A DNA stretch of 64,000 nucleotides, taken from Myxococcales bacterium. Its GTDB lineage: Bacteria > Myxococcota > Myxococcia > Myxococcales > Myxococcaceae. Below, piece after piece: positions 1-64,000 of this stretch. The stretch spans positions 8,368 through 72,367 of the forward strand of contig JAUYSO010000017.1 in the NCBI GenBank assembly GCA_030696265.1, written 5' to 3'. The notes under the pieces are model-generated. The model was not told where the DNA came from, did no database searches, and saw only the letters and a program-made list of their open reading frames with translations. The translations under genes were made by a program, and so were the position numbers. Position 1 is the stretch's first letter. Each line of letters starts with the position of its first letter.

Positions 1-679
1 CCGGGTTGAACAACACGGGGCTCCACGGTCCACCCACCGCCTCCTGTTTGAAGAACGCGACCCACACCGGCCGCTCGTGCCGCGCCGACACCGGCTCCGT
101 GCCGCCCTTGGAGAGGAAGCGCAGCACCACGCGTGCCACGCTGTCGGTGACCCGAATCGAATCGAACGCCACGCCCCAGCCCTTCGACTCGACGTGGGTG
201 AACCACTCGGCGGGGCTCTTCGCGACCACCACCTTCAGCGTCAGGTCGGTGTTGCGGTAGGCGCGGTCGATGCGCTTGCCCATCGGGCGCACGGTGTACT
301 TCTTCGAGAAGCCCGACGTGGTGCGGCCCGGGAGCACGTACAGCGTCTCGCGGATGAGCAGGTCGCCGCGCGGAGCGTCGTCGCCTTCCCATTTGTAGAT
401 CTCGGTGTTGCCCGCCATGTCCTCGAGCACGCGCTTGAGCATCTCGTCGGCGAGCGAGTCGATGGCGTCGGCGTCGGTCAGCTCTTCGCCGTTCTCGCGC
501 AGCTTCTTCTCCAGCGCCCAGATGGCCTGCTTGCGGAAGTCGCCGGGCTTCTCCTTCTCGACGACCGCTGCGAGCCCCTTCACGGAGCCGGGCAGCGTCT
601 TGATCTCGATGAAGGTCGACTTCGGGCGGGCCGTGGCCGGAGCCGCGGTGAGGAACAGGAGAGCGAGGATGGTGCGCAT
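1..679 (-). CDS. hypothetical secreted protein, partial (3' end lies beyond window start)
   Basis: Minus-strand frame is open from ATG (677-679) to position 1; I checked every plus-strand triplet in that frame and none is a stop. N-terminus MRTILALLFLTAAPATA looks like a signal peptide. GC3-rich codons. Lies 22 nt downstream of the NtrC-like gene on the same strand. Not in the ORF track because it has no stop inside the window. Confidence 0.6.
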   Translation of the reverse strand, partial: MRTILALLFLTAAPATARPKSTFIEIKTLPGSVKGLAAVVEKEKPGDFRKQAIWALEKKLRENGEELTDADAIDSLADEMLKRVLEDMAGNTEIYKWEGDDAPRGDLLIRETLYVLPGRTTSGFSKKYTVRPMGKRIDRAYRNTDLTLKVVVAKSPAEWFTHVESKGWGVAFDSIRVTDSVARVVLRFLSKGGTEPVSARHERPVWVAFFKQEAVGGPWSPVLFNP

Positions 680-701
680 GAGGAAGACCTGGAGAGCCCG
701 A

Positions 702-2117
702 CTACTCCTCGGGCGTTTCACCCTTCTGAATGAACCCGTACTTCTCGAGCTTGTAATAGAGCGCGCTCGTCTTGATGCCGAGCAGCCGTGCGGTCTCGGT
801 CTTCACGCCCTTCGCCTTCTCGTACGCGCGCTGAATGAGCTGCCGCTCGAGGTCCTCGAGGATGTCGGGGAGCGGCCGGTCGCCGTGGGGAATCGGCAAG
901 CCGCCCGGCGCCTGAGACACCCGCGTCGACGCGCTCTGGAGAAAGGCCGGCAGCTCCTTCTCTTCCAGCATCGTGCCTTCCGAGAAGACGAGGCCCTGCT
1001 CGATGGCGTTCTCGAGCTCGCGCACGTTGCCGGGCCACGCGTAGCGTTGGAGCGCCGACAGCGCGTCGGGTGAGAGGCCCTTCACGGCAGGATTGATGCG
1101 CGGGCCGTGCTTGGCGACGAAGTGCTTTGCGAGCAGCGTGAGATCCTCCGGCCGCTCACGCAGCGGCGGCACCACCAGCGGCACCACGGCGAGCCGGTAG
1201 TAGAGGTCTTCGCGGAACCGGCCAGAGGCGACCTCGGCCTTCAGGTCGCGGTGGGTCGCGCAGACGACGCGCACGTCGACCTTCACCGTCTCTTCGCCGC
1301 CGACGCGCTGAATCTCGCGCTCCTGCAAGACGCGCAGGAGCTTCGTCTGCACCGACGCGTTGATCTCGCCGATCTCATCGAGGAACAGCGTGCCGCCGTC
1401 CGCGAGCTCGAAGCGGCCGAGCTTGCGCTTGACGGCTCCGGTGAAGCTGCCGCGCTCGTGGCCGAACAGCTCGCTCTCGAGCAACGTCTCGGCGAGGGCG
1501 GCGCAGTGCGTGCTGACGAACGGCTTGTTCTTTCGCGGCGACAGCTCGTGGAGCATGCGGGCGACGAGCTCCTTCCCGGTGCCCGACTCGCCGTGCACGA
1601 TGACGGTCGCGTCGGTGGCCGCGGAGCGCTTGATGGCGACGTTGAGCTTCTGCATCGGCTCCGACTCGCCCAGCAGATGAGTGCCGGTGCGTTCCGCGAG
1701 ATCGCTCGACAGCGCCTCGGTCACGGCCTCGAGCCGGGTGACGCGCTGCCGGGTGCGGGAGAGCTCGAGCGCCGCGTCGACCTTCGCGCGCAAGAGGTCG
1801 GGCGGGAACGGCTTCTGGATGAAGTCGTACGCGCCGTTGCGCATCGCCTCGACGGCGGTCTCGATGGTGCCGAACGCGGTGACGACGAGCACCACCACCG
1901 ACGGCTCGTGCGCCTTCACCTGCTTGACGACCTCGAGGCCATCCATCGCCTCCATCTTGAGGTCGGTCACCACCACGTCGGCGCCCTTCGCCTGAAAGCC
2001 CGCGACGCCCTCGAGGCCGTTGCGGAACGCGAGCACCTCGTGCCCGGCCTTCTTCAGTGTGACGGCCATGCCTTCACGCATGGTGTCGTTGTCATCGATG
2101 ACCAGCACTCGCGCCAT
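702..2117 (-). CDS. sigma-54-dependent response regulator (NtrC family enhancer-binding protein)
   Basis: Receiver domain [10 protein letters not shown]...VVTDLKM. AAA+ sigma-54 activation domain with Walker A GESGTGKE and the GSFTGA (GAFTGA-type) motif. C-terminal [18 protein letters not shown]. Start taken at the internal Met of ORF 702..2129. Confidence 0.9.
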
Positions 2118-2170
2118 GGGCGGCACCATAGCGTGCGCCGACCGGGAGGCGATGAGTGTCGGGAGCGGCT

Positions 2171-3433
2171 ATGAAGGCAGGGGTGAAACCGTTCTGGATT
2201 CTCCTCGTGCTCGCCGCCTGTCCGCCGCCTGAGCCGAGCTGCAGAACAGGTCGATCCGTTCGGCCGTCACCGACGTCCCTGCTGCTCGTGGCCGGGGTGC
2301 CACAGAGCGTCGTGCTCGTCCTCGACGGCCCCGACTGTCGCTTGCCTGAAGGCGTGCTGAACGCCTCGCCCCGATTCTCCACGCCCTCGGGAGAGCCGGC
2401 CACGGTGGCGGTCGACGCCGTCAGGCAGGGCTCCGATCGTTTCGGGCCAACGGTCGAGGTCGAGCTCACGTTTCCGGCGCTCGGTCCCGGCACGCACTTC
2501 CTCCAGCTCTTCCTCGAGCCGAGCCTCAGCGCGCTCCAGCGTCCCGTCTTCGTCGCGGCCGACCGGCGAGGTGACGCAGGCTTCGCGGTGACTCTGCCCG
2601 AACCGTGCGTGCGACCCGCGCGAACGACGGCGGGCACCCAGTTCTGTGGCAACGGCAGCACCGGGCGCGTCGTCAGCTTCAGAGATGGCCAGCGCCGCGA
2701 CTGGCCTGGCGTGGACCGGGTGCTCACCGCTGGAGCTGTCGTCTGGGCCATCGGAGGGAGCTCGGTCGAGCGTCACGAAGAGCGCCCGGACGGAGGCCTC
2801 GCGTTGACCGCGAGCGCAACCATGACCCAGACAAGGCTCGTCTCGTGGGCGGACGAGCTGAGCGCGATCGTGGGCGGCGACCGGTATGACTTCGATGCCG
2901 ACGCCGGCGCGCTCTCGCGGCGCGCGCTGGGCGGCGCCTCTGTTTGGCGATGGAGCGAGGGCGCGCGGGTCATGACGCTCTCTCGCGACCTCTGGTGCGA
3001 CGAAAACGTGTGCCGACCGAACGCCGATCGTTCCACGGTCCTCGGGCTCGACTCGTCATTCCTCTGGCTCGTGAACACCGCGACGACGGGCATCACCACG
3101 CTCGCGCCCATGAACGACCAATCCGAGTTCACCACCATTCGGGCGCTCAGCCGGCCCTTCGGACTCGACGCTGGCGACGCCTTCACCCTCCCCATTCCTG
3201 CCGGCTTCCAGCCGAGAAACGCGCCACCCGAGTTCGCTGCTGGGTGGCCTCCGCTGTTGAGCTCGAGCCCGGATGCGGGCCGGCCACGAAACCTCCTCCT
3301 CACTCAGCGCAGCACTGGCACCTCGTTCGACGTGCTCGGCCCAGACCTGCTGGGGGCGAGCCGCGACTTCCTCTTCTTCGCCGGCGCCTCGTCGAACGAG
3401 CTCAAGGTCATTCCACTTCCGTTGTCGCCATGA
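2171..3433 (+). CDS. lipoprotein, paralog A of a three-member tandem family (function unknown)
   Basis: Lipobox LLVLAAC. GGGAG Shine-Dalgarno 5 nt before ATG 2171; the GTG conserved among the paralogs is at 2183. Shares the C-terminal motif GTSFDVLxxDLLGASRDFLFFxGASxNELKVIPLPLSP and N-terminal CPPPxPxC...PTSLLL with the next two genes. Stop overlaps the ATG at 3430. Confidence 0.75.
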   Translation: MKAGVKPFWILLVLAACPPPEPSCRTGRSVRPSPTSLLLVAGVPQSVVLVLDGPDCRLPEGVLNASPRFSTPSGEPATVAVDAVRQGSDRFGPTVEVELTFPALGPGTHFLQLFLEPSLSALQRPVFVAADRRGDAGFAVTLPEPCVRPARTTAGTQFCGNGSTGRVVSFRDGQRRDWPGVDRVLTAGAVVWAIGGSSVERHEERPDGGLALTASATMTQTRLVSWADELSAIVGGDRYDFDADAGALSRRALGGASVWRWSEGARVMTLSRDLWCDENVCRPNADRSTVLGLDSSFLWLVNTATTGITTLAPMNDQSEFTTIRALSRPFGLDAGDAFTLPIPAGFQPRNAPPEFAAGWPPLLSSSPDAGRPRNLLLTQRSTGTSFDVLGPDLLGASRDFLFFAGASSNELKVIPLPLSP

Positions 3434-3468
3434 CGCTGTGTGTGTCGGGAGCGGCTAAGAACCCGGGG

Positions 3469-4713
3469 GTGAAACACCTTGGGCTCGTCGTGGTCCTCGC
3501 CGCCTGCCCGCCGCCGAACCCTATCTGCCAGACCTTTCCCTCTGGCAGGCCCGCGCCGACGTCGCTCTTGATGATGGACGGCGTGCCGCAGACCTTCTCC
3601 TTCGTCTTCGACGGCCCAGCGTGTCAGCTCCCCGAAGGTGCGCTGAGCGCCAGGCCCCTGTTCACGGCGCCGTCGGGTGAGCGCGTCACGGTGGGCGTCG
3701 AGCGCATCAGGCAGAGTTCCGACCCAAGCACCTTCCAGAACACCATCGAGTTCGACCTCGTGTTTCCGGCCCTGACGCGAGGCACGTATCTTCTGCAGCT
3801 CTTCGTCGAGCCGACGATCACCGCGATTCAGCTTCCGGTCTTCGTCGCGGGCGATCGCAGGGCCGATGCTGGCCTCGTCGTCACGCTGCCAGAGCGCTGT
3901 CTGCGCCCGGCGCGCACGCTCGCCGGCACCCAGTTCTGCTGGAGCCAGGACGCTGGCTACAGCGCCTTCCGGGACGGGCAGCGCCTCGTGTTCCCGGCAG
4001 GCGTCGATCGCCTGCTCCCCGTTGGAAACGTCGCCTGGGCCATTGGTCGCGGCGACCTCAGCAGGTTCGAAGACCAACCTGACGCCGGGCTCGTGCTGAC
4101 CGCGAGGGCGACTCAGCTGCAGACGGGTGGCGGCAGCTCGGCCGACGAGACGAGCGCCATCGTCGGCGGCGTCCGCTACGACTTCGACGCAGGGAGCTTC
4201 TCCCAGCGGAACCTGTCGAACGTCACGGGCAACCGGTGGGCAGAAGGCGCGCGGGTCATGAGCGTCGTCGGTGGAACGATCTGCGACGATCGTGATCAGT
4301 GCGGAGCCTCCGAAGGGCCGGCTCGTTTCCTGGCGCTCGACCCGACCCACCTCTGGCTGCTGACTCCGAGGTCGTCGACGTTCAGCGGCTCGGGCACCTT
4401 CGGTGCGCAGGAGCTCAACACGGTCAGTCTGCTCAAACGGCCCATCGGACCCGACGCAGGCGTCGCGTTGACGGTGCCCCTGCCCGTCGGGCTCACGCCA
4501 CACTTCATCGATGGGAGCGATCTCGCCGGAGGGCTCCCGCCCGTGCTGTCCGTGGCTGACCAATCGCGCGTCCTGCTCCTCAGCCACGGCAGGGAGGGAA
4601 CCTCGTTCGATGTCCTGCCGAAGGACGTCCTGGGCGCGAGCCGTGACTTCCTCTTCTTCCCCGGCGCCTCGCCGAACGAGCTCAAGGTCATTCCACTTCC
4701 GTTGTCGCCTTGA
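3469..4713 (+). CDS. lipoprotein, paralog B (function unknown)
   Basis: Conserved leader gtgtcgggagcggctaagaacccgggggtgaaac, then GTG 3469; alternative ATG 3430 overlaps the stop of paralog A. Lipobox VVVLAAC. The last ~60 nt are identical to paralog A at the nucleotide level. Confidence 0.75.
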   Translation: MKHLGLVVVLAACPPPNPICQTFPSGRPAPTSLLMMDGVPQTFSFVFDGPACQLPEGALSARPLFTAPSGERVTVGVERIRQSSDPSTFQNTIEFDLVFPALTRGTYLLQLFVEPTITAIQLPVFVAGDRRADAGLVVTLPERCLRPARTLAGTQFCWSQDAGYSAFRDGQRLVFPAGVDRLLPVGNVAWAIGRGDLSRFEDQPDAGLVLTARATQLQTGGGSSADETSAIVGGVRYDFDAGSFSQRNLSNVTGNRWAEGARVMSVVGGTICDDRDQCGASEGPARFLALDPTHLWLLTPRSSTFSGSGTFGAQELNTVSLLKRPIGPDAGVALTVPLPVGLTPHFIDGSDLAGGLPPVLSVADQSRVLLLSHGREGTSFDVLPKDVLGASRDFLFFPGASPNELKVIPLPLSP

Positions 4714-4897
4714 GGCTGCTCCCACGTTGCGTCGGAGCGCGTTCGACGACGTCGTCTGCCTGACGCCTGGTGTTCTCCGCGGCGGTCCTCGAGACGACGC
4801 GGTGGCGTGACCAGACGCGAGCGCAGCGTGAGTTCGCGCCAGGCATGTCCGCTGACGGGGAGACGATGAGTGTCGGGAGCGGGTAAGAACCCGAGGC

Positions 4898-6181
4898 GTG
4901 AAACCCCTCTGGCTCGTCGTACTCCTTGCTGGGTGTCCACCGAACGACTCCACCTGCCGGACCGTTCCTACTGGCCGGGCGACGCCGACGTCGCTGCTGC
5001 TCATGGCCGGCGCGCCGCAGACCGTGTCGTTCGCGTTCGACAGCCCTGCGTGTCAGCTCCCCGAAGGCGCGGTGACGGCACGGCCAGTGCTCACGACGGC
5101 GTCTGGCGCGACCATGCCTGTGATGGTGGGCCGGATCGTTCAAGTCACACAGCCTGTCGATGGAGTTGCGTCATTTCGAGGCTTCTTTCAGAGCAGCATC
5201 GAGTTCGACCTCGTGTTTCCGGCGCTGACGCGAGGCACGTACTTTCTGCAGCTCTTCGTCGAGCCGACCATCATCGCGATGCAGATTCCCGTCTTCGTCG
5301 CGAGCGATCTCCGGGCTGATGCAGGCACGCTGGTCTCGTTCGACGCGCCGTGCTCCCTGCCCGCTCGGACTCGCGCCGGCACGATGTTCTGTGGCTTCGA
5401 CGGCGGCTTCGTCGTGCGCACTGGCTCGTCGAAGACCACCATGCCTGCAGTCACCAGGGTCATCGCCGTCGGGAACGTCGCGTGGACGCTCGACGCCTTT
5501 GCGCAGCTGCGTCGCTACGAAGACAGGCCCGATGGTGGGCTGATGCTGACCGCGACTGCGAGCGAGGCGCGGGGACTCATCGTCGCCGATGAAGACGCCG
5601 CTGCGCTCAGCGAACCCGACTTCAACACCACTTTCACACGGTTCGACTACGACCCGGCGCGTGGTGCACTCACCCGCCGCCCCTTGCCCTTGCTCGCCGA
5701 GGACTGGCTGCTCGATGGCGCTGAGTTCGTGGGCGTCTCGCGGCGCGCCACCTGCACTGGACCCGAGATGTGCCGTGACACGACGGCCGACTTCATGGGC
5801 CTGCTTGGGTACGACGCACAGTTCCTCTGGTTGTTCGACAACCTCGGCAGTTTCGGGCGCACCGACGAGCCGACTCGAATGCTCCTGCTGCGGCGGCCAG
5901 TACGCCTCGACGGCGGAGAGTCCTTCACCACGCCGATTCCGCCTGGCTGGGCACCCGCGGCGACAAATGCGCGACGCGAGGTCGGCGGTGAGCTGCCTCC
6001 GTTGTTGTACTCGCTGCCAGACGCCGGCGTGCCTCGCACGATGTTGGTGCGCCAGACGGCAGAAGGAACGTCGTTCGACGTGCTCCCTGCAGACCCGGTC
6101 GGCTTCAGCCGCGACTGGCTCATCTTTGCGGGGAGCACCAGCCGCGAGCTCCGCCTCGTTCGGCTTCCGCTCTCGCCATGA
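4898..6181 (+). CDS. lipoprotein, paralog C (function unknown)
   Basis: Same leader, gagtgtcgggagcgggtaagaacccgaggcgtgaaac, before GTG 4898. Lipobox VVLLAGC. C-terminal motif EGTSFDVLPADPVGFSRDWLIFAGSTSRELRLVRLPLSP. Stop overlaps the NUDIX start as ATGA. Confidence 0.75.
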   Translation: MKPLWLVVLLAGCPPNDSTCRTVPTGRATPTSLLLMAGAPQTVSFAFDSPACQLPEGAVTARPVLTTASGATMPVMVGRIVQVTQPVDGVASFRGFFQSSIEFDLVFPALTRGTYFLQLFVEPTIIAMQIPVFVASDLRADAGTLVSFDAPCSLPARTRAGTMFCGFDGGFVVRTGSSKTTMPAVTRVIAVGNVAWTLDAFAQLRRYEDRPDGGLMLTATASEARGLIVADEDAAALSEPDFNTTFTRFDYDPARGALTRRPLPLLAEDWLLDGAEFVGVSRRATCTGPEMCRDTTADFMGLLGYDAQFLWLFDNLGSFGRTDEPTRMLLLRRPVRLDGGESFTTPIPPGWAPAATNARREVGGELPPLLYSLPDAGVPRTMLVRQTAEGTSFDVLPADPVGFSRDWLIFAGSTSRELRLVRLPLSP

Positions 6182-6735
6182 CCCTCCTCGACTTGCTCGC
6201 CGGCCACCACCCTCTCGATGACAAGGAGCGCGTCGATCTCGCGTCGATGCGCGACTTCGCGAAGAGCCTCGCCGAGCCGTTCTCACGCGCCCAGTGGCCC
6301 GCGCACTTCACCGGCAGCGCGGTGGTGGTGACGCCCGATGGCACGCGCGTCTGCCTGGTCCTGCACGCGAAGCTCCACCGCTGGCTGCAGCCCGGTGGGC
6401 ACGCCGACCCGGCAGACGATGGCTCGATGGAAAGGACGGCGCTGCGAGAGGCGCGTGAAGAGACGGGAATGGACGTCGCCCTGCACCCTCACGCACCCCG
6501 GCCGCTCGACGTCGACGTGCACGTCATCCCCGCGCGCAAAGCCGACCCGGAGCACCGTCACCTCGACGTGCGCTACCTCGTCGTCGCGCACAACCCCGAT
6601 GCGCTGAAGCACGACCCGAGCGAGTCGCATGGCGCGCAGTGGCTGAGCTGGGAGGACGCCCTGGCCCGCGCCGATGAAGCCCCGCTGCGTCGAATGCTCG
6701 AGAAGGCGCGCGCGGTCGTCACGCGAGATCGATGA
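6178..6735 (+). CDS. NUDIX hydrolase
   Basis: Nudix box GGHADPADDGSMERTALREAREETGMDV fits Gx5Ex7REUxEExGU. ATGA start/stop overlap with paralog C. Confidence 0.85.
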   Translation: MTLLDLLAGHHPLDDKERVDLASMRDFAKSLAEPFSRAQWPAHFTGSAVVVTPDGTRVCLVLHAKLHRWLQPGGHADPADDGSMERTALREAREETGMDVALHPHAPRPLDVDVHVIPARKADPEHRHLDVRYLVVAHNPDALKHDPSESHGAQWLSWEDALARADEAPLRRMLEKARAVVTRDR

Positions 6736-7264
6736 AGAACCGCACGCCGAGCAGCACCTGACTCGAGAAGACGTCTCCGCGGAGCAGCGGAAAACTGCCT
6801 CGAACGAAGACCTGGGCCACGCCGTCGAAGTTGCCCCACGAGCGATGCAGCTTCGCGGTGAGCTCCGGGCCGACCCGAATCGTCCATGCGTCGGGCACGG
6901 TGCGGCCCTTGAGCCCGACGCCCACGAACGCGCCGAGCGAGAACCACCGCCACGCCACCGGGCTCGCCGACGCGACGACGGTGCCCTCGAACGTTCCGGG
7001 CGCGAGCTGAAGCTCACCCTCGAGGAGCGCGCTGAACTTGAGCGCGCCGTGACGCTCCGCGGCCGAGTGGAACACCGCCAGCCCCAACCCAAGCGACAAC
7101 CGGCCACCGAAGCCCAGCCGCTCCCACAACCCCGACGCCCCGAGCGTGGGTCCGAGCGCGACGTTCTTGAACAGGCTCACCTCGTCGAAGCCGTGCTCCA
7201 CACCGGTGAGCGGCCCCGCGTGCGCAAGCCCACAGAGGAACATGACGACGAGCGCCCACCGCAT
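6719..7264 (-). CDS. hypothetical secreted/outer-membrane protein
   Basis: Signal peptide MRWALVVMFLCGLAHA. Alternating-hydrophobic, Gly-rich beta-strand-like sequence. Convergent with and slightly overlapping the NUDIX 3' end. Confidence 0.55.
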   Translation of the reverse strand: MRWALVVMFLCGLAHAGPLTGVEHGFDEVSLFKNVALGPTLGASGLWERLGFGGRLSLGLGLAVFHSAAERHGALKFSALLEGELQLAPGTFEGTVVASASPVAWRWFSLGAFVGVGLKGRTVPDAWTIRVGPELTAKLHRSWGNFDGVAQVFVRGSFPLLRGDVFSSQVLLGVRFFIDLA

Positions 7265-7427
7265 CAGCCCAGTATCGCCGAAGTGAAGCCCCTTGCTGTT
7301 CACTCGAGGTGGCATCGGAGCACCCGCACACCCGGATCCGCTGCTGCTGAGGTGTCACTCCGGGCGCCTGCCCTGCTGAACCCTGCAGAATCGCGCGCTG
7401 GCGAGGCGCTTGCTCAAGGGAGCAGGC

Positions 7428-8222
7428 ATGAACGCTCGCAACCGCCTGCCGACCGTCGCCCGTCACAGCCTCGAAGCGCTCCTCGTCGAAGGGCGCATGC
7501 CGCTCGACGCGGCGCTGCAGCTCTCGCATGCCCTGGTTCGAGCGATCGAGGATCATCACGCGACAGGTCAGGCCATCGGGCCCTTCGACACCGGCTCCAT
7601 CGCGGTCGACGTGCTCGGCCACGTGGTGATCAAACCGTCGCTGCGACCCGAGGCGGCGGCGCCTGAGCTCGGCGTCGGCGGCGTGGCGGACCTGCTCTCC
7701 GATCTGCACAGCCTGGGCGGCGTCTTGTACCGCCTGTTCGCCGGCCTCTCGCACCAGGACGCCGCGAAGCGCTCGGGAGGCTCGCTCGTGCCGCCCAGCC
7801 GCTTCAACCCCACCATCGACGACGCCCTCGACGGCCTCGTGCTCACGCTGCTCGACCCCGACCCCATCGAGCGCCCGTACCGCCTCGCGCAGGTCGACGG
7901 TCAGCTGCTCGCCATCTTCGCCGAGCTGGGCCTCGAGCCGTCGCCTCAGGCGGTCTCGTCGTGGGTCGCCTCGCATCGCCCGGCCGCGCCAGTGGCTACC
8001 GCCGCTCCGATTCAGCTCACCGCCCCGGTTCCGCTCGCGAAGCTGAGCGCGCCACGCCGCACGCCGCCGCCAGTGAAGTGGGCGCTCGACGCAGAAGACG
8101 AAGCCGACGTGGCTGACGAGTCGTTCGACCCGGCCTGGGAAGGGCCAGTGCGCTTCGACCTGTGGGCTGCCGCGAGCGCCGGCGTCGTCGCGCTCGGCCT
8201 CTCGCTCATCGCGCTGATGTAG
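7428..8222 (+). CDS. kinase-like (degenerate protein-kinase C-lobe) protein with C-terminal TM helix
   Basis: ATG 7428 has a GGGAG Shine-Dalgarno 7 nt upstream; the ORF-track start at 7410 is TTG. Remnants of Hanks-kinase subdomains VIII-X: APELG and DLHSLGGVLYRLFAG. No glycine loop, VAIK or HRD motif. C-terminal hydrophobic helix AAASAGVVALGLSLIALM. Confidence 0.6.
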   Translation: MNARNRLPTVARHSLEALLVEGRMPLDAALQLSHALVRAIEDHHATGQAIGPFDTGSIAVDVLGHVVIKPSLRPEAAAPELGVGGVADLLSDLHSLGGVLYRLFAGLSHQDAAKRSGGSLVPPSRFNPTIDDALDGLVLTLLDPDPIERPYRLAQVDGQLLAIFAELGLEPSPQAVSSWVASHRPAAPVATAAPIQLTAPVPLAKLSAPRRTPPPVKWALDAEDEADVADESFDPAWEGPVRFDLWAAASAGVVALGLSLIALM

Positions 8223-9039
8223 CCGGTGCCTGCTGGTGGCGGGCGCGCCACTCACCGGGCGTCTGGCCGTGCGTCTGTCGGAAGCGCCGCACCAGATGTG
8301 ACGCCGAGTGGAAGCCGCTCATCGCCGCGATGGCGTCGAGGGTCAGGTCGGTGCCAGCGAGGAGCTGCTCGACGGACCGGGACAGATGGAGTTCGTGCTC
8401 TTCGCGCAGCGACGTGCCCGCCGCTTCCAGCCGACGCTGCAGCGTGCGCTCCGAGACCCCAAGGCGCTGGGCGATCTCGGCGTTCTTCAGGCGAGGGCCT
8501 TCGCGCAGCGCTTCTCGCACGGCTCGCACGACCTCTGGCACCGCGCAGACGGCCTCGATCTGCGCCCGGTAGGCCTTCGCGAGTCGTCGCACTCCACACC
8601 ACTCGAACGCTCCGGGCTCGTCGTCCTCGAAGCTCTTGAACGGGTACGGCGGCCGCGCGACGTGGAGCGCCCCGGCCACCACCACGCCGATGAAGCCTGA
8701 CGGGTGGAGGATCGCCTGACGACCGATGTTCGGGCCCCACGCGTGCCGCCGACGCGTCAGGTACGCGAGCAGCTTGCCGAACGCCAACATGTCGATGGAC
8801 TCGAGCCGTCGCCCATCGACGAACGACGCGTGGCCCTTGAAGCACGGCTTCGCGCCGACCTCGAAGAACGGGATCATCTGCTCGATGTCGGCCTCGCGGG
8901 GGTTGCCCCACATGACCGTGCCCAGCGCGCGGGTCCCGTCCTGCCAGAACATGAAGCAGCGGCCGACGAACGCGAGCCGGCCCTCTCCGGTGAACGCCCG
9001 CTCGTCGAGGACCTGGGTGAACTTGGCCGGCGGAGACAC
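8206..9039 (-). CDS. AraC family transcriptional regulator
   Basis: C-terminal AraC-type HTH pair: EIAQRLGVSERTLQRRL ... LDAIAAMSGFHSASHLVRRFRQTHGQTPGEWR. Confidence 0.8.
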   Translation of the reverse strand: MSPPAKFTQVLDERAFTGEGRLAFVGRCFMFWQDGTRALGTVMWGNPREADIEQMIPFFEVGAKPCFKGHASFVDGRRLESIDMLAFGKLLAYLTRRRHAWGPNIGRQAILHPSGFIGVVVAGALHVARPPYPFKSFEDDEPGAFEWCGVRRLAKAYRAQIEAVCAVPEVVRAVREALREGPRLKNAEIAQRLGVSERTLQRRLEAAGTSLREEHELHLSRSVEQLLAGTDLTLDAIAAMSGFHSASHLVRRFRQTHGQTPGEWRARHQQAPATSAR

Positions 9040-9082
9040 AGGGGCCGCGACCTAGCACGGCCCGGCGACGGTCGAATCCTCC

Positions 9083-10837
9083 TCAGAGCGCGTTGCAGGC
9101 ACCCACGATTCGGCAGGTGGCGCCGTCGAGGCCGTTGCACGTCATGCTCAATGACGTCTGGTTGATGACGGTGCAGCTGCCGGTGCCTGCCGAGCGTTGG
9201 GTCGAGAGCGTGCCGAGCGTGAAGCCGAGCGGGCAGATGTTCGTGGCGCTCACGGTGAAGGTCTCGGTCGGAGGGACGAACGCGCAGGTCTTCGTCGCTG
9301 ACGTCGTCGTATAGGCACCCAGGAGCACGCACTGCGCCGTCGCGAGCGGATTCGTGTCACGGCAGTCGTCGACGGCGTTGCAGGTGTTGGGCAGCCGGAA
9401 CCCCGACGGCGGGCTCGCCCCGCTGCACTGGCTGGTGGTCGGCCCGAAGCAGTACCCATCGTTGTCGCCGTCGGGCCGCACCGACAGCAGTTGGTAGATC
9501 GCCGGGTTCGAGTCGTTGCAGTCGTTCTGGGTGATGCAGTTGAACGGGAAGCTCAAGCCAGGCGGAGCCGTGTTTCCCGCGCACTGGTTGACGACGGGGC
9601 CGCTGCTGCAGCGACGGTCGCCGTCGGCGTCGACGATGAACACCGAGATGGCGAACAGGCTGGCGTTCGCATCGTCGCAGTCGTCTCCGAGACAGGTCGT
9701 CGCCAGGCGCCGCCCCACTCCAGGTGCGGCTCCGCTGCACTCGTTCGTCGCGGCCCCTGCGCAGAACGAGTCGCTGTCGGCGTCAGCGCGAGTGGAGAGC
9801 AGTTGGTACAGCTGCGGATTGGTGTCGTTGCAGTCGTCCTGCGCGCCACATGAGGCGGGCGCGCGTCGACCCGGAGCCAGCGTCGCTCCGGCGCAGTCTT
9901 GAACCGTCGCGCCGATGCATCGGCTGTCGTTGTCGACGTCAGCGCGCGCCGAGAGGAGCTGGTAGCGCTGCGCGTCGGCGTCGTTGCAGTCGTCTTGTGC
10001 AGCACACGTCGCGGGGTCGCGTTGGCCGGCGCCCAGCGAGACGCCGACGCACGCCTGGACGACCGAGCCGACACACCGGCCGTCGGTGTCGACGTCCGCG
10101 CGTGCAGGGAGGAGCCGGTAGCTCGCGGCGATGGCCGGTGCGCAGTCGAGGCCCAGCGACACATTCGGAGCGACCAGACCCACTGGGCACGAGCCAGCGA
10201 ACATGCGCAAGCTGTCGGGGCAGGCGGTCACCGTCACACTCGAGCTCGCATAGCGATCGTCGTCTTCATCGGGGTTGCACACGATGGTCACCCCTTCATC
10301 GACCTGACCATTGCAGTTGTTGTCGATGCCATCGCACGCCTCGATGTTCGGCACGCACGTCGAACCGCCATCGCCGACGGTGCCGCCGCCGAAGTTCCCA
10401 CCGTCGCCGACGACTCCCCCGCCGAAATTCCCACCGTCGCCGACGACTCCGCCGCCGAAGTTCCCGCCGTCGCCGACGGTGCCGCCGCCGAAGTTCCCGC
10501 CGTCGCCGACGACTCCCCCGCCGAAATTCCCACCGTCGGTGTCTCCGCCACCGACGTTGCCGCCCGCGACACTGCCGCCAGCGGCGTTTCCGCCCGCGCT
10601 GTTCCCACCGGCGACGTTGCCACCGGCAGCGTTCCCGCCAGCGCTGTTCCCACCAGCGTCGCCACCAGCGACGTTGCCACCGGCAGCGTTCCCGCCGCCG
10701 ACGGGGCTTCCGCCACCACTTCCGCCTGCCGTTCTGCCGCCTGCGCTTCCACCTGCCGCGCCGGCATCATCAGTGCCCGGCATGGTTCCACACCCGACGA
10801 CGAAGAAGACGAGGACGACGATTTGACGGAGTGACAT
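9083..10837 (-). CDS. Cys-rich repeat lipoprotein (Gly-rich tandem repeats plus six copies of a C...DDCNDxN putative metal-binding-motif repeat)
   Basis: Start MSLRQIVVLVFFVVGCG (lipobox) inside ORF 9083..10924. Five repeats GGNFGGG(V/T)VGD; about six repeats of the type QDDCNDADAQRYQLLSARADVDNDSRC. Confidence 0.75.
   Translation of the reverse strand: MSLRQIVVLVFFVVGCGTMPGTDDAGAAGGSAGGRTAGGSGGGSPVGGGNAAGGNVAGGDAGGNSAGGNAAGGNVAGGNSAGGNAAGGSVAGGNVGGGDTDGGNFGGGVVGDGGNFGGGTVGDGGNFGGGVVGDGGNFGGGVVGDGGNFGGGTVGDGGSTCVPNIEACDGIDNNCNGQVDEGVTIVCNPDEDDDRYASSSVTVTACPDSLRMFAGSCPVGLVAPNVSLGLDCAPAIAASYRLLPARADVDTDGRCVGSVVQACVGVSLGAGQRDPATCAAQDDCNDADAQRYQLLSARADVDNDSRCIGATVQDCAGATLAPGRRAPASCGAQDDCNDTNPQLYQLLSTRADADSDSFCAGAATNECSGAAPGVGRRLATTCLGDDCDDANASLFAISVFIVDADGDRRCSSGPVVNQCAGNTAPPGLSFPFNCITQNDCNDSNPAIYQLLSVRPDGDNDGYCFGPTTSQCSGASPPSGFRLPNTCNAVDDCRDTNPLATAQCVLLGAYTTTSATKTCAFVPPTETFTVSATNICPLGFTLGTLSTQRSAGTGSCTVINQTSLSMTCNGLDGATCRIVGACNAL
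10375..10545 (-). repeat. intragenic tandem repeat, 33-nt period, about 5 copies (encodes GGNFGGGxVGD)
   Basis: gaagttcccaccgtcgccgacgactcccccgcc repeated almost identically on the plus strand. Confidence 0.8.
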
Positions 10838-10920
10838 GGACGAACACCCTACCGGGCGCATCGCGTGGCCGACCGGACTGGCGCCTTCGTGACATCGTTT
10901 GGCGGGCGAGCCGCGGCGCC

Positions 10921-12942
10921 TCAACTCACTTCATTCGGTGACGGAGGCTTCGGCCGCACCACGTTCGCGAACTGCACGTGCTCCCGGAGCGTCTGCTCGA
11001 TCGCCTCGGTGAAGGGCTCTCCGATTGGCGCGCGCGACGACGAGCGGAGCCATCGCGCGAACCAGCGGTCGCCCAGCGGCAGCGCCAACGCCTCGAGGGT
11101 CGTCGTCGCCACCGTCGTCTCGGTGCGCGTGCTGGTCGTGACGCCCTGCCCAACGTTGTAGCCAGCCAGCAGCATCGACAGCCGCGCCGGCATCGACGCG
11201 GTCGACGAGATCAACATGCCGCCCTCGTCGTTGGTGTGCCGGCGCAGCGCGCGCAGGAAGTCGACGGACCACAAGGTCGGGTTCGCCTCGGGAGAGAATG
11301 GATCGAAGAAGATCAGATCGGCCCAGCCCGGCACGCCGTCGATCGTCTCTCGCGCGTCTCCCGGCAGCACGCGCCACGACAGCCCGGCGCCTTCCCAGTG
11401 TCCCTGGTCGAGCAGCGCTTCACACGCGGTCTTCCACGGCTGCAGAAACGAGAACCCGGCTGGGTCTCTCAACGCGAGCTCGAGCGCGGCGAGGTCCGAC
11501 TCCAGGCTGATGACCTCGACCGTGCGCTTGCGGCGCTCGCCCATCGCCTGGGCCTTCGAGAGCGCGGCGATCGCGTTCGCACCAGCCCCGAGCCCGACGT
11601 CGAGAATGACGAACGGCTCGTCACGGAACACCTCGAGGCGCTTCTCGAGCCCAGGCTGATCGACGAAGAGCGCGTTCGCCTCCTCCCACGGGCCGACCGG
11701 GTGCATCACCTCGCCGTGCTCGACGTGCCGCAACGCCCGCTGCCCCGCGCGCGTCATCACCACCTCGAACCCGCCCTGCCGGTCACCCGTCGCGCGAGGC
11801 CTGGTGTTCCTCGGCGCGAGCCGTTCGACCAGCTCGCGATACTCCGCGTCCCACCGGTTCTCGATGATGGCGTCGCGCATGCGCCGCGTGAGCTGTTGGA
11901 AATGATGCAGGTTGTGAATCGCGAGCAGCCGGCTGGCGAGGTGGTGCGAGCCCTGCGCGAGGTGGCGAAGGTACGAGCGTGTGTAGCGGGTGCACGTCGG
12001 GCAGCGGCAGCTCTCGTCGAGCGGGCGATCGTCGAAGCGGTACTCGTGCTTGCTGATGCGCAGGCGGCCGTCGAACGTGTACGCGTAGCCCTGCTGCGCC
12101 ATCATCGGCGGGATGATGCAGTCGAACATGTCGATGCCGCGGTGCACGCACTCGACGAGATCGATCGGCGTGCCCACGCCCATCAGGTAGCGCGGCTTCT
12201 CGGCCGGCAGCTGCGGCGCCGTGTGGCCCGTCATCTCGTAGAGCAGCTCGCGCGACTCACCGACCGCCAGCCCACCGATGGCGAACCCATCGAACGGGTG
12301 CGGCGTGAGGAACTGCGCGCTCTGGGTGCGCAGCGCCTTGAACACCCCGCCCTGCACGATCGCGAAGAGCGCCTGGCCCGTCGGGCGTGCGTCTCGGGCG
12401 GCGAGGCTGCGGAGCGCCCACCGATGCGTGCGCTCCATCGCGTCGGTGGTGACGGCCTCGCTCGACGTCGACGGCGGGCACACGTCGAGCACCATCATGA
12501 TGTCGCTGTTGATGGCGTTCTGCATCGCGATGCTGGACTCGGGCGAGAGCAGGTGGCGCTGGTTGTCGTACGGGCTGCGGAAGCGCGCGCCGGCCTCCGA
12601 GATCTCGCGCTCTCCCGGCAGGCTGAAGATCTGAAAACCACCCGAGTCGGTGAGCACGCCGTGCGGCCACTGCATGAAGGGGTGAATGCCGCCGGTCTTC
12701 TCGAACACCCCGATGCCCGGCCTCAGGAGCAGGTGGTACGTGTTCGACAGACAGAAGCGCGCGCCGCTCTCGGCCACGTCGTCCATCGTGAGGAACCGCA
12801 CGTGGGCATGCGTCGCGACCGGCATGAACGCGGGCGTCTCGAGCACCCCTCGCCGCGTGTGGAGCCGGCCCGCACGGGCTCCCGACGACGACGACGCGAG
12901 CAGCTCGAAACGCAAGGGGCCTTCAGGAGCAGGTGGCGTCAT
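10921..12942 (-). CDS. tgt: queuine tRNA-ribosyltransferase fused to a C-terminal MnmC-like (DUF752) SAM-dependent methyltransferase domain
   Basis: N-terminal ~390 aa carry TGT motifs: VLTDSGGFQ, MVLDVC, LMGVGTP...GIDMFDC, and the Zn site CRCPTCTRY...H. C-terminal ~270 aa: FVILDVGLGAGANAIAAL and DLIFFDPFSPEANPTLWSVDFLRALRR match the MnmC N-terminal methyltransferase (DUF752) signature DGFxPxKNPxLW. Confidence 0.85.
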   Translation of the reverse strand: MTPPAPEGPLRFELLASSSSGARAGRLHTRRGVLETPAFMPVATHAHVRFLTMDDVAESGARFCLSNTYHLLLRPGIGVFEKTGGIHPFMQWPHGVLTDSGGFQIFSLPGEREISEAGARFRSPYDNQRHLLSPESSIAMQNAINSDIMMVLDVCPPSTSSEAVTTDAMERTHRWALRSLAARDARPTGQALFAIVQGGVFKALRTQSAQFLTPHPFDGFAIGGLAVGESRELLYEMTGHTAPQLPAEKPRYLMGVGTPIDLVECVHRGIDMFDCIIPPMMAQQGYAYTFDGRLRISKHEYRFDDRPLDESCRCPTCTRYTRSYLRHLAQGSHHLASRLLAIHNLHHFQQLTRRMRDAIIENRWDAEYRELVERLAPRNTRPRATGDRQGGFEVVMTRAGQRALRHVEHGEVMHPVGPWEEANALFVDQPGLEKRLEVFRDEPFVILDVGLGAGANAIAALSKAQAMGERRKRTVEVISLESDLAALELALRDPAGFSFLQPWKTACEALLDQGHWEGAGLSWRVLPGDARETIDGVPGWADLIFFDPFSPEANPTLWSVDFLRALRRHTNDEGGMLISSTASMPARLSMLLAGYNVGQGVTTSTRTETTVATTTLEALALPLGDRWFARWLRSSSRAPIGEPFTEAIEQTLREHVQFANVVRPKPPSPNEVS

Positions 12943-13039
12943 CGCGGCGCGCGTGTAGCAGTCTTCCTCGCCGACCGCGGACTACAGTGTGCGTAGAATC
13001 ATCCATTGAGACTGAACGCCCTCGCCGACATGCTGTGGC

Positions 13040-13666
13040 ATGCGTTCCATCTTCGTGGCTGTGCTCGCGTGTTCGCTGACCTCGTACGCAGGCCCGAAGA
13101 AGAAGCGCGCGCCGGTGGTCGCGCCCGCGCCCGCCGTGCCTGCGATTCCGTACGTGGGCGTGCTCCCCACGGTCTCGGACTCCGAGGAGTACGCCGCGTT
13201 GCTCACGCACGCGAATGAGCTGCTCAAAGCCGAGTACGACACCTACGAGCTCGACTACGTGCCGGAAGGCGAGTCGGACCAGGCCTCGGCCGACGCGGTG
13301 CGCGCGAAGAAGACCGAGGGTGTTCGGCTGCGCCTCACGCTCACCGCTGCGCGCGAGCAGATGCGGGCCTCGCTGATGGTGATGAAGATCCCCGGTGGTG
13401 GGCTGCGCGGGAGTTGGTTCGTGCACGCGAGCGGACCCGAGGCGAACGACCTGCTCGAGGCGATCGTCCCGAACATCGTCGCCGACATGGCTGGCGACCT
13501 CGGGTGGAAGAAGAAGCCCGTCGCAGAGGCCGCGAAGACAGCGGCACCGGACGAGCCCATGAAGGCAGAGGTGCCCGCTGAGCCAGTGAAGGCAGTCGTG
13601 GCCGCGTCGCCCTCAGAGGCCGCGAAGCCGGCAGAGCCGGACACCGCACAAACGGCGACGAGGTAG
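13040..13666 (+). CDS. hypothetical secreted protein
   Basis: Signal peptide MRSIFVAVLACSLTSYAGP. Ala/Pro/Glu/Lys-rich C-terminal tail. Coherent codon bias. Confidence 0.6.
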   Translation: MRSIFVAVLACSLTSYAGPKKKRAPVVAPAPAVPAIPYVGVLPTVSDSEEYAALLTHANELLKAEYDTYELDYVPEGESDQASADAVRAKKTEGVRLRLTLTAAREQMRASLMVMKIPGGGLRGSWFVHASGPEANDLLEAIVPNIVADMAGDLGWKKKPVAEAAKTAAPDEPMKAEVPAEPVKAVVAASPSEAAKPAEPDTAQTATR

Positions 13667-13784
13667 TCGGGAGCAGCGAGTGCCTCGCGAGAAGCTCGAG
13701 CCGCATGGGCAGATGAGTCCACGGCGCCGAGTCAGCGGGCCCGAGAGGACCGTCCAGTTGATGAACGCAGCGTGAGCGTCAGCT

Positions 13785-14025
13785 GCTCGTCGTGCGCGGC
13801 ATTGGCCCTCTCGTGAAACCGCGGGCTAGCTCCAGACAGCGGCGAACGTGTGCACCGCGGCGTCGTCTGCGCGTCGTGCGGTCGGCTGTGCGTCTCGGTG
13901 AAACCGCAGCGTGACTGCTCCAGATGACTGTCGAACGGCGAACGTGTCCACGAGGACCCACCGGCTCATCGTGCGCCCGTCTCGTGAAACCGCGGCGTGA
14001 CTCGTCCAGCATGAGGCTCGTTGGC
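13785..14025. repeat. intergenic imperfect tandem direct repeats, about 83-bp period, three copies (third partial)
   Basis: Units begin near 13790, 13870 and 13955. They share cgtgcgc..tctcgtgaaaccgc(g/a)g(c)gtgact(g)ctccaga and cggcgaacgtgt(g/c)cac. Confidence 0.7.
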
Positions 14026-14041
14026 TCCGTCGAAGACCGTC

Positions 14042-16176
14042 ATGGTGGTTGCCGTGCGACTCCTTCTATTCAGTCTGTGCGCGTTCGTGGCGTGCGCTCC
14101 CGTCGTTGGCCGCGACACGCCCGACGCCGCGCTGGAGGACTCAGGAATCGAGGTCCGCCCGGATGCAGGGCTCGTCGACGCGGGCCTCGGTGACGACGCG
14201 GGCGTGACGCTCGACGGCGGCGCTGGCTCCGATGCGGGCGGCATTGACGACGCAGGCTCAGGCCCCGACGCAGGCAGCACCGAAGACGCGGGCGAACCCG
14301 TCGACCCATGCGCCACCATCACCTGCGCGGCGCTCGAGACCTGCGTGAACGGCGCCTGCGTCTCGCAGCGATGTGGCACCCGCGTGTGCTCGATACGGAG
14401 CGCTGCTCCGACGCGGGCACGTGCCTCGAGGCCGCGTGCCTGGGCGTCTCGTGCCTCGCCGGCGAAGTCTGCTCGGGTGGCAGCTGCCTGCCCGTCGACT
14501 GCGCGGGTCAGCCCTGCCCCTCGGGCTCGCTCTGCGTCGACGAGGTCTGCGTCGAGCGTGCGTGCGCGAGCGTGAGCTGCGACGGCGGCCGGTGCCTCGC
14601 CGGAGCCTGCCAACCACCGAGCTGTGGCGACGCGGGCGTCTGTGGCTCCGGCTTCGCGTGCATCAGCGGCCGCTGTGACGACGTGCGCTGCGTCGCGGTC
14701 ACCTGCACCACGGGCTTTCAGTGCCTCGCCGGGGCGTGCGTGGCCGGGTGCACGGCCAGCCAGGCGAACGAGACGAGCTGCAACAACACCAGCGACGACG
14801 ATTGTGACGGGCTCGTCGACTGCGCCGACCCCGACTGCGCCACGCGGGCCTGCGTCGACGACGGCGCGGCGTGCACCCGCGACGTGTGCGGCGGCGGCCT
14901 GTGCACGCACCCTCCCGAGGCCTCGGGCGTCGTCTGTCGCGCGGCCATCGGTGGCTGCGACGTGGCCGAGCGGTGCACTGGCGCGAGCGCCGCCTGCCCG
15001 GCCGACACGTTCAGCGCGACCTGCGCCTGCCCGGAGCGTGGACCGCTCACCGGGTACTCCGAGGGCTCGGGGTTGCGCAGCATCACCGCGAGCTCGTTCG
15101 TGCTTCGTGACACCAACACGTGGGTGACCAACGCCGCGAGGATCGACGCGCTCGCGCTCCCCAGAGTCGCCCTCGATGCGTTGCCCCTCAACCGCACCGC
15201 GAGTCGCATGACGACCCGGCCGTGGCCTGGTTTCGGCGGCGGGTTCTTCTGGGCCCCGGGCGACCTCACCGTGCCGTACTGGATTCCGCAGGGCCTCGCG
15301 GGCGGCGCGGCTGGCGCGAAGCTGATGGTCGCCGTCAGCTGGCACTACGACGAGACGGACAACTCGACGGACTCGAGCCCACCCGTCGATGGGAGCGACA
15401 AGGGCGTGCGGGTGAGCTTCGCCGACGTCACCAACCTCGCGGCCGGCGTCACCTACCGCCACGTCCTGCTGGTCGAGCCAGACGTGGCGCGGGGCTTCAA
15501 GCCCATCGGCATTCACGCCGGAGGCCTCGCCTGGTCGGGAACGCTGCTCTACGTCGCGGACACCAGCCGGGGCCTGCGCGTCTTCGATCTCACGCGCATC
15601 CTCGAGGTCTCGACCGCGACCGCATGTAACGCGCGCGCAGGTGTCGCGAACGGTCAGGCCTGCGGGTACGGCTACCAGTTCGTGCTCCCGCAGGTCGGCA
15701 GCTACGTCTTCCCCACCGGGCTCTCGTCGTCGTGCCGGCCGTCGTTCTCCTTCGTCTCGCTCGACCGCAGCACGGCGCCCGACTCGCTCATCTCAGGCGA
15801 GTACGACAACGACCCGACCTGGGGCATCTACAGCCGGCTGGTCCGCTGGCCGCTCGCACCGGGCAGCTCTCGCCTCGCGACCGGGCCGAGCGGAATCGTG
15901 ACGGCCACGGGCGCCTGGTACGCCGGCAATCGCAACGTGCAGGGCGCCGTCGCCTCGGGCCCGAAGTTCTTTCTCAACTCCACGCGGAACAGCGGCACCC
16001 TCTTCACTGGCGTGGTTGGCGCGGCGTCGACCAACCTGCGGGCGAGCAACAACGACTGGGGGTGGATGCCCGAAGGCATTCACCTGTCGGCCGCAGGCAA
16101 CCTCTGGATCAGCACCGAGGGCCACGCCTCGTTGGACCGGTGCGTGTACGCGGTGCGGGCCGCCGACGTGCCCTGA
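14042..16176 (+). pseudogene. Cys-rich secreted (lipo)protein with an apparent frameshift near 14390; either a pseudogene or a 1-nt sequence error
   Basis: ORF 14021..14575 (start MVVAVRLLLFSLCAFVAC) and ORF 14308..16176 carry the same repeated C..G.C..G.C unit in different frames. The pattern switches frame between GTRVCS and DTERCSDAGTC. Downstream of that point the first frame becomes Arg/Ala/Ser out-of-frame noise. Confidence 0.5.
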
Positions 16177-16180
16177 AAAC

Positions 16181-18415
16181 TCAGGCGCGACGCCGGCGCA
16201 GCAGCACGAGCGCGAAGAGCATCAGCGGCGACAGCTCGGCCGACGAACACCCCAGACAGCTGGTGGGCGGCCTCGCGACGCACTGACCGGTGCTGCAGGT
16301 CTGGGTCGTCGAGCAGGCGCGGCACTCTGAACCCGACATGCCGCAGCGCTCATCGGAGGGGAACGAGACGCAGATGCCGTTCGCGCAGCAGCCGTTGCAG
16401 TTCGAAGGCCCGCACGTGATGCCAGGTCCACCTGCGCCAGTACCCGCGCCAGTGCCGCCGCCGACGCCCGACGTTCCGCCCGCAGCGCCACCGCCGACGC
16501 CTGACGTTCCACCCGCAGCGCCGCCGCCGACACCTGACGTTCCACCCGCCGAGCCGCCACCGACGCCTGACGTGCCACCCGCCGAGCCGCCACCGACGCC
16601 CGACATGCCACCCGCCGAGCCACCACCGACGCCCGACGTACCACCCGCCGAGCCGCCACCGACGCCGGCCGAGCCTCCACCCGTTGCACCGCCCGGCACG
16701 CACACGTTCGCGCCGCCGACGTTGCTGCAGGTGAAGCCAGTGCCGCACGGCACTGGAGCGGTCGGCGTACACGGCGTACGACACACCCCAGAGGTGCAGC
16801 GCAGCCCCGTGCGACAGATGCCGAGCGGCGCGGTGCCTGAGCAGGTCTGCCCTTCACTTCGCAGCTCTGGGACCGTGCACGCGCAGACGCCCGAGCTGCC
16901 GTTCGCGAGACACCCCGGGCACGTGCCGGGGTTGGTCGGGTTGCACGGCGCGCGACAGACGCCAGCGAAACACGTGAGCCCGTTCTGGCAGGGCACCGAG
17001 CCGCTGCACGCCTGACAGATGCTCGCGCCCATCGACGGGTAGCAGATTCGCTCCGACGTCCCCGAGATGCCCACGCAGCTGGTGGGCAGGCCGCCGACCG
17101 GCTGACACGTCGTCGACGTACACCCGGTACACTCGGGCCCGAGGCCGTTGCAGCAGGCGCGGCAGAACGACAGGTTCGGGTCCATGTCGTCGATGATGCA
17201 GACGCCGCACATCGCGCAGAAGTTCGAGACGTCGCAGCGGTCGCCCGGAGCGCCAGTCGGCGTGCACGTGCCGCCCACGCAGCCGTAGCCGGGCGCGCAG
17301 TCGGTCTGCACCGTCGCTGGCGTGCACTGGTTCGTACACGCGGTGGTCGGCACACAGAACGCGCTGCCGGCCGAGCCGGAGCACTGGGAGCCCGGGCCGC
17401 ACGAGCCGGCGACGGACGGGTTGCACGACGACGAGCACCAGTTGATGCCGCTGCCGTTGGTGAGGCACGTGCCGGTCGAACAGTCGGAGCCCGCGGTGCA
17501 GAAGCGGCACTGATCCGACGCGCCGACCTGCGGCAGACACGCGAAGCCGGCGGTCGAGGCCTGGCAGGTGTAGCCAGTCGGACACGCGGCGCCCACGGCG
17601 GTGCAGTCTTGCGTGCAGATGCGCGAGGTCGTGCCCGTCGCGGCTTCACACACGCGCCCGCCGGTGCACATCGAGCCGGTGGTGCAGGTCGAGCCCTGCC
17701 CGCCCGAGGTGCCGGGGTAGGCCGTACAGACGTCGCTCGAGTCAGGCCCCAGCAGCGCGCGCTTGATGAGGCCGTTGGCGATGGTGGGGTTCATCACCGC
17801 GTTGCCTGACGTCGTGTGGTCGAACCCGATGAAGTGGCCGGCCTCGTGCGCGATGACGCTCTCGTAGTCCCACGCGCTGGAGCGGCCGTCGTTGGCCCAC
17901 GCGGTGTTGCCGTTCATCTCCATGTCGGCGTCGGTCAGCTCGCCGTTGGTGAAGAAGCGCGTGCCGGTGAGGCCCAGCGTGCCGCTGCCGTAGCGCCAGT
18001 TCGGGTTGGTGAGGAAGATGATGTTGTTGTTGCCGTCGCTCCCGCTCACTGCCGCCGTGCCCGTCGGCGTCGAGAAGGTCGTCGCGGCGAACGCGAAGTT
18101 GAGCGACGTGCCGCAGGCGGTGACGTTCGGCGTCGTCCACCGCTCGAAGCCCGAGCGCATGCCCATCAGCGCCGTGGCGTAGCTGACGGCCTGCGTGCCG
18201 GTGAGCGTCATGCCGCCGGTGTTGTTGACCGACGCGGCGAAGCGCACCTCGGGGTAGCAGCGCCCCGTCACGCACGTGAGGTTTCCACTGGGTTGACCGG
18301 TCGTGCGCCCATTACACGACGTGGAGCAGGGGTCGAGGGGCCACGTCTTGCCGCTCGGCGCGGCGAGCGACGCGGTGGCGCCGAGCAGGAGCGCGGCGGC
18401 GAGGCTGCGGTTCAT
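16181..18415 (-). CDS. secreted zinc metalloprotease (matrixin/metzincin-like) with Cys-rich repeats, a Gly-rich tandem repeat and a MYXO-CTERM-type anchor
   Basis: HEAGHFIGFDH fits HExxHxxGxxH. Signal peptide MNRSLAAALLLGATASLAAP. Seven repeats (GGGSAGGTSGV). C-terminal CLGCSSAELSPLMLFALVLLRRRRA. Confidence 0.85.
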   Translation of the reverse strand: MNRSLAAALLLGATASLAAPSGKTWPLDPCSTSCNGRTTGQPSGNLTCVTGRCYPEVRFAASVNNTGGMTLTGTQAVSYATALMGMRSGFERWTTPNVTACGTSLNFAFAATTFSTPTGTAAVSGSDGNNNIIFLTNPNWRYGSGTLGLTGTRFFTNGELTDADMEMNGNTAWANDGRSSAWDYESVIAHEAGHFIGFDHTTSGNAVMNPTIANGLIKRALLGPDSSDVCTAYPGTSGGQGSTCTTGSMCTGGRVCEAATGTTSRICTQDCTAVGAACPTGYTCQASTAGFACLPQVGASDQCRFCTAGSDCSTGTCLTNGSGINWCSSSCNPSVAGSCGPGSQCSGSAGSAFCVPTTACTNQCTPATVQTDCAPGYGCVGGTCTPTGAPGDRCDVSNFCAMCGVCIIDDMDPNLSFCRACCNGLGPECTGCTSTTCQPVGGLPTSCVGISGTSERICYPSMGASICQACSGSVPCQNGLTCFAGVCRAPCNPTNPGTCPGCLANGSSGVCACTVPELRSEGQTCSGTAPLGICRTGLRCTSGVCRTPCTPTAPVPCGTGFTCSNVGGANVCVPGGATGGGSAGVGGGSAGGTSGVGGGSAGGMSGVGGGSAGGTSGVGGGSAGGTSGVGGGAAGGTSGVGGGAAGGTSGVGGGTGAGTGAGGPGITCGPSNCNGCCANGICVSFPSDERCGMSGSECRACSTTQTCSTGQCVARPPTSCLGCSSAELSPLMLFALVLLRRRRA
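16450..16690 (-). repeat. intragenic tandem repeat, 33-nt period, about 7 copies
   Basis: gccgccgacgcccgacgttccgcccgcagcgccacc and variants on the plus strand; encodes the Gly-rich repeat of the protease. Confidence 0.8.
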
Positions 18416-18969
18416 CGCGCACCCCCCTTCGCGGCCGAACGAATGCGCGCGAGGAAGACGTCTTCGAAGCCCAGGGTCTCGAGCTCGTCGACGGGCCGAA
18501 TGACACCGCGCCTACCCGGGGTCGCGAGCGAGACCCCCGAGAGGTCGCGCACGGCGAGCCGCTTGCCACCCCTGCTCACCAGCGACACCTTCGCGGCCGT
18601 CATCGCGAACGGCACGAAGGCGTTGGCCTCGTCGGCGGCCGGCTCGAGGAAGAGCACCACGTCTTCGCCCGGCGTGAAGAGGGCCGCGCCCGACACCTTC
18701 TCACCGATGTTGCCGATGACGCCGCCGGGCTGCTTCACCAGCACCGAGGTGCGCGGCGCGCCCTTGATGGTCTCGTGGACGACGACCTCGCTGTACGTCC
18801 AGATCTTCGTGCGCCCCTCGGCCCACTGGGTGTCGACGCGGTGCACGCTGCCGCGCACCACGAGGGGAGAGCGGGTGGTCATCTCCTCCATCGACATCGC
18901 GATGACGACGGTCGCGAAGACGGAGAGCGGCGCGAGCAGCGCCAGGACGACGAGGGGGCGGCGAGACAT
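18412..18969 (-). CDS. hypothetical membrane-anchored periplasmic protein, translationally coupled to the downstream metalloprotease
   Basis: Start MSRRPLVVLALLAPLSVFATVVIAM inside ORF 18412..19419, with GGAG upstream. Its stop overlaps the protease start as ATGA. Confidence 0.6.
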   Translation of the reverse strand: MSRRPLVVLALLAPLSVFATVVIAMSMEEMTTRSPLVVRGSVHRVDTQWAEGRTKIWTYSEVVVHETIKGAPRTSVLVKQPGGVIGNIGEKVSGAALFTPGEDVVLFLEPAADEANAFVPFAMTAAKVSLVSRGGKRLAVRDLSGVSLATPGRRGVIRPVDELETLGFEDVFLARIRSAAKGGAR

Positions 18970-19068
18970 GAGGTGACTCCTGCCTTCCCCGGCCGGGACG
19001 GCGACGGCCCTGTGTAGCGAGGCTGCAAAGGATTGCCAACCGGACTGGGGCCACGTCAGAAGCCCCCC

Positions 19069-19740
19069 ATGACACGACGGTTCTTCGTCACGGGCACCGA
19101 CACCGGGGTGGGCAAGACGCAGGTGAGTGCGTCGCTGCTCCGATTGTTGGCAAAACGAGGCCTCGAGCCGTTCGCGTTCAAGCCGTTCGAGAGCGGCATG
19201 GCGTCGAGAGACGCGCCGGCCGATGGCCTGGCGCTGCAGCGCGCGGCGGGCGGGTGGCAACCGATGGAGACGGTGACGCTGTTTCGCTTCCACGCGCCGC
19301 TCGCGCCAGGCATCGCCGCGAAGCTCGAGCGCCGGAAGACGTCGTGGCGCCGCGTCGTCACGGGGTTCCGCGCGTTCGGGAAGAAGGCCGGCGTCGTCGA
19401 GGGCGCCGGCGGGCTGCACGTGCCGCTCGATGCGTCACACGACGTCATCGACGCCATCGACGCGTTGGGGCTGCCGGTCGTCGTCGTCGCGCGCGCCGGC
19501 CTTGGCACCATCAACCACACGACGCTGACGTTGAACGCGTTGGTGGAGCGGCGCCTGCGGGTCGCGGCCGTCGTCCTCGTGCACTCGACAAAAGAGGCGG
19601 ACGCGTCGACACCTCACAATCGCGGGGAGCTCGAGCGACGCTTCCCGCGGGTTCGGTTCATTGGACCGATTCCGTTCGAGCGTAGCGAGTCGCGCCGTCG
19701 CGAAGCGTTCGACGAAGCGCTCTCGTCGCTGGTCGAGTGA
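19069..19740 (+). CDS. bioD: dethiobiotin synthetase
   Basis: P-loop FFVTGTDTGVGKT. Size ~220 aa. No other bio genes nearby. Confidence 0.8.
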   Translation: MTRRFFVTGTDTGVGKTQVSASLLRLLAKRGLEPFAFKPFESGMASRDAPADGLALQRAAGGWQPMETVTLFRFHAPLAPGIAAKLERRKTSWRRVVTGFRAFGKKAGVVEGAGGLHVPLDASHDVIDAIDALGLPVVVVARAGLGTINHTTLTLNALVERRLRVAAVVLVHSTKEADASTPHNRGELERRFPRVRFIGPIPFERSESRRREAFDEALSSLVE

Positions 19741-19743
19741 CGG

Positions 19744-21327
19744 CTACGGACAGCCCACGTACGCGAAGTACAGCTCGGTGTTGCCGGCCGGCGCATTGCG
19801 ATCGTCACGCCAGCAGAACGCGAAGGTGTTGCCGTTCCACAGCGCGGTCGTGAACGTGGACGAGCCCGAGCCGCTCGAGAGCCGCAGATCGCTTCCGTTC
19901 TTCACGCCGGTGCCCGACAGCTGCATGAAATAAATGGCCGGCCGGCCCATGGTGACGCGCTCGTCCTGCCACGAGACGCCGTACTCGAAGCCGTTCCAGT
20001 CGATGCTGGCGTAGCCCGAGAAGCCGGCCGCGTTGGTGAGGCGCACCTCGGCGCCAAGTTTCTGGCCCGCGTCCGACAGGCGCTGGAAGTACACCTCGGC
20101 GTTGCCGTCACGCGTGTCGTGCCAGACCAGGGCCCACTCGGCGCGGTCAGGGTTCCACGCGAGGTCGGCCCAGGCCGAGTCGGCGGCGTTGTTGGTGATG
20201 CGCAGCTCGGCGCCCACCGGAGTGCCGTCGACGGCGAGCCTGCGGAAGTAGATCTCACGATTACCGTCACGCCAGTCGGTCCACGCGAGGCCGAAGCCCT
20301 GCCCGCTCCACTTGAGGATGGGGTAGCTCTGACGCTGCGGGTCGGTGGTGACGCGCACCTCGTTCCCCAGGCGCGTGCCGTTGGTGTCGAAGCGCATGAA
20401 GAAGAGGTCTTGCCGGTTGTTGCCGGCGCGCTCGTCTTCCCACACCATCGCGAACTCGGTGCCGGTCCACACGACGTCGGGCCAGTCGGAGTCGAGCGGC
20501 GCGCTGGTCAGTCGCACCGGAGCCCCGAGCGGCTGGCCGGTGTTTGAGATGGCCCGGTAATACAGCTCGAGGTTGTCGACGGAGTCGTCTGCGTAGACCA
20601 GCCCCCAGCGTGAGCCGGTGAAGGCCAGCGCCGGGTGCGTCGAGATGCCGGGCGTGGTGCTGACGCGAACGTCTCCGCCTCGTCGCGCGCCCTGCTTGTC
20701 GAGGGTGGTGAAGTAGATGTCGCCCTTCATCGACGCGCCGTCACGCGTGTCCTGCCAGGCGAGGCCGAAGCCATTCGTTGCAGACGCGATGTAGACGAAG
20801 TCGGTCGTGGCCGGATCGTTGGTGAGGCGCAGGTCGCCAGAAGCGTTGGTGAGCAGGCCCTCGTCGACGGTGCCGTCGCAATCGTCGTCTTTGCCGTTGC
20901 ACGTCTCGGTGGCCGGCATGCCAGGCGTGCAGGTCTGCGCGGAGCCCATGGCGCACGTCGACTGAACGATGGCGCACTCTCCGACGCCGCACATCGCCGG
21001 CATCAGGTTCTCATCGATGGCGCCGTTGCAGTCGTCGTCGAGGCCGTTGCACGTCTCAGCGGTCGGAGCTCCCGGCGTGCAGGTCTGCGGCGCGCCCTGG
21101 AAGCAGGCGGAGATGGCCCGTTTGCACGCGCCAACGCCGCACTCGACCGACGGCTGCTCCTCGTCGACCAGCAGGTCGCAGTCGTCGTCGAGGCCGTTGC
21201 AGAGCTCGACGGTGGGAATGCACTCGGGCGGCAGGCCGGCGTCTTCTGCGCTGACGAGCTGAATGCGCGGGCCAGAGCAGGTGCAGCCCGTGAGGGAGAG
21301 GAGGAGGAAGAGACCGACCACTCGCAT
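19744..21327 (-). CDS. lipoprotein with three Cys-rich CNGxDDDCxG metal-binding-motif repeats and seven ~45-aa beta-propeller-like repeats
   Basis: Lipobox LLLSLTGCT. Repeats ETCNGLDDDCNGAIDE x3. Blade-like repeats contain DIYFTTL, ELYYRAI, DLFFMRF, EIYFRRL, EVYFQRL, AIYFMQL, ELYFAYV. Confidence 0.75.
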   Translation of the reverse strand: MRVVGLFLLLSLTGCTCSGPRIQLVSAEDAGLPPECIPTVELCNGLDDDCDLLVDEEQPSVECGVGACKRAISACFQGAPQTCTPGAPTAETCNGLDDDCNGAIDENLMPAMCGVGECAIVQSTCAMGSAQTCTPGMPATETCNGKDDDCDGTVDEGLLTNASGDLRLTNDPATTDFVYIASATNGFGLAWQDTRDGASMKGDIYFTTLDKQGARRGGDVRVSTTPGISTHPALAFTGSRWGLVYADDSVDNLELYYRAISNTGQPLGAPVRLTSAPLDSDWPDVVWTGTEFAMVWEDERAGNNRQDLFFMRFDTNGTRLGNEVRVTTDPQRQSYPILKWSGQGFGLAWTDWRDGNREIYFRRLAVDGTPVGAELRITNNAADSAWADLAWNPDRAEWALVWHDTRDGNAEVYFQRLSDAGQKLGAEVRLTNAAGFSGYASIDWNGFEYGVSWQDERVTMGRPAIYFMQLSGTGVKNGSDLRLSSGSGSSTFTTALWNGNTFAFCWRDDRNAPAGNTELYFAYVGCP

Positions 21328-21458
21328 GGCCGGTGCTGTCTCATGGATCGCCAGACGAAGTCACTTCACAGGCTGGTCACGATTTCTCGTGCGACGAGAA
21401 CGACTGTGAAGGCGCAGCACCTTTGAACGTGAGCCCGGTCTGCGGTCTGCTGTGGCGC

Positions 21459-21926
21459 ATGTCACTGCTCGACGCCGTTGCTTCAGAGAACCTCGAGACG
21501 ATTCAGCGCGCCGTCTCGGCCACGAAAGACGTGAACGAGCTCGGCCCCGGCAAGACGACGCCGCTCATCGAGGCCGCGCGACGGGGAATGACGCACGCGG
21601 TGAAGCTGCTGCTCGCGGCAGGCGCCGAGGTGACGTGGCGCGACGACGAGCAGGAGACGGCAATTCTGAAGGCTGGCGCAAATGGGCACAGCGAGGTCGT
21701 CGCGATGCTGGCGCCGCTATCGAGCGAAGAGGACCGCGACCTGGCGAACAGCTTCCTCGCGGCGTTCGGCGCCTCGCATGCGCCGGAGTACCAGTACGAC
21801 GCATCACGGCTGCACAAGAAGGTGGTCGAGGTGGCGGCGCGTGCGGCGAACTTCGTCGGGCATGAGGACCCGTTGAAGCGGCTCGAGCGGAACGAGCGGT
21901 CGAAGGACTTGAAGACGAAGAAATAG
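21459..21926 (+). CDS. ankyrin-repeat protein
   Basis: GKTTPLIEAARRGMTHAVKLLLAAGAEV and AILKAGANGHSEVVAMLA are ankyrin-repeat signatures. Start is the internal ATG of ORF 21333..21926. Confidence 0.65.
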   Translation: MSLLDAVASENLETIQRAVSATKDVNELGPGKTTPLIEAARRGMTHAVKLLLAAGAEVTWRDDEQETAILKAGANGHSEVVAMLAPLSSEEDRDLANSFLAAFGASHAPEYQYDASRLHKKVVEVAARAANFVGHEDPLKRLERNERSKDLKTKK

Positions 21927-22058
21927 GCGGCGCTCAGCGGGCCTTCACGCACTTCGCGGTGGTCGCTGCCGAGTGTGCGCACGCCTCGGCCTCGCGGCTC
22001 CGGTCCATGCAGTGGCGACATCGGCCGGCTGCGAGCTCGGCGCCGGCGCAGTCGTCAT

Positions 22059-22466
22059 TCACCGGACACCCGCGTCGAGCAGCTCGCGCGCGACCTTCTC
22101 GGCCGCACGGTCGATCGCGCGGTCGACCTGCTTGCAGTCGAGCACCGACCACTCCTGTCGATACCGGTTGAGCAGCTGCTCACGCTCGGCAGGCGGCGTC
22201 TTCTCCTTCTCGAGCTGTTGGCGGAGAACCACGATCTCGGCCTCGAGCTGCTCGCCGCGCGCGCACGAGAGGGTCTGGGCGTCGAACGCCTTGCACTCGA
22301 TGACCCACTTCGCGCCGATGCGCTCCACGGCGTTCGGGAATTGCCGGAAGAACGGAGGCGGCTCACCTTTGAGCTCACGCGCCGCGTAGGCCTTCCAGAC
22401 GGTGGGCCAGAGCTGCTCGCAGGAGAGCGGCGCGGAAGAGACCAGCAGCGAGAGGAGGAGCGACAT
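22059..22466 (-). CDS. hypothetical secreted protein
   Basis: Signal peptide MSLLLSLLVSSAPLSC. Coiled-coil-like charged C-terminus. Confidence 0.5.
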   Translation of the reverse strand: MSLLLSLLVSSAPLSCEQLWPTVWKAYAARELKGEPPPFFRQFPNAVERIGAKWVIECKAFDAQTLSCARGEQLEAEIVVLRQQLEKEKTPPAEREQLLNRYRQEWSVLDCKQVDRAIDRAAEKVARELLDAGVR

Positions 22467-22609
22467 GCGTTGCAGTCTCTCACGTCGCCACCGTGTCACG
22501 ACCGGCCAACCGCTTCGAATCGTCACCTGGTCACTTTGTGTGCGACAGACTCGGCGCACCGGCGTCGTATGAGGTCACGCTCCACTCGACGCTCTGAGGT
22601 CTCACACCC

Positions 22610-23260
22610 ATGAAACCCTTCATCAGGCTTCCCGCTCTGGCATTCTTCATTCTCTGCTCGAGCTGCGTCACCCCACTCTCGGGGTCACTGCGCTTGTCGG
22701 AGCGCCCCCTGCCACTCGTGGCAGGGCCGGCAACGGCGCGGCTCGTGTTCGTCCGTCCCGATCGATTCATGGGGAGCGCTATCGGCGCCTATTTCGTCGA
22801 CGTCTCGACGAAGCGGGTGCTCGGAAAGTCGGTCAATCAGACCGCGTTCGCGGTCGACGTCGAGCCTGGCTCGCACCTGATCTGTCCCGTCCCGACCTTC
22901 GACCAGGCCTCCTCCCGCATCGGGCCTGCAACCGCACCGGTGCTGGGCACCACCGTGCCGATGACGCGCATCACGGTCGAGGCGGGCCGCACCTATCTCT
23001 TCCGGGTGTCCGTGGGTTGGGGGCCGAGGATCGAGGCGATTCCCTCGAGGCCCGACACCCTTCGGGAGAAGGCGCTCCTCGAGACGCTTCGGGACGTTCG
23101 GCACGTCGAGCTGGCTCCGAAGGTGGACGAACTTCCCGGTGACGAGCTGGGCGAGTGGCTCGACCTGTGCCGCTTGTCCTCCAGCGATGACCTGCGCCTG
23201 AGCACCCAGCCCGACGAAGGCCGCGTGAGCGTTGCCCCGACGCCGCCGCTCGCGCCTTGA
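22610..23260 (+). CDS. hypothetical lipoprotein
   Basis: Lipobox FFILCSSC after MKPFIRLPALA. Beta-rich. Confidence 0.6.
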   Translation: MKPFIRLPALAFFILCSSCVTPLSGSLRLSERPLPLVAGPATARLVFVRPDRFMGSAIGAYFVDVSTKRVLGKSVNQTAFAVDVEPGSHLICPVPTFDQASSRIGPATAPVLGTTVPMTRITVEAGRTYLFRVSVGWGPRIEAIPSRPDTLREKALLETLRDVRHVELAPKVDELPGDELGEWLDLCRLSSSDDLRLSTQPDEGRVSVAPTPPLAP

Positions 23261-23357
23261 GTCTGCACAGGCGTGTGTTCAGGCCGTTTGCACAGCAGCA
23301 CGTGCGGGACTGCGATCGGCGACGGCGCGAGTCTCGGCGCCGTCTGAGTCGGGAGCT

Positions 23358-23969
23358 CTAGGCGGCGACGCGCAGGTCCGGCCTCTTCGCCGCGGCCGCC
23401 TTCGACTGCTTCCGCACGTCCCACGCTTCTTTGAGCCCATCGATGGCGCGGCCGAGCAGGCCCTTCTTCTGCGACGCGGGAGCGTGCTCCTCACCCGGGC
23501 CACGGGCGCCGTACTCGTAGATCTTCCGCGTGCCCATGATGTGGTCGAACCACGGGTGGGTGACGCACCAGTTCGCGTTCTGGTCCTTGCCCATGTGGTG
23601 ATCGTAGTGCCACGGCATGTGCTGCTTCGCCCACTGGTGGTCGAGGTGCGACTTCTTGTGGAGCACGTAGTACCGGTGCATTCGGTACCAGACGGTGGCG
23701 GTGAAGAATGGCGCCACCGGGAACATGGGCACCATCGCCACCGCGCCGAGCGACAACGCGAGCGCTTCTTTTCCCTGCGGCGACCACGTCAGCACGCTCT
23801 TCACGTACTGCGAGTCGAACATGTCGTTCTTGCGCGACTCGCGGTGGTGCTCGTGCCAGTGAAAGGCCCAGAAGCTCTTCTTGTTCTTGCCCAGCCCATG
23901 CAGCCAATACTTGTGAATCAGCCACTCGCCTGCGTTCGACGCCGCCAGCGCCACGGGAATGCCAATCAT
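23358..23969 (-). CDS. fatty acid hydroxylase / sterol desaturase superfamily membrane protein
   Basis: His-box motifs HWHEHH, HKKSH, HYDHH. Start at MIGIPVALAAS to avoid overlapping the divergent TetR gene. Confidence 0.65.
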   Translation of the reverse strand: MIGIPVALAASNAGEWLIHKYWLHGLGKNKKSFWAFHWHEHHRESRKNDMFDSQYVKSVLTWSPQGKEALALSLGAVAMVPMFPVAPFFTATVWYRMHRYYVLHKKSHLDHQWAKQHMPWHYDHHMGKDQNANWCVTHPWFDHIMGTRKIYEYGARGPGEEHAPASQKKGLLGRAIDGLKEAWDVRKQSKAAAAKRPDLRVAA

Positions 23970-24004
23970 CTGCGGGCTCCTCTCTTCGTGTTGGGAGTAG
24001 AACA

Positions 24005-24697
24005 ATGACCAAACGGTCACGACAAAACAAGCCCCCGGCGAAGAAAAAGACAGCCATCGAGGCCGAGGTGCGTCGCCCGGGGCCGGTTGGCGGGGTGCGC
24101 GACACCAACCGCAGGGAGAAGGCCGCCGCGATCAAAGAGGCGGCGCTCCACCTGTTCCTGGAGCGCGGCATCGACGCGGTGAGCGTCGACGACATCATGA
24201 GCCGCGCGGGTATGGCGAAGGGCGGCTTCTACCGGTACTTCGAGACGCAGACCGCGCTGGTGACCGAGATCATCGACGGCGCGCGGAAGTTGATGACGGA
24301 CGCGCTCGAGACCTGCAGCGTCGACCTTCGCACCGCCTCGACGCGTGACGCGCAGTTCGCCGCGTACCGAAAAGTCGGTGACGTGGTGGCGACGTTGCTG
24401 ATGGAGCACCCCGGCGAGGTGCGCCTCTATCTCCAGGAGTGCCGCGCTCCCGACAACGGCCCGCGTGGCCCCATCGTCGAGCTCTCACGCACCGTCTCGA
24501 AGTACGCCATCAGCATCACGGCGCAGGCGCAGGGCCACGGCATCTTGAAGCCGATTCCGGTGCCGGTGAGCGCGCTGACGGTCGTGGGCGCCTCCGAACG
24601 ACTGCTGCTCGCGGTGCTGCAGGAGGAGGACATCGGCAACCCGCTCGAAGTTCCAGAGGCGCTCGCGACGCTGATCCTCGACGGGCTCAAGGCGTGA
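24005..24697 (+). CDS. TetR family transcriptional regulator
   Basis: N-terminal HTH KEAALHLFLERGIDAVSVDDIMSRAGMAKGGFYRYFETQ. Divergent from the hydroxylase gene, 35-nt intergenic. Confidence 0.85.
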   Translation: MTKRSRQNKPPAKKKTAIEAEVRRPGPVGGVRDTNRREKAAAIKEAALHLFLERGIDAVSVDDIMSRAGMAKGGFYRYFETQTALVTEIIDGARKLMTDALETCSVDLRTASTRDAQFAAYRKVGDVVATLLMEHPGEVRLYLQECRAPDNGPRGPIVELSRTVSKYAISITAQAQGHGILKPIPVPVSALTVVGASERLLLAVLQEEDIGNPLEVPEALATLILDGLKA

Positions 24698-24767
24698 ATT
24701 CGGGCACACCCGTTCGAGCAGGCTTCGGGCGGTGACGGCCAGTCGGCGGTAGGGTTGAGGCCACACC

Positions 24768-25910
24768 GTGAAGCCGCGCGACGACACACTGTCTTTGTGG
24801 GCGCTCGTCATCAGCCTCGGGCTGCATGGCGGGGCCGCGCTCGTCGTCGCGTTCACGCCCGATCGCGTTCCACCCAGCTCGAGCAGCACCGGCATGACGT
24901 TGGTGGAGATCAGCATCGAGGAGCCGCAGCCGCCGGTGGTCGAGCCGCCACAGCCTCCCGAGCCGAAGGTCTCGCCGCGCGTCGACAAACGCGCGCCGAA
25001 GGTGGTGCCGAAAGCCGCCACGCCCGAGCCGACCCCGGCGCTCCAGAACGATCGGCCGCAGGTCGACGTCCCCGCGACCGAGCCGCTGCGTGCTCCGACG
25101 CCAGACCGGCCAAGCCTCATTCCCGGCGGCGCCTTCGCGCTCTCCCTCGACGCCGGGGTCTTCGAGCCTGACGACGAGCCGCGCGGCCTGCACGCGCCGT
25201 CGGTTTCGAAGGATCTCGTCGGAGCGCTGACGAAGGAGACCATCGGCCGGGGCAAGGTCGATCGCGGCCTCGTGCACCCGTATTACGTGACGCTCGGCAA
25301 GGCGCTCATCAAGAACTGGGACGCCGACCGCGCCGTCTCGAAGAAAGGCCTCGCGGGCTTCGGTGAGCAGTTCGTGCAGAACTCGAAGGTGTTCAACGAG
25401 ATCTGGCTCGACCGCGCGTCGCAGTTCGGCGCCACCGGCGCGCCGATGGATGCGCCCGTCTCGAACGACAACGCGTCACGAAGGACGGCGACGGTGACGA
25501 ACAACATTCAGGGCATCGGCGGCGTCGATCTCGAGGCCAGGAAAGAGGTCTCTCGTCAGATGCGGGAGCAGTTCAAGGCCACCCGCCGCGCCACCATTCG
25601 CGTCACCCAGAACACCGACGGGCGGCTGGTGAAGGTCGAGCTCGTCGCGCCCTCGAACGACGCCGCCGTCGACAAAGAGGCGATGGCCGACGTGCGCGCC
25701 GCCGCCGAGAAGCTGCCCCCGCCACCCGCCGAGGCGCTCGAGGGCCGCACCGAGCTGATCAGCACCTGGGCCTTCGAGCTCGTCGTGAGCATCTCGCCGC
25801 CCATCCCCACCTTCACCTTCGAGTTCGACGAGGCGCTCGGCTTCATCGACGCGCGGCTTCCCCTCGACCGGCGCATCTACAAGAAGGTGCGCCTCGTCTC
25901 AGTGGACTGA
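24768..25910 (+). CDS. TonB family protein (N-terminal TM anchor, Pro-rich spacer, C-terminal TonB-like domain)
   Basis: GTG start with GAGG 7 nt upstream. TM helix LWALVISLGLHGGAALVVAF. PPVVEPPQPPEPK. C-terminal RVTQNTDGRLVKVELVAPSNDAAVDKEAMADVRAAAEKLPPPP. Confidence 0.55.
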   Translation: MKPRDDTLSLWALVISLGLHGGAALVVAFTPDRVPPSSSSTGMTLVEISIEEPQPPVVEPPQPPEPKVSPRVDKRAPKVVPKAATPEPTPALQNDRPQVDVPATEPLRAPTPDRPSLIPGGAFALSLDAGVFEPDDEPRGLHAPSVSKDLVGALTKETIGRGKVDRGLVHPYYVTLGKALIKNWDADRAVSKKGLAGFGEQFVQNSKVFNEIWLDRASQFGATGAPMDAPVSNDNASRRTATVTNNIQGIGGVDLEARKEVSRQMREQFKATRRATIRVTQNTDGRLVKVELVAPSNDAAVDKEAMADVRAAAEKLPPPPAEALEGRTELISTWAFELVVSISPPIPTFTFEFDEALGFIDARLPLDRRIYKKVRLVSVD

Positions 25911-25917
25911 ACCTTTC

Positions 25918-26367
25918 ATGGCCGACAAACGACGCTTCGATCTCTTCGCCGAGCTGCTCGTCACCCGCTTCCCCGAGGTCAAGCGCGTGTTCGACGTGGC
26001 CGGTGGCATGGGGAAGCTGAACGAAGCGCTCGTCGCGCGGGGGCGCTCCTGTCTGACCTTCGACCGCCGGCACAAACACCTGCCCGTCGAATACGCCGAG
26101 CGTGACTTCACCCTCGACGAGCCGTGCACCGCCGACGCGGTGGTGGGCATGCACGCCGACGGCGCGACACGAGTCATCATCGAATACGCGGCGAAGCACG
26201 GCCTGCCGTTCGCCGTCGTGCCCTGCTGCTCCGACAACTCGATGCCCTACAAGCCGTGGATGCGGCACCTGGCAGAGCTCGGCACCTCATTGGGAATGAC
26301 GGTCGACGAAGTGACGCTCCCGATGGAAGGCCGCGCCCGGGTCATCATCGGCCAACGCGGAGTTTGA
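25918..26367 (+). CDS. small class-I (Rossmann) SAM-dependent methyltransferase-like protein
   Basis: Motif I VFDVAGGMGKL; acidic beta2 terminus TFD. 8 nt after the TonB-family gene. Confidence 0.45.
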   Translation: MADKRRFDLFAELLVTRFPEVKRVFDVAGGMGKLNEALVARGRSCLTFDRRHKHLPVEYAERDFTLDEPCTADAVVGMHADGATRVIIEYAAKHGLPFAVVPCCSDNSMPYKPWMRHLAELGTSLGMTVDEVTLPMEGRARVIIGQRGV

Positions 26368-26399
26368 CCTTCGTCAACTCCGTGATTGGGTTCGCTCCC

Positions 26400-27047
26400 A
26401 TGAATCCAACGCTTCGACTCTCGACGCTCGTCCTCTTCATTTCTGCCTGTGGTCCCGTCATGACGGAGCCCGATGCCGGGAGCACCGGCGGTGGTCTCGC
26501 TGCAGGCGGGGGCTCGGCAGGTGGCTCGGCGGCGGGTGGCTCGGCGGCGGGTGGCTCGGCGGCAGGTGGCTCGGCGGCGGGCGGCTCCGCGGCAGGCGGC
26601 TCCGCGGCAGGCGGCTCGGCGGCTGGTGGCTCGGCGGCTGGCGGCTCGGCGGCAGGTGGCTCGGCGGCAGGCGGCTCGGCAGCGGGTGGCTCGGCAGCGG
26701 GTGGCTCGGCAGCAGGTGGCTCGGCGGCAGGTGGCGCTGCCGGAGGGGGAACCGCACAAGTCAGCTTCATGTCGCAGGTCGCACCGATTCTCGCGGCACG
26801 ATGTAGCACCTGCCATTCGACCGACACCGTCGCCGCAGCCAACACCTACGTGCGCGGCACGAGCTCATGCGGTGGCCCGCGCCTCGTCGCGAGCGACGCC
26901 ACGGCGAGCTTGCTCTTCCAGAAAGTCGCAGGGACGCAGACGTGTGGCGGACGTATGCCCCGAGGCTGCTCGGGCAATTCCTGTCTGCCTCAAGTGCAGA
27001 TCGACCTCATTCGCGACTGGATCAACGCCGGCGCGCCCAACAACTAG
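26400..27047 (+). CDS. lipoprotein with (GGSAA)n linker and a C-terminal c-type-heme (CxxCH, PSCyt1-like) domain
   Basis: Lipobox LFISACG. About 16 GGSAAGGSAA repeats. VAPILAARCSTCHS has a CxxCH heme-binding motif. Confidence 0.55.
   Translation: MNPTLRLSTLVLFISACGPVMTEPDAGSTGGGLAAGGGSAGGSAAGGSAAGGSAAGGSAAGGSAAGGSAAGGSAAGGSAAGGSAAGGSAAGGSAAGGSAAGGSAAGGSAAGGAAGGGTAQVSFMSQVAPILAARCSTCHSTDTVAAANTYVRGTSSCGGPRLVASDATASLLFQKVAGTQTCGGRMPRGCSGNSCLPQVQIDLIRDWINAGAPNN
26496..26750 (+). repeat. intragenic tandem repeat, 15-nt period (ggctcggcggcgggt), about 16 copies
   Basis: Near-perfect 15-mer iterations encoding GGSAA. Confidence 0.85.
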
Positions 27048-27133
27048 GTTTCAGTGGCGTCACCTTGCCGTTTCCTGACGAGTGAAAGGGTCACGATCCT
27101 GCCTGCTGTTTGCGGGTAGGGTGGCGCCGCTCG

Positions 27134-29341
27134 ATGCGCCCGGTCATCGCCTTTGCAGCCTGCCTGTGGTCGGCCTCCGCGTTCGGGGCCATCTACGAGG
27201 CCGTCGTCGACGCCGACAACGAAGAAGACATCTTCGCGATGGTGCAGCGAGGCGACATCTCGCAGGACACGGGCGACACCCTGCTCGAGCTGCTTCGCGA
27301 AGGCGTCGACCTGAACTCGGCGCCGCGCGAGAGGCTCTATGACTTGCCCGGCCTCACCTACGACGACGTCGACAAGCTCATCCTCTACCGCACGCAGAAG
27401 GGCCGCATCGAAGACCCGGCCGAGCTCGTCGGCGCCGGGGTGATGACCGCCGAGCAGCTCATCGGCATCGCCGTCTACATCTCGCTCGAGCCGGTGAAAG
27501 AGAAGCTGCCAATCGGCGGCAAGCTTCGCCTGCTCACCCAATACACGCTGACCGATTCGCTCGCGCCGCCGGCGCTCTTCGCGGCCCGGCTCAGGGGCCC
27601 GCTCGACCTGACCGCCGGCGCCATGCTCGTCACCAGCCGGCTCGACCCGGTGCAGCCCCGCTTCGACCAGACGCTCCAGGGCCTCGCGACCGAAGGCTAC
27701 AGGTACCGCCTCGACGCGCCGCGCCTGTTCCTGCAGTGGCTCAACGGCAACCGCCGCGTCATCGTCGGCACCTTCACCATCGGCTTCGGCGAGCGCCTCA
27801 CGCTCGACAACACGCGCCGGGTGACCCCGCGCGGCCTCTACCTCACCGACGACTTCAGGCGAAACCAGGACCTCTCGACCCTCTGCCGCACCAGCGTCGA
27901 CACCGGCGCCACGCCGCCCCCCGAGTGTCAGGGTGACAGCCGCTACGTCACCGCCGACTACGCGACGCGCGACGCTTTCCGTGGCGTCGCCGGCAGCATC
28001 GAGAACCTCGACCTCGGCGACCAGCGCTCGCTCTCGCTCTACGGTTTCCTCTCGTACCAGTCGCGCGGCGTGTACCAGTACGATCTGTACGATCGCGCCA
28101 CCTGCCTCGACCCTTCGTCGAGCGACTCGGACTGCAGCTCGCCGCGCATCTCCATCCTGAACCCGCAGGACCCGAGCACCCCATGGCGGCTTCGCTACGC
28201 CACCCTGCCTGGCTTCTTCGACGAGCTCTCGGCCGGCGGCCACGTCGACTTCAAGCCCAACTACGCCCTTCGCTTCGGCATCACGGGGTACGGCGCGGTC
28301 CCCTTCTTCAACACCGTGCCTCCAGGCAGCGCGGTGCAGCCCGACTTCCAGGACACCTCGCGCTACCCCAACGGCGGCGCCTACGGAGCCATCGGCGTCG
28401 ACGCGCAGGCCGTGCTCGGCCCCGTCAACCTGCACCTCGAGGTGACGCGCAGCTTCGACAAGGCCATCAACAACCAGGGCGGCGGCTTCGGCGCCGTGCA
28501 GCGCACCACCTGGGCGCCCAAGGGCCACGAGCTCGAGGTCGTCTTCCGCTATTACGACAACCGGTTCCTCAACCCCTACGCACGGCCGTTCTCAGGGCCC
28601 GACGAAGACGCCGGCCAGCGGGCGCGCAACGAGCTCGGCGCGCGGGTGCGCTACTTCGGCAAGTTCAGTCGCGACTGGCAGTTTCGCGCCACCGCCGACT
28701 TCTGGACGCTGCCCTTCGCCGGCCGGGGAGGCCGCGCAGGCACCACCAACCTCATCCTCCTCACGCGCGTCGACTTCACGGGCTTCAGGGGCTTGAAGCC
28801 CAGCATCTGGTTCCGCCTGAGCGACAGAAACCTCGCCGTCAGCCAACGCGGGGTCTGCAGCCAGACCCAGGTGGTCTCGGGCATGCCCGAGTTCTTCAAC
28901 ACCCCGGACGACTTCGACGGCGAGGTCACCTTCTTCACCTGCGACTCGTACCGCGTCGTGCAGCGCATCGACGTGCGCCCCTTCGGCAAGCGCCTGGGCT
29001 TCACCGAGCAGGCCTCGTTCTCGTGGCGCGACGACCTCTCGAGCGCGTACCGCGAGAACTTTCGCAACGACCTGCAGGTCTGGGTCGAGGCGATGAGTCA
29101 GCCGGTCGACTGGCTCTCGCTGCGGCTGCGCTCACGCCTGCGCGCCGAGGGCATCGACAGCCCCACCACCTACGAAGACTCGCTGTGGACGTTCTTCGAG
29201 GCCGCGTGGATTCCGTTCAAGGGCACGCGCGTCGCGGCGCGCTACGACCTGTTCGTGTGGCTCGACCAACGGGCCTCGACCTTGCGCCGGCAGCCCTCTC
29301 CAGAGCATCGTTTCCTCCTCGACCTCCGCACCAGCTTCTGA
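27134..29341 (+). CDS. predicted outer-membrane beta-barrel protein with an N-terminal ComEA-like helix-hairpin-helix (DNA-binding) domain
   Basis: Signal peptide MRPVIAFAACLWSASAFGA. HhH: VDLNSAPRERLYDLPGLTYDDVDKLILYRTQKGRIEDPAELVGAGVMTAEQL. Then ~600 aa of alternating-polarity strands rich in G/Y/F/R. Ends ...FLLDLRTSF, a C-terminal Phe beta-signal. Confidence 0.7.
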   Translation: MRPVIAFAACLWSASAFGAIYEAVVDADNEEDIFAMVQRGDISQDTGDTLLELLREGVDLNSAPRERLYDLPGLTYDDVDKLILYRTQKGRIEDPAELVGAGVMTAEQLIGIAVYISLEPVKEKLPIGGKLRLLTQYTLTDSLAPPALFAARLRGPLDLTAGAMLVTSRLDPVQPRFDQTLQGLATEGYRYRLDAPRLFLQWLNGNRRVIVGTFTIGFGERLTLDNTRRVTPRGLYLTDDFRRNQDLSTLCRTSVDTGATPPPECQGDSRYVTADYATRDAFRGVAGSIENLDLGDQRSLSLYGFLSYQSRGVYQYDLYDRATCLDPSSSDSDCSSPRISILNPQDPSTPWRLRYATLPGFFDELSAGGHVDFKPNYALRFGITGYGAVPFFNTVPPGSAVQPDFQDTSRYPNGGAYGAIGVDAQAVLGPVNLHLEVTRSFDKAINNQGGGFGAVQRTTWAPKGHELEVVFRYYDNRFLNPYARPFSGPDEDAGQRARNELGARVRYFGKFSRDWQFRATADFWTLPFAGRGGRAGTTNLILLTRVDFTGFRGLKPSIWFRLSDRNLAVSQRGVCSQTQVVSGMPEFFNTPDDFDGEVTFFTCDSYRVVQRIDVRPFGKRLGFTEQASFSWRDDLSSAYRENFRNDLQVWVEAMSQPVDWLSLRLRSRLRAEGIDSPTTYEDSLWTFFEAAWIPFKGTRVAARYDLFVWLDQRASTLRRQPSPEHRFLLDLRTSF

Positions 29342-29347
29342 CCCACC

Positions 29348-30478
29348 ATGATCTCGCTCCCCCTTCGCCTTCTCGCCGTCACCGCGCTCCTCCTGGCGCT
29401 CTCGTGCGCTGGCGTCACCACGGAGCAGTCCAAGCGCTTCACGAAGGACGAGACCCGCTCGCTGCTCAAGCGCCTCGAGACCGTCAGCCTCGAGCTCGGC
29501 GAGTTCCCCATCGAGGGCGCCTCGTCGGTGCTCGACGGCGACACCATCAAGGTCAAGGGCCTGCCAGCGTCGCTGCGTCTGCTGGGCCTCGACACCGAAG
29601 AGACGTTCAAGAAGGACTCCGAGCGCGCGGCGTTCGCGGCGGGCTGGGAGCAATACAAGAAGCAGATGCAGGGAACGTCGTCGCGGCCGGCGAAGTACGC
29701 CACGCCACTGGGCGAAGACGCCAAGCACTACGCGCAGGCCTTCTTCGAAGACGTTCGCGAGGTGCGCATGGAGCGCGACCACCCCGGCGAGATCCGCGAC
29801 TTCTACAACCGCTACCTCGCCTACGTGTTCGCGAAGAAGAACGGCCAGTGGGTGAACTACAACGTCGAGTGTGTGCGGGCCGGCTTCTCGCCCTACTTCG
29901 TGAAGTACGGCCGCAGCCGCCGCTTCCACAAAGAGTTCGTCGACGCCGAGCGCGAGGCGCGTGAAGGCCAGCGCGGCATCTGGAAGCAGGGCGCCATGGC
30001 CTACCCCGACTACGAGGAGCGCCTGAAGTGGTGGGCCGAGCGCGAGGCCGTCATCACCCGCTTCGAGAAGGCGGCCGTCGAAGACCCGGAGCACTACATC
30101 GCGCTCACCCGCTGGGACGCGATGCTGAAGCTCGAGAGCAAGGTCGGCCAGGAGGTGACGATTCTCGGCTCGGTCAGCGACCTGAAATACAGCGAAGGCA
30201 CCGGGCCCTCGGTGGTGAAGCTCGCCCGCACCCGCACCAACGACTTCGACGTCGTCTTCTTCGACCGCGACGTCTTGTTGTCCACCGGCGTGCAGTTCAA
30301 GAAGAGTGAATACGTGCAGGTGCGCGGCACCGTGCAGAAGTACAAGAACGAGAAGGGCTGGGAGCGGCTGCAGGTGGTCGTCTCACTCCCCGGGCAGGTG
30401 CTCGCGCCGTCGACCTCGCTCGAGAAGCTGCTGACTGATGATCAGAAACGGGCCGACCGCAGTGAAGAGGATGACTAA
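29348..30478 (+). CDS. staphylococcal-nuclease (SNase/thermonuclease) fold lipoprotein
   Basis: Lipobox LLLALSCAG. SNase motifs VLDGDTIKV and LRLLGLDTEE. 7 nt after the barrel gene. Confidence 0.8.
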   Translation: MISLPLRLLAVTALLLALSCAGVTTEQSKRFTKDETRSLLKRLETVSLELGEFPIEGASSVLDGDTIKVKGLPASLRLLGLDTEETFKKDSERAAFAAGWEQYKKQMQGTSSRPAKYATPLGEDAKHYAQAFFEDVREVRMERDHPGEIRDFYNRYLAYVFAKKNGQWVNYNVECVRAGFSPYFVKYGRSRRFHKEFVDAEREAREGQRGIWKQGAMAYPDYEERLKWWAEREAVITRFEKAAVEDPEHYIALTRWDAMLKLESKVGQEVTILGSVSDLKYSEGTGPSVVKLARTRTNDFDVVFFDRDVLLSTGVQFKKSEYVQVRGTVQKYKNEKGWERLQVVVSLPGQVLAPSTSLEKLLTDDQKRADRSEEDD

Positions 30479-32786
30479 CGTGCCTTCAATTCGAGTGATG
30501 TTCCTGGTGGCGGCCGTCGCGGCCGTGTCGTGTACCCCGCCCGTCGACATGCCCACCGACGCCTGCAAGGGCCGCGTGGCCGGAGACCTCGTCATCACCG
30601 AGCTGATGCTCGACCCCGAGGGCACCGACACAGGCGCCGAGTGGATCGAGATCTTCAACACCCTCGGCACGCCGATCGACCTGCGCGGCTACACCATCAC
30701 CTACCGGCAAGGCACCTCGACGGCGAAGTCGCACACCGTTCGTGCCTCGGTGCAGGTGCCGGCCCGCGGCTACCTCGCGCTCGGTGACGTGCGCTCGGGC
30801 CCCAACCCCTCGTGGATTGGCTACAGCTACGGAGACGATCTCGGCGCGCTCAGCCAGACCTCAGGCACCGTCGCCATTCGCTGCGGCATGACGGCCATCA
30901 ACGAGTACAGCTACTCGCGCGCCGCGCGCTCGGGCCGCTCCCGCATGCTCGGCGGTGGCGTCGACCCCGATGCCTCGCGCGTCTCGAACGAGGCCAACTG
31001 GTGCGACACGCCCACCTCGACCGAGTACACGCCGCGCGGCTACGGCACGCCCGGCGGCCCCAACCCGCAGTGCGCTCCCGAGGCGATGGTCGGCACCTGC
31101 CTGCAGAACGGCATGCCCCGCCCCATCGTCGCGGCCGAGGCCGGAGACCTGCTCATCACCGAGGTCATGGCGAGCCCGAGGGCCGTCACCGACACCCTCG
31201 GCGAGTGGATCGAGCTCTACGCCACCACCGACGTCGACCTCAACGGCCTCGCCATCGCGACGAGCACCAGCCGCGCCACGCTCACCTCTCCTGAGTGCCT
31301 CACGGTGCCGGCGCAGTCGTACAACATCATCGCGCGCTCGAACGACGCCTTCGTCAACGGCGGCCTGCCGAAGGCCGTGGCGACGTTCTCGGTCAGCCTC
31401 TCGTCGGCCAATGAGCGGCTGCGGCTGGTGCGTGGTGATGCCGGCATCGACGACGCCACCTTCTTCGCCTCGCAGACCGGCGTCTCATGGCAGGTGCGAC
31501 CCGAGCTGCTCGCCAACCCCGACGAGATTCTGCCCAGCCTCAACGACACCCCTGACTCGTTCTGCAAAGCCAGCTCAGCGTGGATGGGGAGCGCGGGCGA
31601 CTTCGGAACGCCCGCCGCGGCCAACGGAGCCTGCGCTGCGGACTCTGGCGTCGTGGTGGTGCCCGACGGCGGCCTGCCGACCTTCGACTGCAACGCCATC
31701 GACGGGGGCGACCTCGTCGTCACCGAGGTGATGGTCGACCCGCCCAGCACCGACACCGGCCTCGAGTGGTTCGAGCTCTTCAACACGACGGCCGCGCCCA
31801 TCGACCTCGCGGGCCTCACGCTCACCTACCGCCAGGGCGCGACGACCCCCAGGTCCCACGTCGTGCGCAGCTCCGTCATCGTGCCGCCGGGCCAGGCGGT
31901 CGCGGTCGGCGACGTGCGCACCGGGCCGAACCCCGCGTGGATCAGCTACGCCTACGGCGCAGACCTGGGCGCGTTGAACAACTCGTCGGGCACCGTGGGC
32001 GTTCGCTGCGACACGAAGGTCGTCGGTGAATACACGTGGGTGCGCACGGCGCGCTCCGGGCGAAGCCGCATGCTCGGTGGGCCTGTGACGCCCACGACTG
32101 CGCTCGCTGCGGTCGAGGCCAACTGGTGCGACACGCCGACCAGCAGCGAGTACACGCCTGGCAGCTCTGGCACCCCTGGCGCGGCGAACCCGGTCTGCGC
32201 TCCAGAAGCCATGACGGGCACCTGCCTCGACAACGGCACCCCGCGGCCCATCGTCGCCGCAGAGCCGGGCGACCTCGTCATCACCGAGGTGATGCCAAGC
32301 CCGTCGGTCAGCACCACGGTCGGAACCTGGTTCGAGGTGTACGCCACGACCGACGTCGACCTGAATGGCCTCTCGGTCGCCAACGGCGCAGGCACGCGCA
32401 ACACCATCGCCTCGTCGAACTGCCTGCGCGTGCCGGCGACGACGTACGCGATTCTCGCGCGCAGCGCGAACGCGTTCCTCAACGGCGGGCTACCGCCCCC
32501 CATCGCCACCTTCACCATCGGCATCAGCAGCTCGGGCAACGAGCTGCTGCGGCTCTTCCGGGGTGACGCCGGCATCGACGAGATCTCGTTCTTCCGGTCG
32601 ACGAGCGGCAAGTCATGGCAGGTGCCCGGTGAGCTGCTGATCGACCCGATGCTCATCACGCCCGCCATCAACGACGTGCCGGCGAACCTGTGCATCGCGC
32701 CGAACCGTTTCGCCACCGACGCCGGGCCCGGCGACTACGGCAGCCCGACCGAGCTGAACCCCCTCTGTGACGGCGGCGCGCCCTGA
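30471..32786 (+). CDS. lipoprotein of four lamin-tail-domain (LTD)-like repeats, arranged as an internal ~330-aa tandem duplication
   Basis: ATG 30471 has GAGG 4 nt upstream. Lipobox AAVAAVSCT. LTD signatures LVITELMLDPEGTDTGAEWIEIFN...IDLRGYTI, LLITEVMASP...EWIELYATTDVDLNGL, LVVTEVMVDPPSTDTGLEWFELFN, LVITEVMPSP...WFEVYATTDVDLNGL. Confidence 0.7.
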   Translation: MTNVPSIRVMFLVAAVAAVSCTPPVDMPTDACKGRVAGDLVITELMLDPEGTDTGAEWIEIFNTLGTPIDLRGYTITYRQGTSTAKSHTVRASVQVPARGYLALGDVRSGPNPSWIGYSYGDDLGALSQTSGTVAIRCGMTAINEYSYSRAARSGRSRMLGGGVDPDASRVSNEANWCDTPTSTEYTPRGYGTPGGPNPQCAPEAMVGTCLQNGMPRPIVAAEAGDLLITEVMASPRAVTDTLGEWIELYATTDVDLNGLAIATSTSRATLTSPECLTVPAQSYNIIARSNDAFVNGGLPKAVATFSVSLSSANERLRLVRGDAGIDDATFFASQTGVSWQVRPELLANPDEILPSLNDTPDSFCKASSAWMGSAGDFGTPAAANGACAADSGVVVVPDGGLPTFDCNAIDGGDLVVTEVMVDPPSTDTGLEWFELFNTTAAPIDLAGLTLTYRQGATTPRSHVVRSSVIVPPGQAVAVGDVRTGPNPAWISYAYGADLGALNNSSGTVGVRCDTKVVGEYTWVRTARSGRSRMLGGPVTPTTALAAVEANWCDTPTSSEYTPGSSGTPGAANPVCAPEAMTGTCLDNGTPRPIVAAEPGDLVITEVMPSPSVSTTVGTWFEVYATTDVDLNGLSVANGAGTRNTIASSNCLRVPATTYAILARSANAFLNGGLPPPIATFTIGISSSGNELLRLFRGDAGIDEISFFRSTSGKSWQVPGELLIDPMLITPAINDVPANLCIAPNRFATDAGPGDYGSPTELNPLCDGGAP

Positions 32787-32815
32787 CGCGCTCGAAGCCC
32801 TGGAGCGCAGCGCTG

Positions 32816-33280
32816 GTGATGATGCCCATGGTGGCGGCCTGTGGAATGCCCACGCCACCCAGCCTCTGCGGGCCCTCGACGGCCGTCGTCAGCCGCGCCA
32901 TCGATGGCGATACGCTCGAGCTGTCTGACGGCAAGCGGGTGCGCCTGCTCCTCGTCGACACGCCCGAGTCGACCAACGGCAAGACCGACTGCTTCGGCCA
33001 GCAAGCCGCGCAGTTCACCTCGGACACGGTGACAGGCAAGACGGTGGAGCTCAGCTACGACGAGGCCGGCTGCACCGACCGGTTCGGGCGAACGTTGGCC
33101 TATGTGAAGGTCAACGGCGTCGACCTGAACCGCACGCTCGTCGAGCAGGGCTATGCGTGCACGCTGTACGTGTCTCCATCGGGCGGCGCGCGGCGCGACG
33201 AGTTCGAGACGTACGAGTCGCAGGCGAAGACGAGCCGCCTTGGCTTGTGGGGCGCGTGCACCGTCGTCACCTGCCAGTAG
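32816..33280 (+). CDS. staphylococcal-nuclease (SNase/thermonuclease) fold protein, probably a lipoprotein
   Basis: RAIDGDTLEL and VRLLLVDTPE. N-terminal MMMPMVAACG is a short Cys-containing leader. Confidence 0.75.
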   Translation: MMMPMVAACGMPTPPSLCGPSTAVVSRAIDGDTLELSDGKRVRLLLVDTPESTNGKTDCFGQQAAQFTSDTVTGKTVELSYDEAGCTDRFGRTLAYVKVNGVDLNRTLVEQGYACTLYVSPSGGARRDEFETYESQAKTSRLGLWGACTVVTCQ

Positions 33281-33343
33281 GCGCAGACCATTACACGGAG
33301 GCCGCGCGAGCTTCTCGGCTCGTAAGCAAGGGCCAGCCCAACG

Positions 33344-33910
33344 TCACCGATGCGCGCCCACGGCCTGATCCAGCGCGTCGACCTCGAGGGGGAGCGCGTG
33401 CCGCCGGAACCAGCGCACCAGGTCCATCGCCGTCACCATGCCGCGCAGCTGACCTTCGCTGGTGACGACGGGGACGCGGTCGAGGTCGTGCTCGTCCATC
33501 ACCTGGGCAATCTCTGCGACGGTGGCGCGGTCCGACACGGCCACCACCGACGTCGTCATCGCGTCCTCGACCTCCACGTCGAGTCCGGCTTCAGCGGCGT
33601 GGAGCTCGGAGGTCGAGACCAGACCCACGAGCACCAGGTTGTCGTCGACGACGGGAGCAGACGAGAGGTGGGCGGCGTCGAGCACGGAGAGCGCCTCGGC
33701 GACCGAGAGCTCTGCGTCCAACACGGTCACCAGCGGGCTGACCAGCCCACCGCACAAGCGAAGCCCACAGCGCCCGGCGGCCACACCATGGGCACATGCC
33801 TCGAGCGGGCAGCGCTCCGTGCAGCTGATGGAACGTTCTCCGTCGGGGCTGACCTTCACCAGCCGCCGCTCCCTGAGACAGACCAACTCTTCGTCGACCA
33901 TGGGCTCCAT
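33344..33910 (-). CDS. CBS-domain pair protein with a Cys-rich N-terminal segment
   Basis: Two CBS-like repeats: VTVLDAELSVAEALSVLD...VVDDNLVLVGLVS and TTSVVAVSDRATVAEIAQVMDEHDLDRVPVV. N-terminal CLRE...CTERCPLEACAH...C. Confidence 0.7.
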   Translation of the reverse strand: MEPMVDEELVCLRERRLVKVSPDGERSISCTERCPLEACAHGVAAGRCGLRLCGGLVSPLVTVLDAELSVAEALSVLDAAHLSSAPVVDDNLVLVGLVSTSELHAAEAGLDVEVEDAMTTSVVAVSDRATVAEIAQVMDEHDLDRVPVVTSEGQLRGMVTAMDLVRWFRRHALPLEVDALDQAVGAHR

Positions 33911-34071
33911 CGATGCCTCACACGACTGCGTTGTTCACTGCCCAGGGAGCGGAACGAGTGGTGGGTTGGAGTGTGACACACGGCGACAGACGAAAAGGCG
34001 AGGGCCCCCCCGAAAGGGCGTCACCTGATCCTCATTCATCCGTCAGGGCGGAGCCGCCCCACCGTTCGGCG

Positions 34072-35751
34072 CTACTCCCGGGTGACGGCGCGAAGAATGC
34101 GCTCCCGCCGCTGATCGAGCAGCCTCAGCACCACGGGCAACGTGAGCCGGTACACGGCCCAGGCGAGCACGGCCGAGAAGACGATGAGCAACGCCGTCAT
34201 CACGTTCGGCCCCTGCTTCCCGACGAGCTTCATCGCGGTCGCGAACGGCGCGGTGCCAATCGACGCCGCCGCGAGCCCCAGCATCGACGCCGCGAACGGC
34301 AGCGTGTCGCGACGCTTCAGGTTGGCGTGGAACTTCACGGGGAAATACAGCGACAGGAAGTTGCCCGCGGTGAGCAAGACCGGCACCAGCGCGATGACCG
34401 AGAGCAGCGCGCACGTAACGTCGAGCGCGCTCCCGGCCCGGAAGTACGCCACGTAGAAGACGACGACGAGCACGCCCATCACGCCGCCGACCGCGCCGTG
34501 CACCACGTTCTTCGCGCGCAGCACCTCTCCCACCGGCACCGGCGAGGAGAGGAACACCGTGAAGCCGTGGCCGTCGTAGGCGAACGCGTTCTGCGAGAAC
34601 GTCGAGGACAAGACGATGGCCCCGTACACCGTGAGGCCGCCCATCACCCAGGCGTCGGCTGAGGCCCCGAGAAGGAAGACGAACAGCGCGCGGCCAGACA
34701 GCAGCTTGAGCAGAATCGCGAGCACGAAGGGCACCGAGGCCAGCAGCCGCGCGCGTGGGTTGTTCCAGAGGTCGATGGCCTCGCGCACCACCAACGTCGA
34801 GAACGTGCTCTTCGTGTGCGCGAAGGGGTTCGACGCCCGCGCCTGGTTCGAGATGGAGCCCGCGCGCCCCGAGAAGCGGTGGAACTGCAGCAAGAGCCCC
34901 CACGCCACCACGAGCGCGACGAGGCTGAGTTCGAGCGTGGCGAGCGCGTCGGCCGCCGCGAGCTCGAGCCGCCCCGCCCAGTTCGCGCGCAACAGATGGC
35001 CGAACCACCCGGTGGGAAACCGCCCCAGCGCCAGCGCCGCGTTCTCGATGATGGTGTCGGGCACCGCCGCCGCGCCGACCTCGTTGAGGTGCAGCAGCCA
35101 CTCGGTGTCGACGGCGGGGATGAACGCCGCCACCACGAGGCTCACCACGAAGCCACCGCCAATCAGCTCGGCCGAGCGCGCCTGCCGCAGCAGGTTCAGC
35201 ATCACGTGCAGGCCGACGCGTGAGAGCGCCGCGTTCAGCAGCACGTACGAGGCGAAGCCGACCACCACCAGCGCCCACGACTCGGGCGGCCGGTTCTTCA
35301 GGTACCCCACCGTCGCGCCGACGAGCGGGCCGTAGAAGACGAAGGTGCGTGGCTCGAACAGGCTCGCCAGCGTCGACGCCAACATGAGGCGGAAGCTCGA
35401 GATGGGGAACGCCGAGTAGCGCGACAGCTCCGAGTGGTCGTCGACGCCAGCCGACAACACCGGCCACGTCACCCACGTCGCGCTCGTGACGAACAACAAG
35501 AGGCGAACCAGGAAGTCGCCCCACGCGTCGGAGCCCACCACTACCGGGTGCTGCATGAAGCGGTAGAACATCAGCGCGAGCACGACCGACGGCGAGGCCG
35601 AGAAGGCGAACGCGACGACCGAGAACCAGCGGTGTCTGCCATCGCTGCGGTTGAAGCCGATGGTGAGGCGCAGCTGCCAGAGCAGGACGAGGTGCTGGAA
35701 GAACGACGGAGGTCCGGGCCTTGAAGGCTGTACGGCCCGCTCAGCCTGCAC
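34072..35751 (-). CDS. ABC-2 type exporter permease (multi-pass membrane protein)
   Basis: Many hydrophobic helices. Immediately downstream of, and overlapping, the ABC ATPase gene. Exact start uncertain. Confidence 0.65.
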   Translation of the reverse strand: MQAERAVQPSRPGPPSFFQHLVLLWQLRLTIGFNRSDGRHRWFSVVAFAFSASPSVVLALMFYRFMQHPVVVGSDAWGDFLVRLLLFVTSATWVTWPVLSAGVDDHSELSRYSAFPISSFRLMLASTLASLFEPRTFVFYGPLVGATVGYLKNRPPESWALVVVGFASYVLLNAALSRVGLHVMLNLLRQARSAELIGGGFVVSLVVAAFIPAVDTEWLLHLNEVGAAAVPDTIIENAALALGRFPTGWFGHLLRANWAGRLELAAADALATLELSLVALVVAWGLLLQFHRFSGRAGSISNQARASNPFAHTKSTFSTLVVREAIDLWNNPRARLLASVPFVLAILLKLLSGRALFVFLLGASADAWVMGGLTVYGAIVLSSTFSQNAFAYDGHGFTVFLSSPVPVGEVLRAKNVVHGAVGGVMGVLVVVFYVAYFRAGSALDVTCALLSVIALVPVLLTAGNFLSLYFPVKFHANLKRRDTLPFAASMLGLAAASIGTAPFATAMKLVGKQGPNVMTALLIVFSAVLAWAVYRLTLPVVLRLLDQRRERILRAVTRE

Positions 35752-36520
35752 GCGCCGCTCCGTAGAACGACAGCTTCGCGTCTCGCGCCACCGGCACCCC
35801 GATGAGCTTCTCGAACACCTGCTCGAGCGACTTCACCTCGTGCCGGGCGACGAGCTCGGCCACCGGCCCTTCGTCCACCAGCTTTCCAGCGCGAATGATG
35901 CCGGCGTGGGTGGCGAGGCGATCGGCGATCTCGAGCACGTGCGTCGTGAGCAGCAGGGTGACGCCGCGGCGCGACAGCTCCGACAACAGCTCGCGAATGA
36001 CACCAGCGGCGATGACGTCGATGCCCTCGAACGGCTCGTCGAGGAAGACCAGGTCGGGCGCGTGCACGAGCGCAGCGGCGATGGCGAGCCGGCGGCGCAT
36101 GCCCTTGGAGTACTCCGCCACCAGCGCGCCACCCTTGTACGAGAGCTCGGTGAGCGTCAGCAGTTCGTCCGCGCGCCGCTCGGACTCGTCGCCCAGAAGG
36201 CCGTGCATGCGGCCACAGAACGTCAGGTACTGCCGGCCGGTGAGGCGCTCGAACAACGACAGCTCCTCGGGCACCACGCCGACGCGCGACTTCACCGCGA
36301 GCGGGTCCTTCACCGCGTCGATGCCCAGCAACGACAACGAGCCGCCATCGGGCGCGTAGATGCCCGTCAGCAGCGAGATGGTCGTCGACTTGCCGGCGCC
36401 GTTGGGCCCGAGGAACGCGTAGAAGCTGCCGCGGGGAATCGTCATGTCGAGCGCGTTGACGGCCGTGAAGTCGCCGAACCGCTTGGTGAGCCCCTTCGCT
36501 TCCACCGCCGCCGTCGTCAT
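35741..36520 (-). CDS. ABC transporter ATP-binding protein
   Basis: Walker A GPNGAGKST. Signature YSKGMRRRL. Walker B LVFLDEPFEGID. Confidence 0.9.
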   Translation of the reverse strand: MTTAAVEAKGLTKRFGDFTAVNALDMTIPRGSFYAFLGPNGAGKSTTISLLTGIYAPDGGSLSLLGIDAVKDPLAVKSRVGVVPEELSLFERLTGRQYLTFCGRMHGLLGDESERRADELLTLTELSYKGGALVAEYSKGMRRRLAIAAALVHAPDLVFLDEPFEGIDVIAAGVIRELLSELSRRGVTLLLTTHVLEIADRLATHAGIIRAGKLVDEGPVAELVARHEVKSLEQVFEKLIGVPVARDAKLSFYGAARAG

Positions 36521-36694
36521 CGCGAGGTGGTTCTACCCGACCACTGCGAACCCACCATCCACCAGACGTCCGACGCAGGGCGGTGACGCGTGCGGGTCGA
36601 AGATTTGAAGCAAGCCCCGTGTTTCGGGTACAGGGTTGCTTCAGAGGCGCTCTCTCCGTGGCCGGCGGGGCGCTTCATCGGGAGCAGCAACACC

Positions 36695-38386
36695 ATGTCC
36701 ATGACGATGACGCGTTGGGTGATGACCGGGTTCATCTGCGGAGCGCTGCTGTCGATGAGCGCCTCGTGCGGCCCGCAGCAGTGCACCCCGACGACCTGCA
36801 CGGGCTGCTGTGACTCGAGCAACCGCTGCCAGCTCGGCAACCAGAACAGCGTGTGTGGCTCGAAGGGCGCAGCCTGTACGTCGTGTAGCCTCGGGCAGGC
36901 CTGCAGCTTCGGCGGCGTCTGCACGGGCGGCTCGGGTGGCAACAACGCTGGCGGCGGCTTCGCGACGACGGGCGGCGGCAGTGCAGGCGGCGGCTTCGCG
37001 ACCGGCGGCGGGCTCTCGACGGGTGGTGGAGTGGCGACCGGTGGTGGGTTCGCGACTGGCGGAGGACTCGCGACGGGTGGCGGCACGGTGACGGGTGGCG
37101 GCCTCGCGACCGGCGGCGGCACGGCGAACTGCTCACCCGCGAACTGTCTGGGCTGCTGCCTCAACAACGTCTGCCAGAACGGCAACGCGGCCCTGGCGTG
37201 CGGGCGCGCCGGAAATCAGTGCAGCGTGTGCAGCGGTGGCGCGGTGTGCAACGCGTTCGGCATGTGCTCCGGCAGTTCCGGTGGTGGCGGCGCGGGCGGC
37301 GGTAGCGGCGGTGGAGCCCCGGCGTGCACGACCTGCCTCGCGCAGACCGGCGGCACGCTGGCCTGCGTGCCCCTCGCGAACATCAGCGTCACCACCTGCG
37401 GCACCAACGGCAGCTTCTGTCAGAACTGCGTGCGCAACGGCTTCACGGCGTGCACCAACGGCGTCTGCACGGGGTCGGCAGCAGGCGGCGGGAGCGCAGG
37501 TGGTGGCAGCGCGACGGGTGGCGGCAACGGCGGTGGGACTCCCATCAGCGGCATCGGCTCGCCCTGCACCAACGCGTCGCAGTGCACTGCCAGCCTTGGC
37601 TCCACCGCGATTTGCAAGACGCAGACGAACCCGACGCCAGGCTTCGCGCCGTCATTCTTCCCGCAGGGGTTCTGTACCCTTCCCTGCAGCTCGAGCGGTG
37701 AGTCGAACTGCGGCGCGGGCAACACCTGCGCCGGTGGCACCAGCTCGACGCTCGCGCTGTACAACGAGACCGGCCGCTACTGCGTGAACGGGTGCACGAT
37801 GTTGGGACAGTGCTCGTCGGGGCTGGAGTGCACCGACATCTCCGACGCCACTGCTGCGACGTCGGCGGGTGGCTGCTGGCTCAACCTCAACAGCACCAAC
37901 GCGACCTTCACCGGCGGTGGCCTGCCGACGAACCTCGGCGGTACGTGCACCAACAACGCAGGCTGCTCGAACCCACCGGACCCGGCGCTGGGCGTCTGCT
38001 TCGGTGGCACCGAGCTTCCGTTCATGGGTTTCCCCGGCGGCCAGTGCTTCGCCTACACGGGCTTCGCGCCCGACTCGTACTGCGTGCAGGCCAACGGTAT
38101 GGAGGTGCTGCTCCGCACCCGCGCTGACGGCGGCTCGGACTTCTGGTGTGGGCAGGCCTGCCTGTCGCTCGGCAGCTCGCCGCGCACGGGCTACCGGTGC
38201 ACGCCCGTCTACTTCCCCGACGCCGGCCTCAAGGGCGGCATGGTGTGGCGGCAGGCGTGCGCGACCAACTCGGACTGCGCGAACGTGACCGGCGCCACCC
38301 AGTGCAACACGACGTACGGCCAGTGCTGCGTCACGAGTAGCTCGCCGTTGACGGCGCAGAACTGCACCGGGCTCGGCGGGCTCTGA
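36695..38386 (+). CDS. Cys-rich, Gly-repeat lipoprotein (function unknown)
   Basis: Lipobox LLSMSASCG after MSMTMTRWVMTGFICGA. GGGFATGGGLATGGG repeats. About 60 Cys. Confidence 0.7.
   Translation: MSMTMTRWVMTGFICGALLSMSASCGPQQCTPTTCTGCCDSSNRCQLGNQNSVCGSKGAACTSCSLGQACSFGGVCTGGSGGNNAGGGFATTGGGSAGGGFATGGGLSTGGGVATGGGFATGGGLATGGGTVTGGGLATGGGTANCSPANCLGCCLNNVCQNGNAALACGRAGNQCSVCSGGAVCNAFGMCSGSSGGGGAGGGSGGGAPACTTCLAQTGGTLACVPLANISVTTCGTNGSFCQNCVRNGFTACTNGVCTGSAAGGGSAGGGSATGGGNGGGTPISGIGSPCTNASQCTASLGSTAICKTQTNPTPGFAPSFFPQGFCTLPCSSSGESNCGAGNTCAGGTSSTLALYNETGRYCVNGCTMLGQCSSGLECTDISDATAATSAGGCWLNLNSTNATFTGGGLPTNLGGTCTNNAGCSNPPDPALGVCFGGTELPFMGFPGGQCFAYTGFAPDSYCVQANGMEVLLRTRADGGSDFWCGQACLSLGSSPRTGYRCTPVYFPDAGLKGGMVWRQACATNSDCANVTGATQCNTTYGQCCVTSSSPLTAQNCTGLGGL
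36950..37135 (+). repeat. intragenic tandem repeat, 18-nt period (GGGxAT), about 9 copies
   Basis: ggcggcggcttcgcgacc-type iterations. Confidence 0.75.
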
Positions 38387-39709
38387 TCAACTGCCAGTGA
38401 CGCGTGGGCGGAGCTCTTCCGCCACCGCGTCGACCTGCTTCGCCAGCGTCGCGCCTTCGGCCAGCAGCCGCGCCTTGAGCCGTCGCCTCGAGAAGAAGAG
38501 GAAGAACACCCGCGCATCGCGGAACGCCGCGGCGCGCCGCTCGAGGTACCAGCGCGTGAAGAGCGCGAGGGCCGGCACCGCGCCAAGCGTGACGAGCCCC
38601 GCGATGGAGCCTCCCCACCACCACGCCAGGCCCACCAGCAGCGCCCACCAGAAAGGCGCGAGCAACAGCAGCGTCAGCACCTTCACCGTCGACTCGGTAT
38701 CCTTCTCGGGCTTCGTCGCCACCACGAGAGAAATCGGAATCCAATACGGCACGAAGAAGACGACCATGCCGGCGAGGAACAGCGGCAGGCCGAACAGCCA
38801 GACGAGGTTGCGAAAGACGAAGCGCGCGACGGTGGCCGGGCGGTAGAGAAACGTCAGCTCCTCGGGGCGCACCTGCACGAGGTCGAGGCGCCGGCGGAAG
38901 CTCGTCACCTCGGCTTTGAGCGCGTCGAAGCGCTCCGGCTGCTCGGCCCGCAGCAGCGAGAGCCCGCGCGCGAAGGCCTTCTGTCGCTCGACGTCGCCGG
39001 CGCGGTCGCCTTTGTCGAGCGCGTACAGGGCCTCGGCGGTCTCGACGAGCGGCAGGTCTTCCCACTGCTCGAGGTTGAGCGTGATGGACGAGAGCGACGC
39101 GGCGATGGCGTTGGTGAGGCGCCGCACGGCCTCGGCGTCAGCAGCGCCTTGCCCCTTCGAAAACGACGTCACCTCGAGCGTGGCGCCGACCTCGACGTGC
39201 ACCAGGCTCTTGAAGCGGTTCTTCTCGGCGTAGGTGATGCCGATGGGCACGATGCGCACCTTCGCGCCCTTCGCGACGGCGTCGAGGGCGATGCGCGCGC
39301 AGCCGGTCTTCAGGTCTGCCAGCTGGGGCTCCGAGTGGCTCTTGCCCTCGGGGAAGAGCGTGATGGCCCGGCCGCGCACCAGCGCGTCGACGCTCGCCGT
39401 CAGCGTGGAGTCGTTCTTCGAGGTGTCGCCGCCGCCGTCCTGCTTGCGAAACACCGGCAGCGCGTCGAGGCCTTTGAGAATCCACCCCAGCACCGGCAGG
39501 CGGAAGAGCGGCGCCTTCGCGAGGAAGGTGACGGGGCGGTCGACGAGCACGAAGAGCAGGCCGGGGTCGACGAGGCCGTTGGGGTGGTTGCCCACGAAGA
39601 TGACGGGCCCCTCGGCCGAGAGCGCGCGCGCCGGGTCGACGACGGGCTCCAGGCGGAAGAAGTTCCGCAAGAGCAGCGACACCACCAGACGGAAGGCTCG
39701 GTAGAACAC
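38387..39709 (-). CDS. lysophospholipid (1-acylglycerol-3-phosphate) acyltransferase family protein with C-terminal TM domain
   Basis: HX4D motif VGNHPNGLVDP and the FPEG motif. Confidence 0.75.
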   Translation of the reverse strand: MFYRAFRLVVSLLLRNFFRLEPVVDPARALSAEGPVIFVGNHPNGLVDPGLLFVLVDRPVTFLAKAPLFRLPVLGWILKGLDALPVFRKQDGGGDTSKNDSTLTASVDALVRGRAITLFPEGKSHSEPQLADLKTGCARIALDAVAKGAKVRIVPIGITYAEKNRFKSLVHVEVGATLEVTSFSKGQGAADAEAVRRLTNAIAASLSSITLNLEQWEDLPLVETAEALYALDKGDRAGDVERQKAFARGLSLLRAEQPERFDALKAEVTSFRRRLDLVQVRPEELTFLYRPATVARFVFRNLVWLFGLPLFLAGMVVFFVPYWIPISLVVATKPEKDTESTVKVLTLLLLAPFWWALLVGLAWWWGGSIAGLVTLGAVPALALFTRWYLERRAAAFRDARVFFLFFSRRRLKARLLAEGATLAKQVDAVAEELRPRVTGS

Positions 39710-39715
39710 GCGTCG

Positions 39716-39925
39716 TCAGGGCTTCTCGTCGGTGCGCTGAAGGTAGTCCTTCTTCGTGTCGTAGCCCTGGCGCGCCAGGCGCTGCTTCTCGATGAGGTCG
39801 GCGGCCTGCTTCAACACGTCGGCGAACCGGCGCAGGCCATCGGTGACGGCGCGCTCGAGGCGGGCCTGTCGCTCGGCCCGGGCAGTGGCGGAGTTCTCGC
39901 GGCGGAAGAGCAGTGGTAGGCGCAT
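39716..39925 (-). CDS. small hypothetical protein (69 aa)
   Basis: ORF 6 nt upstream of the acyltransferase gene on the same strand. Highly charged. No homology recognised. Confidence 0.3.
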   Translation of the reverse strand: MRLPLLFRRENSATARAERQARLERAVTDGLRRFADVLKQAADLIEKQRLARQGYDTKKDYLQRTDEKP

Positions 39926-39966
39926 GACTGAACGCGGGCACTCTACGCCCGCCGATGGAGCAATTC

Positions 39967-40878
39967 ATGAGCATCCGACACGTGGGCTTCCTCGGCCTGG
40001 GCCTGATGGGCGCCCGAATGGCGAAGAACCTGAAGAAGAAGGGCTTCGAGGTGACGGTGTGGAACCGCACGCCCGCGCGCGCGAAGGAGCTCGAGGCCGA
40101 CGGTCTTCACGTCGCCAGCACGCCTGCCGAGGTGGCGGCGCGGGTCGACGCGTTCTGCACCTGCGTGGCCGACGTGGCGGCGCTGCGTGAGGTGGCGATG
40201 GGCGCGAACGGGTTGCTGTCGGCCGCGAAGCCCGGCCAGCTCTTCATCGACTTCTCCACCGTCTCGGTCGCGCTGGTGCACGAGCTGGGTGCGGCGTTCG
40301 GGGCGAAGGGCGTCGACGTCATCGACGCGCCGGTGACGGGCTCGAAGAACGGCGCCGAGAAGGGCACGCTGGTCATCATGACGGGAGGCTCCGACGCGGC
40401 GATGGCGCGCGCGCAGCCCGTCTTCCAGGCGGTGGGCGAGAAGGTCGTGCACTGCGGCGCGCTCGGCGCCGGCACCCAGGTGAAGCTCGCGGGCAACGGC
40501 CTCATCGCGGCGATGCTGCAGTCGTTCTCCGAGGGCCTGCTCCTCACCACGAAGGCCGGCGTCGACCCGCGCCGCTTCATCGAGGTCGTACAGGCGTCGG
40601 GCTTCCGCTCGCCGTACTTCGACTTCAAGGGCAAGGCGCTGCTCGAGCGGGACTTCTCGACGCACTTCTCCATCGACCTCATGCACAAGGACCTGAGCCT
40701 GCTCATCGACAACGCGGCCGTGCACAAGGTGCCGATGCCCGCGGCGGCGGCGATGAAGGAGACCTACGCGGTCGCGCGCGCCGCAGGGAAAGGCGAGCAG
40801 GACATCGGGGCCGTGGTGACCGTGTTCGAGGAGCTCTGTGGCCAGCGCATCGGCGAAAAGGCAGGAGGCACGCCGTGA
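39967..40878 (+). CDS. NAD(P)-dependent 3-hydroxyisobutyrate dehydrogenase family oxidoreductase
   Basis: N-terminal Rossmann VGFLGLGLMGARMAKNL. Typical HIBADH/6-PGDH-like length and C-terminal domain. Confidence 0.85.
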   Translation: MSIRHVGFLGLGLMGARMAKNLKKKGFEVTVWNRTPARAKELEADGLHVASTPAEVAARVDAFCTCVADVAALREVAMGANGLLSAAKPGQLFIDFSTVSVALVHELGAAFGAKGVDVIDAPVTGSKNGAEKGTLVIMTGGSDAAMARAQPVFQAVGEKVVHCGALGAGTQVKLAGNGLIAAMLQSFSEGLLLTTKAGVDPRRFIEVVQASGFRSPYFDFKGKALLERDFSTHFSIDLMHKDLSLLIDNAAVHKVPMPAAAAMKETYAVARAAGKGEQDIGAVVTVFEELCGQRIGEKAGGTP

Positions 40879-41462
40879 CGAACACGCAGCGTCTGGCGCT
40901 CGCCGCGGTCGCGGTGGTGATGATCGCCCTGGGACTCTTTCTCATTCTGGGCGACGACGACTCCGCTCCGTCGGCGACGTCGCCAGCGCCGGTCGCGGAG
41001 GTCGGCGCTCCACCTGCCGCCATGACGGGAACGGTGGCCGCGCCTACCCAGCCGGCGATGGGCGCCCCGACCGCGGCTGTCGTCGAGGCAGGGAGTGACG
41101 CTGGCGTCGCGGCCGCGAAGCCGGGCCCCACCGTCGAGTTCGCGCCGTCACCGTTCGAGAGCGCCGACTCGCCCGAGCTGAAGTACGCCGTGAAGCTGGT
41201 GTTGAGCGAGACCACCGGGCCGCACGAGTGGCGCAAGGCAGCCGAGGTGTTTCAGCGCTGCGTCGACGAAAACCCGACCAACCATCTGTGCAGACGCGGT
41301 GTCTACGCGGCCTGGGAGCGAATCGACTCCGATGGCGGAATGCCGACCGCGCTCACGAAGACCGGCGCGATCGGGGTCAACCCGTCGAAGCTCGAGAATC
41401 CGAGGGAACGCTCCGATGGGCTCGTGGCGCCGACGCTGAGGGAGCGCGTGCTGGCCGAGTGA
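40875..41462 (+). CDS. hypothetical membrane-anchored protein
   Basis: GTG start overlapping the upstream stop (GTGA). TM helix LALAAVAVVMIALGLFLIL. Ala/Pro-rich linker. Confidence 0.5.
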   Translation: MTNTQRLALAAVAVVMIALGLFLILGDDDSAPSATSPAPVAEVGAPPAAMTGTVAAPTQPAMGAPTAAVVEAGSDAGVAAAKPGPTVEFAPSPFESADSPELKYAVKLVLSETTGPHEWRKAAEVFQRCVDENPTNHLCRRGVYAAWERIDSDGGMPTALTKTGAIGVNPSKLENPRERSDGLVAPTLRERVLAE

Positions 41463-41535
41463 TTCACACGTGAGCCTTGATACGGCGCAACGATTGACGT
41501 TCGGAGACGGTCAACTCCTTCACTGCGCTGTGAAG

Positions 41536-41667
41536 GACATCTATAAAAATCAATAAATCAGGGCTCTTGCAGACAAGAATCTATGTAAACGCCTTGACAG
41601 AGACGTTGATTTACCGATTTTCACAGGGGCGCTGCCGAGGGCTTTCGGGCTTTGGTACTTTTCTCGC
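41536..41667 (+). promoter_or_regulatory. anomalously AT-rich intergenic patch with a sigma-54-like -24/-12 element (TGGTAC-N5-TCGC) at about 41652-41667
   Basis: catctataaaaatcaataaatcagggctcttgcagacaagaatctatgtaaa is far below the local ~70% GC. tttGGTACttttcTCGCc matches the GG-N10-GC spacing of TGGCAC-N5-TTGC. Imperfect inverted repeat TTGACG-N9-CGGTCAA at about 41494-41514. Confidence 0.35.
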
Positions 41668-41879
41668 CATGACCGACGGAGAACTGGTGAAGCTCGACAG
41701 CGGAGCGGTTGCGCAGGTGAAGCGCGTGACGGTCGCGGGCGCGCCCTACGCGACGGTGCTGCTCGCAGTGACGGTGCCGCCAGCCCCTCCGCCGTCCGAG
41801 CCGACGAAGCACTGACGCCGTCGCTGGATCCGTCAAACCTACAAATCCTACATGCCCTGTCTCCCGTAGGCTGCGCACT

Positions 41880-43517
41880 GTGCAAGCCTCAGCGGGTCAG
41901 CGCGCGCTCGAAGAACACCTGATGCGCGACGCGCCCCAGCGCGAGGCGTCGGTCGCACGCTTCATGACGGTCGCGAGCAGTCTGTCGGCCGTCGCTGCGT
42001 TCCTGCTCGGGCCCCTCATCGGCTGGACGCTCGGCGTGGTGCTGGGCGTCGTGCTTTCGGTCCTCGCGGTGTACTTCTTCATCCAGGACCGCGCGCTGCG
42101 CCGCGGCTGGTACCGGCCCGAGCTGCGCTGGGTGAACGTGGCCGTCGAGGTCTCGGCGCCGTCGATTCTCTTCCTCGCCGACAGCCAGCTCTACAGCGTC
42201 GAGTATGCGCTGACCGCGCCGCCGCTCGTGATGTGGGCGACGCTCGTCGCGCTGTCGGGGTTTCGCGGCAGCCGCGCGCTCTCCATCGGCGCTGGCACCA
42301 TCGCGGCGGTCGAGTATGCGTTGCTCTATCTCCTCGTGGCGTGGCCCCGGCTCTCGCCCGAGGCGCTGGTGACGCTCCAGCCCGGCCTCTTCGCGGTGCG
42401 GGTCCTGCTCCTCTTCTCATCGGGCATCGTGACAGCCGTCTTCGTCGGGCACTTCAACCGGCGCGCGGCCGAGGCGCTGACCGCGGTGCGCTTGAAGGAC
42501 GTGATGGGCAAGTACCTGCTGCACGAGCGCGTGGGCTCGGGCGGCATGGCCGAGGTCTTCAGGGCGACGTACAGCCCCGAGGGCGGCTTCGAGAAGACGG
42601 TGGCGCTGAAGAAGATTCTGCCGTCGCTGGGCGCGAACGCCGAGTTCCTGCGCTTGTTCCGTCTCGAGGCCGAGCTGTGCAGCCGGCTCAATCACCCGAA
42701 CATCGTGCAGGTGCTCGACTTCGGCCGGCACAGCGACTCGTTCTTCCTCGCCATGGAGTACGTCGACGGGCTCTCGCTCAAGCGCGTGCTCGACGTGTAC
42801 CAGGGTGTCGGGTTGCCGCTGCCGGCGGTGACGACTCTGGCCATCGAGCTGTGCCAGGCGCTCGACTACGTGCATCGGCGTGTCGGCCCCGATGGCCGGC
42901 CGATGAACCTCATTCACCGCGACCTGAACCCACCGAACGTTCTCTTGTCGGTGCTGGGTGAGGTGAAGGTGGCCGACTTCGGCATCGCGCGCGCGGCCAC
43001 CCGCGCCGACCACACGCAGGTCGGCATCGTGAAGGGCAAGCCGGGCTACCTCGCTCCGGAGCAGGCGGCCGGTGAGCCCATCGATGGGCGCGTCGACCTC
43101 TTCGCGCTCGGCGTGACGCTGCACGAGGCGTTGACGGGGGCCCGCCTCTTCCCCACGGGAGACGACCCGGTGTCGCTGCACGCGGTCTTCTCGATGCCGA
43201 TTCCCCGGCCGTCAGCGCTGCGACCCGAGGTCCCTGAGGCGCTCGACACCGTGGTGATGAAGCTGCTCGAGCGTGACCTGGCGAATCGCACGCGCTCGGC
43301 CCGTGAGGCGTTGGATGGCTTCCTCGCGGTGAGCGGGCCTGGCGCGGCGTACCCGAGTGGGCAGAAGGAGCTGGTCGCGTCGGTGAAGCGTGCAGCGGCC
43401 GAGTGGCCCGAGCTCGCGCGCCGGGCTGCGGAGCACGCGATGGCGCAGGCGAGCACCGACGTCGCGTCGAGCCCGGTGGGAGCGACGGACGCGAACAAGC
43501 CGCTGTTGCCGTGGTGA
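41880..43517 (+). CDS. membrane-anchored Ser/Thr protein kinase (N-terminal multi-TM domain, C-terminal kinase)
   Basis: Four to five N-terminal hydrophobic helices. Kinase motifs GSGGMAEVFRA, VALKKI, HRDLNPPNVLL, DFG, APE, DLFALGVTLHEALTG. Confidence 0.85.
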   Translation: MQASAGQRALEEHLMRDAPQREASVARFMTVASSLSAVAAFLLGPLIGWTLGVVLGVVLSVLAVYFFIQDRALRRGWYRPELRWVNVAVEVSAPSILFLADSQLYSVEYALTAPPLVMWATLVALSGFRGSRALSIGAGTIAAVEYALLYLLVAWPRLSPEALVTLQPGLFAVRVLLLFSSGIVTAVFVGHFNRRAAEALTAVRLKDVMGKYLLHERVGSGGMAEVFRATYSPEGGFEKTVALKKILPSLGANAEFLRLFRLEAELCSRLNHPNIVQVLDFGRHSDSFFLAMEYVDGLSLKRVLDVYQGVGLPLPAVTTLAIELCQALDYVHRRVGPDGRPMNLIHRDLNPPNVLLSVLGEVKVADFGIARAATRADHTQVGIVKGKPGYLAPEQAAGEPIDGRVDLFALGVTLHEALTGARLFPTGDDPVSLHAVFSMPIPRPSALRPEVPEALDTVVMKLLERDLANRTRSAREALDGFLAVSGPGAAYPSGQKELVASVKRAAAEWPELARRAAEHAMAQASTDVASSPVGATDANKPLLPW

Positions 43518-43534
43518 CTCGCTCGGAGTGAGGG

Positions 43535-43924
43535 CTACTGCTGCAGCTCGAGCTCGCGGAGCGCCGCGGCGACGTCGATGCGCCGGTCGGGACGGAGCGT
43601 GATGACGAGATCGTCTCCGTCGGAGCGCACGTCGAGGCTGACGCCGATGGTGCCGCTGCGAACGAGCGCGCGGCGCTGCCACGCGCGCCAGCGGCCATCG
43701 GGCTTCATGGCTTCGAGCTGACGGAGCCACGCCTCTGGCGTGCCGCCGGGCATGACGCGCCAACGGAGCATCGCCTCGGTGCAGACCTCGAGGCGCTCGC
43801 CGGGCGCGTCACTCAGCGCTGTCAGCTCCCAGCCCTTCCACGGCTCGCACGGCGTCACCCGCGAACAGGCAGGCAGCAGCAGCGCCAGCGCCACCCACGC
43901 CGAAGCTGGTCGACCGCGACCCAT
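43535..43924 (-). CDS. hypothetical lipoprotein
   Basis: Start MGRGRPASAWVALALLLPACS (lipobox) inside ORF 43535..44095. Confidence 0.55.
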   Translation of the reverse strand: MGRGRPASAWVALALLLPACSRVTPCEPWKGWELTALSDAPGERLEVCTEAMLRWRVMPGGTPEAWLRQLEAMKPDGRWRAWQRRALVRSGTIGVSLDVRSDGDDLVITLRPDRRIDVAAALRELELQQ

Positions 43925-44010
43925 GCCGAGAGACGCTACCCCGAAGACGATTCGCCTCGCTGAATACACGCCACCGCCCTTCTCCATCGAGCGCGTGACG
44001 CCGTGGTGAG
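43885..44010 (+). repeat. left copy of a ~125-bp dispersed direct repeat (partner at about 50300-50425)
   Basis: gccgaagctggtcgaccgcgacccatgccgagagacgctaccccgaagacgattcgcctcgctgaatacacgccaccgcccttctccatcgagcgcgtgacg versus the pepN start region. Confidence 0.75.
43923..44009 (+). pseudogene. orphan duplicated 5' fragment of pepN (28 codons, then a stop)
   Basis: MPRDATPKTIRLAEYTPPPFSIERVTPW*. About 88% nt identity to the start of the intact pepN at 50347. Confidence 0.7.
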
Positions 44011-44036
44011 TCTGCGCGCCGGGCACCTTCGACGCA

Positions 44037-46439
44037 CTACGGCCACTGCACCCGCACGCCGGCTTGCACCGCAAGCGGAGCCAGCGGCCTCGCACCGAAT
44101 GGGCGCCGCGCCACCACCACCTGCTGGTTCGTCAGGTTCATGCCCTGCGCGTAGAACTGAAACAGCCCCACCCGGTAGCTCGCCGTCGCGTCGAGCAACA
44201 CCCGCGCCGGCACCGTCGGCTGCGAGAGGCCGTCGCCCGCCTCCTCGACGACGCCACCAGAGAACTCCGCGCCCACCGACAGCGACAGCGCGTCGCGGTT
44301 GAAGATGAGCCGCGCCGAGCCCTGGTGCATCGGCACGTACGGAATGAGGTCGCCCGCCCGCACCACGCCCCAGATGGGGTTCGACGAGGTGAAGTCGGAC
44401 AAGAACCGCGCGCTCGTCAGGGTGTACGTCACCTGAGGCACCAGCTCGATGTCGGCCGGGAGCGGAATCACGACCGACGCCAGGGCCTCGAGCCCGACGA
44501 TGCGCGCCGCGCCCCCGTTGAACTGCCGGTTGAGCGCGTCGTCGACGCAGCCCGTGCTGCCGGTGCACTCCCCGGTGATGTTCGAGTACTCGCTCCAGAA
44601 CCCCACCAGCTCGAGCCGACGACGCCGCGACGGCGACCGAACGCCCAGCTCGCCATGCAGCGCCCGCTCGGGCCGCACGTCCGCCGACTGGCCGGGCGTC
44701 ACGGGGCTGAAGCCCTGGTGCACACCTCCAAAGACGTTGAGGCCCAGCGGCAACGCCACCACCGCGCCCGCGCCGAAGAGCGGCACCGCCTGGAGCGACC
44801 GCGACGTCTTTCCCGAGAGGTCGTCCTTGAACACCGTGTCGATGAGCTCGACGCGCATGCCCGGCGACACCAGCAGGCGCCCCCACGTCATGGTGTCATG
44901 CAGGTGCAGCGCCCCGGCCCGCGAGAGCCCCCGGTTGAGCGCGTCCTGCGCCACCGGCAGGGCGTCAGGCTCGAGCGCGCCGCCGACGACTGCGTAGCCG
45001 GTGGCGGTGTGGTTGCGCCGAACCTCGTCGTGGTGGAACCGCAGGCCCGCTTCGAGCTCGTGCTGCACTGGCCCCGTCGTCAGCTTCGCCACCGCCTCGG
45101 CCTGCACCCCCTGGCTCACCAGGGTGCGCGCGTTGTTCAGCACGATGAGCGACTCGTCGAGGCTGCTCGAATCGACCGCCCCGCGCAGCACGCCGAGGTA
45201 CTGACCGTCGAGTCCTCCGCGCACCGGCTGCACCAACAGCTCGTACAGGCCCGGGCCCCGCCGGAAGCGATCGAGCCGGTTCCACGCGCGGAACATCGAG
45301 TGCCGGTACGCCGTCGCAGACAACGACAACCACGACGCCGGTTGGGCGCTCCAGCGGGCCGTCACCGAGAGCCGGTTCCACTCCATCCGGTCGAGCGCCG
45401 TCGTCGCGTACCGGCGGTTCGGCGTCGCCTCGAAGTCCTCGGTCGACACGCCCAGGTACGTCTCCCGGCTGTCCTCGAGCGCGAGCGTCGCCTTCACCTC
45501 GAGCTGCTGCTGCCACGCGTCGTTGGGGCTCACGCGCCCCTTCAGCATCACCTCGCCGCGCTCGAAGCCGGTGTTGCCGCCGCGGTCGAGCACCTTGAAC
45601 CCCTCGTCGCGCAGGAACACGCCCTCGGCGAGCAGGCCCCAGCGCTCCGTGCCCACCGCGGCGACGCCGTGCACCCGCGCCTGAAAGCGGCTGCCTCCAG
45701 CGACGTCGAGCTTGAAGAGGTGCTCCTTCGGCACCTCGCGCGTGCGCAGGTTGATGGCGCCGCCAATCGTCTGGGGACCGAACCGAATCGCCGCTGGCCC
45801 TTTGTAGACCTCGAGCCCCACCATTCGGGTGACGAGCGGAAAGTAGTACGCGGCGGGAGCGGAGTACGGCGCCGGCGTGAGCAGCACCCCGTCTTCCATC
45901 AGCGTGACCTTCGCGCTCCGATCGGGGTTCGCGCCGCGCAGGCCGATGTTCGGCCGCAGGCCCAGCCCATCTTCTTCACGAAAGTACACGCCAGGCACCT
46001 CACCCAGGACCCGGTGAATGTCGTTGAGTTCGCGGCGCTCGAGGTCTTCCTCGCCGAGCGTCACCGCGCTGCCGGTGATGCGCCGAACGTCAGGCCCCCG
46101 CTGCCCCACCACCCTGGTGGTGAAGCCCACTCCGGCGTCGGCGGCCGGCGCCGCTTCGTCCTCGGCGTCCCACACGCCACCATCGGGGCCAGCCACCGTG
46201 CCGGCACGGGCTTGCTCTCCCGCGTCGAAGCCGCCACCGTCGGGATCAGCCGCCGTCACGCCACGCGGTGCCGCAGCTTCATCCGCTTCGAAGCTGCCAC
46301 CGTCGGCGAGCGGCGGCAGCTCGCTCACTCGCGTGCGGGACTCCCAGTGGCCGCGAGGTTCGTCGAACGAGCCTCCGTCAGCCGAACCGGTCGGCGTCTG
46401 GGCGACGAACAACGACACGACGACCGGCCACCACATCAC
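44037..46439 (-). CDS. TonB-dependent outer-membrane receptor
   Basis: Signal peptide. N-terminal acidic DGG(S/G/V)(F/W)DAE repeats. Plug-domain motifs (VTLGEEDLERRELNDIHRVLGEVPGV, ...TLMEDGV). About 600-aa barrel. Confidence 0.8.
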   Translation of the reverse strand: MMWWPVVVSLFVAQTPTGSADGGSFDEPRGHWESRTRVSELPPLADGGSFEADEAAAPRGVTAADPDGGGFDAGEQARAGTVAGPDGGVWDAEDEAAPAADAGVGFTTRVVGQRGPDVRRITGSAVTLGEEDLERRELNDIHRVLGEVPGVYFREEDGLGLRPNIGLRGANPDRSAKVTLMEDGVLLTPAPYSAPAAYYFPLVTRMVGLEVYKGPAAIRFGPQTIGGAINLRTREVPKEHLFKLDVAGGSRFQARVHGVAAVGTERWGLLAEGVFLRDEGFKVLDRGGNTGFERGEVMLKGRVSPNDAWQQQLEVKATLALEDSRETYLGVSTEDFEATPNRRYATTALDRMEWNRLSVTARWSAQPASWLSLSATAYRHSMFRAWNRLDRFRRGPGLYELLVQPVRGGLDGQYLGVLRGAVDSSSLDESLIVLNNARTLVSQGVQAEAVAKLTTGPVQHELEAGLRFHHDEVRRNHTATGYAVVGGALEPDALPVAQDALNRGLSRAGALHLHDTMTWGRLLVSPGMRVELIDTVFKDDLSGKTSRSLQAVPLFGAGAVVALPLGLNVFGGVHQGFSPVTPGQSADVRPERALHGELGVRSPSRRRRLELVGFWSEYSNITGECTGSTGCVDDALNRQFNGGAARIVGLEALASVVIPLPADIELVPQVTYTLTSARFLSDFTSSNPIWGVVRAGDLIPYVPMHQGSARLIFNRDALSLSVGAEFSGGVVEEAGDGLSQPTVPARVLLDATASYRVGLFQFYAQGMNLTNQQVVVARRPFGARPLAPLAVQAGVRVQWP

Positions 46440-46440
46440 G

Positions 46441-47751
46441 TCACCTCACCGCGACCGATTCTGGCGAAGACGCCCGCCGTGGCGACTCGTTCAGCGCCTG
46501 CCGAAGGTTCTCGAGCGTCATCAGGTCGACCTCGGGCTTGAAGAGCAGCCTCGGCGCGCGCCGATTCAACGAGACCCTCGCGTCGACGAACACCTCGACG
46601 GGCCGGCCGAGCTTCTGCGCCAGGTCTCGCCCGAGGTGCCTCCCAAGCTGCACGATGAGGTCCGGCTGGCCGCTCATCTCGTTCGCCTGCCGCGCCGTCA
46701 GCACGTCGCGAGGGTCAATCTGCCACTCGCGCGTCTCCCCCTTCGCCCGCACCCGGTAGCTCACCGCGCCGTTCTTCTCGCGCAGCATCACCTTCCACGA
46801 CCAGCGCATGCCCTGTTCGTCCCACAGCACGTCGTCGCCGAGCAGGTGCGAGCGCAGCGGGAAGAGCGCCTGGAAGGCGACGTACGCCGCGAGGCCCACC
46901 GCCAGGGCCGCACCGAGCGGCCGACCGCCCTGCGCCACGGCCACCGGGCGCCACCCGAGCCGCCGCGGCCACGACGGGTCGAGGAACAGCGTTGCGTTCA
47001 GCGTCATCAGGAAGGGAAAGATGCCGATGTCGAAGAGCGCGTGCGTCGCGCCGTGGAACACGAGCACCGCCACCAGCGCGAAAGGCCGGGTTCGCCGCGC
47101 CGACAACCAGAACGGAATCGTCAGGTCGTAGAGACAAGCGGCCCAGCTCCCCAGGAGCGGCGCGAACGGCAGCGCGAGCAACGGGCCCAGCACGGGCAGG
47201 CCCCGGTTCGCCGCGAACCACGTCTCGAGCGGCTGGCCGTGCAGCAGCCAATCGGTGTTCACCTTGGCGAGGCCGGCGTGCACGTAGACGACGCCCACCT
47301 GAAAACGAAGGAGCCACAGCGCCCAGCGCGGCAGCGAGGGGCCGTCGAGCGGGAGCACCGTCAGCAGCGCCCCGAGCAGGAACGCGAGGTAGTCGTGGTT
47401 CAGGTAGTTGGTGACGTCGTACAGCTTGAGCCACCCGAAGCAGGCGAGGAAGACGACACCGCCCAGCCGGCGCGCCATGCCAGCCCCGAAGCCAAGCACC
47501 ACGGCGCCGACCGCGCCCACCGCGAGCGTCCACGGCACCAGCGCCTTCGGGATGACGGGAACGAAGGCGAACGCCTCGTACTCGAACCGGAACGTCGGCT
47601 CGAGGAACAGCGGCCCCGTCCACCCCGTCAGGTGGAGGCGAACGAGGGCTCCGGCGAGGAGCAGCCCGATGAGGGCGCGGTACACCCGAACCGACGCGCC
47701 GTCTTCCGGGGCGCCGGCCCAGCCCGCGAGCTGCTCCCACCGCGCGCGCAT
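46441..47751 (-). CDS. HTTM-domain (vitamin-K-dependent-carboxylase-like) integral membrane protein
   Basis: RALIGLLLAGALVRL...FRFEYE, NYLNHDYLAFLLGALL and WLLRFQVGVVYVHAGLAKVNTDWL match HTTM signatures. Its start overlaps the stop of the upstream gene by 1 nt. Confidence 0.7.
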   Translation of the reverse strand: MRARWEQLAGWAGAPEDGASVRVYRALIGLLLAGALVRLHLTGWTGPLFLEPTFRFEYEAFAFVPVIPKALVPWTLAVGAVGAVVLGFGAGMARRLGGVVFLACFGWLKLYDVTNYLNHDYLAFLLGALLTVLPLDGPSLPRWALWLLRFQVGVVYVHAGLAKVNTDWLLHGQPLETWFAANRGLPVLGPLLALPFAPLLGSWAACLYDLTIPFWLSARRTRPFALVAVLVFHGATHALFDIGIFPFLMTLNATLFLDPSWPRRLGWRPVAVAQGGRPLGAALAVGLAAYVAFQALFPLRSHLLGDDVLWDEQGMRWSWKVMLREKNGAVSYRVRAKGETREWQIDPRDVLTARQANEMSGQPDLIVQLGRHLGRDLAQKLGRPVEVFVDARVSLNRRAPRLLFKPEVDLMTLENLRQALNESPRRASSPESVAVR

Positions 47752-48881
47752 CAGAAGTTGGTCCGGAAGCGCACCATCTCATCGGCGGTGAAGCCGTAGA
47801 CGGTCTGCAGCTGCATGTTCGCTGCGAGCAGCGCGTCGATGTCCGGCGGCACCGTCGTCAGCAACTGGAACGCCGTCGAGCCCGCGAGCGAGGGGATCTT
47901 CATCGCCGTGAGCACCTGGTCGATCTGCGCGTCGCTGATGCGCCGGTTCGCCTGCGGCACGGCCTTGAGCCCGAGGAAGAACGAGGCGCCCTCCCCGAGG
48001 TCGTGCATCGCCGAAGACTTCTTCGCCACGTCGGCCATCGGGTCCTGCAGCTTCGTCGCCGCCGAGTTCACGTAGAAGACGACGGTCGCCGCGAGCATCT
48101 CCTCCCACTCGCTCTTGATGGTCTCGAGCGCGGCCGTGCGCTCGGCGGTGCAGCTGGCCGAACCGGCCGCGAGCCGCGCGCGCACGAATGCATCTCGCAT
48201 CGTCGTGTACTGCCCCGTCATGCCCTGCGGCGTGCGGCGCTTGGCGTACTTCGCCATCAGCTCGTCGCGCCCGGGCGCCGTGGTGTCGTTCTGCGGGAAG
48301 TTCGGCGTGGCACCGTAGAGGGCGAGCAGCTGGTCGATGGACTCCGGCGTCGTCGCCGTCGGCATGCGCTTGACCGCCTCGCCGTAGAACAGCGCGCCGT
48401 AGAGCCCCTTGTCGATGACCTGCCGCAGGTCGACGCCGCGCTCACTGTAGATCCACTGGCTGGTGCCCGAGCCGTAGATGCCGCCGCTCATCGGAGGGTC
48501 TATCGGCGTCCACACGCGGCCCTGGGAGGCGAGGAAGGCGGTGAAGGTCTCCTGGACCACTGGCTGGAAGCCCGCCGCGGTGAGGCTCGAGAGCGACGGC
48601 GTGCCGGCGTTGAAGAGCTCGTCGAGCTGCATGCGCGTCACCGTGAAGCCCGCGTCGAGCTCGGCGGCCCGCATCGGCGCGTTGAGCGCGTTGAGCTTGC
48701 CGAGGAGGCTGATCTCGGCGGCCGCGTTCGTCGCGAAGCCCGCGTCGGGGTAGGCGCCGGTGAGCGTGACGGTGCAGCCGGTCGAACCGCCGCCTGCGCC
48801 ACCACCGCCATCGAGACGCATGTCCATCGGGCCACAGGCCGCGACGGGAAGAACGATCAGGCTCAGAAGAACTCGATGCAT
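47751..48881 (-). CDS. TonB-receptor-associated lipoprotein, tentatively imelysin-like
   Basis: Lipobox VLPVAACG after MHRVLLSLI. About 376 aa. Sits between the HTTM gene and a second similar lipoprotein, the usual context of imelysin-family genes. Family call is tentative. Confidence 0.4.
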   Translation of the reverse strand: MHRVLLSLIVLPVAACGPMDMRLDGGGGAGGGSTGCTVTLTGAYPDAGFATNAAAEISLLGKLNALNAPMRAAELDAGFTVTRMQLDELFNAGTPSLSSLTAAGFQPVVQETFTAFLASQGRVWTPIDPPMSGGIYGSGTSQWIYSERGVDLRQVIDKGLYGALFYGEAVKRMPTATTPESIDQLLALYGATPNFPQNDTTAPGRDELMAKYAKRRTPQGMTGQYTTMRDAFVRARLAAGSASCTAERTAALETIKSEWEEMLAATVVFYVNSAATKLQDPMADVAKKSSAMHDLGEGASFFLGLKAVPQANRRISDAQIDQVLTAMKIPSLAGSTAFQLLTTVPPDIDALLAANMQLQTVYGFTADEMVRFRTNF

Positions 48882-48910
48882 GGTGCCTGTGTGACAAGGG
48901 TGCACTGCGC

Positions 48911-50110
48911 TCAGTCGTTGTCGCCGGCCCCCTCCCTGGGGACCTTGAGCGACAGCGTGGTGACGAACTGCGACTTGAAGAGGTCGGTGAAGGCCTTGAC
49001 GGCGGCGTGGAGCGCCTGGAGCCCGTCGAGGTCTTCGGTGGCGGCGACCGCGACCGGACGCTGGAGCGCGCGCGCGGCGGCCACTGCTGCGTCGAGCTTC
49101 AGGAGCATCTCGTCCTTCAGCGCGCCGGCTCCACGCTCGACGAGCAGGTCGTCGAAGCCCACCGCGCTCGAGGTCTGCTCGAACGAGCCGGTGAAGATGG
49201 CGCGCGCCATGACGAGGTTCTCGACCAGGGCCCTGGTCGACAGCCCGGCGCGCGGCGACTCGGCGAGCGCGGGACACGACTGCGCCATGCACGCCGGGGT
49301 GATGCCGGCTGGTGCGCCCAGCTTGAAGTCCTTCACCCAGCGGTCCGCATAGAAGAGCCCTGCGTAGACGTCGTCGAGGCCGTCCTTCGGCGTGCGCCAG
49401 ACCGAGCCCATGGCCCCGGCCTGCGTGAGCTTGTCGCCGAAGCCACCCGGGGCGCTCCACCCATCACGTGCGCGCCGCGCGGTCGCCTCGAGGTGCCGCG
49501 CCACGCCGAGCGCCCAGGCCTTGCGCCGCTCCTGGAGCGCAGGCGAGCCCGCGAGCATGGCCCAGCTGCCGTTGGTGTTGATGGTGGCGTTCGGCAGGCA
49601 CGCATTCGCCGTCGACTGGTTGAAGAGCAGCTCCTCGAGCACCGCGAGGCCCTTCGAGGTGACGAGCGCCGTCGCGAAGTAGGCGTCGTCAGGCGTCGTG
49701 TTCGCCACCAGCGCCGAGTCGACGCGGCAGAGGTTCGTCGTCGGCCATGAGTAGATCTCGTCTCGCAGCCCTTCACCGGCCGTCACCTGCGTCGCCGCGC
49801 CGAGGGGCCCGAGCTGAAGCAACTCGACCCGCTGCCAGGTGAGGAACGCCGTCTCGAACGCCGCCTTCGCCGAGGTGAGCGCCTGCGCGTCTTGCCCTTG
49901 CGCCGCGCGCGCCCAGCCGTCGACCGCCTCACGGAGCGCCGCGAAGTCCGTCACCGTCTTCTCGAGCGCCGGCCGCGCCAGCGCCGTGTCGAACGTCTCG
50001 AGCGCCTGGCGCTGGAGCTGCGCGTCGGAGGGGTTGGGCTTCGGTGGGGGCGTCGTACAGGAGGCCGCGCACCAGATCAGGAGAATATTGAGAACGATTC
50101 GCAAATGCAC
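48911..50110 (-). CDS. TonB-receptor-associated lipoprotein (imelysin-like, tentative)
   Basis: Probable GTG start at MHLRIVLNILLIWCAASC; the 5' coding region is unusually AT-rich. The longer ORF start at 50242 would run into the pepN promoter region. Confidence 0.4.
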   Translation of the reverse strand: MHLRIVLNILLIWCAASCTTPPPKPNPSDAQLQRQALETFDTALARPALEKTVTDFAALREAVDGWARAAQGQDAQALTSAKAAFETAFLTWQRVELLQLGPLGAATQVTAGEGLRDEIYSWPTTNLCRVDSALVANTTPDDAYFATALVTSKGLAVLEELLFNQSTANACLPNATINTNGSWAMLAGSPALQERRKAWALGVARHLEATARRARDGWSAPGGFGDKLTQAGAMGSVWRTPKDGLDDVYAGLFYADRWVKDFKLGAPAGITPACMAQSCPALAESPRAGLSTRALVENLVMARAIFTGSFEQTSSAVGFDDLLVERGAGALKDEMLLKLDAAVAAARALQRPVAVAATEDLDGLQALHAAVKAFTDLFKSQFVTTLSLKVPREGAGDND

Positions 50111-50299
50111 AATCGCTAGATAGCTCCAACGTGCGGGGCTTGCCGATGAAAAAATCTCACCGCGCCGACAGGTGAGCTTCTGGGCGGGACCACTGCGCGC
50201 CCCGAGCCTCAGAAGTCGGCGCGATCGACGTGAGCGGCGCACCCTCAGTGGTCGGTCTCGATTCGTCGCGCGAGGGCTTCCACCGTTCAGCTGGCGTCG

Positions 50300-50425
50300 C
50301 CCGCACTGCCAGCACCGCCTGGGCCGAAGCTGGTAGACCCCGCGCCATGCCGAGAGACGCGACCCCGAAGACGATTCGCCTCGCCGAATACACCCCGCCG
50401 CCGTTCTCCATCGAGCGCGTGACGC
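50300..50425 (+). repeat. right copy of the ~125-bp dispersed direct repeat (covers the pepN start)
   Basis: See the left copy at 43885..44010. Confidence 0.75.
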
Positions 50426-53019
50426 TCACCTTCGACCTCGAGCTCGACCACACCGAGGTCGAGTCGGAGCTCGTCATCGTCCGGCGCGCGGGCGTCCAGG
50501 GCCCCGTGCTGCTCGACGGCGACCACGACGCCGAGGGCTCGGGACAGCTGCTGTCCATCTCCATCGACGGCGCGACGCTCCCCGAGTCGGCCTACGCGGT
50601 GACCGATGGAGGGCTGACGCTGCACGCGCCGCCCGACCGCTTCACGCTGAAGACGCGCCGGCGCCTGACGCCATCGAAGAACAAGAGCCTCGAGGGCCTC
50701 TACGCATCGTCGAGCAACCTCTTCACGCAGTGCGAGGCCGAGGGCTTTCGCAAGATCACCTGGTACGCCGACCGCCCCGACGTGATGAGCGTCTTCACCG
50801 TCACGCTGCGCGCCGACCCCGAGCGCTTCCCCGTGCTGCTCAGCAACGGCAACAAGGTGAGCGAGCGCGACGAAGTCATCGACGGGAAGAAACGCCGCGT
50901 CGCCGTGTGGCACGACCCGCACAAGAAGCCCTGCTACCTGTTCGCCGTCGTCGCGGGGAACCTGGTGGCGCGCTCCGACGCGTTCACCACGATGAGCGGC
51001 AGGCAGGTGGCGCTGAACGTCTGGGTGCGCGCGCACGACCTCGACCAGACCGCGCACTGCATGGACAGCCTCAAGAAGTCGATGCGGTGGGACGAGACGC
51101 GCTTTGGCCGGGAGTACGACCTCGACGTCTTCAACCTCGTCGCTGTGTCGGACTTCAACATGGGCGCGATGGAGAACAAGGGCCTCAACGTCTTCAACAC
51201 CAAGTTCGTGCTCGCGCGGCCCGACACCGCGACCGACGTCGACTTCGCGGGCATCGAGGGCGTCGTCGGCCACGAGTATTTCCACAACTGGTCCGGCAAC
51301 CGCGTCACGTGTCGCGACTGGTTTCAGCTCTCGCTGAAGGAGGGCTTCACGGTCTTCCGCGACCAGGAGTTCTCGGCCGACGTCGGCTCGCGCTCCGTCA
51401 AGCGCATCGAAGAGGTGCGGAGGCTGCGCAGTTTGCAGTTCCCCGAAGACCAGGGCCCGACCGCGCACCCGGTTCGACCCGACAGCTACGTCGAGATCTC
51501 GAACTTCTACACGGTCACCATCTACGAGAAGGGCGCCGAGGTCGTCCGGATGTACTTGACGCTGCTCGGGCACGAGCTCTTCCGCAAAGGCACCGACCTG
51601 TACTTCAGCCGGCACGACGGTCAGGCGGTGACGACCGACGACTTCCTCGCGTGCATGGCCGAGGTCAGCGGGCGCGACTTCACGCAGTTCTCGCGGTGGT
51701 ACTCGCAGGCCGGCACGCCGAAGGTGACGTCGAAGGGCTCGTGGGACGCGGCGAAGGGCTCGTGGACGCTGACGCTCACGCAGACGGTCCCTCCGACGCC
51801 GGGGCAGAGTGAGAAGCTGCCGATGCTGGTGCCGGTGGTGACGTCGCTCCTCGGCAAGGACGGCAAGCCGGTGCCGCTCACCGTCGATGGCGTCGCGCGT
51901 GGCACCGAGTGCGTGCTCGAGCTGACGAAGGCGGAGCAGCGCTTCGTGTTCTCGGGGCTGTCGCACGCTCCGGTGCCGTCGCTGCTGCGTGGCTTCTCGG
52001 CGCCCATCATTCTCGAGACCGACGACGACGAGACCGCCCTGCTCTTCCGCCTCGCGCATGACGATGACGCGTTCAACCGGGTCGAGGCTGGTCAGGAATT
52101 GTTCCTGCGTCACCTGTTCGCGAGCATCGCGGCGATTCAGAGCGGGAAGGAGCCCATCGCTCCGGCAGCCCAGCTGGTGGACGCCGTGAAGACGGCGCTC
52201 GCGACCGCGCTGACGCCTGCTGGAGATCCCGCGCTGCTCGCCCTCGCGCTCAGCGTTCCCGGCATCGACGTCATTGGTGACCGCCTCGCCTGGGCCGACT
52301 ACGCGAGCGCGCACCGGGCCCGTGAACACCTCGTGACGACGCTCGCGACGGCGCTGCTGCCGCTCGTCACGCAGGTCGACGCGCACCTCTCGAAGTCACT
52401 CGATGGCGTCGCGTATCGCTTCGCGCCTGACGACGTGGGCCGTCGCAGCCTTCGCAACGTGATGGTGGCGTGGCGTGCACGGCTGGCCGATGGCGAAGCG
52501 CAAGTCCTCGCGCACCTTCGCCGCGCTGGCTCGATGACCGACACGCAGGCCGCGCTGTCTCTGCTCTCAGCGACGACCAGCGCTGCACGCGACGAGGCGT
52601 TCAAGACCTTCTACGCGCAGTGGAAGGGTGAAGCGCTGATGGTCGACAAGTGGTTCGCGCTCCAGGCGACGAGCACGAGGCCGCAGACGCTCGATGACGT
52701 GATGGCGCTGATGAAGCACGAGGCGTTCACGCTCGAGAACCCGAACCGCGCACGTTCGCTCATCGCGGCGCTCGGCATGAGCAACCCGCTCCGCTTCCAC
52801 GAGGCCAGCGGCCGCGGCTACGCGTTCCTCGGTGAGCAGGTGCGCACGCTCGACGTGTTCAACCCGCAGATCGCCGCGCGCATGCTGACGCCGCTGACGC
52901 GATGGAAGCGGCAGGACCCACCGAGGCAGGCGCTGATGAAGCAGGAGCTCCAGCGCATTCTCGACCGCGAGGGCTGCAGCAAGGACGTGTACGAGATTGC
53001 GACCAAGTCGCTCGCGTAG
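50347..53019 (+). CDS. pepN: aminopeptidase N (M1 family)
   Basis: GAMEN motif. Zinc site HEYFHNW...E. Length ~890 aa. Confidence 0.95.
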   Translation: MPRDATPKTIRLAEYTPPPFSIERVTLTFDLELDHTEVESELVIVRRAGVQGPVLLDGDHDAEGSGQLLSISIDGATLPESAYAVTDGGLTLHAPPDRFTLKTRRRLTPSKNKSLEGLYASSSNLFTQCEAEGFRKITWYADRPDVMSVFTVTLRADPERFPVLLSNGNKVSERDEVIDGKKRRVAVWHDPHKKPCYLFAVVAGNLVARSDAFTTMSGRQVALNVWVRAHDLDQTAHCMDSLKKSMRWDETRFGREYDLDVFNLVAVSDFNMGAMENKGLNVFNTKFVLARPDTATDVDFAGIEGVVGHEYFHNWSGNRVTCRDWFQLSLKEGFTVFRDQEFSADVGSRSVKRIEEVRRLRSLQFPEDQGPTAHPVRPDSYVEISNFYTVTIYEKGAEVVRMYLTLLGHELFRKGTDLYFSRHDGQAVTTDDFLACMAEVSGRDFTQFSRWYSQAGTPKVTSKGSWDAAKGSWTLTLTQTVPPTPGQSEKLPMLVPVVTSLLGKDGKPVPLTVDGVARGTECVLELTKAEQRFVFSGLSHAPVPSLLRGFSAPIILETDDDETALLFRLAHDDDAFNRVEAGQELFLRHLFASIAAIQSGKEPIAPAAQLVDAVKTALATALTPAGDPALLALALSVPGIDVIGDRLAWADYASAHRAREHLVTTLATALLPLVTQVDAHLSKSLDGVAYRFAPDDVGRRSLRNVMVAWRARLADGEAQVLAHLRRAGSMTDTQAALSLLSATTSAARDEAFKTFYAQWKGEALMVDKWFALQATSTRPQTLDDVMALMKHEAFTLENPNRARSLIAALGMSNPLRFHEASGRGYAFLGEQVRTLDVFNPQIAARMLTPLTRWKRQDPPRQALMKQELQRILDREGCSKDVYEIATKSLA

Positions 53020-53032
53020 TTCGGTGCGCCCA

Positions 53033-53947
53033 ATGCGGACCGCGCTTGCATCGCTCCTGCTGTTGGCCTCGTGCCGGTGGTGCGAATCGAAGGCCGTCTC
53101 GTCGAGCTTCGTCGCGCAGACCGGCCTGCCGGCCGAACTTGAGCGGCAACTTGGCGCGCCGGAGCTCGAACGGCAGCGCTTCAGCGACCTCTGCGTCGAG
53201 GCGATTCACGCCGTCTACCCTGACGCAGGCGTCGTCACTCTCGAGCCGTTGACCTTTCAGCTCAGTCACCCCGACGTCGCGATGATCAGCTTCGACAACC
53301 CCTGGCGGGCGAAACCAGACGCGCGCGCGGCGGACGTTTGGAACCAGCTGCGAAAGATTGAGGCAGTGCTCGCCTCCTTCGGTCAACTGGGCACCAGGGA
53401 GCAGGTCGTTCCGCTTCTGAGAGGAAAGAGCACCTTGCCCGATGGAGGCACTGAGTTTGCGGGCAATGGTGAGCCATGGGTTGGCGACCTTCGTCTGGTC
53501 TACATGTTCAACAGGCCCGAGGTGTTCACCCCGGTGACCGACGACGACCTCACCCGATTGGCGCTGAGCCGACCCCAGCTGCAGGCGCTCGCGCTTCGGA
53601 ACCTGCGGGCCCTGGCCTCGCCCATCGAGAAGGTCCAGATTCGCAATCCGCTCGAGGGGAACATCACCGAAGACCGGATCTGGATGGTGAGGATTCCATC
53701 CGCGGGCGGCTACTTCGAGACCAGCGTGCTCCTGCTCGACGAATACTGGGCCGCGCAGGAAATGGAGCTCGGAAAAGGTCTGGTGGTCGCGACTCCTACG
53801 CGAGACCTTCTCTTTCTGACGCTGGCTTCGAATGCGGACGATGTCCGCCGGCTACGGGCAATCGCTCAAGACGCTGCGGCGAACTACGCTCACCCCGTCT
53901 CGGGCGCCCTGCTGACCCGAATCAACGGCGCGTGGCAGCCATTCTGA
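53033..53947 (+). CDS. hypothetical lipoprotein
   Basis: Start MRTALASLLLLASCRWC (lipobox) inside ORF 52997..53947. Confidence 0.55.
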   Translation: MRTALASLLLLASCRWCESKAVSSSFVAQTGLPAELERQLGAPELERQRFSDLCVEAIHAVYPDAGVVTLEPLTFQLSHPDVAMISFDNPWRAKPDARAADVWNQLRKIEAVLASFGQLGTREQVVPLLRGKSTLPDGGTEFAGNGEPWVGDLRLVYMFNRPEVFTPVTDDDLTRLALSRPQLQALALRNLRALASPIEKVQIRNPLEGNITEDRIWMVRIPSAGGYFETSVLLLDEYWAAQEMELGKGLVVATPTRDLLFLTLASNADDVRRLRAIAQDAAANYAHPVSGALLTRINGAWQPF

Positions 53948-54019
53948 ACGCGGACCGCGGATTCGACGAGTGATCGGCTCCTTTCGTGCTTCCAAGAGTA
54001 TCCACGAGCGGGACCCCGA

Positions 54020-54499
54020 GTGATGAACGCGAAGAGACCTTCAGGCAAGGTGAAGCCGAAGCCCGCACGCAAGGCGACGGCACGCAAGTCCATGAAGCCC
54101 GTGAAGCTGCTCTCGGGCGGCAACCCACAGATCGCGAAGGGTGACGGTGACGCGCCCGTGAGGGCGTACATCGCTGCGTTGCCAGGTTGGAAACGCGACC
54201 TCGCAGCGCGCCTCGACGCGCTCATCGTGCGGAGCGTGCCCACCGTACGCAAAGCCGTGAAGTGGAACTCGCCGTGCTACGGAGTCGAAGGCCACGGCTG
54301 GTTCCTCGGCGTTCACGCCTTCACGAGGTACCTCAAGCTGGCCTTCTTCCGCGGCACATCGCTGCGACCGATGCCGCCGGGAGAGAGCAAGACGCCCGAG
54401 ACGCGGTACCTCGACCTCCACGAAGACGACCCAATCGACGAAGCGCAGCTCGCGAGGTGGTTCAAGCAGGCGGCTGCGGTGCCGGGCTGGACGCCGTAG
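54020..54499 (+). CDS. DUF1801 (YdhG-like) domain protein
   Basis: KWNSPCY...HAFTRYLKLAFF is DUF1801-like. Lys-rich N-terminal tail. Confidence 0.6.
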   Translation: MMNAKRPSGKVKPKPARKATARKSMKPVKLLSGGNPQIAKGDGDAPVRAYIAALPGWKRDLAARLDALIVRSVPTVRKAVKWNSPCYGVEGHGWFLGVHAFTRYLKLAFFRGTSLRPMPPGESKTPETRYLDLHEDDPIDEAQLARWFKQAAAVPGWTP

Positions 54500-54601
54500 C
54501 CACAGACGTGCTGCCCCTGAAACCACGGCTCGCCTCGTCTGAACGCTGTTGACTCATGCGTCCGTCGAGGCGAACACGTCGACACCTCAGGAGGCCGCAC
54601 C

Positions 54602-57600
54602 GTGGGCTCGTTCAAGGAAGTCTCGTCGGAAGGTGAGTTCGGAGCGCTGGAGCACGGCGTCATCGAGCTCTGGAAGCAGCAGAAGACGTTCGAGCGGTCG
54701 GTCGACCAGCGGAAGGACGCGAAGAACTTCATCTTCTACGACGGCCCTCCGTTCGCGACCGGCCTGCCGCACTACGGCCACCTCGTGGCCTCGACGCTCA
54801 AAGACATCGTGCCGCGCTACTGGACGATGCGTGGCTTCCGCGTGGAGCGCCGCTTCGGGTGGGACACGCACGGCCTGCCCATCGAGATGCAGGTCGAGAA
54901 GACCCTGAACCTCACCGGCCCGAGCAGCATTCGGGAGTTCGGCGTCGCGAAGTTCAACGAGGCCTGCCGCGGCAGCGTGCTCACCTACGTCGAGGAGTGG
55001 CGCCGCACTGTCACGCGCGTCGGCCGCTGGGTCGACTTCGACGACGACTACAAGACGATGGACCTCTCGTTCATGGAGAGCGTCTGGTGGGTGTTCGCCG
55101 AGCTGTGGAAGAAGGGGCTCGTCTACCAGGGCCGTCGCGTGATGCCGTACTCGTGGCGGCTCTCGACGCCGCTGTCGAACTTCGAGGCTGGCCTCGACTA
55201 CCGGTCGGTCGACGATCCCGCGCTGACGGTGCGGCTGACACTCGATGAACCGGTGGAAGGGAAGAAGGCGTCGCTGCTCATCTGGACGACGACGCCCTGG
55301 ACACTGCCGTCGAACCTCGGCGTCGCCGTGAAGGACGACATCGACTACGTGGTGGCCGATCACGAAGACGGCCAGCGCTACGTGCTCGCGAAGGACCTGC
55401 TGACGCAGACGCTCGGTGAGAAGGCGACCGTCGTCGCGACGCTCAAGGGCAAGGACTTGATCGGCAAGACGTACGTGCCGCTGTTCCCGTTCTTCGCGAG
55501 CCGTAAGGCGAAGGGCGCGTTCCGCGTCATCCACTCCGCGCACGTCACCACCACTGACGGCACCGGCCTCGTGCACATGGCGCCCGCGTTCGGTGAAGAC
55601 GACTTCGCGGCGTGCCAGGCCAACGGCATCGAGCTGGTCGATCCGGTCGACGCCGAGGGCAACTTCACCGCCGAGGTGCCGCCGTATCAGGGCAAGAACG
55701 TGAAGGAGGCCGACAAGCAGATCATGGCCGACCTCAAGGCGCAGGGCTCGCTGTTCAAGCACGCGCAGATCCGCCACGAGTATCCCTACTGCTACCGGTC
55801 CGGCACGCCGCTCATCTACAAGACGACGCCCAGCTGGTACGTGAAGGTCGAGCCGCTGCGCGAGCGCATGGTGGCGAACAACGCCTCGATTCACTGGGTG
55901 CCCGGCTTCGTCGGTGAGAAGCGCTTCGAGAACTGGCTCAAAGAGGCGCGCGACTGGTCGATCTCGCGCTCGCGCTTCTGGGGCACGCCGATTCCGCTGT
56001 GGACCAGTGACGACGGCAGCGAGTTCCACTGCGTCACGTCGGTCGAGGAGCTCGAGCAGCTCACCGGCGAGAAGGTGACCGATCTGCACCCACACAAGAT
56101 CGATCACCTGACGTTCACGAAGAACGGCAAGACGATGAAGCGCATCACCGACGTGTTCGACTGCTGGTTCGAGTCGGGCTCGATGCCGTACGCGCAAGTG
56201 CACTACCCGTTCGAGAACAAGGAAGCGTTCGAGCAGGCGTTCCCCGCGCAGTTCATCGCCGAGGGCCTCGATCAAACGCGCGGCTGGTTCTACACGCTGC
56301 TCGTGCTGTCGACGGCGCTGTTCGACAAAGCGCCGTTCAAGAACGTCATCGTGAACGGGCTCGTCCTCGCAGAGGACGGCTCGAAGATGTCGAAGAGCAA
56401 GCAGAACTACCCGGACCCGAACACGGTCATCGAGAAGCACGGCGCCGATGCGCTGCGTGCGTACTTGATCAACTCGCCGCTGGTGCGCGCCGAGCCGCTG
56501 CGCTTCTCGGAAGCCGGCGTGAAGGAAGTCGTGCGGACCGTGCTGCTGCCGCTCCAGAACGCGTGGAGCTTCTTCGTCACCTACGCGAACGTCGATGGGT
56601 GGAACCCGAAGACCGATCTCGCGAAGGCGCCGGCGCTCGAGCAGCGGCCGGAGCTCGACCGGTGGATCGTCTCGGTCCTGCAATCGCTGGTGCGGGAGAT
56701 CAACACGCAGATGGAGGGGTACTACCTCGACAAGGTCGTGCCGCCGATGCTCGGGTTCATCGACGATCTGACGAACTGGTACATCCGTCGATCGCGCCGT
56801 CGTTTCTGGAAGAGCGATGACGCGACGGACAAGGCCTCGGCGTACGCGACGCTGTACGAGGTGCTCACGACGTTCTCGAAGGTGATCGCGCCGGCGTTGC
56901 CGTTCTTCGCGGAGCGGCTGCATCAGAACCTGGTCGTAGAACCCGGAATGGCGAAGGCGGAGGACGAAGAGAACGCCGAAGTCGTGCGCAGCAGGGTCGC
57001 ATCGCTGAGCGCAGGACTCGAGAGCGTGAAGCACAAGCTCGACGAGCGAAGCGTTCACCTCTGCGACTACCCGCAGCCTGACGAGAAGAAGATCGACCGC
57101 GCCGTCGAGCTGGCGATGAAGTCGGCCCGAGAGACGGTCACCCTCGGCCGTGCGCTGCGTGAGAAGCACAAGCTCAAGACACGGCAGCCGCTCCAGACGC
57201 TCACCGTGGTCTCGACCGACGCTGCCGTTCGCGCGGCGCTCACTGCCCACGCGGAGCTGCTCGAAGAAGAGCTCAACGTGAAGCAGGTCGTCGCGCTGGC
57301 CGATGACGCCGAGCTCGCCACCCTCAGCTTCAAGCCCAACCTCAAGACGCTCGGGAAGAAGCTGGGCAAGAAGCTGAAAGACGCCTCGGTCGAGATCGCT
57401 GCGCTCACCCGCGAGCAGTGGGCGGCGCTCGAGCAGGGCGGCACCGTGACCGTTCAGGGCGAGGCGATCTCGAAAGACGACGTGCTCGTCGCGCGTACCG
57501 CGAAGGGCGAGTTCGTCGTCGAGTCGTCGGGAGACCTCACCGTCGCGTTCGACACGAAGGTCACCGACGTGTTGCGCCGCGAAGGCCTGATGCGTGAAGT

Positions 57601-57829
57601 CGTGTCGCGCGTTCAGAAGGCTCGCAAGGACGGCGGGCTCGAGGTCTCCGATCGCATCGTGCTGTCACTCGCCACGACGGACGCCGACCTGAAGCTCTGC
57701 TTCACGGAGCACGAGACGCGCATCAAAGACGAGGTGCTCGCGGTGAAGCTCGAGGTGCCGGAGAGCAGCGACGGCGAAGCGATGGACATCGATGGGCACG
57801 CCGTCACGGTGAAGGTGACGAAGGCCTGA
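54602..57829 (+). CDS. ileS: isoleucyl-tRNA synthetase (type 2)
   Basis: HIGH-type motif PHYGHL. KMSKS. GTG start with AGGAGG upstream. 1075 aa. Confidence 0.95.
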   Translation: MGSFKEVSSEGEFGALEHGVIELWKQQKTFERSVDQRKDAKNFIFYDGPPFATGLPHYGHLVASTLKDIVPRYWTMRGFRVERRFGWDTHGLPIEMQVEKTLNLTGPSSIREFGVAKFNEACRGSVLTYVEEWRRTVTRVGRWVDFDDDYKTMDLSFMESVWWVFAELWKKGLVYQGRRVMPYSWRLSTPLSNFEAGLDYRSVDDPALTVRLTLDEPVEGKKASLLIWTTTPWTLPSNLGVAVKDDIDYVVADHEDGQRYVLAKDLLTQTLGEKATVVATLKGKDLIGKTYVPLFPFFASRKAKGAFRVIHSAHVTTTDGTGLVHMAPAFGEDDFAACQANGIELVDPVDAEGNFTAEVPPYQGKNVKEADKQIMADLKAQGSLFKHAQIRHEYPYCYRSGTPLIYKTTPSWYVKVEPLRERMVANNASIHWVPGFVGEKRFENWLKEARDWSISRSRFWGTPIPLWTSDDGSEFHCVTSVEELEQLTGEKVTDLHPHKIDHLTFTKNGKTMKRITDVFDCWFESGSMPYAQVHYPFENKEAFEQAFPAQFIAEGLDQTRGWFYTLLVLSTALFDKAPFKNVIVNGLVLAEDGSKMSKSKQNYPDPNTVIEKHGADALRAYLINSPLVRAEPLRFSEAGVKEVVRTVLLPLQNAWSFFVTYANVDGWNPKTDLAKAPALEQRPELDRWIVSVLQSLVREINTQMEGYYLDKVVPPMLGFIDDLTNWYIRRSRRRFWKSDDATDKASAYATLYEVLTTFSKVIAPALPFFAERLHQNLVVEPGMAKAEDEENAEVVRSRVASLSAGLESVKHKLDERSVHLCDYPQPDEKKIDRAVELAMKSARETVTLGRALREKHKLKTRQPLQTLTVVSTDAAVRAALTAHAELLEEELNVKQVVALADDAELATLSFKPNLKTLGKKLGKKLKDASVEIAALTREQWAALEQGGTVTVQGEAISKDDVLVARTAKGEFVVESSGDLTVAFDTKVTDVLRREGLMREVVSRVQKARKDGGLEVSDRIVLSLATTDADLKLCFTEHETRIKDEVLAVKLEVPESSDGEAMDIDGHAVTVKVTKA

Positions 57830-57847
57830 CGTTCGGACTCGAGTGCT

Positions 57848-59200
57848 TCACGGCGCGCTCGCCAGGAACCAGAAGTTCGACGAGCCTGACGGCAGGTACA
57901 TGAAGCCGCGAAGCAACGGCAGGTAGCGCCAGCGGTTGTACACACCGTTCACGGCATCCGGCGGCGTCGGCCCCGTCGTCGGCTGCACGGTGGCCTCGAA
58001 CGTATCGGCGTTGATTCGCGTCACCACGCCGCCAGTCGACGTCTTCAAGTAGTACGCGTCGTCGCGCGCGAGGAACTCGAGGCCCGCCTGCTGCTGAATG
58101 GCGCTCGCCGCGCTCGGCCCGGTGAAGGTCACGTCGCTCGCCATCGACGTTCCGCTGAAGGTCACGACGAGGCCCTGCCGCTGCATCACGCGATACGCGT
58201 TTCGCGTGAAGAGCACGCGCTGGCGAACCGTGTCGACCGCCGACGGTGACTCCGTCACCACGTCGTTGCCCGCGTAGCTCGGCCGGGCAGCCAGCGTGCT
58301 CCACATCGCGGTCGAAGCGGTCCACTTGCGGAACGAGCCTCCGAAGAACGTGAACGCGTCGTCAGTCGTCTCATGCTGCGCATACGGCCGGCCGATGTTG
58401 CCGCCTGCCGGCATCCCGCCCTCCCACGTGCCCGCAGGATCCCAATCGTTGCTGGTCAGGCTGAACGCGTCGACCTTGCTGCTGCTGAAGTTCCCGGAGC
58501 CCCAGTTCGACCCCGCCGACAGCTTGAAGATGCGCCCGCGCGACCGCACGTACTGGAGCGCGTAATAGAGGTGCGTCGAGCTCGGCCGACCATCGGCGTA
58601 GTACTCGACCTCGACGCTGATCGCCGTGCCAGGCGTCGGGCCACGGAGCAACCGCCAGCGTGGTTGATCAGCCTGCAGGTCGATCTCGTACGCCTCGTTC
58701 CCTGCCCAGTCGCCGTGGCCTCCGGCGCCCGCGAGGTACACGCGGTTGTTGTCGCGATTCACCGCGAGTCCATTCCACGCGTTGATCCGCTGCGTCGGCG
58801 CCACCATCATTCCGTTGAAGGGATCTGCCACGCGCTGGTTCGACAACGCCGAGCCCGGGATCTCGACCCACTGCCAGGCTGCGAGTCCCTGCCTCCAGGT
58901 GGGTGTACCGCCGTCGACCGGACCCGGGCTTCCACCGCCGGCGACGACGCCGCCTGCCGAGCCTCCGCCCGCCGAGCCACCCGCGCTCCCGCCGCTCGCC
59001 CCACCTGCCGTGCTGCCTCCCGCCGCGCCTCCACCAGCCGAGCCGCCTGCGCTGCTTCCACCGCTCGCGCCGCCAGCAGCTCCACCACCGGCGATGACTG
59101 CACCTCCAGCGGAGCCTCCTGCAACGCCTCCATCGACCTCAGCCACGGTCGCCTCACACCCGGCCACCAGCACCGCCATCACCGCGAGCGCAGTTCGCAT
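57848..59200 (-). CDS. Gly-repeat lipoprotein with C-terminal beta-rich domain (function unknown)
   Basis: Start MRTALAVMAVLVAGCE (lipobox) inside ORF 57848..59368. (GGSAGG)n linker. Confidence 0.6.
   Translation of the reverse strand: MRTALAVMAVLVAGCEATVAEVDGGVAGGSAGGAVIAGGGAAGGASGGSSAGGSAGGGAAGGSTAGGASGGSAGGSAGGGSAGGVVAGGGSPGPVDGGTPTWRQGLAAWQWVEIPGSALSNQRVADPFNGMMVAPTQRINAWNGLAVNRDNNRVYLAGAGGHGDWAGNEAYEIDLQADQPRWRLLRGPTPGTAISVEVEYYADGRPSSTHLYYALQYVRSRGRIFKLSAGSNWGSGNFSSSKVDAFSLTSNDWDPAGTWEGGMPAGGNIGRPYAQHETTDDAFTFFGGSFRKWTASTAMWSTLAARPSYAGNDVVTESPSAVDTVRQRVLFTRNAYRVMQRQGLVVTFSGTSMASDVTFTGPSAASAIQQQAGLEFLARDDAYYLKTSTGGVVTRINADTFEATVQPTTGPTPPDAVNGVYNRWRYLPLLRGFMYLPSGSSNFWFLASAP
58915..59135 (-). 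repeat. intragenic imperfect Gly-rich tandem repeat
   Basis: Repeated ccgcc.gc.gagcc units on the plus strand encoding GGSAGG. Confidence 0.6.
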
Positions 59201-59232
59201 GGCGTGGAGCCCACAGGAATCGGCCTCAGGTG

Positions 59233-59958
59233 TCACGCGCTCGGTGACAGCCCGCACGCGAGCGCGACGTCGTCGCGGTACACGAGCCACGCGGCGAGCA
59301 CCTGCTCCATCGACGCGATGACGTTCGCGTGCTCCGACGCAGGCACGTGGTCGAGCATCACGCGCCACGCGGCCTTGCGGTGGTCGCCCTCGACCCCGCG
59401 ATGCGCCTTCGTCAACGCGAGCGACTCGATGGGCAGTCCGTAGTGCTTCACGAGTGGGTGCTCCGACAACGCCGGCTCGGGCCTCGGCGGCGCGTTCGCG
59501 TCGAACAGCGAGCGCTCGTGCGGCGTGCCCTCGAGGAAGAGCGTCACCACCGCCGCCGCGACGCTCCAGCCTCTCGCCTGCGTCGTCTCATCCAACAGGC
59601 CGCGGTACAGCTTCGCGCCGGGTAACAACGTCACGGCCTCGAAGCGTGACAGCTCGAAGCCGAGGCCCTTCGGGTACTCCAGGAACAGCTCGGGGTGCGG
59701 CCGGCCCGCGTGCAGTCCACCGGTCTCTTCTTCGTAGAGGTTCTCGGCGAGCTCGCGGCGCACGAATGGAATCGGGCACTGCACGTACGCGCGGCCCACC
59801 AGCACCGGGAAGTCGCGCACGAAGACCGCGTACTCCTGTTCGAGGTGCACGTGCAGCAGCGCCTTCGCCACCGTTCCATTCGTGAAGCTCGCCCACGCCC
59901 AGTGCTGCTTCTGCTCCATCACGCCGAGCAGGGCTTCGCGGAAGTCGTCGCGCGTCAT
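59233..59958 (-). CDS. PqqC/TenA-like (heme-oxygenase-fold, iron-containing redox enzyme family) protein
   Basis: All-helical profile with conserved E/H/Y pattern (HVHLEQEY...). Family assignment tentative. Confidence 0.45.
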   Translation of the reverse strand: MTRDDFREALLGVMEQKQHWAWASFTNGTVAKALLHVHLEQEYAVFVRDFPVLVGRAYVQCPIPFVRRELAENLYEEETGGLHAGRPHPELFLEYPKGLGFELSRFEAVTLLPGAKLYRGLLDETTQARGWSVAAAVVTLFLEGTPHERSLFDANAPPRPEPALSEHPLVKHYGLPIESLALTKAHRGVEGDHRKAAWRVMLDHVPASEHANVIASMEQVLAAWLVYRDDVALACGLSPSA

Positions 59959-60040
59959 GGAGCGATTGTCAGGGCTCCAGCCCCTCGCCACAAGGGAGGC
60001 GCCACACGACGCGGCGCCCCGGCGATCTCGCTTCGTCCGT

Positions 60041-62812
<2,772 letters not shown>

Positions 62813-62931
62813 GCCGTCGACGCGTGCATGGCGCGCGCCATGCACGACTGAGGAGGACCGAGAACCTGATGCGCAACGGTTGCGCAGACGGGTTGGCTGG
62901 CGAGCGGACTTGCGCTCCACTGGAAGGCACC

Positions 62932-63237
62932 ATGGGCAAGAACGACAAGACCGAAGCCACCATCGAGAACCGCGTCTACCTGTTCGAGTCGCTCGCTGCG
63001 GCGTTCCTCGAGAAGGCGTCGGCTGATTTGGCTGGAAAGAACCCGGCGCGGAGGGCCCGGGTGATTCGTGCGCTCGCCGACCTCGCGTTCGTCAGCTGCG
63101 CGGTCGCCGACACCGGTGATCAGTCACCCAAGGCTGTGCGCAAGAAGGTGCTGAGCGCGGTCGAGCTCGAGGAGGCGGTGGACGTCGCGGTGCTCGCTCA
63201 AGATGATGGGGAAGACGAGCCGCACGCCGAAGATTGA
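62932..63237 (+). CDS. small acidic hypothetical protein (101 aa)
   Basis: Internal ATG of ORF 62806..63237. Coherent GC3 bias. No homology recognised. Confidence 0.35.
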   Translation: MGKNDKTEATIENRVYLFESLAAAFLEKASADLAGKNPARRARVIRALADLAFVSCAVADTGDQSPKAVRKKVLSAVELEEAVDVAVLAQDDGEDEPHAED

Positions 63238-63251
63238 TCCGACGACGCTCC

Positions 63252-63509
63252 TCAGCGCCTGCGAAGTCGCGCGATGAGATCGAGCAGGCCCGCGTAGCGC
63301 CCTTCGACGCCGACGTACCGCTCGAGCACGTAGAACAGAAAATAGTACGAGCGCGCCGACGACCAGACGCAGAGGCAGACGAGCGCCAGGCGAACGAGGC
63401 GGTCCTCCTCGAACACGAGGAGACCTCCACTCACGCCGACGATGACGAAGAAGAGAAGCCCCTTGCCGACGAGCCACCGCGTGCTGGTGAGATCGCCACC
63501 GAGCTTCAC
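63252..63509 (-). CDS. small two-helix membrane protein (85 aa)
   Basis: Two hydrophobic helices. Its start overlaps the stop of the upstream peptidase gene by 4 nt. Confidence 0.4.
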   Translation of the reverse strand: MKLGGDLTSTRWLVGKGLLFFVIVGVSGGLLVFEEDRLVRLALVCLCVWSSARSYYFLFYVLERYVGVEGRYAGLLDLIARLRRR

Positions 63510-64000
63510 CGGCGCTTGCCCTCCTGGAACGTCACCTCGAGCTCCACGCGTTGGCCCTCGCGCACCACGACGCCCGTCACGGTCTCGCCCGGCTTCGCCT
63601 GCATGAGCACGAACATCAGGTCCTCGACCGAGCCGACGTCGTACTTGCCGAGCTTCACGATGACGTCGCCCCGCCGCATGCCGGCCTTCTCGGCGCCACC
63701 ACCGGCCCGCACGTCGTCGAGCAGCACGCCCTTCACGCCCGGCAGGCCACCGCCATAGTTGGGCACGGTGCCGAGTGACGCGTTGAAGCTGCGCGAGTCA
63801 CCCCGAACCGGCGCGGGGAACTTCGCGTACGTCAGCGTCACGTCCTTCGAGGCGCTGACGATGGCGCTCACCACCTCGGCCACCTTCGCGATGCCGACGG
63901 CGTTGAGCTTGTCGGGCGTGTCGGAGGGCTTGTGGTAGTCGTTGTGCGCGCCGGTGAAGAAGTGCAGCACCGGCAGGCCTGCCGAATAGAAGCTGATGTG
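63506..64000 (-). CDS. M28-family peptidase with C-terminal PDZ domain, partial (5' end beyond window)
   Basis: HFFTGAHNDYHKPSDTPDKLN (M28 C-terminal motif). PDZ-like GVLLDDVRAGGGAEKAGMRRGDVIVKLG. The frame stays open to position 64000. Confidence 0.7.
   Translation of the reverse strand, partial: HISFYSAGLPVLHFFTGAHNDYHKPSDTPDKLNAVGIAKVAEVVSAIVSASKDVTLTYAKFPAPVRGDSRSFNASLGTVPNYGGGLPGVKGVLLDDVRAGGGAEKAGMRRGDVIVKLGKYDVGSVEDLMFVLMQAKPGETVTGVVVREGQRVELEVTFQEGKRR

Follow-up and report, generated by a model that had tools for sequence, protein, structure and literature searches.

A predicted lamin-tail-domain lipoprotein with an old internal duplication, encoded in a conserved nuclease cluster of Myxococcota

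The window analysed here, by which we mean the whole stretch of 64,000 nucleotides, contains a cluster of four genes on a single strand, the third of which encodes a protein with lamin tail domains (LTDs; Table 1). The first gene specifies a secreted protein of 740 aa with a C-terminal Phe, which modelling suggests to consist of a large outer-membrane beta-barrel of ~600 residues preceded by a fused ComEA-like HhH domain; this protein does not conform to the TonB-dependent/SusC type, with its 22-strand barrel, plug domain and TonB box. The second encodes a lipoprotein with an SNase domain (Pfam E 3.9e-11) and an OB-fold-like region (tRNA_anti-codon OB match E 0.0023, below its cut-off), and the fourth a small SNase (Pfam E 3.8e-23) whose orthologs also carry lipoprotein leaders. 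The LTD gene is thus flanked by two nuclease genes, as a preliminary description of the locus had proposed. When aligned with staphylococcal nuclease, the SNase+OB protein retains DGDT, R-LL-LDT-E and NRYLAY, and the small SNase retains DGDT, RLLLVDTPE and GRTLAY (PDB alignment, E 2e-20), so that by alignment the Ca2+-binding and catalytic residues are intact in both. In the PADLOC set of anti-phage defence models, both also match the nuclease part of PDLC01096 ('SNc+LTD'); PADLOC models gave no match for the barrel or the LTD protein.

Table 1. Features of the LTD gene and its cluster, in positions of the window
Feature	Position	Strand	Remarks
HhH-barrel gene, first of cluster	27110..29341	+	probable start ATG 27131
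SNase + OB-fold-like lipoprotein	29348..30478	+	376 aa, lipobox LALS-C
LTD lipoprotein gene (predicted)	30471..32786	+	771 aa from ATG 30471, 768 aa from GTG 30480
Signal peptide and lipobox cysteine C21 (predicted)	30471..30533	+	leader MTNVPSIRVMFLVAAVAAVS-C
LTD A1	30552..31079	+	residues 28-203; from unit HMMs and alignment
LTD B1	31086..31640	+	residues 206-390; from unit HMMs and alignment
Acidic linker between halves	31641..31676	+	disordered in model, pLDDT <50 for residues 393-404
LTD A2	31677..32204	+	residues 403-578; 60% identical to A1
LTD B2	32211..32774	+	residues 581-768; 57% identical to B1
Small SNase	32816..33280	+	154 aa, lipobox cysteine, unusually short leader

Successive genes in the cluster are separated by 6 nt (barrel to SNase+OB gene), by an overlap of the SNase+OB gene end with the LTD gene start, and by 29 nt, and from this operon-like spacing we take the four genes to be probably co-transcribed as a module. 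A sigma-70 promoter scan of 26300-33500 returned none, the consensus being one that may not suit myxococcal promoters; terminator-like sites in the same interval occur only at chance level, and an Rfam scan of 24000-35000 found no RNA family. A small lipoprotein encoded upstream has no match in a Pfam search; some likeness to a planctomycete cytochrome-c domain may exist.

The LTD gene occupies a single open frame (30438-32786, forward strand) with candidate starts at ATG 30471 and GTG 30480, and an identical database protein (P0001, named 'lamin tail domain-containing protein') has 768 aa, in agreement with the second of these. The leader, MTNVPSIRVMFLVAAVAAVS-C, matches the usual lipobox pattern as judged by eye, the signal peptide closing with ...AAVS-C21, and C21 is conserved at 90% or more in alignments of 18 and of 39 relatives. 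By the lipobox criterion, then, we predict a bacterial lipoprotein. The mature protein has a pI of 4.4 and a net charge of -33, all of its LTDs being acidic, and D39, E44, D48, D53, E57 and E60 are invariant acidic residues. It contains 16 cysteines, four per LTD, most of them invariant among orthologs, which together with the lipobox supports a putative extracytoplasmic location. An antisense ORF at 31952-32716 (reverse strand) has a third-position GC of 0.90 and, with 68% GC in the genome, probably just shadows the LTD frame.

Pfam LTD (PF00932) matches the protein in four stretches (139.4 bits against a cut-off of 34.3, E 7e-41), and the same search finds LTD alone, with no nuclease domain and no known DNA-binding motif, which bears out the earlier characterization as a nuclease-free LTD array. 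An AlphaFold2 model (pLDDT 80.9) contains four beta-sandwich domains; its pTM of 0.35 suggests that the linkers between domains are flexible. In Foldseek this model matches the Ig-folds of lamin A/C and B1 (1ifr, 3jt0, 3gef, 3umn) with probability 1.0 and TM scores of 0.6-0.76, which are normalised to the target and obtained with a predicted structure as query, and there is a low-score resemblance to invasin-like and GhpA-like rods. The model therefore assigns the protein four Ig-like lamin-tail folds in the order A1-B1-A2-B2; with the lipobox and the four Pfam stretches this upholds the proposal of a lipoprotein with two LTDs per half. Across the four LTDs dN/dS relative to orthologs is 0.10-0.47, and purifying selection acts on all of them.

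The two halves of the protein align colinearly, 375 aa (1125 nt) apart, with a local alignment score of 1108 compared with 43.7 +/- 7.3 in 200 shuffles. This confirms a duplicated unit of about 1.1 kb, and each of the peptide strings first quoted as evidence for it is indeed found in both halves. The halves are 58% identical in protein (214/370 columns), above the 40% below which the duplication was to be given up. The preliminary description had, however, called the duplication near-exact, and here our results disagree: DNA identity is 72% (718/998; 70-75% in a repeat search), the longest exact run common to both halves is 24 nt and the second longest 13 nt, and a search for long near-identical direct stretches in the gene found none. 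The internal duplication is old. Since 72% identity and a single 24-nt run make the halves a poor substrate for homologous recombination, the companion claim that long near-identical repeats render the gene prone to copy-number change falls as well.

On an evolutionary time scale the number of repeats does change, as the comparison with related genomes suggested at the outset revealed. Orthologous clusters have 2 to 6 LTDs, and the family up to 7; although the count varies in this way, an N-terminal A-type domain is kept throughout. The A-B pair was duplicated independently at least three times. We rejected a single ancient A-B duplication common with the Archangium clade in favour of independent duplications, for which concerted evolution may be an alternative. 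Repeated in-register duplication of this kind makes the protein a clear case of evolving domain-array length in an envelope protein.

We compared the cluster with 80 related Myxococcota loci, each count below referring to the loci that were informative for it. In 63 of 73 loci the LTD gene is followed on its own strand, at most 300 nt downstream, by a small SNase gene; an SNase+OB homolog lies directly upstream in 43 of 65, and a homolog of the HhH-barrel is present in 38 of 44, so that orthologs do co-occur with nucleases. When all flanking ORFs were clustered, these four families alone proved broadly common. The synteny spans Myxococcaceae, Archangiaceae, Nannocystales, Kofleriaceae, Sandaracinaceae and Polyangia, with Archangium gephyra, Vitiosangium, Pyxidicoccus and Corallococcus among the cultured relatives that have the cluster; the adjacency persists through a rearrangement of gene order that shifts the barrel gene from first to last, and independent gene calls with precomputed Pfam families reproduce the same picture. 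About 6 of 44 well-flanked loci have an LTD relative without a nearby nuclease, for example beside a MoxR ATPase, which indicates that the LTD family is not obligately linked to nucleases. In some lineages, the present window not among them, catabolic genes adjoin the cluster: divergent genes for a CNT nucleoside transporter in 5 loci and for an adenosine deaminase in 5 loci, and a type I phosphodiesterase in two genomes, one of which also has a PLD-like protein. A phosphodiesterase/PLD link as a general trait was rejected, being confined to Sandaracinaceae/Polyangiales genomes.

How does such an arrangement relate to systems already described? LTDs have been known beside extracellular hydrolases in prokaryotes since 2004, and taken alone the LTD array is ordinary. 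The SusC/SusD loci of Bacteroidota are similar in logic, combining an outer-membrane barrel and enzyme lipoproteins with a non-catalytic tandem Ig-like lipoprotein such as SusE/F. ComEA occurs in the periplasm, either free or tethered to the membrane, whereas the ComEA-like domain of the neighbouring gene is fused to the barrel. Bacterial proteins of tandem LTDs alone go back to Mans et al. (2004), as cited in PMC6085458; as far as that citation describes them, they resemble the present protein in having several LTDs in series and in being secreted or membrane-associated, and differ from it in that here a conserved genomic partnership is defined.

The closest likenesses are to extracellular nucleases. 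ExeM of Shewanella combines LTD, OB and EEP domains, and its LTD is largely dispensable in vivo for degrading extracellular DNA (PMC6085458). With ExeM/Xds the cluster shares envelope-associated extracellular DNA degradation, as we interpret its function, and the combination of N-terminal LTD, OB-fold and nuclease; at its start A1 aligns weakly with the ExeM LTD (NCBIfam NF033680, E 1.9e-4, 19.6 bits against a cut-off of 1300). In ExeM, however, one LTD is fused to OB and EEP in one polypeptide, whereas here four LTDs stand without a catalytic domain (a Pfam search of the LTD protein returns neither EEP nor another nuclease domain), and nuclease function falls to separate lipoproteins of SNase type. 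Hvo_1477 of Haloferax volcanii, an SNase+LTD lipoprotein, is required for growth on extracellular DNA (PMC3929857, PMC5118699), and it and Bacillus YokF/YncB are comparable to our cluster as lipid-anchored thermonucleases of the SNase family that use extracellular DNA. Fusions such as Hvo_1477 form a recognised family, for which the PADLOC 'SNc+LTD' model stands, with LTD and SNase in one protein, each present once; in our cluster adjacent genes encode them separately, the LTD is four-fold and there is a dedicated outer-membrane barrel. The LTD protein itself has no SNase domain and no PDLC01096 match, and no LTD-SNase fusion occurs among the best 120 relatives of either the LTD protein or the SNase+OB protein.

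Thus we propose that the LTD protein is an envelope-anchored, non-catalytic lipoprotein whose four Ig-like domains would be stabilised by disulfides and joined by flexible linkers, and that it acts as one subunit of a module with the HhH-barrel and the two SNase lipoproteins. At the cell envelope the module would most likely capture and degrade DNA or RNA from outside the cell, of prey or matrix origin, and the products would feed nucleoside and phosphate scavenging; a catabolic role of this sort is supported by the transporter, deaminase, phosphodiesterase and PLD-like genes nearby in some lineages, and the cluster probably serves nutrition from extracellular DNA. Within the module the LTD array would most likely hold the nucleases in position as a scaffold or spacer, and not clamp DNA electrostatically. 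A spacer more than a binding role is suggested by the acidity of the protein, by an LTD count of 2-7 with the N-terminal A-type domain kept, and by the flexible linkers. It is from synteny that we infer the array to be the scaffold of its neighbouring nucleases, and its contact with them or with the barrel, its placement in the envelope beyond what the lipobox predicts and its physiological role are likewise stated here as proposals. Against a scaffold speaks the fact that the LTD of ExeM is largely dispensable for degrading extracellular DNA (PMC6085458). For the reading as a whole, an LTD scaffold subunit in a DNA-scavenging envelope module, we estimate a probability of roughly 0.5.

Could the LTD array instead bind DNA itself, as the preliminary description had envisaged, possibly through bridging Ca2+, and act as a capture arm that offers it to the nucleases on either side? 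SNases require Ca2+, and the six invariant acidic residues could serve as metal ligands. LTDs also recur among extracellular nucleases, and ExeM without its LTD is less active in vitro when assayed free of membranes (PMC6085458). The acidity of the protein nevertheless argues against simple electrostatic DNA binding, every LTD being acidic; Pfam shows no known DNA-binding motif besides the LTDs, and the HhH and OB domains of other subunits already supply nucleic-acid binding, so that we regard direct DNA capture by the array as unlikely. Less credible is an adhesin for polysaccharide or cell surfaces of matrix or prey, which would be co-regulated with the nucleases (in predation or biofilm remodelling, for instance) and form no complex with them. 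A lipoprotein with Ig-like domains in tandem has a typical adhesin build, and the invasin-like and GhpA-like resemblance, the variable copy number and the relatives outside nuclease clusters all fit; moreover, the LTD protein evolves faster than its SNase+OB neighbour (~41% versus ~67% identity at rank 120 of their relatives). The adjacency of the small SNase, however, survives rearrangements across orders, beyond what co-regulation usually entails.

The HhH domain raises a further possibility, namely that the DNA fragments taken in by the module serve natural transformation and not nutrition, with the LTD protein as a structural component of an outer-membrane uptake path that does without a pilus. 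A ComEA-like domain does sit on the barrel, ComEA ratchets DNA into the Vibrio periplasm (PMC3879209), and transformation of Riemerella requires an outer-membrane barrel along with an HhH protein (PMC8459023). Incoming DNA would however not survive two SNases that are sugar-non-specific and have intact active sites, the extra neighbours, where present, are catabolic, and clustering of the flanking ORFs found no linked ComEC, DprA or ComF gene, all of which leaves transformation improbable. Most improbable of all is that the acidic LTD protein mimics DNA as an inhibitor or chaperone, holding the SNases inactive within the envelope as long as they have not arrived where they are to act. Strong acidity and a gene placed directly 5' of a nuclease gene would suit such a role, but known nuclease inhibitors are small and pair one-to-one with their nuclease; a domain number of 2-7 fits this poorly, and 16 conserved cysteines and a lipid anchor better suit a structural envelope protein.

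To return to the scavenging module with its LTD scaffold, an extension that we put forward tentatively is a Myxococcota-specific outer-membrane machine, so far undescribed, for foraging or importing nucleic acid, in which a ~24-strand barrel with a fused ComEA-like ratchet would pass DNA or DNA fragments into the periplasm, the lipoprotein SNases would process it and the LTD protein would be a length-adjustable arm. A-B duplications would then have retuned the length of the arm (2-7 LTDs) repeatedly, perhaps to match the thickness of envelope or matrix. The four-gene module, and the HhH-barrel above all, appears undescribed: our search for literature on a lamin tail domain in Myxococcus, or on an M. 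xanthus thermonuclease, found nothing relevant. Given that the LTD is here a separate, singly deletable gene in a compact phylum-wide module, what a bacterial LTD does for a nuclease becomes directly testable. The HhH-barrel is the more surprising piece compared with the LTD array, and if it does conduct DNA, it would constitute a pilus-independent outer-membrane route in predators that live on lysed prey.

The product of the LTD gene is a bona fide lamin tail domain protein, and its internal duplication is real but old. A Pfam LTD search finds four LTD stretches in it (139.4 bits against a cut-off of 34.3), all peptide strings quoted in the preliminary description are present, and the halves are indeed colinear, with an offset of 375 aa, 214 of 370 columns identical (58%) and an alignment score of 1108 against 43.7 +/- 7.3 for shuffled controls. 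In DNA the duplication has a period of 1125 nt and an identity of 70-75%, and the longest exact runs common to both halves measure 24 nt (encoding EANWCDTP) and 13 nt. It was thus wrong to call the duplication near-exact or near-identical, and because the halves are not, the idea that the present repeats make the gene prone to recombination falls as well. Copy number does differ over evolutionary time, since LTD counts vary in relatives, and to that extent the earlier expectation holds, but near-identity of the present repeats is not the cause.

The unit limits in the table are set in 771-aa numbering of the protein. Units A1 and A2 are 60% identical and B1 and B2 57%, against about 30% for any A with any B; every unit has four cysteines, and relatives keep the majority of these without change. 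An AlphaFold2 model from a 39-sequence input (pLDDT 80.9) predicts four beta-sandwich domains with linkers of low confidence between them; the domains match the Ig-folds of lamin A/C and B1 with Foldseek probability 1.0; the pTM is 0.35, so that the inter-domain arrangement in the model is undefined.

Features of the LTD gene, its surroundings and selected loci of related genomes (window coordinates unless a locus or residues are named)
Feature	Position	Strand	Basis or remark
TonB_2 C-terminal-domain protein, 380 aa	24768-25910	+	upstream of cluster
149-aa protein	25918-26367	+	upstream of cluster
Small lipoprotein gene	26400-27047	+	in apparent gap upstream of cluster
AGGSA repeat of small lipoprotein gene	26515-26735		15-nt period, 14.7 copies, 91% matches
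HhH-barrel gene (cluster gene 1)	27110-29341	+	codon-position GC filter
SNase+OB gene	29348-30478	+	codon-position GC filter; SNase match, weak OB-fold match
LTD gene ORF	30438-32786	+	codon-position GC filter; Pfam LTD
LTD unit A1	residues 28-203		
LTD unit B1	residues 206-390		
LTD unit A2	residues 403-578		
LTD unit B2	residues 581-768		
Antisense ORF, 254 aa	31952-32716	-	inside LTD gene; third-position GC 0.90
Small SNase gene, 154 aa	32816-33280	+	codon-position GC filter; SNase match
Two tandem multi-LTD genes	L045 7551-12253		ABBB+ABBB
Two tandem multi-LTD genes	L057 8049-12736		ABB+ABBBB
Catabolic neighbour genes	L081 5355-7010, 15100-16623		
Catabolic neighbour gene	L082 5288-6982		

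GC content is 64-72% across the window, where the codon-position GC filter picks four closely packed genes on one strand: 6 nt separate the first two, the second and third overlap, and 29 nt lie between the third and fourth. Translation of the LTD gene from its first in-frame ATG gives 782 aa; of its candidate starts, ATG 30471 overlaps the stop of the SNase+OB gene, and about 10 nt upstream of GTG 30480 lies a GAAGAGG-like sequence. A database protein of 768 aa matches at 100% identity; its name, 'lamin tail domain-containing protein [Myxococcales bacterium]', makes an uncultured myxobacterium the origin of the window. The N-terminus, MTNVPSIRVMFLVAAVAAVS-C, reads as a lipoprotein leader whose Cys is kept in at least 90% of relatives, and the protein is probably a lipoprotein. 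In a genome of high GC, the antisense ORF probably only shadows the sense frame and is not a gene.

The gene does lie between two nuclease genes, as had been described. Both SNases align to staphylococcal nuclease and retain the Ca2+-binding and catalytic residues (motifs DGDT, R..LVDTPE or R..GLDTEE, and GR/NR-x-LAY), and the SNase+OB protein has a lipobox of its own. Read from GTG 32816, the small SNase has just 8 residues (VMMPMVAA) ahead of its lipobox Cys (region 32771-32830); ortholog leaders are 14-20 residues long, and the GTG that serves as start in L001, a related locus, is CCC here. CTG 32783, which overlaps the LTD stop codon (CTGA), would yield a normal leader, LTRSKPWSAALVMMPMVAAC; the small SNase may have a non-canonical, translationally coupled start, or else a defective leader.

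The association with nucleases is conserved. A one-genome-per-species scan gave 80 loci encoding relatives of the LTD protein, nearly all labelled Myxococcota (the labels Nitrospirae, Pseudomonadota and 'Comamonas' on a few are probably binning or labelling errors), and their six-frame ORFs were searched with the window's proteins. LTD orthologs co-occur with nucleases: a small SNase follows within 300 nt on the same strand in 63 of the 73 loci with enough flank, and an SNase+OB gene immediately precedes in 43/65. The HhH-barrel gene is present in 38 of the 44 loci with at least 4 kb on each side. The order is barrel - SNaseOB - LTD - SNase in Myxococcaceae and Archangiaceae MAGs, window included; (single A-type LTD) - SNaseOB - LTD - SNase - barrel in Nannocystales, Kofleriaceae, Sandaracinaceae and Polyangia; and barrel - LTD - SNase, without SNase+OB, in Myxococcus, Corallococcus, Pyxidicoccus, Archangium gephyra and Vitiosangium. 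The same synteny emerges from separately made gene calls that carry precomputed Pfam families, and clustering of all flanking ORFs limits broad sharing to the four module families. Paralogs occur in other contexts, since about 6 well-flanked loci have an LTD relative without a nearby nuclease. Some of these (L024, L028, L032, L037, L052) adjoin a MoxR-type AAA ATPase (bpMoxR, PF20030), which takes part in MoxR-vWA-beta-propeller ternary systems; for the family this setting is a different one.

Among the best 120 relatives the LTD count is 3-7, the first domain is nearly always A-type, and the architectures are ABB (26), ABBB (25), ABABB (22), ABBBB (20), ABAB (12) and ABABABB (1); orthologous clusters span AB to ABBBBB. 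In the clade of the window, made up of orthologs at 65% identity or more, same-position units are 72-97% identical between proteins, versus 54-62%, and the same-position unit is always the closest; the duplication therefore predates the clade. In bootstrapped NJ trees, built on short domains, A units at positions 1 and 3 of this clade group together with Archangium-clade units outside (90% support), the corresponding B-unit grouping has 89%, and in the ABABABB protein the A units at positions 3 and 5 are sisters (100%). By these groupings, at least three separate in-register duplications of the A-B pair took place, unless the pattern is a product of concerted evolution. A divergent terminal LTD, found in ABB and ABABB relatives, is absent in the window's clade, and all four LTDs are under purifying selection (dN/dS 0.10-0.47 against six orthologs). 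Whole-gene duplication, besides domain duplication, expanded the arrays in the L045 and L057 lineages, as their tandem multi-LTD genes indicate.

LTDs have been tied to extracellular DNA processing before. Shewanella ExeM combines LTD, OB and EEP; it still clears DNA in vivo when the LTD is missing, but its activity in vitro then drops (PMC6085458). Hvo_1477 of Haloferax volcanii, a lipoprotein thermonuclease also bearing an LTD, is required if cells are to grow on DNA (PMC3929857, PMC5118699), and Izemoplasmatales DNA-degradation loci encode a large protein that combines an LTD with nuclease and nucleic-acid-binding domains (PMC8289736). Fused LTD-SNase proteins are also catalogued in the PADLOC defence database, as its model PDLC01096 is described as 'SNc+LTD', a further precedent; both SNases here match its nuclease half, and the LTD protein gave no match to the model. 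Lacking a catalytic domain, our protein is a member neither of the ExeM/Xds family nor of the LTD-SNase fusions. Its internal duplication is ordinary, and alone the gene is of a known type, since proteins with several LTD repeats in tandem already figure among the bacterial architectures listed by Mans et al. 2004 (cited in PMC6085458). The apparent novelty lies in the conserved module of four genes, with LTD and SNase as separate lipoproteins and the HhH-barrel added.

This module would belong with envelope-bound systems degrading extracellular nucleic acid. We give roughly even odds (about 0.5) to the LTD protein being a subunit without catalytic activity that acts as scaffold or spacer in an envelope-anchored module scavenging nucleic acid, where we infer localisation, contacts and role alike. 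That it is instead a direct DNA-capture arm, possibly Ca2+-bridged, we consider unlikely: the mature protein has a pI of 4.4 and a net charge of -33, every LTD being acidic, which argues against simple electrostatic DNA binding, and nucleic-acid binding is already covered by the HhH and OB domains of other subunits.

In other lineages, the genes beside the cluster speak for catabolism. A gene for a CNT-family nucleoside transporter and one for an adenosine deaminase each divergently adjoin the cluster in five loci, and a type I phosphodiesterase gene lies by it in two genomes, one of which adds a PLD-like protein. Clustering of all flanking ORFs linked no competence genes to the cluster, and a DNA-uptake route for transformation is an improbable role for the module. 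For the LTD protein, a part as an independent adhesin seems rather improbable, and one as nuclease inhibitor or chaperone highly so; the scaffold or spacer reading remains the one we prefer. The lineage-specific catabolic neighbours named above are those upstream of the cluster in L026, L036, L039, L045, L050, L057 and L063 and those in L081 and L082.

Upstream in the window, the genes for the TonB_2 and 149-aa proteins are syntenic with the cluster in closer relatives only (13 and 11 loci). The small lipoprotein (leader MNPTLRLSTLVLFISAC) had no Pfam match, and close relatives carry it in the same place (E 1e-99 in L001); about 15 tandem AGGSA copies precede a C-terminal domain that is rich in Cys and has a CSTCH (CxxCH-like) motif. 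In contrast to the LTD halves, this AGGSA repeat is truly near-exact and slippage-prone.

Follow-up and report, generated by a model that had tools for sequence, protein, structure and literature searches.

How did a whole operon come to stand between two genes which lie back to back in related genomes, without damage to either of them? The question is raised by a locus in the window (the whole 64-kb stretch of DNA that was analysed, which comes from the MAG of an uncultured myxobacterium), where four minus-strand genes lie between two copies of a short direct repeat. The first-pass annotation had placed a repeat of ~125 bp and ~88% identity at 43885-44010 and 50300-50425, and this repeat is real, with slightly shifted coordinates: 43879-44001 and 50303-50425 align without gaps over 123 nt, 107 of which are identical (87.0%; BLAST cross-match of the two copies, E = 2e-38), and the distance from start to start is 6424 nt. 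Apart from tandem arrays and paralogous genes, it is the sole long dispersed repeat in the window. Its right edge is sharp, falling between 44001 and 44002 and between 50425 and 50426, and its left edge lies at 43879 and 50303. An extension of the right copy by 27 nt past 50303, in which TPAERWK can be aligned with TPCEPWK if an 18-nt deletion is allowed, was tried and rejected, its local score of 20 being below the shuffle mean of 21.

The direct repeat, its flanks and the inserted operon

The features of the locus are as follows:

41880-43517, plus strand: Ser/Thr protein kinase gene (Pfam Pkinase, E = 1.4e-36), outside the insert, the synteny anchor of the left flank
43535-43924, minus strand: small lipoprotein gene, an intact ORF of 129 aa, the same as the NCBI-called protein P0001
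43879-44001, no strand assigned: left repeat copy, with the live lipoprotein 5′ end and the dead pepN 5′ end
43923-44009, plus strand: pepN stub, a pseudogene fragment of 28 codons plus stop (translation MPRDATPKTIRLAEYTPPPFSIERVTPW, then stop)
44002-50302, minus strand: insert of 6301 bp, comprising the four-gene operon with 35 nt downstream and 192 nt upstream of it
44037-46439, minus strand: TonB-dependent receptor gene (Pfam Plug and TonB_dep_Rec_b-barrel)
46441-47751, minus strand: HTTM membrane protein gene (Pfam HTTM, E = 9e-52; VKGC_lumenal_dom, E = 4e-34)
47751-48815, minus strand: DUF4856-family lipoprotein gene (Pfam DUF4856, E = 4.4e-9; signal peptide MHRVLLSLIVLPVAAC)
48911-50110, minus strand: imelysin (Peptidase_M75) lipoprotein gene (PF09375, E = 1.2e-21, 78 bits against a cut-off of 23.5)
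50111-50302, minus strand: operon upstream region, with a proximal part of ~110 nt and a distal part of ~80 nt
50303-50425, no strand assigned: right repeat copy; a dead remnant of the lipoprotein 5′ end occupies 50303-50348 on the minus strand, and the 5′ end of pepN is live
50347-53019, plus strand: pepN, intact, aminopeptidase N of 890 aa (Pfam Peptidase_M1_N, Peptidase_M1, DUF3458 and DUF3458_C)

The repeat consists of 45 nt from the 5′ end of the small lipoprotein gene (minus strand) and 78 nt from the 5′ end of pepN (plus strand). As the first-pass annotation had read it, the left copy holds a 28-codon pepN stub (43923-44009) and the right copy holds the true pepN start (from 50347); the degenerate lipoprotein start which it had described at the right copy is also borne out by the translations, which give MARGLPASAQ... 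for the remnant and MGRGRPASAW... for the intact gene. The ATG of the stub and the start codon of the lipoprotein gene overlap in one CATG (43922-43925). The small lipoprotein has the signal peptide MGRGRPASAWVALALLLPAC, with the first 45 nt of its gene inside the left repeat copy, and its lipobox Cys and a PCEPW motif are invariant across 12 homologues; it had no match in Pfam or NCBIfam and belongs to no known family. With the insertion in place, its gene follows the receptor gene downstream at a distance of 112 nt, on the same strand, and, given this distance and the lack of a detectable terminator between the two, may be co-transcribed with the inserted operon. Neither junction gave a hit in scans for sigma-70 promoters and terminators, and nothing resembling a promoter was detected within the 123-nt repeat.

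The four minus-strand genes which had been noticed between the repeat copies encode, in order of position, the TonB-dependent receptor, the HTTM protein, the DUF4856 lipoprotein and the imelysin lipoprotein. In NCBIfam the receptor had generic matches only, all under the curated cut-offs. The HTTM protein is related to vitamin-K-dependent carboxylases, and a comparison with metagenome contigs recovered distant loci only, the best at 72% identity and the others at ≤ 53%. The automated gene call in one assembly (L092) starts the DUF4856 gene at 48881. The imelysin gene is the first of the operon, and its orthologues are P0014-P0041. Upstream of it, the alignment showed that the proximal ~110 nt are common to orthologous operons elsewhere (AGAAGC...TTTTTTCAT motif), and BLAST gave no other match for the distal ~80 nt. 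At the start of the imelysin gene there is an AT-rich conserved sequence which, judged by eye, agrees with 11-13 of the 19 positions of the Fur-box consensus. Predicted folds of the operon leader RNA from four orthologues were no better than shuffled sequences (z = −1.4 to +0.7), and 43400-50900 had no Rfam match at E ≤ 1.

Empty sites, occupied sites and the decay of the redundant halves

We compared the locus with those of its relatives. In the close relatives L086, L087 and L088 (92-94% nucleotide identity) the lipoprotein gene is directly back to back with pepN and 44002-50302 is missing, and the same direct adjacency was found in at least four distant relatives (L081, L082, L085 and L089; 71-76%). 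In the gene maps of the empty-site relatives, pepN and the lipoprotein gene are direct neighbours and divergent throughout, and the ancestral order proposed in the first-pass annotation is present in every relative recovered without the island. L086, L087 and the occupied-site genome L095 also have the Ser/Thr protein kinase gene next to the lipoprotein gene. At the L086 empty site, window positions 43400-44001 align with 928-326 and 50303-50750 with 448-1, the two flanks overlapping on exactly the 123 duplicated nucleotides; this exact overlap at an empty site identifies 44002-50302 as an insertion which duplicated 123 bp of its target, in agreement with the insertion-with-duplication reading of the first-pass annotation. 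A reconstructed empty site aligned without gaps over 577 of 577 nt, with 92-93% identity to L086, L087 and L088 and 71-76% identity to L081-L085, L089 and L090. When full-length pepN was searched against genome contigs, the matches listed included proteobacterial loci only, at ~50% identity; they reflect motifs universal to M1 peptidases and are of no use for synteny.

The occupied site was found in two further assemblies. A second MAG (L095, GCA_030693825.1) carries the same insertion and is 98.1% identical to the window over 14.1 kb, and a Logan assembly (L092), which also contains the insert, is 100% identical. In L095 the pepN stub has decayed further, its ATG having become ATT and a 1-nt insertion having been added, and the right repeat copy is identical to that of the window.

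Orthologous operons were also found at other loci, giving three different chromosomal contexts across five genomes. In L091 and L094 the operon adjoins an aldehyde-dehydrogenase gene (82-86% nucleotide identity) and in L093, which is from the same MAG as the empty site L081, it adjoins mevalonate-pathway genes; its divergence at these loci is similar to that of the flanks. None of the three loci has flanking repeats or a pepN-like or lipoprotein-like segment alongside the operon, and the neighbours of the operon in L091 and L093 are absent from the window. The same island without a repeat, which the first-pass annotation had considered as a case against its reading, was therefore not what these operons represent, as they lie at different loci. 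The comparison of GC content and codon usage between island and flanks, which had been suggested as a check, was run and revealed no difference: the island has a GC content of 0.69-0.71, and its GC3 is 0.90-0.95 versus 0.86-0.92 in the flanks. On this evidence the island is a relocated operon native to the lineage and not foreign DNA. We also checked an indel at orf316 as a possible second insertion with a long duplication, and it has no flanking repeat.

The dead halves of the repeat have collected more changes than the live ones. The dead lipoprotein remnant carries 7 derived changes in 46 nt, versus 2 in the live half, and the dead pepN stub carries 3 in 79 nt, again versus 2. The dead halves together have 10 changes in 125 nt (0.08), which agrees with half of the divergence at 4-fold sites from L086 and L087 (0.15-0.19); this is the amount that neutral change along one lineage since the split from the empty-site relatives would give, and it points to one old event. 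The data show an ancestral adjacency of the two genes, an insertion with a 123-bp duplication and later decay of the redundant halves.

The three changes derived in the pepN stub are without exception synonymous and fall at third positions, a pattern with a chance probability of ~1 in 27. The live copy agrees with L087 at 43882-43883, and the corresponding bases of the dead copy (CT, 50306-50307) agree with L086. The synonymous-only changes of the stub and the L086-like bases of the remnant would also be expected if one of the copies had been acquired from the genome of a relative. Neither L086 nor L087 shows any of the states derived in the dead halves.

Origin of the insertion

We consider it probable that a single insertion of a lineage-native operon at the lipoprotein/pepN junction produced the locus, with a 123-bp target duplication and repair independent of any recombinase. 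In the ancestor of this Myxococcales lineage, the small lipoprotein gene and pepN stood back to back with essentially no spacer. The 6301-bp operon, together with its own upstream region, landed at this junction in one event, and the same event duplicated 123 bp of the target, namely the 45-nt and 78-nt 5′ ends of the lipoprotein gene and pepN. Because of this duplication, both flanking genes retain an intact 5′ end and their native immediate upstream sequence, and the 123 bp may hold the promoters of both. The redundant halves decayed later, to the 28-codon pepN stub on the left and the remnant of the lipoprotein start on the right.

A recombinase-independent route is the most likely source of the duplication. 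The insert contains only the four operon genes, with no integrase, excisionase or transposase domain in Pfam, and no integrase or transposase was found among the genes called within ±10 kb of the island in L095. There are no tRNA genes in 30000-64000, alignment of the insert ends for terminal inverted repeats scored under the shuffle mean, and the ends share no homology with the target. One such route would be a break with staggered ends of ~123 nt, which were filled in while an endogenous fragment was captured by a process of the end-joining type; in another, replication would have switched template to the operon, copied it and then resumed in the target, 123 nt behind the point at which it had left. 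Selection may then have kept only an insertion which spared both genes and their upstream sequences. A fill-in of 123 nt is far above the duplications usual for end joining or transposases, and we know of no documented bacterial case so long. A literature search for long target-site duplications in bacteria returned nothing relevant.

The main alternative in kind is integration of a Campbell or site-specific type, in which a circle carrying the operon and an attP-like segment of ~123 bp homologous to the junction would have been integrated by a recombinase acting in trans or since lost. Integrative elements which target genes, such as ICEs and prophages, usually bring their own copy of the gene end with them and come to lie between direct repeats, and in the window the dead halves are exactly the parts which would be expected to derive from such an element. 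The stub differs from the live pepN at synonymous positions only, as an orthologue from another strain might, and the remnant resembles L086, unlike the resident copy, at 50306-50307. We nevertheless regard this origin as unlikely: an integrase, an excisionase or any gene foreign to the operon is missing from the 6301 bp and from ±10 kb, as is a tRNA gene; the operons of L091, L093 and L094 are without repeats or segments resembling either target gene; composition is native; and the divergence of the dead halves is what neutral decay in situ would give. The circle would also have to be formed by an earlier illegitimate join, which makes this model less parsimonious. In a version where the repeats would be attL and attR of a cassette which is not autonomous and moves between chromosomal sites in Myxococcota, its circle carrying a segment that restores gene starts and being integrated by a recombinase in trans, or in the weaker version where the clade recurrently relocates operons without a recombinase, filling more than 100 nt of target and sparing the neighbours, the idea is distinctly improbable, even with the two versions counted together. 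The three operon contexts in five genomes and the synonymous-only changes of the stub are compatible with a mobile cassette and do not require one.

The end structure which we observed would be identical if the repeat had arisen first, as a 123-bp tandem duplication at the head-to-head junction which separated the overlapping gene starts, and the operon had later been inserted exactly between the tandem copies. Short tandem duplications are common and one here would have provided a neutral landing site between overlapping genes, but two independent events at a single nucleotide would be needed, since an operon that landed elsewhere in the dead halves would not be flush with the repeats as the insert is at both of its edges, and the tandem duplication is present in none of the seven empty-site relatives; we think that such a history is improbable. 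It is very unlikely that the island and its repeats are ancestral and that homologous recombination between the copies produced the empty sites by exact deletion. Recombination through the identical runs of 23 and 22 nt would restore a clean lipoprotein/pepN junction, and an insertion about as old as the split from L086/L087 makes loss in both conceivable; against this, the adjacency also occurs in the four more distant lineages L081, L082, L085 and L089, the operon is at another locus in one distant genome (L093), L086 and L087 have no derived state of the dead halves, and the repeats would still require an insertion with duplication. As for a chimeric join, a MAG is the source of the window and repeats can mislead assemblers, so that both the repeat and the position of the island might be artefactual; we give this almost no credence, as the same structure is present in a second MAG, 2% different, whose left copy has mutations not shared with the window, and in the separate Logan assembly, and copies only 87% identical are too diverged for collapse or mis-joining. 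A tandem duplication followed by deletion was also considered and set aside, since it requires the operon to be present again downstream of pepN, which is not the case in the window or the relatives.

On the preferred reading of a single insertion with target duplication, the rearrangement is clean and fairly ordinary, and its sole odd feature is the long duplication without mobile-element genes. The 23- and 22-nt runs, which are the longest identical stretches between the copies, make future deletion of the island by recombination through the repeats possible; no deletion variant was observed.

Known systems and what the locus means

The locus resembles genomic islands and integrative elements flanked by att sites in that a multi-kb accessory block lies between direct repeats which hold gene ends, the interrupted genes stay intact, and both empty and occupied sites exist among relatives. 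It differs from them in lacking an integrase or excisionase, a tRNA target, a compositional signature and extra cargo; its repeat copies the target and is not a conserved attachment site, with no att-like sequence at the other operon loci. Target-site duplications made by transposases (of IS elements, transposons and casposons) are likewise direct and flush with the insert, but they are 2-15 bp long, whereas the duplication here is 123 bp and is accompanied by neither a transposase nor terminal inverted repeats.

A precedent comes from breaks repaired by NHEJ in the high-GC bacterium Streptomyces ambofaciens, where captured endogenous inserts ranged from 30 bp to 18.8 kb and fill-in synthesis took place (Hoff et al. 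2018, PMC5869714). There too, kilobases of the organism's own genome were placed at an unrelated site without homology or mobile-element genes. The fill-in in S. ambofaciens was of a few nucleotides, whereas 123 nt on both ends would be needed here, and the present case is natural and old, with a presumed break and presumed enzymes.

With regard to the cargo, imelysin/EfeO-like proteins have been linked to Fur-regulated iron uptake, and an EfeB/DUF1111 peroxidase partner is almost always present in imelysin-type operons (Xu et al. 2011, PMC3143127). The operon described here is similar in that an imelysin lipoprotein is encoded together with outer-membrane uptake components, but the partners are DUF4856, HTTM and TonB-dependent receptor proteins, and no gene for an EfeB/DUF1111-type peroxidase was found in it or in the operons of L091, L093, L094 and L095. 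A literature search for the combination of imelysin, DUF4856, HTTM and TonB-dependent receptor found nothing directly relevant, and it is named by none of the papers in the library searched.

The insertion alone opens no new question and overturns no expectation. It is a natural and well-documented example of a whole operon being placed between genes without intergenic space, with neither gene damaged, in which the empty and occupied sites can be seen together with the other loci of the operon and with redundant halves whose decay has been dated. Should the long duplication be the product of a specific repair route, for instance long fill-in at staggered breaks or template switching, it would be relevant to the reshuffling of gene order in large, high-GC genomes with few classical mobile elements. 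The locus also shows a conserved, uncharacterised four-gene module for outer-membrane uptake that occupies different chromosomal positions within a single clade.

A direct repeat at the start of pepN

The first-pass annotation had described a direct repeat at the start of pepN, and this proved to be genuine: the repeat finder returned 43879-44001 and 50303-50425 as ungapped direct copies of 123 nt with 87% identity, spaced 6424 nt apart. By direct count the copies agreed at 107/123 positions, including uninterrupted matches of 23, 22, 16 and 12 nt, and they matched each other in BLAST at E = 2e-38. The pairwise alignment placed the left edge at 43879/50303 and a sharp right edge at 44001/44002 and 50425/50426. 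All other repeats of at least 50 nt in the 64-kb window were tandem coding arrays or paralogous gene sets. Repeats seen elsewhere in the window were tandem arrays in coding sequence (two of 33 nt and one of 15 nt), a tandem group of three paralogous genes and repeated modules of ~560 nt (together at 10332-10589, 16388-16717, 26445-26794, 2146-6186 and 30621-32647); they had no connection with the repeat at the pepN junction.

Genes at the repeat, from Pfam and the ORF list
41880-43517, + strand, Ser/Thr kinase
43535-43924, - strand, lipoprotein, 129 aa, without family match
43923-44009, + strand, pepN stub, 28 codons
44037-46439, - strand, TonB-dependent receptor
46441-47751, - strand, HTTM protein
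47751-48815, - strand, DUF4856 lipoprotein
48911-50110, - strand, imelysin (Peptidase_M75) lipoprotein
50347-53019, + strand, pepN, full-length

The true pepN start at the right copy, the 28-codon stub at the left copy and the four minus-strand genes between them (TonB-dependent receptor, HTTM and two lipoproteins, DUF4856 and imelysin) were thus mapped as the annotation had them. A single CATG holds both the lipoprotein ATG and the pepN ATG, at 43922-43925 and again at 50346-50349, so that the repeat consists of 45 nt of lipoprotein 5' end and 78 nt of pepN 5' end. In the left copy the lipoprotein start is live and the pepN start dead, the stub translating as MPRDATPKTIRLAEYTPPPFSIERVTPW followed by a stop; in the right copy the pepN start is live and the lipoprotein start dead, and translation bears out the intact left gene and its degenerate right-hand 5' end (MARGLPASAQ... 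vs MGRGRPASAW...).

A MAG labelled Myxococcales bacterium encodes a protein identical to the lipoprotein, whose homologues (n = 12, 55-85% identity) have an invariant lipobox cysteine and a common PCEPW motif; signal-peptide length favoured a start at the ATG in the CATG. The same head-to-head CATG overlap was seen in the closest relatives (402-405 in contig L086), and the distant relatives had called gaps of 5-59 nt.

Empty and occupied sites in related genomes

Among contigs encoding lipoprotein homologues, we found pepN directly divergent from the lipoprotein gene in seven relatives (the closest being L086, L087 and L088, and the more distant L081, L082, L085 and L089). As called, the two genes are 5-59 nt apart, and no receptor operon separates them in any of the seven. 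L086 runs uninterrupted from the lipoprotein gene through the CATG into pepN. BLAST matched L086 928-326 to window 43400-44001 (91.7%) and L086 448-1 to window 50303-50750 (94.0%), and both matches meet on L086 326-448, which is exactly 123 nt. An empty site reconstructed by joining window 43700-44001 to 50426-50700 aligned ungapped over 577/577 nt to L086, L087 and L088 (92-93%), and was 71-76% identical to the distant relatives. Because the flank matches overlap in L086 and the empty site aligns ungapped to relatives, 44002-50302 (6301 bp) is an insertion and the 123 nt its target duplication. The ancestral lipoprotein/pepN adjacency and inserted island proposed earlier agree with these relatives.

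The occupied structure recurs in a Logan assembly (L092; 100% identity) and also in another MAG, GCA_030693825.1 (L095), whose identity to the window is 98.1% across 14.1 kb. The right copy of L095 is identical to that of the window; its left pepN stub has ATT for ATG, one extra nucleotide and one further substitution, which shows the stub to be a decaying remnant rather than a maintained small ORF. Together, the empty and occupied sites support overall the earlier interpretation of an insertion that copied the junction of adjacent genes.

Just downstream of pepN, a ~1.06-kb segment at 53018-54077 (a 316-aa ORF without family match, GC3 0.77 vs ~0.9 elsewhere) is missing from L095, which has 60 nt in its place, and the next 424 nt are just 82% identical between the two. 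No flanking repeat was found at this segment (region 52997-54501), and the difference is probably a recent indel or recombination tract.

Age of the duplication and origin of the operon

The 16 differences between the copies were polarised with L086, L087 and L088. Derived changes numbered 7 in the 46 nt of the right-hand lipoprotein remnant (dead), 3 in the 79 nt of the left-hand pepN stub (dead) and 2 in each live half, and two adjacent sites (43882-43883) were of ambiguous polarity. At four-fold sites the window has diverged from L086/L087 by 0.15-0.19, or ~0.085 per lineage, and the combined dead halves (10/125 = 0.08) lie close to this value. The counts fit one duplication event dating from roughly the time at which the empty-site relatives split off, after which the redundant halves decayed neutrally. 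The derived changes in the pepN stub were, in a small number, all synonymous and third-position (3/3), which would also fit an origin of one copy in a related genome. So would the equally small-number pattern at 43882-43883, where the live left copy has GC as in L087/L088 and the dead right copy (50306-50307) has CT as in L086; possible causes here are homoplasy, allelic recombination following the insertion, or a separate source for one of the copies.

Imelysin homologues formed a graded series (100, 84, 84, 81, 73, 68% and lower) within Myxococcales-type MAGs. The four-gene operon adjoins an aldehyde-dehydrogenase gene in L091 and L094 and mevalonate-pathway genes in L093, which belongs to the same MAG (GCA_016793095.1) as the empty junction L081. 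The window and L091 are homologous at the nucleotide level (84-85%) between the imelysin start codon (50110) and the receptor stop (44036), and the ~110 nt upstream of the imelysin start hold a motif common to all orthologues (AGAAGC ... TTTTTTCAT ... GTGCATTTGCGAAT); the distal ~80 nt of the upstream region and the 35 nt past the receptor stop had no match anywhere searched. Neither flanking repeats nor pepN-like or lipoprotein-like sequence was found beside the operon in L091, L093 and L094. The suggested comparison of composition gave no difference between island genes (GC 0.69-0.71, GC3 0.90-0.95) and flanks (GC3 0.86-0.92). Given this flank-like composition and the orthologues at other loci without repeats, the operon is native to the clade rather than foreign, and its position varies between genomes; in this genome the donor locus lies outside the window.

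Across five genomes of one clade the operon was seen in three unrelated chromosomal contexts (aldehyde-dehydrogenase, mevalonate-pathway and pepN junction), with flanking duplication only at the pepN site, and it appears to relocate repeatedly. In all orthologues an AGAAGC...TTTTTT(T)CAT motif lies ~45-50 nt before the imelysin start codon and the first ~27 nt of the gene are strikingly AT-rich (GTGCATTTGCGAATCGTTCTCAATATT) for a genome of 70% GC (window 50084-50165, minus strand; L091 7040-7110; L093 6870-6990; L094 560-640). This start resembles a Fur box by eye only (11-13/19 positions), and the region had no Rfam match and folded no better than shuffled sequence.

Proposed mechanism of insertion and comparison with known systems

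One event is the simplest account of insertion and duplication, because both copies directly abut the insert. An origin by transposase or integrase is unlikely, since features of mobility were not found: no genes other than the four of the operon within the insert, no recombinase family recorded in the ±10 kb gene neighbourhood of L095, no tRNA gene between 30000 and 64000, and no terminal inverted repeats or Rfam family at the insert. We infer that two recombinase-free routes are compatible with the structure. A break with ends staggered by ~123 nt could have been filled in and an endogenous fragment ligated between, or a replication template switch could have copied the operon and re-entered 123 nt behind its exit point.

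A circle bearing the 123 nt could possibly have entered by Campbell-type or site-specific integration, which would give the same repeats, but no recombinase, attP-bearing form elsewhere or compositional signal was found. If a bare tandem 123-nt duplication had come first and the operon had then entered precisely where its two units meet, two events at one nucleotide would be required, and the intermediate was seen in no relative. Precise, repeated loss of an island ancestral at this site is contradicted by empty sites in four distant lineages, one with the operon elsewhere. The second, diverged MAG (L095), with the same structure and its own stub mutations, excludes an assembly artefact.

With the start codons overlapping in a single CATG, the promoters of the lipoprotein gene and pepN must presumably lie inside the partner's coding sequence, or else the transcripts are leaderless; no consensus promoter was detected within the 123 nt. 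Because the genes overlap head to head, the putative upstream signals of each would lie within the other's 5' coding sequence, and insertion without duplication would separate at least one gene from its putative upstream sequence, so that retention of a duplicating event would be easy to understand. Since the insertion, the receptor gene is followed on its own strand, 112 nt downstream, by the lipoprotein gene. No terminator-like site separates the two, and read-through from the operon into the lipoprotein gene may now occur.

The insert is structurally like a genomic island with att repeats or a transposon with target duplication, but lacks defining features of both. The closest working likeness is break-repair capture of endogenous DNA, as in Streptomyces ambofaciens, where end-joined breaks were shown to capture endogenous fragments between 30 bp and 18.8 kb long, with fill-in synthesis (PMC5869714), although fill-in is short there, against the 123 nt that would be needed here. 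The cargo is similar to imelysin-type iron-uptake operons, which usually include an EfeB-type peroxidase (PMC3143127); unlike these, the operon here lacks the peroxidase, and imelysin is accompanied by DUF4856, HTTM and a TonB-dependent receptor, a combination with no description in the searched literature. The insertion is a clear, datable operon relocation, notable for the length of its target duplication, and its general interest would be modest unless the long duplication marks a recurrent mechanism.
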